Shown: in pieces, positions 1-24,000 of the stretch | Numbering within the stretch: the first letter of the stretch is position 1 | Layout of the letters: each line of letters begins with the position of its first letter | NCBI GenBank assembly: GCA_046329665.1 | Contig: JAXLUG010000020.1 | Location: 32,805-56,804, forward strand | DNA: 24,000 nucleotides | Reading direction: 5' to 3' | Source: Chitinophagaceae bacterium | GTDB taxonomy: Bacteria > Bacteroidota > Bacteroidia > Chitinophagales > Chitinophagaceae | Position numbers and translations under genes: made by a program | Notes under the pieces: generated by a model | The model's database searches: none | What the model saw: the letters and a program-made list of their open reading frames with translations, nothing else | What the model was told of the DNA's origin: nothing

Positions 1-356
1 CTATAGCCATAGCTGGCAGCTGCATATTCGAGGTTCTGGATAAAGGCCCCGATCGACAGGATGGTCTCTCTTTGTAAGGGGTCGACAGCCGGAAGCCATT
101 TTGTTTTATCATTCGTAATTATCCAGTGATAAGGTTCAATATATTTTATGATCCAGGGCTGTGTGTTGTGCCCGCTGGGGGCCAGTGAGGCAAGGTAAAG
201 TATCTCTTTCTCATCCGGTTTCAGGGGAAACATGCTTTGGCTTTCCTGGTTTATATCTGTCCGGACGAAATTCCTTTTATCACTCAGCAGGTAAGCAGTG
301 CCTGCGGTTACGGCAACGGTGGCGCCGGCGTATTTTAGAAATTTTCTTCTGTCCAT
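1..356 (-). CDS. Nitroreductase-family protein with twin-arginine (Tat) signal; partial, 3' end lies outside the window
   Basis: Absent from the ORF track because it runs off the window edge. The reverse complement from the ATG at 356-354 reads MDRRKFLKYAGATVAVTAGTAYLL (RRxFLK Tat motif), then LASLAPSGHNTQPWII, typical of the nitroreductase fold. The frame stays open to position 1. Confidence 0.7.
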   Translation of the reverse strand, partial: MDRRKFLKYAGATVAVTAGTAYLLSDKRNFVRTDINQESQSMFPLKPDEKEILYLASLAPSGHNTQPWIIKYIEPYHWIITNDKTKWLPAVDPLQRETILSIGAFIQNLEYAAASYGY

Positions 357-370
357 TTTCTTTGTTTTTA

Positions 371-415
371 CAAAACTGCCAAACAGTTCAACACTATTTT
401 TTTACAAATGATAAA
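371..415 (-). promoter_or_regulatory. Promoter with 16-nt box TTTATCATTTGTAAAA (400-415) placed 21 nt upstream of -7-like box CAGTTTTG (371-378); copy 1 of 3
   Basis: The 16-mer is identical at 400-415, 1898-1913 and 2361-2376. The distance to a nAnnTTTG box is the same in all three. It lies 44 nt upstream of the ATG at 356. Confidence 0.5.
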
Positions 416-426
416 TAAAGCGGCTG

Positions 427-1173
427 TCAGGCAGCCCGTTTAGGTATCCAGATAGACCGGAAATCACGGTAAAAGCACAATACCAGGTAAGGCATGATCA
501 TGCACAAAGTGATCCATAGCAGCGAAAACAGGGGAAAATGCTTTTCATCTGTTGTGATGACAAGCCCGATCGTTCTTATTACCGTATGGACGATAGCCGG
601 GCTCCACACCGTATTATTTCCTTTTTCAAAAAGAAAGGCCAGCGGTACCGCACTGGCTCCGGCAAGTAATGTTGATAATAATGCCACCGGCCAGCTCATA
701 TAAGCGAATAAAAGAAGGTGGGCCATTGTAAAGAAGATGGCCGCGTTGATAGCGGCTTTGCGGAAATCCTGTTTTTGACGTAAGCCCCCGAACAGGTAAC
801 CACGGAATAAGATTTCTTCGGTGAGTCCCCCGGTCAGGAAAAGACCTGCCAGGTTCAGCAGCCAGTCTTTTGCAAGGAATAGTTCTGCATGCAGAAAAGC
901 GCCTAACAAGGGGTACGAAAGCAGAAGTGCAGTGGCCAGCACCAGCCCTGGCAAAAGATCCTTCCGTGTTGCCGTGCCCGCCCCTGTTTTTTTTGCTAAG
1001 TCCGGCCACCTGTCGCCTTTGCGCCATACACATACTAAGAGTGTACCGGCTACCACCAGCGATGTTATCATCGCATTGAGCACATAGGGCAGCCCGGCAA
1101 CAAGCAGCCCGGTAAAGTGCATCACCAGGAACACGGCAAAGAAGGTGATATAGCGGTTCTGCCGGCGGCTCAT
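427..1173 (-). CDS. CPBP-family intramembrane glutamic endopeptidase (CAAX protease-like)
   Basis: Multi-pass membrane protein with the EEILFRGYLFGGL (EExxxR) and FFTMAHLL motifs. I prefer the internal start MSRRQNRY at 1173, which forms an ATGA overlap with the stop of the upstream gene, over the track start at 1269. Confidence 0.75.
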   Translation of the reverse strand: MSRRQNRYITFFAVFLVMHFTGLLVAGLPYVLNAMITSLVVAGTLLVCVWRKGDRWPDLAKKTGAGTATRKDLLPGLVLATALLLSYPLLGAFLHAELFLAKDWLLNLAGLFLTGGLTEEILFRGYLFGGLRQKQDFRKAAINAAIFFTMAHLLLFAYMSWPVALLSTLLAGASAVPLAFLFEKGNNTVWSPAIVHTVIRTIGLVITTDEKHFPLFSLLWITLCMIMPYLVLCFYRDFRSIWIPKRAA

Positions 1174-1847
1174 TTTGCAAGAAGGGTTTTTTGTTTTGAT
1201 CTTCTGTATTCCTTTGTTAGCCGGTATATGGCATAAATGCCCGGGATCATTGGCAGTACGGCTGTCCACATTCCGGAAAAATAGTACCGCCCTGTTGTTT
1301 TATAATAGTAGTTGGGCATATCCGCCACTTCAATTCCATGGATCGTTTCAGTTACTTTGCTGATGTTTGCAGGCTCGATGTGCGGTGTTATGACCGGGAA
1401 AATGAAATGGGTGAATTCGGCAACACCCGGTCCTATAAAGATAAACCAGGCTACAAAACCCGCCAGCGGAACCCTGTAGTACAACCCAAGTGTGGTTAAC
1501 GTATAGATCACAGGTCCGATCATCATGAATACAAGCAGGAAACCTTTTTCGGTCCAGGGAATATTGAAAATCCTGGACATGGCCGGCCCGAAGCCGGTGA
1601 AATATTCTTCCACCATATGAACCTGCAGTGCCGCCACTGTAAGTACGAAAACCGGTAAGATGATTTTCGGGTCCGTCGGCTTCTTCAGGTAAGTAAAATA
1701 CCAGAAGATAAACCCGATGACAGCAGAACTGCCGATGATGATGACAGGTGGCCAGCCAACTTTAATATAGCCAACGACCGGGGCCACGATACAGATGGCA
1801 GTGGCGGCGGCGAGGCTTGCTTTTTGAGTGAGGGTGAACTGTTGCAT
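1170..1847 (-). CDS. HXXEE-domain membrane protein
   Basis: 225 aa polytopic membrane protein carrying HMVEEY (HXXEE motif). Translationally coupled to the downstream CPBP gene. Confidence 0.65.
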   Translation of the reverse strand: MQQFTLTQKASLAAATAICIVAPVVGYIKVGWPPVIIIGSSAVIGFIFWYFTYLKKPTDPKIILPVFVLTVAALQVHMVEEYFTGFGPAMSRIFNIPWTEKGFLLVFMMIGPVIYTLTTLGLYYRVPLAGFVAWFIFIGPGVAEFTHFIFPVITPHIEPANISKVTETIHGIEVADMPNYYYKTTGRYYFSGMWTAVLPMIPGIYAIYRLTKEYRRSKQKTLLAK

Positions 1848-1868
1848 AGTAAAATTGTTTTAATGCTG

Positions 1869-1913
1869 CAAAACTCAAGTGTGGCAAGGGCATATCATTT
1901 TACAAATGATAAA
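1869..1913 (-). promoter_or_regulatory. Promoter with 16-nt box TTTATCATTTGTAAAA (1898-1913) placed 21 nt upstream of -7-like box GAGTTTTG (1869-1876); copy 2 of 3
   Basis: Same 16-mer and same spacing as copies 1 and 3. Lies upstream of the ATG at 1847. Confidence 0.5.
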
Positions 1914-2011
1914 AAAGCAGCTGCGGAATATGCCGGCGGAAAAAAAATCCCGCTTCCGTGTACAGAAGCGGGATCATTTCATAACATCTTTCAGGATACC
2001 GAAAGGCCCGG

Positions 2012-2302
2012 CTATCTCCGGGCAGGGGCAATGTCTTTGTACTTCATGAGCATTGTTTCAAACTGACCGGTGTTGACCGGGTTGTGGATCTTTAATGTGG
2101 CCGGCGGGTATTTTACCAGCATCTCCACAGGCCTTACGGGCCGTTTTTCGAAACCTCCGCCGCAATTAGGGCAAACATTTTGCAAAACGTTCTCTGCACA
2201 CGCTGCACAAAATGTGCATTCAAATGAGCATATCATGGCTCCTTCGTCATCAGGAGGAAGCGGTTTCCCGCAATGTTCACAAACGGGTCTTATCTGAAGC
2301 AT
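2012..2302 (-). CDS. DUF1272-like Cys-rich (zinc-ribbon type) protein
   Basis: 96 aa containing CEHCGKPLP...ICSFECTFCAAC...CPNCGGGFEKRP, the pattern I associate with DUF1272. Confidence 0.7.
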   Translation of the reverse strand: MLQIRPVCEHCGKPLPPDDEGAMICSFECTFCAACAENVLQNVCPNCGGGFEKRPVRPVEMLVKYPPATLKIHNPVNTGQFETMLMKYKDIAPARR

Positions 2303-2331
2303 AAGTATATTTTTTAGAAACTGATTTCCGG

Positions 2332-2376
2332 CAAATCTACCCCGTGCATACCGCCGTCTTTTTTACAAATGATAAA
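2332..2376 (-). promoter_or_regulatory. Promoter with 16-nt box TTTATCATTTGTAAAA (2361-2376) placed 21 nt upstream of a perfect -7 box TAGATTTG (2332-2339); copy 3 of 3
   Basis: Same 16-mer and same spacing as copies 1 and 2. Sits between the stop of the Crp/Fnr gene (2380) and the DUF1272 ATG (2302). Confidence 0.55.
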
Positions 2377-2379
2377 TAC

Positions 2380-2943
2380 TTAGCGGCTGGCCCTGATCCG
2401 GCTCAACGACACCTGGGTTATACCGAGGTAATTGGCCAGGTCGCCAAGGCTGATCCTTTGCAGAAGGGCGCCATTGTCTTTCAGGAAGTGATCATATCTT
2501 TCCGTGGCGTTTTCCTCGAGCATCTCACTTATCCGTTTCATCATATTGATAGTGGCAACAGATAATAGTTTCCTGTAAGCCGTTTCAATACGGTGATGCT
2601 TCCTGCATAACGCATCAAGATCGGCCTTTGCCAGGCAGGTCACTGTTGTATCTTCCAGGGCCATGATCTCATACACGGATGGTGTTTGTGTTTCAAAGCT
2701 GTTGAGCACAGTGAACAGGGTATGTTCCGGGAAGAACCGCATGATGAATTCTTTATCACCTGTTGAAAAAAAGGTCTTGGTAAGGCCTTTGTCAATAAAG
2801 TAAAGCCTTTTACAGGTCTCCCCGTTTCGAAGCAGCATCGCACCTTTCCCGTACGACTTTACCGTTAAAACCTGCCGCAGTTCATCTTCGGCCGTTTCGC
2901 TGAGGCCGCTGAGGTGCTTAAAGACGGATACAAAATCTGTCAT
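2380..2943 (-). CDS. Crp/Fnr-family transcriptional regulator (cNMP-binding-like domain plus C-terminal HTH)
   Basis: 187 aa. The N-terminal beta-roll region reads KGAMLLRNGETCKRLYFIDKGL. The C-terminal HTH reads LGDLANYLGITQVSLSRIR. Confidence 0.8.
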   Translation of the reverse strand: MTDFVSVFKHLSGLSETAEDELRQVLTVKSYGKGAMLLRNGETCKRLYFIDKGLTKTFFSTGDKEFIMRFFPEHTLFTVLNSFETQTPSVYEIMALEDTTVTCLAKADLDALCRKHHRIETAYRKLLSVATINMMKRISEMLEENATERYDHFLKDNGALLQRISLGDLANYLGITQVSLSRIRASR

Positions 2944-3056
2944 ATCAACTGGCCGGTCTGAACCGGATTCAATAAAATAATTATATCAGATGAAGGTAAC
3001 GATTAGCCCTGATACGTGATTCTTTGACAACCCCGGGAAACACATGGCTGTACCCA

Positions 3057-4100
3057 TCATTCAATGACCAGGTCAGCAAATTTTATCATCGTTCTGTTAC
3101 CGGTGTAGGCTATGCGTATGATATTCCGGCTGTCAAGTATAACGGCAGGATAGCTGTATTCCCCTTCTTCGTGGTCTTCCAGCGAAAGCAGATCGCTCCA
3201 GGTCCGGCCATTGTTGGATACAGCGGCTCTTAACACCGAGCGGCCTTCCCACCAGTTGGTACCGGGAAGCATGGGATTGTAAACAAGCAGTTGCCATCCG
3301 TTAGGCAGTGATACTGCATCAATTCCTGCATTAGGATTTGGCAGGCTAAGTGCAGTAAGGGGCGACCAGGAACGTCCGCCGTCAAACGACCATGTTTCGA
3401 TGATTCGCTTTTGCCGGCTGCGGCAAAGCAATTGAAGCGTATCCCCTCCATATTGCAGAATGGCCGGCTGTATCACATCAAAACTGTCGCAAGCAACGAG
3501 GATGTACCGGCGGTTATTACCCGCTGCATCTGTACTTTCCAGGTGTATCTTCCAGCTTTTTTCACCCTGCCCTTCTGTACTGGAGGGGCAGAGCACCGTA
3601 CCATTTTGTAACTGTACCGGCTTATTCCGCACGGGACCTAAAAACGGAGGCGGAAGTGCAACAGCGGAAGACCAGGTCTTTCCTCCATTGCGGGATATTT
3701 TTCTTTCCCCCCGCCATTCCCTAGGATTTCTGCCCACTTTATAATAAAGGAACAGAACACCGGAACTGTTCCTGAATAACACAGGATTCCAGCAGGCCAG
3801 GGGTCTGCCGGCAGTGTCCTTCCCGGTTGCGAGAAGGAATACCGGGCCCCACTGTTCTTTTTGATTCGTATAGCGAAAACATCCCCAGACGGCTACATTG
3901 CCGGCGCCCTCATAGTCTCCGCCAAACCAGGCATACAGCAGGGTGTCTTTACCCGTTTCGGCAAGGGTGGCAGCGTGACAACTCTTAAAAGGCGGGTCAT
4001 GGAAAATACGGCCCGAATCGATAAGACGGACAGCAGGCTGAGCTGAGGCAACCTGCATTGCGCAGGAAAATAACAGGAGCAGTATGAATTTATTTTTCAA
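3057..4100 (-). CDS. Secreted BNR/Asp-box repeat protein, sialidase (exo-alpha-sialidase)-like fold
   Basis: Signal peptide MKNKFILLLLFSCAMQVASAQ. Asp-box-like repeats SRNGGKTWS, SFDGGRSWS and SNNGRTWS. The start codon at 4100-4098 is TTG, which the track shows as M. Confidence 0.7.
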   Translation of the reverse strand: MKNKFILLLLFSCAMQVASAQPAVRLIDSGRIFHDPPFKSCHAATLAETGKDTLLYAWFGGDYEGAGNVAVWGCFRYTNQKEQWGPVFLLATGKDTAGRPLACWNPVLFRNSSGVLFLYYKVGRNPREWRGERKISRNGGKTWSSAVALPPPFLGPVRNKPVQLQNGTVLCPSSTEGQGEKSWKIHLESTDAAGNNRRYILVACDSFDVIQPAILQYGGDTLQLLCRSRQKRIIETWSFDGGRSWSPLTALSLPNPNAGIDAVSLPNGWQLLVYNPMLPGTNWWEGRSVLRAAVSNNGRTWSDLLSLEDHEEGEYSYPAVILDSRNIIRIAYTGNRTMIKFADLVIE

Positions 4101-4303
4101 CCTGTTTGATTTACCCTGTTACCGGCAGACCCGGGCAGTTGGTCCGACCCGTTGCCGGTACAGCAGTAGTTAAGATAGGATTTAATACGATGGAACCATA
4201 TGGATGCGGTATCGTTGATGATCACCTTTTTTCAGGCTAAAAAAAATTCGGAACCTGAGCAGTTAACGAGTATTTTTGCAGCCCTAATTGTATTTCGGAA
4301 TAC

Positions 4304-4391
4304 GGAGACCTGCTCGAGTGGTTGAAGAGGCACGCCTGGAAAGTGTGTATACCCCCAAAGGGTATCGAGGGTTCGAATCCCTCGGTCTCCG
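4304..4391 (+). tRNA. tRNA-Ser, anticodon GGA
   Basis: Acceptor stem GGAGACC/GGTCTCC. Anticodon stem CACGC/GTGTG with loop CTGGAAA. Long variable arm (TATACCC...GGGTATC). T arm GAGGG-TTCGAATC-CCTCG. Discriminator G. CCA is not encoded. A TATTTTTG -7 box lies at 4271-4278. Confidence 0.9.
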
Positions 4392-4397
4392 CTCTTA

Positions 4398-4430
4398 CCC
4401 TCCAAGCTTAAGCGATGGAGGGTTTTTCTT
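4398..4430 (+). terminator. Rho-independent terminator after tRNA-Ser
   Basis: Stem CCCTCCA (4398-4404) pairs with TGGAGGG (4416-4422), followed by TTTTTCTTT. Confidence 0.55.
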
Positions 4431-4514
4431 TCAGGCTAATACTTAAACAGCTCTTTCTTCTTCACCACATCATTTACCATCCTTCCTTCATACCCGATTT
4501 TTGGAGAGCCTGCA

Positions 4515-4973
4515 CTACCAGTTATTTGCCTGGTCCGTATTTAATCGTTCAGATACGTCTGCCGGCTGGTGCTCTTTCCATTGGGGGTCGTATTTCACAA
4601 ACCAGGATATCCAGAGGCTGCGGCTCAGCCGCATGAGCCAGGGCTGGAGCATAAAAAGAAAGACCGCATTAAAGATCAGCCAGTAAAAAAACCGGTTATC
4701 GTTGGTCGACATGCCGATGATAAGGTACCAGGCGATCAGCGTGGCCACACTCAGGGCGATCGTCATCGCATAACTTACATAACTGGTGCCATAGTAGAAC
4801 CCTACTTCTATTTCCGTAGCCTGTCCGCACACAGGACAATTCTTGTTCATCTCCATCGTTCTTTTGAACCGGTAACTGACGGGATATTTGAATAGTTTTC
4901 CTTCCCTGCACCGCGGGCAACGGCAGCCGATGGCGGAAGCGAAATAGCCCCGGTGTTTTGTTTCTGCTGACAT
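4515..4973 (-). CDS. DUF983-like membrane protein with N-terminal Cys4 zinc-ribbon
   Basis: CPRCREGKLF...CPVCGQ, followed by two TM helices. Last gene of the 5729-to-4515 unit, starting 2 nt after the thioredoxin stop. Confidence 0.65.
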   Translation of the reverse strand: MSAETKHRGYFASAIGCRCPRCREGKLFKYPVSYRFKRTMEMNKNCPVCGQATEIEVGFYYGTSYVSYAMTIALSVATLIAWYLIIGMSTNDNRFFYWLIFNAVFLFMLQPWLMRLSRSLWISWFVKYDPQWKEHQPADVSERLNTDQANNW

Positions 4974-4974
4974 A

Positions 4975-5298
4975 TTAATTGCTGGTTATATGCTGGTCAA
5001 TGATCCGCTCCAGGGAGGCGGCCTGTATCACACCCGACTGCCGCCAAAGCTGTTTTCCTTTCTGAAAAAGCAACAGTGTGGGAACACTCTGCACCTGAAA
5101 TGCATGAGCGGCAGCGGGGCTTTGGTCGATATCGATCTTGATGATGCGGAGTTTATTTCCTTTCCGCTGATGCAGTTCATCAAGCACCGGTTTCATCACC
5201 CTGCAGGGGCCACACCAGGTAGCCGTAAAGTCTACCAGTACCGGTACCTCTCCGTTGATGAGCTCACCAAAACTTTCCTTTTTATTGTTTGCTGTCAT
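4975..5298 (-). CDS. Thioredoxin (WCGPC)
   Basis: 107 aa with VLVDFTATWCGPCRVMKPVL and a ...SVPTLLLF... thioredoxin fold signature. Confidence 0.9.
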   Translation of the reverse strand: MTANNKKESFGELINGEVPVLVDFTATWCGPCRVMKPVLDELHQRKGNKLRIIKIDIDQSPAAAHAFQVQSVPTLLLFQKGKQLWRQSGVIQAASLERIIDQHITSN

Positions 5299-5503
5299 TT
5301 TGTTTCGTTTCTTTTCTGAACATGCTGAACAACAGCCCGCCCATCAGTGCCCCGTAGGCTGTTGAGCGATGCCACTTCGAAGTGATCATACAGGTGCCAT
5401 TGCTGCATCCCACCTGCTGCCAGTACAAATAACCGCCCAGGGCCCCGATCAGCACACCAGCGATCGTCCATTTATTTTTCAGCACCCAATTCTTCATATT
5501 CAA
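5282..5503 (-). CDS. Small two-helix membrane protein with GCSNGTC motif (DUF6132-like)
   Basis: 73 aa reading IAGVLIGALGGYLYWQQVGCSNGTCMITS...YGALMGGLLF. Overlaps both neighbours (17 nt with trx, 26-32 nt with the upstream gene). Confidence 0.55.
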   Translation of the reverse strand: MNMKNWVLKNKWTIAGVLIGALGGYLYWQQVGCSNGTCMITSKWHRSTAYGALMGGLLFSMFRKETKQNDSKQ

Positions 5504-5729
5504 TAGTATCCGTTTCTTTTATCGTGCCGGGTCGTTGCGGTGCGTAACAGTTACCGCCTGCACAGCAAACCCCGTCTGTGAACAAAGCAAATAGTGTAAA
5601 CAAGGCCCCCAGTACTATACCGGGCACATGGTGCTCTGTAATGGATGAGGACAAAATTAAGATACCCAGCACAACCCGGATGATCTTTAATACGGTCCAG
5701 CCGCTTTTTAACCTGTCTGTCAGCACCAT
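5472..5729 (-). CDS. Small membrane protein with CCAGGNC motif (possibly a YgaP/DUF2892-like two-helix domain)
   Basis: 85 aa reading LKIIRVVLGILILSS...GIVLGALFTLFALFTDGVCCAGGNCY. First gene after an operator-bearing promoter. Confidence 0.5.
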   Translation of the reverse strand: MVLTDRLKSGWTVLKIIRVVLGILILSSSITEHHVPGIVLGALFTLFALFTDGVCCAGGNCYAPQRPGTIKETDTIEYEELGAEK

Positions 5730-5745
5730 AATTGTGTATTTGAAG

Positions 5746-5789
5746 CAAATTTCTGATTCCGGCGGTGGCCTGCGGGTGACTATTGTTAC
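5746..5789 (-). promoter_or_regulatory. Operator-promoter 1: site GTAACAATAGTCAC (5776-5789, 1 mismatch), 22 nt, then -7 box GAAATTTG (5746-5753)
   Basis: Member of the eight-site phased set. About 12 nt of predicted leader before the ATG at 5729. Confidence 0.55.
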
Positions 5790-5798
5790 AAACTGCTC

Positions 5799-6827
5799 CT
5801 AATAGCTCATTTCATCCAGCTTTACCTTTCCTTTAAAGGTCCAGAAAACAAAACTGGTGTATACGCCAACGAGCGGGGTGCCGATCAGGGCGATCAGCAG
5901 CAGTGTCTTCATGGTCCTGGGCGAAGAAGCGGCATTTTGCACGGTGATGCTGTTGGCGATATTGTTCCTGGCATACACAAGTTGCGGGAATACCTCCACG
6001 GCCACAGCGGCCAGCAGGGAGGCAATGGTGACTGCGGAACTGATAAAAGCAAAACGGTAATTGCCTTTTTTAAGCTGCCGCGGAATATTGGCAATGGCCA
6101 GTAACATTAGGGCCGGCAGCACAAAGTAAGCAGGGTTACTTCTTATCCTGTCGCTGAGATGCGGAATATATAACAACGTGTAAAGTGTGGTGAGGCTGAA
6201 TGTGACCAGGAAGAAAACGGTGAAGTTCTTTGCCAGGATGGTGAGCCTGGTGTACAGGCGGTTCTCTGTTTTCATGGCCAGGTAAATGGCGCCATGCATC
6301 ATGAACAACGCCAGGGTGGTGACAGCCACCAGTATCGAAAACGGATTAAAGAAGGTGAGCAGGTTGCCGGTGAATTCTTTCTGTTCATTGAGCGGCAGTC
6401 CCGCTGCAATATTACCAAGCATCAGGCCCAGTGACAAGGTAACCACGATACAGGCGAAGGAATAGATGAAGTCCCATGTCATGCGCCATTTTTTACCAGG
6501 CTCTTTGCTCCTGAATTCGATCGCCACCGCCCTCCATATAAGCCCGATCAGAAAGATCATGACCGGGAGGTAAAAAGCGGAGAAGATAGCCGCATAAGCA
6601 ACGGGGAAGCCGGCAAACAAGGCGCCGCCCCCGATCACCAGCCATACTTCGTTACCATCCCATACCGGGCCGATGGCATTCAGGGCAATCCGGCGGCTGG
6701 TTTCTTTGCGGAGAAAAAGATGCAGGGCCCCGGCACCCAGATCGAAACCATCCAGGATAGCATACCCTGTAATGACTGCGCCAAACACCAGGAACCATAA
6801 CGTGTTATAATCAATGCCAAGGAACAT
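5799..6827 (-). CDS. cydB: Cytochrome bd ubiquinol oxidase subunit II
   Basis: 342 aa polytopic protein. The N-terminus LWFLVFGAVITGYAILDGFDLGAG and later WDGNEVWL are CydB hallmarks. It begins 2 nt after the cydA stop. Confidence 0.9.
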   Translation of the reverse strand: MFLGIDYNTLWFLVFGAVITGYAILDGFDLGAGALHLFLRKETSRRIALNAIGPVWDGNEVWLVIGGGALFAGFPVAYAAIFSAFYLPVMIFLIGLIWRAVAIEFRSKEPGKKWRMTWDFIYSFACIVVTLSLGLMLGNIAAGLPLNEQKEFTGNLLTFFNPFSILVAVTTLALFMMHGAIYLAMKTENRLYTRLTILAKNFTVFFLVTFSLTTLYTLLYIPHLSDRIRSNPAYFVLPALMLLAIANIPRQLKKGNYRFAFISSAVTIASLLAAVAVEVFPQLVYARNNIANSITVQNAASSPRTMKTLLLIALIGTPLVGVYTSFVFWTFKGKVKLDEMSY

Positions 6828-6829
6828 AG

Positions 6830-8218
6830 TTATTGTGATGAAGTGTTCATGAATGGGTTTTGTCTTCTGCTGGTTGCGTCTTCTTCCGCCGCTGCTGCCT
6901 GCAGCACGGGGCCGTGTTTTATTTTTTTATTCAGCAGGTAAAGAAAAAGGACAAACAGCGTGGCATACACCAGGGTGAAAAGGATCAGTGATGTGAGTAC
7001 CTGTTCGGCCTTTACCGTGGCAGACAGTGCATCGGATGTACGCAGCAGGCCATACACCACCCAGGGCTGTCTTCCCATTTCTGCGGCAAACCATCCGGCC
7101 TGGTTGGCGATCTGTGGCAGCAATACCGCCCAGACAAATACGATCATCAGCCACTTTTTATCAAACAGTTTTCCTCTTCTCCATTGCCAGGCTGCATACA
7201 GGGTTAATATGATCAGTGCAATGCCAATGGCCACCATGAGGTGATAGAACTGGAATACCGCATTTACCTGTGGTGGTGTGGTATCAGCGGCAAAGGCATT
7301 CAGCCCGGTAACGGGGGCATAAAAATCACCATGAAGTAAAAAGCTTAAGCCGCCGGGGATCCGGATACCGGCCGTGTGCTGCTCTTTTTTACTGACCCAG
7401 CCCAGTATATACATATCCGCCGCACCGGTACTATCGAAATGACCTTCCATAGCCGCCATCTTGGCCGGTTGATTTTTTGCGACCCCTTCTGCACTGCGGT
7501 GACCGAGAAACAACTGTGCCAGGGAAAAAACAATTCCCACCGCCAGGGCGATCCGGAAGGAAGGTTTGGCGATCTCCAGGTGTTTCTTTTTAAGAATGTA
7601 CCAGGCATTCACACTCATCACCAGGAAGGCACCGGCAAGAAAGGCGCCCGTCCATACATGCAGGAGCCGGTCCACACTGGAAGGATTGAAAACCATCTGC
7701 CAGAAATCGGTGATCTCGGCCCGGGCCTGCATGCCTTCACCAACGATATGAAAACCGGAAGGCGTTTGCTGCCAGCTGTTGGCCACCACGATCCATACGG
7801 CGCTGAACAAGGAACCTAGGAATACCATCAGTGCCGAAAAGAAATGAACTTTCGGGCTCACCCTTTTCCAGCCAAAGAGCAGGATACCGAGGAAACCGCT
7901 TTCGAGTGCAAAAGCAAAAATGCCTTCTGCAGCAAGGGCGCTGCCGAAAATATCACCGACATACCGGGAGTAAGTGGCCCAGTTGGTGCCGAATTCAAAT
8001 TCCATGATGATGCCGGTGGCAACCCCTAACCCGAAAACAAGGGCAAAGATCCGGATCCAGAACCGGGTCATATCCTCGTACATCTTTTTCCCGGTTTTCA
8101 GGTAAAGACCTTCCATGATCACAATGATGAGCCCAAGACCGATACTTAATGGAGGATAGATGTAATGAAATGAAATGGTGAAAGCAAATTGCAGGCGGGA
8201 TAATATCTCGGTATCCAT
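6830..8218 (-). CDS. cydA: Cytochrome bd ubiquinol oxidase subunit I (short Q-loop size class, 462 aa)
   Basis: The start is taken at MDTEILSRLQFAFTISFHYIYPPLSIG (ATG 8218). The track's extra 38 aa N-terminal extension has no CydA-like sequence. GRQPWVVYGLLRT lies near the C-terminus. Confidence 0.9.
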   Translation of the reverse strand: MDTEILSRLQFAFTISFHYIYPPLSIGLGLIIVIMEGLYLKTGKKMYEDMTRFWIRIFALVFGLGVATGIIMEFEFGTNWATYSRYVGDIFGSALAAEGIFAFALESGFLGILLFGWKRVSPKVHFFSALMVFLGSLFSAVWIVVANSWQQTPSGFHIVGEGMQARAEITDFWQMVFNPSSVDRLLHVWTGAFLAGAFLVMSVNAWYILKKKHLEIAKPSFRIALAVGIVFSLAQLFLGHRSAEGVAKNQPAKMAAMEGHFDSTGAADMYILGWVSKKEQHTAGIRIPGGLSFLLHGDFYAPVTGLNAFAADTTPPQVNAVFQFYHLMVAIGIALIILTLYAAWQWRRGKLFDKKWLMIVFVWAVLLPQIANQAGWFAAEMGRQPWVVYGLLRTSDALSATVKAEQVLTSLILFTLVYATLFVLFLYLLNKKIKHGPVLQAAAAEEDATSRRQNPFMNTSSQ

Positions 8219-8295
8219 GTCAGTTGTTTCTGTAATGTTATGCGCAGCAAGGCCCGGAACACAACTGCCTTTTCCGGCAGTATCGTTTCCGGAAA

Positions 8296-8339
8296 CAAAG
8301 ATCACTGCAAAGTTCAGGCATGACGGTGACATTCATGAC
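8296..8339 (-). promoter_or_regulatory. Operator-promoter 2 (cydAB): site GTCATGAATGTCAC (8326-8339, 1 mismatch), 22 nt, then -7 box GATCTTTG (8296-8303)
   Basis: Same phasing as the other seven sites. Lies just downstream of the sqr terminator. About 70 nt of predicted leader. Confidence 0.5.
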
Positions 8340-8369
8340 AAAAAAAACGGCTGCTGAAAAGCAGCCGCT
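8340..8369 (-). terminator. Rho-independent terminator after sqr
   Basis: The minus strand reads GCGGCTGC-TTTTCA-GCAGCCG followed by TTTTTTTT (A-run 8340-8347 on the plus strand). Confidence 0.7.
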
Positions 8370-8390
8370 CAGAATAACCAAAACCAGCTT

Positions 8391-9587
8391 TTACATTTTA
8401 CCGGGCAGTATCTTATGCCAGTAAAGCCAGGGGAGCACCCTTCTTTTCAGCTGGTACATGCTCCATCTTTCCTTGCTTTGGTCAAAGGGGAAGGTTTCAA
8501 TGGGTGTATTGTTATAATCAAATTCACAAAGCACCAGCTTACCGTAACCGGTTACGACCGGGCAGCTGGTATAACCATTATAGCTTGCTTCGGGTTTCCT
8601 GCCTTCCATTACGGCCAGCAGGTTTTTAACCAGTACAGGGGCCTGTTTACGTATGGCGGCACCGGTGCGGGAGGTGGGCAGGGAAGAAGCATCGCCCAGT
8701 GAAAAGATGTTGGGATACTTCACATGCTGTAATGTGTGTTTATCAACATCCACCCAGCCGGCTGTGTTGGCCAGCGAGCTGTTCCGGATAAAATCAGGGG
8801 CACTCTGCGGCGGGGTTACATGTATCATGTCAAAATCCACCCAGTATTCTTTGTCCTTATTCTGCTCGCCAAAGCCCACAAACTTTGCCTTCTTATTCGG
8901 GCCGTCTATTTCAACCAGTTTGGTGAAGAAGTTCATCTGCACTTTATCCCGCTCTGCTACTTTCTTAAAGGTCTTTTCATATTTCTCCACCCCAAAGAGC
9001 CGGGTTCCGCCGCTCCAGTATTGGATCTCGGTCTTGTCAAATACACCCTGTTTTTTAAAATAATCGGCTGCCAGCCACATGATCTTATGCGGGGCACCGC
9101 CACATTTTACCGGTGTATTGGGGTTAGTGAACAAGGCCCTGCCCCCTTTGAATTGGCGGATGCATTCCCAGGTGTAAGGCACATCGTTCACGCTGTAGTT
9201 GGAACATACTCCATTTTTGCCCAGGGTTTCTTTCAGTCCTTTGATCTCGTTCCAGTTTAACTGGATGCCCGGTGCCACGACCAGGTATTCATAGCCCACT
9301 GTATCGCTGTTGTCCAGGGTAATGGTATTGGCTTCCGGCTGAAAGGAAACGGCTTTTTGTTTGAGCCACTTTACTTCTTTGGGCATCACGTCAGCCTCGT
9401 TATGAATGGTGTTCTTCATATTGAACACACCGGCACCCACCAGTGTCCAGGCGGGCTGGTAATAATGTTTGTCGGAGGGCTCGATAATGGCAATATCAAG
9501 TTTCCTGTTTTTGCGGAGCAGTTGTGAAGCGGTGGAGATGCCGGCATTTCCGCCGCCGACGATCACGACCTTGTGTTGGTGCAACAT
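8391..9587 (-). CDS. sqr: Sulfide:quinone oxidoreductase, type II (SQRDL-like FAD flavoprotein)
   Basis: 398 aa. N-terminal VVIVGGGNAGIS dinucleotide fold and HYYQPAWTLVGAGV, typical of type II SQR. Also GAPHKIMW and SLGDASSLPTSRTGAA. Confidence 0.8.
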   Translation of the reverse strand: MLHQHKVVIVGGGNAGISTASQLLRKNRKLDIAIIEPSDKHYYQPAWTLVGAGVFNMKNTIHNEADVMPKEVKWLKQKAVSFQPEANTITLDNSDTVGYEYLVVAPGIQLNWNEIKGLKETLGKNGVCSNYSVNDVPYTWECIRQFKGGRALFTNPNTPVKCGGAPHKIMWLAADYFKKQGVFDKTEIQYWSGGTRLFGVEKYEKTFKKVAERDKVQMNFFTKLVEIDGPNKKAKFVGFGEQNKDKEYWVDFDMIHVTPPQSAPDFIRNSSLANTAGWVDVDKHTLQHVKYPNIFSLGDASSLPTSRTGAAIRKQAPVLVKNLLAVMEGRKPEASYNGYTSCPVVTGYGKLVLCEFDYNNTPIETFPFDQSKERWSMYQLKRRVLPWLYWHKILPGKM

Positions 9588-9606
9588 AGCTGAAATGTTT
9601 ATGCAG

Positions 9607-9650
9607 CTAAGGTAGTTTCAGGAGGAAGGCATAGTGGTGATATTAGTCAC
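9607..9650 (-). promoter_or_regulatory. Operator-promoter 3 (sqr): exact site GTGACTAATATCAC (9637-9650), 22 nt, then -7 box TACCTTAG (9607-9614)
   Basis: Exact GTGA-N6-TCAC palindrome. About 15 nt of predicted leader to the ATG at 9587. Confidence 0.6.
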
Positions 9651-9717
9651 CATGATCCGGTTTATTTTGAAAATCATGCCCCCGTTCCGGTCCGCATGAT
9701 AACAGTCAGTTTTTTTT

Positions 9718-9761
9718 GTGACTTATGTCATTCCCGTCCCTTCCCCCCGCCTTGAAATTTG
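9718..9761 (+). promoter_or_regulatory. Operator-promoter 4 (PDO-rhodanese A): site GTGACTTATGTCAT (9718-9731, 1 mismatch), 22 nt, then -7 box GAAATTTG (9754-9761)
   Basis: Divergent from promoter 3 in the same intergenic region. Predicted leader of about 115 nt to the ATG at 9882. Confidence 0.5.
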
Positions 9762-9881
9762 TTTGCTATAACTGGTGTATAAAAAAAATAAGCTTATGAA
9801 TACTTCCTGTACATCCCGCTGTCCCTGAAAGACCAGCCGCCTTTTACCCAAACCTGATTTATTCATACTAAAAAAAATTTT

Positions 9882-11306
9882 ATGAAAATAGAACAGATCT
9901 ATACCGGTTGTCTTGCCGAAGCCGCCTACTACATCGAAAGTGATGGTGAAGCGGCAATCATTGATCCCTTACGGGAAACAAAACCATACATGGAGCGGGC
10001 GGAACGGAACGGGGCCAGGATCAAATATATTCTTGAAACACACTTTCATGCTGATTTCGTCAGCGGCCATATTGACCTGGCAAAGAAAACAGGCGCCATG
10101 ATCGTCTTCGGTCCGACCGCTGCTCCCGGATATGATGCACATGTGGCCAGGGATGGCGAGGAACTGACCCTGGGAAAAGTCAAGTTCAGGGTACTGCATA
10201 CACCGGGCCATACAATGGAATCGACCACTTATTTACTGATGGATGAAAACGGGAAGGAGAACTCCATTTTCACCGGCGACACCTTATTCATCGGGGATGT
10301 GGGAAGGCCCGACCTGGTTCAAAAGGTAAAGGCGGAAGTGACACCACAACTGCTGGCCGGTCACTTATTTGATTCACTCCGCCACAAGATCATGCGGCTG
10401 CCGGATGATGTTATTGTATATCCGGGCCATGGTGCCGGCAGTGCCTGCGGCAAGAATATGAGCCGGGAGACAACCGATACCCTGGGCCACCAGAAGAAAG
10501 TGAATTACGCCCTGCGGGCCGGTATGACGAAGGAGGAATTCATCAAAGAAGTGACGGACGGGCTGGTGGAGCCCCCGCAATATTTTCCCTTTAATGTGCT
10601 GATGAACCTGAAAGGAGGCATTGACAGTATTGATGCCATCATCGAAAGAGGAAGCAAACCGCTTACGGCCCGTGAATTTCAAACGGCCTGGGAGAGCCTG
10701 GAAACCCTGGTGATCGATACAAGGAGCAAGGATGCCTTTGCCGCCGAACACATACCCGGTTCGGTCTTCATCGGTATCGATGACAATTTTGCCCCCTGGG
10801 CCGGCACCCTGATCACCAATTTGAAGCAGCCCATTCTTTTTATAGCAGAGGAGGGAAGGGAAGAAGAAGTGATCACCCGGCTGGCCAGAGTGGGATATGA
10901 TAACACAATGGGTTATCTGAAAGGCAGTATCTGGGCCTGGAAAGAAGCCGGTTTTGAAACCAGCTCGCTGGAAGAGACCGATGCGGAATCATTTGCTGCC
11001 CTTTACGAGAGCGGGATCGAAAAGATCAACCTGCTGGATGCAAGAAGAAAAAGCGAATATGATTCGGAACACCTGATGGGGGCCGAAAATTTCCCGCTTG
11101 ACTTTATCAACCAAAATATGGCGCAGCTGGACCGGAATAAAAAATATTATATCCATTGTGCGGGGGGGTACCGTTCTGTGATCATGTGCTCTATCCTTCG
11201 GGCGAGAGGATATGAGAAGGTGGTGAACATACGGGGCGGGTACAAATCCCTCAGCCAGACCGGCCTGAGAAAAACCAAGTACGTGGAGCCCACTACAATG
11301 CTCTGA
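9882..11306 (+). CDS. Persulfide dioxygenase (MBL fold, ETHE1-like) fused to a Cys-less rhodanese-like domain and a catalytic C-terminal rhodanese (CstB-like), paralog A
   Basis: 474 aa. ETHFHADFVSGH metal motif, HTPGHT and GDTLFIGDVGRPDL. The middle rhodanese-like domain has no Cys in its loop (FIAEEGREEEV). The C-terminal active-site loop is YYIHCAGGYRS. Confidence 0.8.
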   Translation: MKIEQIYTGCLAEAAYYIESDGEAAIIDPLRETKPYMERAERNGARIKYILETHFHADFVSGHIDLAKKTGAMIVFGPTAAPGYDAHVARDGEELTLGKVKFRVLHTPGHTMESTTYLLMDENGKENSIFTGDTLFIGDVGRPDLVQKVKAEVTPQLLAGHLFDSLRHKIMRLPDDVIVYPGHGAGSACGKNMSRETTDTLGHQKKVNYALRAGMTKEEFIKEVTDGLVEPPQYFPFNVLMNLKGGIDSIDAIIERGSKPLTAREFQTAWESLETLVIDTRSKDAFAAEHIPGSVFIGIDDNFAPWAGTLITNLKQPILFIAEEGREEEVITRLARVGYDNTMGYLKGSIWAWKEAGFETSSLEETDAESFAALYESGIEKINLLDARRKSEYDSEHLMGAENFPLDFINQNMAQLDRNKKYYIHCAGGYRSVIMCSILRARGYEKVVNIRGGYKSLSQTGLRKTKYVEPTTML

Positions 11307-11331
11307 TCCGTCAGCGTAAATAATAGGTAAG

Positions 11332-11360
11332 GCCGGCCCCGTTGCGGGCCGGCTTTTTTT
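11332..11360 (+). terminator. Rho-independent terminator after PDO-rhodanese A
   Basis: GCCGGCCC (11332-11339) pairs with GGGCCGGC (11346-11353), followed by T7 (11354-11360). Confidence 0.75.
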
Positions 11361-11404
11361 GTGATAACCGTCACAGGGCATTCCGGGCAATACGGGTACA
11401 TTTG
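11361..11404 (+). promoter_or_regulatory. Operator-promoter 5 (thioredoxin 2): exact site GTGATAACCGTCAC (11361-11374; full TGTGA-N6-TCACA with flanks), 22 nt, then perfect -7 box TACATTTG (11397-11404)
   Basis: The best match to both consensus elements. About 15 nt of predicted leader to the ATG at 11424. Confidence 0.65.
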
Positions 11405-11423
11405 TTGTTTAATAAAGTAAACT

Positions 11424-11792
11424 ATGGCTACAATAAAAATGACCACGCAGGATTTTAAAGACAAGGTCTTTAATTATGAAACAGAGCAGGACTGGAAATA
11501 CCAGGGAGCGCTTCCTGCTATTATCGACTTTTATGCTGACTGGTGTGGCCCCTGCCGTATGGTAGCCCCGATTCTGGAAGAATTATCCAACGAATATGAT
11601 GGTAAGCTGGTGATCTATAAAGTGGATACGGATGCTGAACAGGAGCTTTCCGCTGTGTTTGGTATCCGCAGCATCCCTACCATGCTCTTTATCGGCGCAG
11701 ATGGCGAGCCGATGATGCAGCCGGGCGCCTTGCCAAAGCATGTGCTTCGCCAGGTGATCGAAGAAAAGATGCTTGTAAAAAAGGCCGGTTAA
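11424..11792 (+). CDS. Thioredoxin (WCGPC), 122 aa
   Basis: IIDFYADWCGPCRMVAPILEEL and ...IRSIPTMLFI. Confidence 0.9.
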   Translation: MATIKMTTQDFKDKVFNYETEQDWKYQGALPAIIDFYADWCGPCRMVAPILEELSNEYDGKLVIYKVDTDAEQELSAVFGIRSIPTMLFIGADGEPMMQPGALPKHVLRQVIEEKMLVKKAG

Positions 11793-11808
11793 CACAACCG
11801 GCCTTTTT
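11777..11808. terminator. Bidirectional terminator between convergent trx and YeeE-like genes
   Basis: A6, then GGCCGGTT (11783-11790), loop AACAC, AACCGGCC (11796-11803), then T5. Confidence 0.7.
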
Positions 11809-11831
11809 GATCAGCTAATGCAGTCCTGCTG

Positions 11832-12377
11832 TTAATGCGGCAGGCTGCTTCTGAACCGGCCGTATACCCAGGTTCCGATAATAGCGCTGAATAAGGTGAC
11901 GATCACAGCCAGCGCACCGGTACCGATCTGGGCATACAACGGGCCCGGGCAGGCGCCGGTCAATGCCCAGCCTGTTCCGAAGATCAGGCCGCCATATACC
12001 TGGCCTTTATTGAATTTTTTTGGTTCGAGCCTGATCTCTTCGCCGTCAAGGGACTTTAGTTTGAATCGTTTGATCAGGAATACACTGATGATCCCGACCA
12101 CCACGGCAGAACCGATGACACCAAACATATGGAAACTCTGCAGCCGGAACATTTCCTGGATACGGAACCAGGAGATCACCTGCGATTTCACCAGGATGAT
12201 ACCAAACAACATCCCGGCCACGGCATATTTTATTTTTGCAACAAGTGGCTTATCAAGCGTGGAATGATTCACACACATGGCATGTTCGGAACGTACTTCG
12301 TAATCTGTATTTACCTGCTGGGCCACGAAGGGCTTTTCACTGGCAGCAATTTCCGGGCTTATATTTTTAACTGACAT
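11832..12377 (-). CDS. YeeE/YedE-family sulfur-compound transporter half (second of a pair)
   Basis: FGIILVKSQVISWFRIQEMFRLQSFHMFGVIGSAV and the GWALTGACPGP motif. The N-terminal 40 aa may be an over-extension; an alternative start is M34. Confidence 0.7.
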   Translation of the reverse strand: MSVKNISPEIAASEKPFVAQQVNTDYEVRSEHAMCVNHSTLDKPLVAKIKYAVAGMLFGIILVKSQVISWFRIQEMFRLQSFHMFGVIGSAVVVGIISVFLIKRFKLKSLDGEEIRLEPKKFNKGQVYGGLIFGTGWALTGACPGPLYAQIGTGALAVIVTLFSAIIGTWVYGRFRSSLPH

Positions 12378-12392
12378 AGTAAAGGATAAAAG

Positions 12393-12956
12393 TTAGAGAT
12401 GTAAAATATAGGGCAGCACCAGGTTGGCGGCGGCAAACCCGCCTGCCATAAAACAACAGGTGGCTACCAGGGAAGGCCATTGAAGGTTGCTTAGCCCCAT
12501 GATTGAATGTCCTGAAGTACACCCGCCGGCATACCGGGTGCCGAAGCCCACAAGAAAGCCACCCGCCACCATCAACACAACCCCTCTGGGTGTCAGCAGG
12601 GCCTGCCACGAAAAAAGATCACCCGGTACCAGCCCCTCGTAATGCGTAATTCCATAACCATTCAGTTCGGCCACCAGCTTCGGGTTTACTTTGATGGGAT
12701 TAGGGTCAGCCAGGAACTTTGCGGCCAGTATCCCGCCTATAATGATACCTCCGGCGAAAAATAGATTCCAGACCTCTTTTTTCCAGTCATATTTGAAAAA
12801 AGGAACATTGGAAGGTGCGCAGGCGGCGCAAACATGCCGGAGAGAGGAAGAAATACCAAACGATTTATTACCAAGGAGAAGCAGAAGCGGTACCGTTAAC
12901 CCGATCAATGGCCCGGCTACGTACCAGGGCCAGGGTTGTCTGAGCCATTCAAGCAT
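12393..12956 (-). CDS. YeeE/YedE-family sulfur-compound transporter half (first of a pair)
   Basis: The start is taken at MLEWLRQPWPWYVAGPLIGL (ATG 12956), not the track's 13148. The RYAGGCTSGH motif is present. Confidence 0.75.
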   Translation of the reverse strand: MLEWLRQPWPWYVAGPLIGLTVPLLLLLGNKSFGISSSLRHVCAACAPSNVPFFKYDWKKEVWNLFFAGGIIIGGILAAKFLADPNPIKVNPKLVAELNGYGITHYEGLVPGDLFSWQALLTPRGVVLMVAGGFLVGFGTRYAGGCTSGHSIMGLSNLQWPSLVATCCFMAGGFAAANLVLPYILHL

Positions 12957-12969
12957 AGTTGATTTTTTA

Positions 12970-13013
12970 CAAAGGTCAATATACGGAAAGCGGGGGCAGG
13001 TGACTTTTGTTAC
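12970..13013 (-). promoter_or_regulatory. Operator-promoter 6 (internal, YeeE pair): site GTAACAAAAGTCAC (13000-13013, 1 mismatch), 22 nt, then -7 box GACCTTTG (12970-12977)
   Basis: Same phasing as the other sites. The operator overlaps the stop codon (13010-13012) of the upstream barrel gene. About 9 nt of predicted leader. Confidence 0.5.
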
Positions 13014-13735
13014 CGGGAAAAAGAAGAATTTTTCCCGAACCGGAGATTCAACTGGATATATAGCTGGTTGCGGTGGAATGTCCGGGTATTGCTTTTTTGC
13101 AGTACCCACTGGTAACCTGCGTCGAGGCTGGTGCCCTGGTGTACCCATTGTAAGCCGCCATAGATCCGTTCCTGGTCGAAAAGGACGGGATACTTGTCTT
13201 TTTTTACCATCACTTCATTATAGAAGGTGGCGGACAAGGCCTGCTTGTTTTTTACTGAAAAAAGCGGAACCGAGAGGCTGTTCTGCAACCGCAGTCTTAC
13301 CTGGGTAAAGTGCAGCGGATCGTTGTATTGGATAAAACGTTCTTCCACCAGCAGCCGGTTTTTATTTTTAACCGACCGGTGGCCGATCGTTTTCAATACA
13401 CCGCCGGTGAGGCGGATCTCTTCTGTTTCCCTCAGATCGCCTTTTGCGTCTGCAATATCATTGTTTCGGAGCCAGGCAAATGGGGAAAGGAGAAGCGTCC
13501 AGTTTTCCGGAAGTTGGTAATACACCCACAGGCGGGCAAGGTTTCCCAACGGGTAATGAAAAATATTCTTATCGCCGTTCCGGTAGTTCGCCTGGCTTCG
13601 GTGCAGCAGATCCAGGCCGGCCGACCAGTGTTTATCCAGCAGGACGGTGGTATTCACCCTTACCCAGCATTCATGTCTTGTTTGTGAAGCGGCAAGAAGG
13701 GGGAGTACCGTAACCAGGAGCAGCCATCGTTTCAT
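13010..13735 (-). CDS. Putative outer-membrane beta-barrel protein (DUF2490-like) with signal peptide
   Basis: Signal peptide MKRWLLLVTVLPLLAASQ. Alternating-polarity strands, RLLVEERF, and a C-terminal ...YIQLNLRF aromatic end region. The start overlaps the rhodanese stop by 1 nt. Confidence 0.5.
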   Translation of the reverse strand: MKRWLLLVTVLPLLAASQTRHECWVRVNTTVLLDKHWSAGLDLLHRSQANYRNGDKNIFHYPLGNLARLWVYYQLPENWTLLLSPFAWLRNNDIADAKGDLRETEEIRLTGGVLKTIGHRSVKNKNRLLVEERFIQYNDPLHFTQVRLRLQNSLSVPLFSVKNKQALSATFYNEVMVKKDKYPVLFDQERIYGGLQWVHQGTSLDAGYQWVLQKSNTRTFHRNQLYIQLNLRFGKNSSFSR

Positions 13736-14046
13736 CAGGCTATTTTATGCTGAAGACGGGTCCAGGGCCCCCCATTATACACTTCAATACCGGCTGACCG
13801 GAGGATGTTCCTGGCCATACCGCTCCGGGCGCCGCTCCGGCAGACCGTGATCACCGGTTTATTGATCTTTTTCAGCTCTGCGACTTTGCTCCGGATATTA
13901 TCCAGCGGAAAATTCTTCGATCCTTTGATGTGCCCGCTTTTATATTCTGCCGCAGAACGTACATCAACAATGATGGCGCCTTTACTTACCAGTTCCCTGA
14001 GGTCGACAGCCGTGCCGCCAAAGATCTTCTTCAGAAATCCTATCAT
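13735..14046 (-). CDS. Single-domain rhodanese sulfurtransferase
   Basis: 103 aa with IIVDVRSAAEYKSGHIKGS and the active-site loop VCRSGARS. Confidence 0.85.
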   Translation of the reverse strand: MIGFLKKIFGGTAVDLRELVSKGAIIVDVRSAAEYKSGHIKGSKNFPLDNIRSKVAELKKINKPVITVCRSGARSGMARNILRSAGIEVYNGGPWTRLQHKIA

Positions 14047-14052
14047 GATTGT

Positions 14053-14334
14053 TTAGTTTAAGAGTGATTGCATATCGGTTAAGCCGCCGCCGTTATAGAT
14101 ATCGGTCAGCCCGCTTTGCCGGAGCAGTTGTACCGCCATACCGCTTCTGTTGCCGCTCCGGCAATAGAGTACTACCGGTTTATTGATGGCTTTGAGGTCG
14201 CCGGATTTACCATATATATCTTCCAGCGGGATGTTCATGGCGCCGGGTATGTGTTCCATATCAAATTCCCAGGGGCTCCTTACATCCACGATCAGTGTGT
14301 TCGGATCATTTACGAGTTGTTTAATCGTATTCAT
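14053..14334 (-). CDS. Single-domain rhodanese sulfurtransferase
   Basis: 93 aa with IVDVRSPWEFDMEHIPGA and the active-site loop YCRSGNRS. Confidence 0.85.
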   Translation of the reverse strand: MNTIKQLVNDPNTLIVDVRSPWEFDMEHIPGAMNIPLEDIYGKSGDLKAINKPVVLYCRSGNRSGMAVQLLRQSGLTDIYNGGGLTDMQSLLN

Positions 14335-14409
14335 AGAAAAAAATTTTTTAAAGGAAGGGCCGGGGTTGAACCCGGCGCAAGGAATCGTTGTTCTTAGCCG
14401 GCTGCTGGT

Positions 14410-15828
14410 TTAAAGTAGGGTGGAAGGGCATACATAATCAGTAAGGGTAAATTTCCCGCTCTCCTTTATTGCCTTGAACCCTCCTTTTACATCAATCAGT
14501 TTGTCGTACCCCCTTGCCCGGAGGATCGACGTGAAGATCATGGAGCGGTAACCACCGGCACAATGAACATAATAGGTTTTGTTTTTATCGAGCTGTGCCA
14601 TGCTGTCGTTGATGAAATCAAGCGGGGCATTCTCCGCATCGGGGATATGCTCGCTCTGGAACTCACTTTTTTTACGGACGTCCAGGATATTCACTTCCTG
14701 TTTTTTCATCAGTCCTGCCAGTTCATCAGCGCTAACGGAAAGGATATGGTCTGTTTCTTTTCCGGCCGCCTTCCAGGCGCTGAAACCCCCTTTCAGGTAC
14801 CCGATCGTATGATCATACCCCACTCTGGCCAAACGGGTGATCACTTCTTCTTCACGGCCCTCATCGGTGATCAGCAGTATTTCCTGTTTGATATCAGGGA
14901 TCATCGCCCCTACCCAGGGGGCAAACTGTCCGTCGATGCCAATATTGACAGCGTTCGGGATAAATCCTTCAGCGAAGGTTTGCGGTGCTCTTGTATCAAG
15001 TACCAGGGCACCGGTTTCGTTGGCGGCGGCTTCAAAAGCATCGGGGCTTAAGGCATGCTGGCCTCTTTCAAGCACCTTGTCAATGCTTTCATATCCCTGG
15101 ATGTTCAGCATTACATTCAGCGGAAAATAGGCCGGGGGCGCCACAAGCCCGGTGGTTACTTCCCTGATGAATTCCTCTTTGGTCATATCAGCCCGGAGTG
15201 CATAGTTGGTTTCCTTCTGGTGACCAAGTGTATCCGTTGTTTCCTTACTCATGTTCTTGCCACAGGCACTTCCGGCACCGTGGGCCGGATACACGATAAT
15301 ATCATCTGCCAGCGGCATGATCTTACTGCGCAAAGAATCAAAAAGATAACCGGCGAGTTTATCCTGGGTGAGATCGGCCACTACTTTCTGGGCAAGATCA
15401 GGTCTGCCTACATCGCCTATAAAGAGTGTATCACCTGAAAACAGCCCTGCTGCTTTCCCGTTTTCATCGCGGAGCAGGAAACAGCTGCTTTCCATGGTAT
15501 GACCGGGCGTATGTAATACCTGCAGTGTAACATGGCCTACTTTGAATTCCTGCCCATCCGTGGCAATAATGGCATCAAAAGCCGGTCTGGCACCCGGGCC
15601 GTATACGATCGGGGCACCGGTTTTTTTGGACAGGTCAAGATGACCGCTGACAAAATCGGCGTGAAAGTGGGTTTCAAAGACATATTTAATCCGGGCATTA
15701 TTACTTTCTGCTTTATGGAGGTAGGGCTCCACTTCCCGGAGCGGATCGATGATCACGGCTTCACCATTGCTTTCGATGTAATAGGCTCCTTGTGCAAGGC
15801 AGCCGGTGTAGATCTGTTCAACTTTCAT
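14410..15828 (-). CDS. Persulfide dioxygenase-rhodanese fusion (CstB-like), paralog B
   Basis: 472 aa, colinear with paralog A (roughly two-thirds identical by eye). ETHFHADFVSGH, HGAGSACGKNMS, Cys-less middle loop LITDEGREEEV, and C-terminal loop YYVHCAGGYRS. Confidence 0.8.
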   Translation of the reverse strand: MKVEQIYTGCLAQGAYYIESNGEAVIIDPLREVEPYLHKAESNNARIKYVFETHFHADFVSGHLDLSKKTGAPIVYGPGARPAFDAIIATDGQEFKVGHVTLQVLHTPGHTMESSCFLLRDENGKAAGLFSGDTLFIGDVGRPDLAQKVVADLTQDKLAGYLFDSLRSKIMPLADDIIVYPAHGAGSACGKNMSKETTDTLGHQKETNYALRADMTKEEFIREVTTGLVAPPAYFPLNVMLNIQGYESIDKVLERGQHALSPDAFEAAANETGALVLDTRAPQTFAEGFIPNAVNIGIDGQFAPWVGAMIPDIKQEILLITDEGREEEVITRLARVGYDHTIGYLKGGFSAWKAAGKETDHILSVSADELAGLMKKQEVNILDVRKKSEFQSEHIPDAENAPLDFINDSMAQLDKNKTYYVHCAGGYRSMIFTSILRARGYDKLIDVKGGFKAIKESGKFTLTDYVCPSTLL

Positions 15829-15845
15829 CTTTGATTAATTTGAAG

Positions 15846-15889
15846 CAAATTTCTGTCTGTGTGCAGAACCTGACAGTGACTAGCATCAC
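15846..15889 (-). promoter_or_regulatory. Operator-promoter 7 (PDO-rhodanese B operon): exact site GTGATGCTAGTCAC (15876-15889), 22 nt, then -7 box GAAATTTG (15846-15853)
   Basis: Exact palindrome. Shares an identical 18-mer core with promoter 1. About 13 nt of predicted leader. Confidence 0.65.
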
Positions 15890-15903
15890 AATCACCGGGG
15901 GCG

Positions 15904-16710
15904 TCAGCGGAGGAGGATTTCCTTTGTGATGATATAAATACCCATTACGAGGATGAACCACCCAAATCCTCTTTTCAGTGATTTGCCGGGTATTTTTTCA
16001 GCGAAACGGCTGCCGATAAAAATGCCAAGGATGGCAAGCCCGGTGAAGACAAGCAGCAGCACCCAGTTATAACTGAACTGTTTCAGGCTGAATAAAAATC
16101 CAAAGAGTGAATTGATAGCGATGATGAGCAGGGAAGTGCCTACGGCCTTTTTCATTGCCAGGCCCAGGAACACCACCAGTGAAGGGATGATGAGAAAACC
16201 ACCGCCGGCTCCCAGTAACCCTGTCAACGTACCTATCAGCAAGCCGAGGAATATAAGCGGGATCACTTTGCTTGCCGGGTGTGAGCTGGTTTCGTTTTGT
16301 TCAGGGACAGCATCCCTTTTACTTCTTATCATGGTAACGGAAGCAGCCACCATCAGGATGGCAAACACCACCATCAGCAGGATGTCCTTTGAAACGGGCT
16401 TGCTGCCGATATAAAATACAGTCTCTGGTATAGCAGGCAGAATATAATGACGGGCAATGAAGATGGAGAAAACAGAGGGAATACCGAATTCGGTTATAGC
16501 CCTGAAGTCGATCAGGTTCTTTGAATAAGCCCTTATCCCGCCAACAAGGCTGGTAAGTCCAACGATGAAGAGTGAACTGGCTGTGGCTTCCAGCGGGTGT
16601 ACGCCCATCAGGTATACCAGTACGGGTACGGTAAGGATAGATCCGCCGCTGCCGACCAGGCCCAGTGAGATGCCGATGAGTACAGAAGCCAGATAGCCGA
16701 GGATCTCCAT
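15904..16710 (-). CDS. TauE/SafE-family (TSUP) sulfite/organosulfonate exporter
   Basis: 268 aa, about 8 TM helices, with repeated GxGGGxxxxP-like motifs (LVGSGGSILTVP, LLGAGGGFLIIP). Confidence 0.8.
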   Translation of the reverse strand: MEILGYLASVLIGISLGLVGSGGSILTVPVLVYLMGVHPLEATASSLFIVGLTSLVGGIRAYSKNLIDFRAITEFGIPSVFSIFIARHYILPAIPETVFYIGSKPVSKDILLMVVFAILMVAASVTMIRSKRDAVPEQNETSSHPASKVIPLIFLGLLIGTLTGLLGAGGGFLIIPSLVVFLGLAMKKAVGTSLLIIAINSLFGFLFSLKQFSYNWVLLLVFTGLAILGIFIGSRFAEKIPGKSLKRGFGWFILVMGIYIITKEILLR

Positions 16711-16723
16711 GTATTATTTTTTG

Positions 16724-16767
16724 CAAGATTAGCGACAGTCTTTATCCTGCATTGTGACACAAATCAC
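16724..16767 (-). promoter_or_regulatory. Operator-promoter 8 (tauE): exact site GTGATTTGTGTCAC (16754-16767), 22 nt, then -7 box TAATCTTG (16724-16731)
   Basis: Exact palindrome placed between the regulator stop (16778) and the tauE ATG (16710). Confidence 0.6.
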
Positions 16768-16777
16768 GGCCGGTAAA

Positions 16778-17395
16778 TCATACCAGTTCGATCATGTTCC
16801 GGTGAAGCTTTACCAGGTTTCGCTGTTCCATCTTTTTTAAGAGTCTTGAAATCACCTCCCGGGAGCTGTTCAGGTCATCTGCGATCTGCTGATGGGAAAG
16901 CTCGATCGTTTTTTTACCGCTTACACCGGCATGGCGTTTCAGGTAAAACTCCAGTCTTTCGTCCATGTTACGGAAAGCAATATTGTCCACCACCGCCAGC
17001 AGCTCATCAAACCGTGAACGATAGGTTTGTATCACGAACTGGTACCAGCTTTTGTACTTGTTCATCAGGTCATCCATTAACTGGATGGGGATCATCAGCA
17101 CTTCGGTATCTTCTTCGGCCTTGGCCATTACTTCACTGGTCTGCGATTGAAGGGCGCAGATCATGGAAACCGCACAGGCCTGGCCGGGGCCGAGATAATA
17201 CATGAGGAATTCACCGCCTTCTGCATTTTCCCGGTATATTTTTATTCTTCCTTCCAGCACCAGCACGGCTGATTTAATGTATTGCCCTGTCCGCATAATG
17301 ATATCACCGGCATTAAAGCTTCGCTGGATCGCTTCTTTTTCGATCAGTTCAACCAGGTGGGGTTCGAATTGCGGGAATAATTGTTTCCAGTTCAT
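16778..17395 (-). CDS. Crp/Fnr-family transcriptional regulator; candidate regulator of the sulfur island
   Basis: 205 aa. Beta-roll effector domain (GDIIMRTGQYIKSAVLVLEGRIKIYR) and HTH LSHQQIADDLNSSREVISRLLKKM. Exactly two Cys (C73, C80). No N-terminal FNR-type Cys cluster. Confidence 0.8.
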   Translation of the reverse strand: MNWKQLFPQFEPHLVELIEKEAIQRSFNAGDIIMRTGQYIKSAVLVLEGRIKIYRENAEGGEFLMYYLGPGQACAVSMICALQSQTSEVMAKAEEDTEVLMIPIQLMDDLMNKYKSWYQFVIQTYRSRFDELLAVVDNIAFRNMDERLEFYLKRHAGVSGKKTIELSHQQIADDLNSSREVISRLLKKMEQRNLVKLHRNMIELV

Positions 17396-17405
17396 GCGTA
17401 TTAAA

Positions 17406-18686
17406 TTAATCTTCCAGAACGGTTTCCATCTTCATGCTCCTGCTTCCTTTTACCAGCAGGTGGGCATTTTCAAAATGTTGTTGCTGCAGCCAGGTTTTGG
17501 CTTCTGCCGCACTGGCAAAAGAACGAAAGGGATGGCTGATCTTTAAAAAATCGCCGCCCACCAGTACAACATCGGCCCAGTGATATTGGTTAAGCAGTTC
17601 GGCAATGGCCGTATGCTCCTGCAGGCTTTCTTCACCCAATTCGGCCATAGCTCCGAGCAATACTATTTTTTTGCCGGCCTCCATTTTTCCAAAATTTTCG
17701 ATGGCGAGTTTCATACTGGAGGGATTGGCATTGTAGGCATCAAGAATGACTGTATTGCTCCCTTTCATGATCAGTTGTGAGCGGCTGTTGGAAGGGTGAT
17801 AACGTTCAATGGATTCACGGATCTTATCATCCTGTACACCAAAATGTTTTCCGGCACATACCGCCGCCAGCACATTCGGCAGGTTATAGTCACCTACAAG
17901 TTGTGTTCGGATCGTACCGGTAGCGGCGCCTTTGCTGATCCCGACTTCCAGGAAGGGCTCGCTTTTTATGGCCTGGCCTTCGATGGTGGCGTTGGAAGTG
18001 CCGTAAGTAATGATGTGACGGATGCCTTTGCTCATCTCCGCCAGGTATTCATAATCCTGCATCATGAATACTGTGCCCCCGTTATTCCGCAGGTGGTTAT
18101 AGAGTTCGCCTTTACCCTTGCGGACGCCTTCCACCCCGCCAAAGCCTTCCAGGTGGGCTTTGCCGCAGTTGGTGATCAGGCCGTGGGTGGGCAGGGCATA
18201 AGTGCAGTAAGAGGCGATCTCGCCCTGGTGATTGGCGCCCATTTCGATAACGGCTATATCAGCATCCTTTCTTATTTTAAGAATGGTCAGGGGTATTCCA
18301 ATATGATTATTAAAATTGCCTTCAGTGGTGTACGTTCTGAAGGAAGAAGAAAGTACAGCGTGGATAAGCTCCTTGGTTGTTGTTTTGCCGTTGCTGCCGG
18401 TGATAGCCAGGAACGGGATCGTGAACTGCTGCCGGTGATATTTTGCCAGTTGCTGCAGGGTGGTAAGCACATCTTCCACCAGGAGGGTCTTGTCCCCTAT
18501 GGCAAAGATCGGGTCGTCAATGACTGCATAGGAAGCACCGGCCTCAATGGCCCGGGAGGCGAAAGTATTGCCGTTGAAATGATCACCCTTTAAAGCAAAG
18601 AACAGGTCGCCGGGTTTCAGTTTGCGGGTATCTGTCTGTACTGAAGGATATTGCCGGAAGATGTGGTAAAGGGCATCAATCTGCAT
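17406..18686 (-). CDS. murF: UDP-N-acetylmuramoyl-tripeptide--D-alanyl-D-alanine ligase
   Basis: 426 aa with DTRKLKPGDLFFALKG, ITGSNGKTTTKE (P-loop) and DAYNANPSSM, the Mur ligase/MurF signatures. Confidence 0.9.
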   Translation of the reverse strand: MQIDALYHIFRQYPSVQTDTRKLKPGDLFFALKGDHFNGNTFASRAIEAGASYAVIDDPIFAIGDKTLLVEDVLTTLQQLAKYHRQQFTIPFLAITGSNGKTTTKELIHAVLSSSFRTYTTEGNFNNHIGIPLTILKIRKDADIAVIEMGANHQGEIASYCTYALPTHGLITNCGKAHLEGFGGVEGVRKGKGELYNHLRNNGGTVFMMQDYEYLAEMSKGIRHIITYGTSNATIEGQAIKSEPFLEVGISKGAATGTIRTQLVGDYNLPNVLAAVCAGKHFGVQDDKIRESIERYHPSNSRSQLIMKGSNTVILDAYNANPSSMKLAIENFGKMEAGKKIVLLGAMAELGEESLQEHTAIAELLNQYHWADVVLVGGDFLKISHPFRSFASAAEAKTWLQQQHFENAHLLVKGSRSMKMETVLED

Positions 18687-18728
18687 GCTGCAAAAATAGC
18701 AGTTCGCCTTTGGACTGCTAACTAAATA

Positions 18729-18755
18729 ACAAACCCTCCTTTCGGGAGGGTTTGT
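18729..18755 (-). terminator. Hairpin/terminator between gldJ and murF
   Basis: An 11-bp perfect stem, ACAAACCCTCC with GGAGGGTTTGT, and a 5-nt loop. On the minus strand it is followed by TATTTAGTT, only a moderate T tract. Confidence 0.5.
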
Positions 18756-18780
18756 CCGGAATATTTCAATTCAGGCAAGC

Positions 18781-20337
18781 TTATCGTTTTTGTCTTTTGG
18801 TCTTGTAGTACTGACCTGTTTTACGCTTGTTTCCTTCGGGGCTGCCCATACGGTCCATTGCACAACGGAAACCAAGTGTGCTTAAAGACTGATCTTCTTC
18901 GAGGAAGCGGCGGCTGCCGGGTGTAAGCCAGTAAGCACGATCATTCCAGCTGCCACCTTTGTAAACTTTTGATTTTTCGGGGTGGATCAGGGTGGTTACA
19001 CCATAGCCATAAGAGGCTTGTGAAAGGGAGTCACCATCCAGGAAGTTGATCACATTACCACGCTGATAGTTCCTGCGGTTTTTGCTTTCTTCATCGGTAA
19101 CATCCACCATTTTCACACGACCGGTGCTGTCTTTTTCATAACGTGTGGAAGGATCCATGGAAGTGGAGTCAGCCACGTAAAGTTTTTTATACCTGTTACC
19201 ACGGAAAGGAGCGGGCATATCATCATAGTCGAGTGAGGAGAGCGGACGATAGGTGTCTTCCACCCATTCGCTCACGTTACCGGCCATATTATAGATACCA
19301 AACCCGTTGGGGAAGAAAGATTCAACAGGTGCAGTGTAGAAAGCACGGTCATTCAGACCACCGGCCACACCGGCGTTATCACCCGATCCTCTTTTGAAGT
19401 TAGCCAGGAAGGTACCCTGCCAGCTGCCATGACGGCTGTCACGCAGACCGGTCATTTTCGGGCTCCAGGGATACATTTGTTTGTTACTGGCCAGTTCCTC
19501 TCCTCTTTTGCCCTCTTTTACACTGGGGCGGGGGTTCTGGTTGATCAGGCCGTAAGCGGCATATTCCCACTCAGCTTCGAAGGGCAGGCGGTAGTCAGGA
19601 AGCAATACACCTGATTCCATTGAAGCGGTGGTGGTCTTCGGTTCGCCTTTCTTGGTTTTTATTTTACCCGGAGGCGCTGTATATAAACCTAAGAGGTAGG
19701 CTTTGGTATTAAAGTTATTGTCACCTTGCTGGGCACCGGGTTTCAGGTTACTCTTGTTCACATAACCGGCCTTCATCAGGAGTTTTTCGTTCACACGGTC
19801 ACTTCTCCAGGCACAGAAGGCCTTTGCCTGTCTCCAGGAAACGCCAACTACCGGGTAGTCGTTGAAGCCGGGGTGACGGAAGTAGAATTCCACCAGCGGT
19901 TCGTTGTAGCTCAACTCACTTCTCCAGCAAAGTGTGTCGGGAAGTGCGGCTGAGATGATCGGAGCATTGGCAGGATCAGAAGGATCGAAGACTTTAAACA
20001 GCCAGTAGAGGTATTCACGATAGTGTACATTCGCCACTTCGGTACGGTCGATGTAGAAAGAAGGAACCGATACACGGCGGGGAATATTATTCCAGTCGCC
20101 CATTACATCCTCCTCTGTCTGACCCATGGTGAAGGTACCGCCCTGTACGAAAACAAGGCCGGGACCAAGACCCTGTTCTTTGGCTTTGGATACCCTGTAT
20201 CCGCCTTCATTTTTGTCGTTGTAATTCCATCCCGTTACGGATGATTTGTCCTTCTTTTTACTGAAGAGACCACCATTTTTACATGATGCCAGCAGCACAA
20301 CGCAGGATAATAGGATTGTTAAGTTTTTCACTTTCAT
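18781..20337 (-). CDS. gldJ: Gliding-motility lipoprotein GldJ (SUMF1/FGE-sulfatase-like fold)
   Basis: The start is taken at MKVKNLTILLSCVVLLASC (lipobox; ATG 20337, alternative 20349). Long FGE-like domains (VFVQGGTFTMG, YNMAGNVSEWV, GFRCA). Adjacent to murF, as commonly seen for gldJ. Confidence 0.8.
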   Translation of the reverse strand: MKVKNLTILLSCVVLLASCKNGGLFSKKKDKSSVTGWNYNDKNEGGYRVSKAKEQGLGPGLVFVQGGTFTMGQTEEDVMGDWNNIPRRVSVPSFYIDRTEVANVHYREYLYWLFKVFDPSDPANAPIISAALPDTLCWRSELSYNEPLVEFYFRHPGFNDYPVVGVSWRQAKAFCAWRSDRVNEKLLMKAGYVNKSNLKPGAQQGDNNFNTKAYLLGLYTAPPGKIKTKKGEPKTTTASMESGVLLPDYRLPFEAEWEYAAYGLINQNPRPSVKEGKRGEELASNKQMYPWSPKMTGLRDSRHGSWQGTFLANFKRGSGDNAGVAGGLNDRAFYTAPVESFFPNGFGIYNMAGNVSEWVEDTYRPLSSLDYDDMPAPFRGNRYKKLYVADSTSMDPSTRYEKDSTGRVKMVDVTDEESKNRRNYQRGNVINFLDGDSLSQASYGYGVTTLIHPEKSKVYKGGSWNDRAYWLTPGSRRFLEEDQSLSTLGFRCAMDRMGSPEGNKRKTGQYYKTKRQKR

Positions 20338-21345
20338 TGTTTTTTGCATAAACCTGTGAATTGGAATATTTTTAACGCCGGTTGGGGTAAAATATTGCAC
20401 CTCAGAGAAGTTTTACCTGCCGGAATTGCGAATATAACCACTTTAAGTAAACAGGGCTACGCAGAAATACTTTTTTTACCCTGTAAAAACCCGTCCGCTG
20501 GTTTTGAAACCAGGAGGATAAATGCCTTTTCGCAAGGCTGATTTTCCGGGCTCTTATTATTAATATCAAGCTGCATTTACAGGCGAACGGATGCTCCGAA
20601 TTTTTTGCAACCGGTAATGGTACCAGGCTGGTGCTACAAAATCATGAGTCTGCTGACCGATCTTCCTTCTCTCGCCAGTATACCTGCTTACAGGATAGTT
20701 GCTGGCGGAAGCAAAAAGGGCCCCGTACAAATGACTGCAAAGAAAATGCTGTGAGATCGGCAGAAGGGGGCATCGAAAGATTCAGGGACGTTCCTTTTTA
20801 GCCGGCCGTTTACGCCGGTCCGAAAATGAACACAAGGAGTCAATACGGGGAGAAGGATGATACCTTAAAAAGCCATCAGTTGTGTAACCATCACACAGGG
20901 CAACCGGTCTGGTAACCCCGGAATGGGGGAGCCGTGTAGCAGGGGCGATATTATTGCCGGGCATATCTATAATATGCTCCTGAAAGCGATTGCTGGGAAA
21001 GGTAAAAAATAAGCGAGTGCTAATAAATCCTGTATTATTCAGAGGCCAAATGAAACTGTATGATATTCATCAGGAATATCGGCGCAGGGCAGAAGAGTAA
21101 TAGTTAAGTCTTATGCGTTCATTATAACCGCATTAATTATGCACAGAAAAGAATTTTTTTACAATAAATTTTAAATTAGGACGTTTTTCCTGAAATTTGC
21201 CACCCGGGAAAGGTGTGTATGGTATTACCCAACCCCCGGGAAATCAGAAAAAAAGACAATTTTTTGGTTTCAGTGTAAATTTTTCTATTTTAGTTTTGTT
21301 TTTAGTCAAAAGCTCTATATTTACACCATTATTAAAAACTTTCTA

Positions 21346-22482
21346 ATGAGACCAACTGCTTTAAAACTAACTGCCGCAATCCTGCTCTTTTGTGGTATTA
21401 CATCCGCTGTACAAGCGCAGAAATTAAACGTTGTTACTACTGCTGTTCCTTTTCTTCGTATTTCACCCGATGCCCGCTCTGGTGGTATGGGAGATATTGG
21501 CATTGCCACTTCTCCTGATGCCTATTCTGGCATTTGGAATGGTGCGAAAACATCCTTCAGCGATACAAAAGGTGCTATCGGAGCTACCTACACTCCGTGG
21601 CTGCATTATGTGGTAAATGATGTATTCCTTGCTGACCTTGCAGGGTATTACAAATTCGCAGATAACCAGGCCCTTTTCGGATCAGTTCGTTATTTCAGCC
21701 TTGGTGATATCCAGTTCACTGACGCCCTTGGTAATGACCTTACCTCTTTCCGCCCCCGTGAGTTCGGTATCGATGTTGGATATTCAAGGAAACTGAATTC
21801 AAAGCATGCTATCGGTATCGCTTTGAAATATATCAACTCAAACCTCGCCAGCGGTTTCAATGCAGGCGGTACTACTTACAAAACTGGTAGTGCTGTAGCT
21901 GCTGACCTTTCTTACGCTGGTAACTCTATCAAAGCTTCAGGCGATGGTTGGAGATGGGGTGCTGTTCTGTCAAACCTCGGTTCTAAAATATCTTATACTG
22001 ATAACGCTGACGCAAAAGATTTCATCCCGGCTAACTTAGGTCTTGGTGTTAACTATACTAACAAGTTCAACAACGTTAACCAGATCTCTTTCGGTCTTGA
22101 AATCAACAAACTGCTTGTTCCCACTCCTCCTTCAGATTCAGCCGGCCTGGTTGAGTACAGAAATAAAAGTGTGATCGGCAGCTGGTTCAGCTCTTTCGGT
22201 GATGCTCCTGATGGCTTCAGCGAAGAGATCAAAGAATTCCAGGTTTCTCTGGGTGCAGAATACTGGTACAACAACCAGTTTGCTCTCCGTGCCGGTTATT
22301 TCTACGAGAACAAAGACAAAGGCAACCGCCGCTATTTCACAGCAGGTGTTGGTCTTAAATACAACATCTTCGGTTTCAACTTTGCTTACCTGGTTCCTTC
22401 AGGAAGTGGTGTAAACCGCAACCCGCTGTCAAACACGCTGCGTTTCTCCATCCTGTTTGATTTCGACGGCAAAAAGAAATAA
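21346..22482 (+). CDS. porV: Type IX secretion outer-membrane protein PorV (LptO)
   Basis: Signal peptide, then AVPFLRISPDARSGGMGDIGIATSPD, the characteristic PorV N-terminal motif. Beta-barrel with a C-terminal aromatic-rich end. Confidence 0.8.
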   Translation: MRPTALKLTAAILLFCGITSAVQAQKLNVVTTAVPFLRISPDARSGGMGDIGIATSPDAYSGIWNGAKTSFSDTKGAIGATYTPWLHYVVNDVFLADLAGYYKFADNQALFGSVRYFSLGDIQFTDALGNDLTSFRPREFGIDVGYSRKLNSKHAIGIALKYINSNLASGFNAGGTTYKTGSAVAADLSYAGNSIKASGDGWRWGAVLSNLGSKISYTDNADAKDFIPANLGLGVNYTNKFNNVNQISFGLEINKLLVPTPPSDSAGLVEYRNKSVIGSWFSSFGDAPDGFSEEIKEFQVSLGAEYWYNNQFALRAGYFYENKDKGNRRYFTAGVGLKYNIFGFNFAYLVPSGSGVNRNPLSNTLRFSILFDFDGKKK

Positions 22483-22510
22483 GACTCACTAAGAAAGATT
22501 TTATATACAA

Positions 22511-22539
22511 CACCCCGCTTTTGCGGGGTGTTCTTTTTT
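22511..22539 (+). terminator. Rho-independent terminator after porV
   Basis: CACCCCGC, loop TTTT, GCGGGGTG, followed by TTCTTTTTT. Confidence 0.75.
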
Positions 22540-22597
22540 ATATACATACCAGGGAGGCAGTACCGCCTCTTTTATTGATATTTGCCCAAAACAAGGT

Positions 22598-23077
22598 ATG
22601 TCATACCGTATCGGTTCAGGAGTTGATTTTCACCAGCTGAAAGAGGGCAGAGACCTCTGGATTGGCGGGGTTCTTATCCCCCATCATAAGGGAGCTCTGG
22701 GTCACAGCGATGCAGATGTGCTCCTCCATGCCATTTGCGACGCACTCCTGGGTGCCCTCGCATTGGGCGACATCGGCACCCACTTCCCGGATACAGACGC
22801 TTCTCTGAAAAACATAGACAGCAAGATTTTGCTCAGGAAAACCATGGAACTGGTCCGGAATGAAAATTATTCCGTCGTCAATATAGACGCAACCCTTTGC
22901 CTGCAGCAACCGAAAATAAAACCCTATGCCGGAAAGATGCAGGAGGTCATTGCAGCGCTTACAGGCCTTCAGGCGGCCGATGTATCCATCAAAGCCACCA
23001 CCACTGAGCAAATGGGCTTTGTCGGGCGGGAAGAGGGCCTGGTCGCCTATGCTACCGTGCTTCTGAGAAAGAATTGA
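22598..23077 (+). CDS. ispF: 2-C-methyl-D-erythritol 2,4-cyclodiphosphate synthase
   Basis: 159 aa with [30 protein letters not shown] and [12 protein letters not shown]. Confidence 0.9.
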
Positions 23078-23123
23078 GAATTCTACCGGCAGAAATCATA
23101 CCCCTACCGTTATCTTTGCCCGG

Positions 23124-23567
23124 ATGTCAGCCGTAGAAATAAAGGTCATTAACCATTCCTCAAACCCGCTGCCTTCGTATGCCACTTCCGGGTCATCAGG
23201 GATGGACCTGAGGGCCAGCCTGGAGCAGCCACAGGTCATCAGACCGATGGAAAGAGTGCTTATCCCTACGGGGCTCTTCATCGAACTGCCGGCTGGATAT
23301 GAAGCCCAGATACGCCCCCGCAGCGGACTGGCCATCAAACAGGGCATCACCTGTCTCAACACACCAGGAACAGTTGATGCAGATTACCGCGGGGAGATTA
23401 AGATTATCTTAATCAACCTGTCAGAACAGGAACAGGTCATAGAACCGGGCGACCGGATAGCACAAATGGTGATACAAAAAGTGGAAAAGGCCCTGTGGCT
23501 GGAAACAGCAACGATAAATGTAACCGAGAGAAATGAGGGAGGCTTCGGGCACACCGGAAAACAATAA
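23124..23567 (+). CDS. dut: dUTP diphosphatase
   Basis: 147 aa with [30 protein letters not shown] and the C-terminal GGFGHTG. A perfect TATCTTTG -7 box lies at 23111-23118. Confidence 0.9.
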
Positions 23568-23578
23568 AGAAACAGCCG

Positions 23579-24000
23579 ATGCGTAAAATATTATTTATTG
23601 CTATTGCCGTGACTGCCGTGCTGTGTTCCTGCCGCTCAACGAAAAAGATACAAACCGCTATTGTAAAAAAGGACACCGTTTCGGTACCCTTGCCAACAGC
23701 CGCAGCAGACCCCACCCGGGAAGATACCCTTTCATTCATCCGCCATAATATTGACAGCATAGCCAGGAACCGGATCGGGTTCACCACCTTCTCGGCAAAA
23801 GTGGATGTGGAATACAATGATGGCGACGGAAAAAAATATGATGTGAACGCCAACATCAGGATGTACAAGGACAGTGTGATCTGGGTTTCCGTAACGGCAA
23901 TACTTGGGATTGAGGGATTACGGGCCTATATCACAAAAGACTCGGTGAAGCTTCTCGATAAACAGAATAAAATCTTTACCGCCCGCAGTGTCTCCTTCCT
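23579..24000 (+). CDS. Lipoprotein (DUF4292-like), partial; continues past the window end
   Basis: ATG at 23579. Reads MRKILFIAIAVTAVLCSCRST (lipobox), then ...FSAKVDVEYNDGDGKKYDVNANIRMYKDSVIWVSV. The frame is open to 24000. Not in the ORF track because there is no stop. Confidence 0.55.
   Translation, partial: MRKILFIAIAVTAVLCSCRSTKKIQTAIVKKDTVSVPLPTAAADPTREDTLSFIRHNIDSIARNRIGFTTFSAKVDVEYNDGDGKKYDVNANIRMYKDSVIWVSVTAILGIEGLRAYITKDSVKLLDKQNKIFTARSVSF

Follow-up and report, generated by a model that had tools for sequence, protein, structure and literature searches.

Introduction

CRP, FNR and NtcA characteristically activate from a binding site centred at -41.5. The protein considered here is a 205-aa Crp/Fnr-family regulator (16778-17395, minus strand; Pfam cNMP_binding, HTH_Crp_2 and Crp) encoded in a 24,000-nucleotide stretch of DNA, the whole of which we call the window. 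It resembles E. coli CRP and FNR in their class II mode in its fold (AlphaFold model with pLDDT 92.8; TM 0.70-0.76 to CRP), its R-E-x3-R helix, and the GTGA-N6-TCAC core of its putative operators, whose inferred -41.5 centre lies over the upstream promoter element. It differs from them in lacking the cAMP contacts and the FNR-type Cys cluster, in its partner, the Bacteroidota sigma-A with a -7 box (TAnnTTTG) instead of -10/-35 elements, and in its predicted targets, which are sulfur-oxidation genes.

Cyanobacterial NtcA is a class II activator with the helix R-V-T-V-T-R that recognizes GTA-N8-TAC at -41.5; it senses 2-oxoglutarate and controls nitrogen assimilation, unlike the sulfur targets found here. 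Among the matches listed, solved NtcA structures form the second-best group of homologues (E = 2e-9), although our regulator scores far under the NCBIfam cut-off for NtcA (47.7 vs 245 bits). The Glu-to-Val and G-to-A relation between CRP and NtcA recurs between the Glu-type subfamily, to which the regulator belongs, and a Val-type subfamily (SRVVISR, GTAA-N6-TTAC). The closest solved structure among the matches listed, PDB 3DV8 from Eubacterium rectale (Crp/Fnr; E = 9e-23), keeps both cysteines of the regulator and the helix S-H-R-E-V-I-T-R, but it is an uncharacterised Firmicutes protein, not one from Bacteroidota.

HcpR and HcpR2 of Bacteroides, Porphyromonas and clostridia are associated with GTAAC-N4-GTTAC upstream of hcp, and HcpR is, like the present regulator, a Bacteroidota Crp/Fnr protein whose operator is of nearly the same type and whose small, local regulon was likewise predicted from comparative data (PMC1274295). 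However, HcpR is a haem/NO sensor whose regulon is hcp, a gene that does not occur here; HcpR2 has Pro at the Glu181 position, unlike the Glu of our regulator (PMC1274295), and the 40 listed PDB sequence matches include no HcpR-named chain.

The same kind of regulon (SQR, PDO, rhodaneses, TauE, YeeE/YedE and cytochrome bd) is controlled by CstR, SqrR/BigR/YgaV and FisR (PMC13467558), and the cysteine pair of our regulator is a possible sensor, as in dedicated persulfide sensors. Compared with CstR (CsoR), SqrR/BigR/YgaV (ArsR) and FisR, it belongs to another protein family, has another DNA site, and is probably an activator of sigma-A promoters, not a repressor or a sigma-54 enhancer-binding protein. 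According to a 2026 review, dedicated sensors of reactive sulfur species (RSS) come from the CsoR, ArsR and Fis superfamilies only, MarR-type and other secondary sensors apart. In the sister phylum, Chlorobaculum tepidum has a predicted CRP-type site before the sulfide-induced psrABC and cydAB, but the motif is PrfA-like, without spacer and ~57 bp upstream of the start site, and the candidate regulator is missing from other Chlorobiaceae (preprint 10.1101/172254). Moreover, this CRP-like motif is not tied to SQR, PDO or TauE, which in C. tepidum carry a separate repressor motif. Our literature searches found no paper on a Crp/Fnr-type regulator of sulfide oxidation, so the novelty that the first-pass annotation had ascribed to such a regulon in Bacteroidota held up; the family was not previously tied to this process.

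We consider it likely that the 16778-17395 protein is an RSS-responsive class II activator of eight promoters. Its dimers would occupy eight GTGAY-N4-RTCAC operators, each of which ends exactly 22 nt ahead of a sigma-A -7 box and is centred at -41.5, and would activate in class II manner from where a -33 element would be. From these promoters, some 20 genes for sulfide oxidation and the processing of its products would be transcribed. They encode an SQR-like flavoprotein, two fusions of a persulfide dioxygenase with a rhodanese, stand-alone rhodaneses, transport proteins of YeeE/YedE type, a sulfite exporter of TauE type, two thioredoxins, small membrane proteins with Cys motifs and, in this genome, a sulfide-resistant cytochrome bd oxidase. 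This content agrees with that of known RSS regulons, in which a switch to cytochrome bd also occurs (PMC13467558). The interpretation given in the first-pass annotation is thereby supported, each part of it that is open to computation having held.

Operators and transcription units of the sulfur island

The first-pass annotation was exact on all eight sites with their sequences in gene orientation, on the 22-nt gap and on every box. The scores given below come from a composite matrix, covering the operator together with a box 22 nt away, that was trained on orthologous loci only, with the window excluded.

Operator 8 (16754-16767, minus strand; GTGATTTGTGTCAC; box TAATCTTG at 16724-16731; 31.3 bits) is predicted to control tauE (15904-16710, minus strand; TauE/SafE sulfite-exporter family, Pfam 1.5e-44), and an orthologous site occurs in 71 of 80 Chitinophagaceae loci. 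Operator 7 (15876-15889, minus strand; GTGATGCTAGTCAC; box GAAATTTG at 15846-15853; 26.2 bits), with orthologous sites in 59 of these loci, would control transcription unit 7 (13010-15828, minus strand), consisting of pdoB, the gene for PDO-rhodanese B (14410-15828), two rhodanese genes (14053-14334 and 13735-14046) and a DUF2490 gene (13010-13735). Operator 6 (13000-13013, minus strand; GTAACAAAAGTCAC; box GACCTTTG at 12970-12977; 22.3 bits) is assigned to unit 6 (11832-12956, minus strand), which encodes two YeeE/YedE-type (Sulf_transp) half-proteins (12393-12956 and 11832-12377); yeeE1 is preceded by an operator site in 20 loci of the same set. The statement that all sites are intergenic is right in general, with the exception of operator 6, which shares 4 nt, at the stop codon, with the DUF2490 gene.

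On the plus strand, operator 5 (11361-11374; GTGATAACCGTCAC; box TACATTTG at 11397-11404; 25.3 bits), predicted to control thioredoxin 2 (11424-11792) and present in 12 loci, begins 5 nt past the pdoA terminator stem-loop (11329-11356), on its T-tail. Operator 4 (9718-9731, plus strand; GTGACTTATGTCAT; box GAAATTTG at 9754-9761; 28.3 bits) would control PDO-rhodanese A (9882-11306) and has orthologous sites in two loci, L027 and L079. Operator 3 (9637-9650, minus strand; GTGACTAATATCAC; box TACCTTAG at 9607-9614; 22.3 bits) is assigned to the SQR-like gene (8391-9587), and all close sqr orthologues (6/6) have an upstream operator site. The weakest of the eight, with the lowest matrix score (18.8 bits), is operator 2 (8326-8339, minus strand; GTCATGAATGTCAC; box GATCTTTG at 8296-8303), predicted to control cydA (6830-8215) and cydB (5799-6827); cydAB lies inside the island in only one other locus, which is truncated. 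Between the SQR-like gene and operator 2 stands a strong terminator (8345-8370). Two operators thus directly follow a strong terminator, so the corresponding units need their own promoters.

Operator 1 (5776-5789, minus strand; GTAACAATAGTCAC; box GAAATTTG at 5746-5753; 24.6 bits) would control unit 1 (4515-5729, minus strand), identified from Pfam and translations as an 85-aa CC..C membrane protein (5472-5729), a DUF6132 protein (5282-5497) whose ORF overlaps the former, thioredoxin 1 (4975-5298) and a DUF983 protein (4515-4973). Its asymmetric form GTAAC..GTCAC is retained before the orthologous gene in six of the eight loci examined, the other two being L080, with GTAAC..ATCAC, and L074, with no site. 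The distance from box to start codon is 13-19 nt, except for cydA (80 nt) and pdoA (120 nt). Pfam also bore out the earlier gene identities: cydAB, the SQR-like flavoprotein, two MBL+rhodanese (PDO-type) proteins, two thioredoxins, the split YeeE/YedE pair, two rhodaneses, DUF2490, TauE, DUF983 and DUF6132. No CsoR, ArsR or sigma-54 activator domain was detected by Pfam in the island ORFs scanned.

Conservation of sites and spacing

We compared 80 related Chitinophagaceae loci with Glu-type regulators and 80 metagenome loci of a more distant subfamily with Val-type regulators. In the first set, 201 sites have their box at 22 nt, against 1-31 (typically ~10) at other spacings; in the second, the numbers are 139 and at most 17. 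Information content in the 80 related genomes is ~2 bits in the operator and box columns and ~0 in the spacer and flanks; the sequence of the 22-nt spacer drifts, but its length stays fixed. Phylogenetic footprinting, which the first-pass annotation had named as a check, finds the palindrome, the -7 box and their spacing conserved in the 80 loci.

In addition to the tauE (71), pdoB (59) and yeeE (20) sites, the counts across loci are 12+5 for trx and 8 for sqr, and other genomes add a TPMT-like methyltransferase, OsmC, Dps, SulP and a peroxiredoxin. The predicted core targets are tauE and the PDO-rhodanese gene adjoining the regulator. The regulator-tauE-PDO synteny persists down to 45-52% identity, and regulators that are 34-52% identical adjoin PDO, TauE, YeeE, rhodanese or YgaP-TM genes, with sites at the 22-nt spacing and one at 23 nt. 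Relatives of ~37% identity adjoin ferredoxin, flavoprotein or multihaem genes, so that the link to sulfur does not extend to every member of the wider family. No operator precedes the regulator gene itself in this clade.

Promoter geometry and the sign of regulation

The TAnnTTTG box has been placed at -12 to -5 (PMC9723704), which sets the operator centres at -41.5, in agreement with the earlier estimate; from this position we infer the transcription start sites. The operators had also been said to take the place of a -33 element, and indeed a TTG 17-19 nt ahead of the box is missing from all eight promoters of the window; in the related loci, too, TTG is rare at the -33 spacing, occurring in ~12% of Glu-type and ~6% of Val-type sites. 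Because many Bacteroidota promoters have a weak or undetectable -33 element in any case (PMC7366714), its absence lends only mild support to activation.

The protein most likely activates in class II manner. It is unlikely, though worth weighing, that it instead represses by occluding the upstream promoter region and is released by RSS in the way of CstR and SqrR. CstR (CsoR superfamily) and SqrR/BigR (ArsR family), which are the best-characterised of the dedicated persulfide sensors, are indeed repressors, FisR being the exception (PMC13467558). The operator spans -48 to -35, where a bound dimer could also repress, and the TTG found 18 nt from the box in ~29% of the relatives' tauE promoters could act as a -33 element. 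However, repressors tolerate variable placement, as do the Chlorobaculum PSOS motifs, whereas the spacing here is fixed to a single base pair in two subfamilies and more than 300 sites. Most promoters, moreover, lack TTG at the -33 spacing, and the -41.5 centre is typical of activation.

Sensing and the nature of the signal

Cys74 and Cys80, which sit in the ligand-pocket helix, are the only cysteines of the regulator and of all 120 close homologues; across 134 family representatives, Cys74 is kept in 131 and Cys80 in only 77. The cAMP contacts of CRP, Glu72 and Arg82, align with Val76 and Ser87 and are thus absent. With two Cys only, the regulator has no FNR-type Cys cluster, which excludes a [4Fe-4S] site of that type. 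We infer that sensing would take place through the invariant Cys74, with Cys80, in a short helix replacing the cAMP-binding cassette of CRP, and that the signal is probably an RSS (persulfide or polysulfide, possibly sulfite).

A real regulon answering to a cue other than sulfur species, for example oxygen, redox state, a gas bound to haem or some metabolite, with the sulfur genes turned on by hypoxia or the like, is a reading we hold to be rather improbable. The Crp/Fnr family does sense O2, NO, CO, 2-oxoglutarate and haem, low-oxygen targets typically include cydAB, and in a profile alignment the invariant Cys falls within one residue of the CooA haem ligand Cys75 (CooA sequence checked against 1FT9). 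Nevertheless, there is no His at the CooA His77 position, the two-cysteine count leaves no FNR-type cluster, cydAB is a rare addition to the island, and the targets conserved as the core are not respiratory genes but PDO and TauE.

The adjacent Crp/Fnr protein as the probable binder

The recognition helix of the 16778-17395 protein, S-R179-E180-V-I-S-R184, aligns with SRETVGR of CRP, including the DNA-contacting R180, E181 and R185 (hhalign, probability 98.7%). Helix residue 180 covaries with operator base 3: SREVISR regulators go with GTGA..TCAC (165/178 sites) and SRVVISR regulators with GTAA..TTAC (132/139 sites) at unchanged spacing, a covariation that contrasts two clades and may represent few independent events. 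An exception is P0158, a Glu-type relative with the helix TREVISK that adjoins a GTAA..TTAC site. The pairing agrees with the known role of CRP E181 (PMC1274295) and points to the adjacent protein, which is very probably the binder; its earlier nomination is further supported by the CRP-like helix and the synteny.

It is very unlikely that another protein binds the sites or that they belong to an alternative sigma-factor promoter. The window does encode a second cNMP-binding protein (2380-2943), but none of the 80 related loci carries a homologue of it, it is not syntenic with the island elsewhere, and its C-terminal helix is without an R-E..R motif. The operator changes along with the recognition helix of the adjacent regulator. 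As for sigma factors, an inverted repeat suits a dimeric helix-turn-helix protein and not a -35 element, and the downstream box is of sigma-A type.

Occurrence of the sites relative to chance

Exact GTGA-N6-TCAC occurs four times in the window, always between genes (4/4), as the first-pass annotation had counted; its figure of ~0.4 for chance differs little from the 0.25 expected from window shuffles, none of which (0/100) gave four. Allowing one mismatch gives 18 matches against 6.5 expected, eight of them the claimed sites; the remaining ten have no box at 22 nt, as had been anticipated for chance copies. With the composite matrix, the eight sites score 18.8-31.3 bits, and no other position on either strand of the 24 kb gets as high as 10 bits; in shuffled windows, hits of at least 14 bits number 0.06. 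The eight-site pattern is confirmed as real and far beyond chance, and the idea of a random pattern or functionless repeat remnant, for which the ~6.5 one-mismatch matches arising randomly per window would speak, has a practically negligible probability and is already refuted by the spacing spikes, by footprints kept in 160 loci while the spacer sequence drifts, and by eight composite sites where 0.06 are expected.

The pdoA leader

After its box, pdoA is reached through a 120-nt leader whose RNA has no notable fold (z = -0.47). The leader contains a mini-ORF (9796-9828, plus strand) that encodes MNTSCTSRCP and is conserved in orthologous leaders, which encode MQICNSRCP and MKRICPGRCP, each followed by a stop. 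In a six-frame translation of 1.86 Mb, the peptide pattern has only three occurrences, all of them 62-65 nt downstream of a pdoA operator.

Operators and promoter boxes of the sulfur gene cluster

The window derives from a Chitinophagaceae metagenome-assembled genome; its regulator protein matches an NCBI entry under that name at 100% identity. The gene calls of the first-pass annotation were upheld by Pfam and NCBIfam. The cluster comprises eight units. Unit 1 comprises the gene for an 85-aa membrane protein (CC..C motif), a DUF6132 ORF that overlaps it, and the genes for a thioredoxin (trx1) and a DUF983 protein; unit 2 consists of cydA and cydB. The flavoprotein of unit 3 (sqr) has the type III sulfide:quinone oxidoreductase (SQR) as its best NCBIfam model and is termed "SQR-like" because its score, 244 bits, lies below the cut-off of 525 bits. 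Unit 4 encodes a metallo-beta-lactamase and double-rhodanese protein (pdoA, persulfide dioxygenase or PDO, type A); unit 5, a second thioredoxin (trx2); unit 6, two YeeE/YedE half-proteins; unit 7, a PDO of type B (pdoB), two rhodaneses and a DUF2490 protein; and unit 8, TauE.

The eight 14-mers, the 22-nt spacers and the eight Bacteroidota -7 boxes (TAnnTTTG) previously described upstream of these units were all reproduced in gene orientation, and the observation of eight operators with a fixed spacing to the box is thereby confirmed. The four exact copies of GTGA-N6-TCAC, all of them intergenic, were also recovered, against 0.25 expected, and none of 100 shuffles reached four. When one mismatch is allowed, the window contains 18 palindromes (6.5 expected): the eight claimed sites and ten others that form a scattered background. 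A position matrix combining the operator with the box at 22 nt, trained on orthologous loci only, assigned 18.8 to 31.3 bits to the eight sites, while no further position of the window reached 10 bits on either strand, and shuffled windows gave 0.06 matches of at least 14 bits. By the same matrix, neither murF nor the regulator gene is preceded by an operator of at least 10 bits in the window. The distance from box to ATG is 13-19 nt, with the exceptions of cydA (80 nt) and pdoA (120 nt). A scan of the window for sigma-70-type promoters (21 found, 14.4 expected) was uninformative, as expected for Bacteroidota.

Conservation of the operators in related loci

We compared 80 loci, one genome per species, whose regulators are 81-91% identical and carry the recognition helix SREVISR (hereafter Glu-type). 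Nearly all belong to Chitinophagaceae, cultured Terrimonas strains among them. The distances from palindromes with at most one mismatch to a TAnnTTTG-like box form a single spike of 201 sites at 22 nt, other spacings having 1-31 sites each, typically about 10. This type of site is conserved in the orthologous regions: in site-anchored alignments, the operator and box columns are close to 2 bits and the spacer and flanks about 0, as in a textbook case of phylogenetic footprinting. The sites share the consensus GTGAY-N4-RTCAC, whose better-conserved half is the promoter-proximal one.

Classified by the gene downstream of the site, the loci most often have tauE (71 loci) and pdoB (59), followed by yeeE (20), trx2 (12), sqr (8), the Cys-membrane/thioredoxin unit (7) and pdoA (4); some genomes have additional targets, namely a TPMT/TehB-like methyltransferase, OsmC, Dps and a Kelch-like secreted protein. 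The conserved core is formed by the regulator (80 of 80 loci), murF (74), tauE (69) and pdoB (60). The sqr gene was found in few loci and cydAB in just one, L079, whose sequence ends inside cydA; the case for cydAB as a member therefore depends on the site in this window, which is also the weakest one.

The operator of the Cys-membrane/thioredoxin promoter (5776-5789) is asymmetric, with a distal GTAAC and a proximal GTCAC half-site, and this form is conserved in the related loci L003, L012, L025, L026, L027, L050 and L080 (in L080 the proximal half is ATCAC), which suggests that this site is deliberately weaker or tuned in a different way.

A Crp/Fnr-type regulator whose helix covaries with the operator

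The proposed binder is the 205-aa protein encoded at 16778-17395 on the reverse strand, 10 nt downstream of murF. It exceeds the cut-offs of PF00027, PF13545 and PF00325, and its structural model (pLDDT 92.8) has a cNMP-binding-like beta-roll, a long dimerisation helix and a C-terminal helix-turn-helix, with Foldseek TM values of 0.70-0.76 to CRP-cAMP and CAP-DNA structures; it is a transcription factor of the Crp/Fnr superfamily with a complete CRP fold. It is neither CRP proper, whose two cAMP contacts, Glu72 and Arg82, correspond to Val76 and Ser87 in the alignment (NCBIfam CRP 47 bits, cut-off 266), nor FNR proper (NCBIfam Fnr 32 bits, cut-off 228): the protein has exactly two cysteines, Cys74 and Cys80, against the four ligands of the [4Fe-4S] cluster, so an FNR-type cluster is excluded. 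HcpR and HcpR2 were also rejected, since the targets of the window and of the 160 loci include no hcp-type gene; HcpR2 of Bacteroides, with GTAAC-N4-GTTAC upstream of hcp, is a near precedent.

In a profile alignment, S-R-E-V-I-S-R of the regulator falls on S-R-E-T-V-G-R of CRP, in which R180, E181 and R185 read the GTGA half-site (PMC1274295). We searched 1.8 billion representative proteins and obtained 194 clusters at E < 1e-30; among the 134 full-length members analysed, R179 and R184 are each present in 133, while 100 have Glu and 31 have Val at position 180.

This variation allowed us to relate the helix to the operator. A pattern neutral at base 3 (GTNA-N6-TNAC followed by the box) was run on the Glu-type loci and on 80 metagenome loci whose regulators have the helix SRVVISR (Val-type), and both sets peak at the 22-nt spacing. 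The Glu-type sites read GTGA..TCAC in 165 of 178 cases and the Val-type sites GTAA..TTAC in 132 of 139, a covariation that contrasts two sets which are also two clades and that may stem from few independent changes; base 3 of the operator tracks residue 180, and this links the neighbouring regulator to the operator. The relation is the one that CRP (Glu, GTGA) has to NtcA (Val, GTA). There is one exception, a Glu-type relative with the helix TREVISK that adjoins a GTAA..TTAC site. Autoregulation is indicated in the Val-type subfamily, with an operator before the regulator gene in 16 of the loci L094-L173, unlike the Chitinophagaceae regulator, which has no operator of its own.

The second cNMP-domain protein of the window (2380-2943, reverse strand) has 187 aa and a different helix-turn-helix, and adjoins a DUF1272 gene (both within 2012-2943). 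It was rejected as the binder because it is not syntenic, no counterpart being present in the 80 related loci, and has no R-E..R helix motif.

Position of the operator and sign of regulation

In a map of transcription starts for Flavobacterium psychrophilum, TAnnTTTG occupies -12 to -5 (PMC9723704), and with the 22-nt spacer the operator is predicted to span -48 to -35. Its predicted centre is therefore -41.5, the value proposed in the first-pass annotation and now obtained from a published flavobacterial box position. A TTG at the distance of a -33 element, 17-19 nt from the box, is found in none of the eight window promoters, and in about 12% of Glu-type and 6% of Val-type sites. The operator-box spacing is constrained to a single base pair over more than 300 sites, as expected of a protein that needs one set contact with RNA polymerase. 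Repressor sites usually vary in placement, as do the sulfide motifs of Chlorobaculum (10.1101/172254). The fixed spacing and the rarity of TTG at -33 favour class II-type activation, and we consider it probable that the regulator activates in this manner.

Organization of the transcription units and the pdoA leader

Two strong intrinsic terminators, at 8345-8370 (reverse strand) after sqr and at 11329-11356 (forward strand) after pdoA, lie directly upstream of the cydA and trx2 operators, respectively; cydAB and trx2 therefore form units of their own and require their own promoters. The operator of the next unit begins about 5 bases past each stem-loop, inside the T-rich tail, and terminator and predicted activator site are thus packed back to back.

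The DUF6132 ORF of unit 1 (5282-5497, reverse strand), which was absent from the earlier gene list, encodes 71 aa with two membrane segments on either side of the motif G-C-S-N-G-T-C. The gene for the 85-aa Cys-Cys membrane protein ends inside this ORF, its 3' end covering the first 26 nt, and both ORF and overlap appear conserved in at least eight related loci, judging from the DNA upstream of trx1. A tRNA-Ser(GGA) gene (4304-4392, forward strand) lies about 120 nt outside the left end of the cluster, whose left part (cydAB, sqr, pdoA) is the portion that varies among relatives. The base composition of the cluster is that of its surroundings, and nothing therefore indicates a recently acquired island.

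At a permissive threshold, Rfam found only the tRNA-Ser in the whole window; the long leaders of cydA and pdoA matched no riboswitch or leader family. The 120-nt pdoA leader contains a mini-ORF (9796-9828, forward strand; MNTSCTSRCP*), with counterparts in the pdoA leaders of L027 (MQICNSRCP*) and L079 (MKRICPGRCP*). Six-frame translation of 1.86 Mb yields only three instances of this peptide pattern, always 62-65 nt past the pdoA operator, and it may represent a Cys-rich leader peptide with a Pro-stop end. The folding of the leader RNA does not go beyond that of shuffles (z = -0.47) and thus lends no support to a terminator/antiterminator switch around the mini-ORF.

Predicted signal and relation to known regulators

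All 120 close homologues have exactly the two cysteines of the regulator, and both also occur in 3DV8, the nearest solved structure (PDB); among the family representatives, Cys74 is found in 131 of 134 and Cys80 in 77 of 134. In the structural model, Cys74 caps a short helix (75-83), the counterpart of the phosphate-binding cassette, and Cys80 is part of that helix. The targets, which include SQR, PDO, sulfurtransferases, TauE and YeeE/YedE, reproduce the list of known reactive-sulfur (RSS) regulons, which also comprise the switch to sulfide-resistant cytochrome bd (PMC13467558); judged by its predicted genes, the regulon has the content of an RSS regulon. The most economical reading is that persulfide/polysulfide or sulfite would be sensed via the thiols of Cys74 and Cys80. 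Sulfite is the PDO product that TauE exports.

A minor alternative is a haem-thiolate mechanism like that of CooA, since the invariant cysteine aligns one residue from CooA Cys75, but CooA His77 has no equivalent. Under thiol-based sensing, Cys74 would detect persulfide or polysulfide directly and bridge to Cys80, six residues on, in the helix that replaces the cAMP-binding cassette; the activated regulator would turn on the SQR, PDO, TauE, YeeE and rhodanese genes from -41.5, and at pdoA the mini-ORF would superimpose a second control, exerted on translation. That all these elements hold together, and that the regulator represents a fourth, unrecognised family of dedicated RSS sensors and the first predicted sigma-A activator among them, is a tentative proposal to which we assign somewhat less than an even chance.

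According to a review of August 2026, the dedicated sensors belong to the CsoR, ArsR and Fis superfamilies, MarR-type and other proteins being secondary (PMC13467558). No CsoR, ArsR or sigma-54 (FisR-type) regulator domain was detected in the ORFs scanned between 427 and 23567, where the only regulators are the two cNMP-domain proteins. A search of the literature available without subscription revealed, for Bacteroidota, no member of the Crp/Fnr family that controls SQR, PDO or TauE; the novelty previously attributed to a Crp/Fnr sulfide regulon thus stands, as the searchable literature contains no report of the combination. To our knowledge, the control of sulfide oxidation is understood only in Proteobacteria and Firmicutes (CstR, SqrR/BigR, FisR), and we know of no sulfide regulator in Bacteroidota. 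In Chlorobaculum, a CRP-like motif has been predicted before psrABC and cydAB, but motif and position differ from those described here. The mechanism would be that of a classical Crp/Fnr regulon and the controlled content that of a reactive-sulfur regulon. The interpretation first offered for these genes is supported.

The predicted regulon is well supported in silico and appears widespread, the regulator subfamily occurring across Bacteroidota in soil and wastewater Chitinophagaceae, with relatives mostly from marine metagenomes. Members of this phylum abound in sediments, activated sludge and the ocean, and sulfide oxidation by heterotrophs with SQR and PDO is a widespread process relevant to sulfur cycling, wastewater treatment and sulfide tolerance. 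Our results provide a candidate regulator, its predicted operator, a regulon readable from genome sequence in hundreds of species, and a predicted specificity code (Glu180 with GTGA, Val180 with GTAA). They also constitute one of the cleanest sequence-based cases of activator-type promoter geometry in a phylum that does not follow the E. coli promoter model. Because cultured Terrimonas strains carry the same operator sites, the sensing chemistry is directly testable; in Terrimonas pollutisoli H1YJ31 and Terrimonas sp. R1 the sites were verified in loci L078 and L076.

Wider family and additional targets

Relatives at 34-52% identity adjoin PDO, TauE, YeeE, rhodanese or YgaP-type membrane genes, and their operators lie 22 nt (once 23 nt) from the -7 box. 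One relative, P0190 (37% identical; loci L084 and L085), lies upstream of ferredoxin/flavoprotein and multihaem cytochrome genes rather than PDO or TauE, and no composite site was found at either locus, so the wider family probably covers other redox regulons too. Extra targets of the Val-type subfamily include a peroxiredoxin, a cytochrome c and a sulfate permease of the SulP type. A TPMT/TehB-like SAM methyltransferase is a recurrent target or neighbour in both subfamilies (L055, L062, L066, L089, L093); methylation of sulfide or thiols by this enzyme might provide a further means of detoxification.

Follow-up and report, generated by a model that had tools for sequence, protein, structure and literature searches.

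The regulator encoded at 16778-17395 on the minus strand of the window (the whole 24,000-nucleotide stretch of Chitinophagaceae DNA analyzed here) is most likely a thiol-based sensor of reactive sulfur, centered on a single cysteine, C74, with a second cysteine, C80, as an optional partner. The gene, here called crp, specifies a Crp/Fnr-family protein of 205 aa, a putative sensor-activator delimited by Pfam, an AF2 model, and its orthologues. In the full version of the proposal, to which we give slightly better than an even chance, the protein would be a dedicated class II Crp/Fnr activator of a regulon for sulfide and reactive-sulfur detoxification, sensing sulfane sulfur via C74. The response to sulfide is something we infer from the content of the predicted regulon and from the gene neighborhood.

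Membership in the Crp/Fnr superfamily is clear, as the product has the beta-roll, the Crp-type helix-turn-helix (HTH), and the C-helix of the CRP fold. Pfam detects cNMP_binding (PF00027, E 1.2e-13, 51.3 bits against a cut-off of 27.5), HTH_Crp_2 (PF13545, E 1.9e-9, 37.7 bits against 27), and Crp (PF00325, E 1.3e-5, 25.2 bits against 21). The AF2 model (pLDDT 94) has the CRP fold, including the beta-roll, with residues 115-142 forming a long C-helix of predicted dimerization role, and Foldseek matches it with probability 1.00 to CRP, T. thermophilus CAP, and NtcA. The 80 orthologues in Chitinophagaceae are 81-91% identical to the crp product, a level exceeding that of tauE and murF, and the wider family numbers about 7,900 close matches, with 1,791 cluster representatives at E <= 1e-10. 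By profile search, the closest characterized relatives of the family are NtcA and CRP, both ligand-binding, with DNR (1.5e-13), CooA (~1e-11), and FNR (~5e-11) as remote relatives.

The comparison with these relatives supports the view that the protein is neither a cAMP receptor nor an FNR-type O2 sensor. With E. coli CRP it shares the beta-roll, C-helix, and HTH, an R-E-x-x-x-R triad, a TGTGA-N6-TCACA target, and a predicted site center near -41.5; however, it lacks equivalents of the cAMP-contacting residues R82, E72, and T127/S128 (E72 aligns with S77, T127/S128 with L132/L133, and no Arg occupies the R82 position). Moreover, its cassette contains cysteines, and its regulon appears to serve sulfide detoxification, whereas that of CRP serves catabolite control. 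Together with an NCBIfam score of 47.2 against a cut-off of 266, the missing cAMP contacts led us to reject CRP proper. FNR was rejected at 32.3 against 228, with C74 and C80 as the only cysteines, whereas FNR has an N-terminal Cys cluster plus a fourth Cys and a [4Fe-4S] center. NtcA was rejected at 47.7 against 244.95, the operators in the window being GTGA-N6-TCAC and not GTA-N8-TAC. In CooA, the heme ligands are an N-terminal Pro and His77/Cys75, replacing the cassette helix; the crp product has no such His/Pro ligands, its cassette helix is intact in the model, no conserved His lies near C74, and CooA is only a remote match. What FNR, CooA, and NtcA do share with it, as members of the same superfamily, is a sensor domain that controls HTH positioning.

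The genes next to crp are largely those of sulfur metabolism. Reading away from crp on the minus strand are tauE (15904-16710; a TauE/SafE membrane protein and putative sulfite exporter, Pfam TauE E 1.5e-44), the first gene of the regulon; pdo2 (14410-15828; a persulfide dioxygenase-rhodanese fusion with Pfam Lactamase_B and two Rhodanese stretches); two single-domain rhodaneses (14053-14334 and 13735-14046, spanning 13735-14334; Pfam Rhodanese, with PspE-like NCBIfam matches that fall under the family cut-off); a DUF2490 protein (13010-13735; E 6.7e-16); and split YeeE/YedE sulfur-transport proteins at 11832-12956 (12393-12956 and 11832-12377; Pfam Sulf_transp/DUF6691), where homologues and the operator position place the probable yeeE start at 12956. 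A thioredoxin (11424-11792; Pfam E 4.5e-24) and pdo1, a second persulfide dioxygenase-rhodanese fusion (9882-11306; Pfam Lactamase_B and Rhodanese), follow on the plus strand. The minus strand then carries sqr, for sulfide:quinone oxidoreductase (8391-9587; Pfam Pyr_redox_2, with an NCBIfam type III SQR match of E 2.7e-72 that is under the family cut-off), and the putative genes for a cytochrome bd oxidase (5799-8218, from ORF translations, with 8218 as the presumed cydA start). We take the latter to be cydA and cydB from the likeness of their translations to CydA and CydB sequences, and both were used as tblastn queries. A distal operon (4515-5729, minus strand, assigned by family searches) comprises orf85, which belongs to no family, a thioredoxin, and a DUF983 gene, and this trio recurs in related loci. 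Within the cluster, from 4515 to 17395, crp is the sole regulator, and an Rfam scan of the whole window gave zero matches.

This arrangement is widely conserved. The gene order gldJ-murF-crp-tauE-pdo-rhodanese-yeeE is kept in about 70 Chitinophagaceae genomes, and culturable bacteria with the locus include Terrimonas pollutisoli and Terrimonas sp. R1; among the 69 orthologous loci with enough sequence, tauE directly follows crp in 67 and sulfur genes are present at all 69. An earlier note on this DNA had described the regulator as island-linked, a label that the synteny makes doubtful, and a mobile island was rejected given the conserved murF/gldJ context; hence, the core is a conserved chromosomal locus, to which a variable sqr/pdo1/cyd extension is added. 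The association reaches beyond close relatives. In a metagenome scan with a 6-sequence alignment as query, 57 of 80 diverse loci (38-89% identity) have at least one sulfur gene within 6 kb, while about 13 of 54 long loci have no adjacent sulfur gene. One member (P0176) sits on a 989-bp contig and has no neighbors. In more than 130 loci, the family travels with operators and sulfur genes, and the tie between this family and sulfide oxidation genes is thus supported at the level of gene content. Its conserved core targets appear to be tauE, pdo-rhodanese, the rhodaneses, and yeeE, not oxidases or peroxidases. The crp gene itself has no operator of its own and begins 10 bp behind murF, so that it is probably expressed constitutively and controlled post-translationally.

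A second line of evidence concerns DNA recognition. The earlier note had read SREVISRLL as a CRP-like recognition helix with R-E-x-x-x-R spacing, and alignment to CRP agrees: in S178-L186 (16838-16864, minus strand), R179/E180/R184 align by BLASTP with R180/E181/R185 of E. coli CRP (mature numbering). Among 61 aligned family sequences, R179 is present in all 61 and R184 in 60; at residue 180, 44 have E and 16 have V. Relatives with V180 (L087, L106, and L142) have GTAAC-N4-GTTAC operators before yeeE, trx, tauE, and pdo, so that operator type co-varies with residue 180 across distant genomes. In CRP, the substitution E181V, attributed to Ebright in 1984, reportedly brings about the same change of specificity, at base pair 7, as is seen in the V180 relatives. 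These observations support the crp product as a CRP-like binder of GTGA/TCAC operators.

The same note had placed GTGA/TCAC operators at eight promoters, and this was borne out both by enrichment over shuffled sequence and by promoter phasing. Perfect GTGA-N6-TCAC sites occur 4 times in the window against 0.25 expected, and with one mismatch allowed there are 18 against 6.5; in neither case did any of 100 shuffles reach the observed count (0/100 for each). Eight operators are intergenic and promoter-proximal, lying before tauE, the two pdo-rhodanese genes, yeeE, trx, sqr, cydAB, and orf85, and at 8 of 8 promoters an nAnnTTTG box, the Bacteroidetes -7 box, follows the operator by exactly 22 nt. 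On the minus strand, the perfect tauE operator GTGATTTGTGTCAC (16754-16767) has its -7 box TAATCTTG at 16724-16731 with this spacing; the perfect pdo2-rhodanese operator (15876-15889) is followed after 22 nt by GAAATTTG, the yeeE operator GTAACAAAAGTCAC (13000-13013, one mismatch) by GACCTTTG, the perfect sqr operator (9637-9650) by TACCTTAG, the operator upstream of cydAB (8326-8339, one mismatch) by GATCTTTG, and that upstream of orf85-trx-DUF983 (5776-5789, one mismatch) again by GAAATTTG. On the plus strand, the thioredoxin operator TGTGATAACCGTCACA (11361-11374), a perfect 16-bp CRP-type palindrome, has its -7 box TACATTTG at 11397-11404, also at 22 nt, and the pdo1-rhodanese operator (9718-9731, one mismatch) is followed after 22 nt by GAAATTTG. 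Counterparts lie upstream of tauE in 69 related loci, making it the most constant operator target, upstream of pdo2 in 41, and upstream of sqr in 21, and yeeE1 has a perfect operator in 23. The phase is identical at 167 sites that precede tauE, pdo, yeeE, sqr, or trx in the 80 orthologous loci: counted from the first base of each site, TAnnTTTG begins 36 nt further on. As a box of this type spans -12 to -5 in Flavobacterium (PMC9723704), the operator center falls near -41.5, which argues strongly that these sites occupy the position of a class II activator.

The cysteines are the more delicate part of the case. Exactly two are present, none of them N-terminal, as the earlier note had it, and the absence of an FNR-type cluster follows directly; its numbering, C73 and C80 seven residues apart, needs amending to C74 (codon 17174-17176) and C80 (17156-17158), six apart, within the string GQACAVSMICALQ. 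Its placement of the pair at the cAMP site of CRP was correct: the two align with the phosphate-binding cassette, at about I70/G71 and L75/F76. The C74-Q83 codons of the cassette helix (17147-17176, minus strand) place C74 at the N-cap and C80 inside the helix, which DSSP on the AF2 model assigns to residues 75-83. C74 is nearly invariant, being found in 59 of 61 aligned sequences, 143 of 146 family representatives, and 80 of 80 in each of two sets of fetched loci (160 in all), and it is never replaced by Ser or Ala. C80 is present in 86 of the 146 representatives (59%), a second Cys at position 80 or 81 in 71% of members, and a C74/C80/C81 three-cysteine cluster in 23 of the 61 sequences, and in 17 family proteins C74 is the sole cysteine. 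Four single-Cys members (P0132, P0153, P0207, and L095) adjoin tauE, sqr, pdo, or yeeE and have the same operator, and the C74-less members P0167, P0170, and P0245 have zero sulfide-oxidation neighbors (3/3), though with 4 and 3 cases, respectively, these context samples are small.

The earlier suggestion that C74 and C80 form a conserved sensing unit does not survive these counts. Co-conservation of the pair beside sqr/pdo genes does hold within Chitinophagaceae (80/80 with both Cys) and fails family-wide, with C80 in 86/146, 17 proteins having C74 alone, and four of these keeping the sulfur context. A C74-C80 polysulfide bridge may form in the crp product itself but, judged from these sequences, cannot be the mechanism of the whole family. 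Geometry adds a further consideration. For an i/i+6 pair in an ideal helix, we estimate about 9.8 A between Calpha atoms and about 10.7 A between Cbeta atoms; as this is longer than the Sgamma-Sgamma distance of 7.0-8.6 A in reduced CstR (PMC8643695), bridging would need local unwinding.

The mechanism that we favor would run as follows. A regulator that is probably made constitutively and controlled post-translationally would bind as a dimer to TGTGA-N6-TCACA sites near -41.5 at the eight promoters and activate them in class II fashion, a step that the operator pattern strongly suggests. The regulon would comprise tauE, the two pdo-rhodanese fusions, the rhodaneses, yeeE, two thioredoxins, sqr, cytochrome bd, and small genes of unknown function. 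The signal would be sulfide-derived sulfane sulfur, as persulfide or polysulfide, read by the near-invariant C74, which in the model caps the N-terminus of the phosphate-binding-cassette helix. This cassette would be the anion site that in CRP holds the cAMP phosphate and drives the allostery of the fold, and the helix dipole should favor a reactive thiolate at C74. S-sulfhydration of C74 would then remodel the cassette and C-helix into the DNA-binding form. In "2-Cys" members, the crp product included, C74 may resolve with C80 to an intramolecular di-, tri-, or tetrasulfide, so that C80, or C81 elsewhere in the family, would be an optional resolving partner and not the sensor core. An activator of this kind is predicted to bind GTGATAACCGTCAC more tightly after persulfide treatment than when reduced. 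A bolder version, which we hold only as a tentative possibility, is that the family is a fourth, structurally distinct class of dedicated reactive-sulfur sensor, in which the C74 persulfide, anionic and covalently tethered, stands in for the cAMP phosphate. Cyclic-nucleotide-domain allostery would in that case be triggered by post-translational sulfur modification, with the promoter switched on instead of derepressed.

An invariant cysteine could equally be a contact for a metal, heme, or ligand, and several other readings have to be weighed. The most serious, although unlikely, is non-covalent sensing, in which the cassette pocket is the binding site for HS-, sulfite, thiosulfate, or a small thiol persulfide such as that of CoA, and C74 is a mere contact, with regulon and DNA binding unchanged. 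The fold is a ligand-binding module, occupied by cAMP in CRP and by 2-oxoglutarate in NtcA, and these two are the nearest characterized profile relatives; of the 61 aligned sequences, 52 have S87, the counterpart of CRP S83, and 55 have G71, so the anion site is partly retained, and the most constant target, tauE, is a putative sulfite exporter. However, the anion-binding Arg of CRP (R82) has no counterpart, and a mere contact should tolerate Ser, Thr, or Ala, yet 143 of 146 sequences have Cys at position 74, the three exceptions lacking sulfur context. The second Cys at 80/81 in 71% of members also fits thiol chemistry better. It is distinctly less probable that C74 ligates a cofactor (heme, a metal ion, or an Fe-S cluster) and that H2S is sensed by ligand exchange. 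Precedents exist, with Cys75 a heme ligand in ferric CooA, and heme (CooA and DNR) and Fe-S (FNR) proteins of the superfamily are detected as remote relatives; the clustered C74/C80/C81 of 23 of the 61 sequences might be seen in this light. A recent description of NreB also provides a sulfide sensor with a three-cysteine [2Fe-2S] center (PMC13478379). Against it, the number of cysteines is just two in the crp product and one in 17 family members, no conserved His or Met partner is found in the cassette across the 61-sequence alignment, and the cassette helix, which CooA presumably lacks, is intact in the model. The architecture of the CRP dimer, in which the cAMP sites are far apart, makes a bridging cluster unlikely.

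A general thiol-disulfide switch, oxidative or low-oxygen, like Lactobacillus FLP or FixK2, with the sulfur genes and cytochrome bd forming a micro-oxic or redox stimulon, is about as improbable as a cofactor. The predicted regulon includes cytochrome bd and two thioredoxins, a plain disulfide is possible for the cysteine pair, and sulfide oxidation is known to give rise to disulfide stress (PMC9163753). But the conserved core of the regulon is made up of tauE, pdo-rhodanese, rhodaneses, and yeeE and not of oxidases or peroxidases; an intramolecular disulfide is impossible in single-Cys members; and a Lachnospiraceae clade of strict gut anaerobes adjoins a CoA-disulfide-reductase-rhodanese fusion, a persulfide-type enzyme. 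As for the binder itself, the earlier note had kept in play the other Crp/Fnr-like protein of the window, at 2380-2943; the crp product would then regulate something else. This second cNMP-domain protein has no Crp-type HTH Pfam match, and its C-terminal recognition helix, QVSLSRIR, lacks the R-E...R triad; in distant genomes, operator type tracks residue 180 of the family encoded at 16778-17395, which is also the one found together with the operators and sulfur genes at more than 130 loci. We have set this suggestion aside as highly improbable.

A C74-centered activator would stand beside, but apart from, the established sulfur sensors. The genes under known persulfide sensors are sqr, pdo/CstB-type dioxygenase-rhodanese, rhodaneses, TauE, YeeE-like transporters, and CoA persulfide reductase (PMC13467558; PMC8643695). 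The kinds of target genes are the same as for CstR (CsoR family), SqrR/BigR (ArsR family), and FisR (a sigma-54 activator), the predicted operators in the window and related loci lying before sqr, pdo, rhodanese, and TauE-type genes, and all three sense via cysteines, as predicted for the crp product. Their folds, however, are unrelated to that of Crp/Fnr. CstR and SqrR repress and are released from DNA on modification, whereas the operator geometry here suggests an activator; FisR has a sigma-54/AAA+ module that the crp product lacks. CstR/SqrR-type sensors have a conserved cysteine pair that forms di-, tri-, or tetrasulfide links; in the crp family a pair is kept in the 80 close orthologues, and family-wide one Cys is conserved and the second is optional. 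The two cysteines of the crp product share one short helix within a single subunit, as against an arrangement across subunits. In having one invariant, putatively sensing Cys and an optional, positionally flexible second Cys, the family recalls OhrR and the MarR-family sulfane-sulfur responders, and single-Cys persulfidation is reported to regulate MarR, OhrR, MgrA, AdpA, and LasR. These differ in fold and are mostly repressors with broader oxidant responses, whereas the crp family has its Cys in a cNMP-type ligand cassette and a regulon that appears dedicated to sulfide. A "CRP-like motif" on cydAB/psrABC of Chlorobaculum (bioRxiv 10.1101/172254) was considered and rejected as another system, being a different, spacer-less motif with no identified regulator.

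The closest solved structure is PDB 3dv8 (single-sequence search, E 9.3e-23; family-profile search, E 5.5e-42; also the top Foldseek match), a structural genomics entry for EUBREC_1222 of Eubacterium rectale with function unassigned; no published function was found for it in the literature searched. It keeps the C-x5-C and the R-E...R helix, as does the Lachnospiraceae clade around it, which adjoins thioredoxin and the CoA-disulfide-reductase-rhodanese fusion. It differs in being only 26% identical, from a Firmicute anaerobe, and without sqr or pdo, and the candidate operator of its clade is a 13-bp palindrome whose spacer is shorter by one base.

A 2026 review assigns most known reactive-sulfur sensors to three families, CsoR, ArsR, and Fis/sigma-54 (PMC13467558), and the literature searched yielded no Crp/Fnr reactive-sulfur sensor and none of any kind in Bacteroidota. 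The crp family would represent a type of bacterial sulfide sensor not previously described, common in Bacteroidota and apparently shared by gut Firmicutes. If so, it would be an activator-type sulfide sensor with a fold distinct from that of the sigma-54 activator FisR, and a natural reuse of the cAMP cassette for thiol chemistry; the compact activator-operator pair might serve as a sulfide biosensor. It would also give a function to the orphan crystal structure 3dv8 and to thousands of proteins annotated merely as "Crp/Fnr family regulator", and it would explain how sqr/pdo-type detoxification and sulfide-resistant respiration are controlled in a major environmental and wastewater phylum.

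The Crp/Fnr regulator encoded at 16778-17395 (-) is a 205-aa protein in which Pfam finds a cNMP-binding-like domain at residues 25-114 (E 1.2e-13) and a Crp-type helix-turn-helix at residues 150-203. The earlier note had read from it a recognition helix with the R-E-x-x-x-R spacing of CRP, and this was borne out: SREVISRLL occupies residues 178-186, and BLASTP against E. coli CRP aligns R179/E180/R184 with CRP R180/E181/R185. In the same alignment C74 and C80 map onto the CRP phosphate-binding cassette (at about I70/G71 and L75/F76, respectively), and the arginine equivalent of CRP R82 is absent. An AlphaFold2 model, for which 61 diverse homologues were the input, shows the CRP architecture with a mean pLDDT of 94 and has a helix at 75-83 that is N-capped by C74 and contains C80. 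Foldseek ranked the orphan structure 3dv8 at the top, followed by T. thermophilus CAP, CRP, and NtcA. Identity with CRP, FNR, or NtcA was rejected, with NCBIfam scores that fall well short of the CRP (47 vs 266), FNR (32 vs 228), and NtcA (48 vs 245) cut-offs, as was membership in any persulfide-sensor family, and identity with CooA is unlikely; the Crp/Fnr superfamily is the only membership of this protein. It resembles CRP in the way it works on DNA and RNA polymerase, CstR, SqrR/BigR, and FisR in regulon content, and the 1-Cys/2-Cys thiol sensors in its cysteine pattern.

Perfect GTGA-N6-TCAC sites occur 4 times in the 24 kb against 0.25 expected, a count reached in 0 of 100 shuffles, and 18 sites are found with one mismatch against 6.5 expected. 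Eight sites of this type are intergenic, in keeping with the eight operator-bearing promoters already proposed: those of orf85-trx-DUF983 (5776-5789), cydAB (8326-8339), sqr (9637-9650), pdo1-rhodanese (9718-9731), trx (11361-11374), yeeE (13000-13013), pdo2-rhodanese (15876-15889), and tauE (16754-16767), where pdo denotes persulfide dioxygenase. In gene orientation, an nAnnTTTG -7 box lies exactly 22 nt past the operator at 8/8 promoters. The Flavobacterium sigma-A box, TAnnTTTG, spans -12 to -5 (PMC9723704), and this position combined with the 22-nt spacing puts the operator centre at about -41.5, where CRP/FNR activators classically sit at class II promoters. None of the eight promoters has an evident -33 element of its own, and the -33 space is taken up by the promoter-proximal operator half-site. 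The 80 orthologous Chitinophagaceae loci together contain 238 perfect sites (about 4.5 per 24 kb), 167 of them 20-200 bp upstream of tauE, pdo2, yeeE, sqr, or trx (69, 41, 23, 21, and 9 sites, respectively), and a conserved T-A-n-n-T-T-T-G begins 36 nt after the operator's first base; the operator-box phase is thus common to the window and the orthologous genomes. The regulator gene, which starts 10 bp past murF, has no operator of its own.

The second cNMP protein of the window (2380-2943) had been entertained as the true binder of these operators. Pfam gives it no Crp helix-turn-helix match, and it ends in QVSLSRIR, with no R-E...R triad. A stronger argument is the co-variation of operator type with residue 180 of the window-protein family. 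Members with E180 (L081, L091, L181, L095, and L141) have GTGA-N6-TCAC operators, whereas those with V180 (SRVV[IV]SRLL) have GTAAC-N4-GTTAC ahead of yeeE, trx, tauE, and pdo (L087, 6982-6995 and 9205-9218; L106, 5504, 6600, and 7469; L142, 5699 and 7463), and the half-sites of an A180 member (L082) are mixed. Ebright et al. are said to have found in 1984 that E181V, E181L, and E181K in E. coli CRP produce the same G-to-A change where E181 reads the operator, and the V180 pairing is nature's parallel to the classical E181V specificity change. Operator recognition by the window-protein family can be considered as secure as sequence analysis can make it, and the chance that the 2380-2943 protein is the binder is vanishingly small. 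The DNA-binding reading is well supported, and activator geometry, co-variation, and cross-phylum distribution now extend it. Two V180-type loci also carry a second, paralogous regulator gene some 4 kb further downstream, with 38-40% identity to the window protein (L106, ~10322-10861; L142, ~10030-10566).

As had been noted, the protein lacks an N-terminal FNR-type cysteine cluster and has exactly two cysteines; these are C74 and C80, within GQACAVSMICALQ, so that the numbering C73 and the spacing of seven residues were each off by one. Co-conservation of the pair, proposed as a check, is complete in the Chitinophagaceae, where 80/80 orthologues have exactly these two cysteines, but it does not extend family-wide: C74 is present in 143/146 scorable 50%-identity representatives and C80 in 86/146. 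The corresponding counts are 59/61 and 42/61 in an aligned set of the window protein and 60 representatives, and 80/80 and 76/80 in metagenomic loci. A second cysteine is found at position 80 or 81 in 104/146 representatives, 39/146 have none in the helix, and in 17 C74 is the sole cysteine of the whole protein; Ser or Ala never substitute for it. Single-cysteine members keep sulfur neighbours: tauE for P0132 and for P0153 (operator TGTGACTCTTGTCACA), tauE-pdo-yeeE with GTGA-N6-TCAC operators for L095, and a YgaP-like protein and an SQR (52% identity to the window SQR) for P0207, whose operator GTGACTTCTGTCAC is followed after 22 nt by TAAATTTG. Sulfur genes also flank the other three C80-less metagenomic loci. 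Conversely, none of the 3 C74-less representatives has sulfide-oxidation neighbours; their loci hold a P-type ATPase and an ArsR-type regulator (P0167), HTTM/DUF1800/DUF1501 (P0170), and a MOSC protein (P0245). The numbers are small, but all cases point in the same direction, with sulfur context seeming to follow C74 rather than C80, and C74 is strongly indicated as the signature residue of the family.

The window cluster encodes SQR, two persulfide-dioxygenase-rhodanese fusions, two rhodaneses, a split YeeE/YedE transporter, a TauE/SafE exporter, two thioredoxins, and cytochrome bd. The fusions are paralogues with an operator each, pdo2 (14410-15828 (-)) in the conserved core and pdo1 (9882-11306 (+)) in the variable part. 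For the genes that we take to be cydA and cydB (5799-8339 (-), operator included), the operator precedes the likely start of cydA, probably near 8218, by about 114 nt; the 500-aa ORF as listed probably begins too early. Cytochrome bd is a sulfide-insensitive oxidase, and this operator suggests that sulfide-resistant respiration would be co-induced with sulfide oxidation. An 85-aa ORF (orf85, 5472-5729 (-)) has no match in Pfam or NCBIfam; since it has its own operator and recurs in related loci in a trio with thioredoxin and DUF983, it may be a sulfide-regulon gene that has so far escaped recognition. The distal operon includes the DUF983 protein (4515-4973 (-)), which has two CxxC motifs, and a DUF2490 protein lies mid-cluster (13010-13735 (-)). 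Chitinophagaceae genomes keep the order gldJ-murF-crp-tauE-pdo-rhodanese-yeeE: murF immediately precedes the regulator, 10 bp away, in 74/75 loci, with gldJ upstream (16778-18686 (-) in the window), and tauE is the next gene in 67/69 loci with enough downstream sequence. The description "island-linked" is therefore doubtful, the locus being a conserved chromosomal one with a variable sqr/pdo1/cyd extension. The regulator is more conserved (median identity 86%) than murF (71%) or tauE (66%). The ~950 bp that separate porV from the gldJ-like gene (20400-21346) contain no ORF of at least 80 aa, and Rfam has no match anywhere in the window.

Taken together, these data argue strongly for a class II activator that governs a sulfide/reactive-sulfur regulon, an assignment in which we have high confidence. 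That the signal is sulfide-derived is probable, and thiol chemistry at C74 is somewhat favoured as the sensing event. C74 caps the cassette helix, whose anion-binding N-terminus holds the cAMP phosphate in CRP, and would for this reason be a reactive thiolate; it could be persulfidated by sulfane sulfur, and the modified cassette would then trigger the allosteric switch that ligand triggers in other family members. Sensing of a sulfur ligand held non-covalently is unlikely, and ligation of a cofactor by C74 and a general redox switch are each more improbable still.

C80 of the window protein might then join C74 through a di-, tri-, or tetrasulfide, although such a bridge is doubtful. By ideal-helix estimate, residues i and i+6 are about 9.8 A apart at Calpha and 10.7 A at Cbeta, with side chains on different faces, whereas Sgamma-Sgamma in reduced CstR is 7.0-8.6 A (PMC8643695). 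The geometry is thus not pre-organised, and a bridge would need the helix N-terminus unwound, itself a plausible switch. The cysteine-pair sensor first proposed should instead be framed as one centred on C74, in which the second cysteine is optional.

Beyond the Chitinophagaceae, we sampled 80 diverse metagenomic loci (38-89% identity to the window protein). At least one sulfur-cluster gene lies within 6 kb in 57/80, and in 41/54 of the loci of at least 6 kb; two further loci have divergent rhodaneses, two have DoxX, and the remainder sit amid housekeeping genes. In some "orphan" loci (L127, 5623-6018; L166, 5566-5958), in place of tauE or pdo, the regulator has a DoxX/MauE-family membrane protein before it and a hybrid two-component system after it. 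Among solved structures the closest is 3dv8 (Eubacterium rectale), which retains both C-x5-C and R-E...R and matches the family profile at 5.5e-42 (vs 8.6e-22 for NtcA). Its Lachnospiraceae clade adjoins thioredoxin, a 564-aa Pyr_redox_2/Pyr_redox_dim/Rhodanese fusion with the architecture of CoA-persulfide/polysulfide reductases, and ferredoxin (genes 7001-10591 on metagenome contigs L176-L178). The candidate operator there, GTGATAACATCAC, is palindromic over 13 bp, one base shorter than the Bacteroidota operator, and is followed after 22 nt by a TATAAT box. This gene context implies that the association with reactive-sulfur enzymes spans phyla and oxygen lifestyles.

Most known reactive-sulfur sensors belong to the CsoR, ArsR, and Fis superfamilies (review, August 2026, PMC13467558). 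In the full-text literature, with most subscription journals outside coverage, we found no description of a Crp/Fnr regulator of sulfide or persulfide genes. The global Crp of A. baumannii is persulfidated as one among many proteome targets, and the "CRP-like motif" of Chlorobaculum (bioRxiv 10.1101/172254) is spacer-less and was set aside as unrelated. What would be new is the sensory variant, in a superfamily already known; the family is widespread, a crystal structure is on deposit, and the reading is open to direct test.
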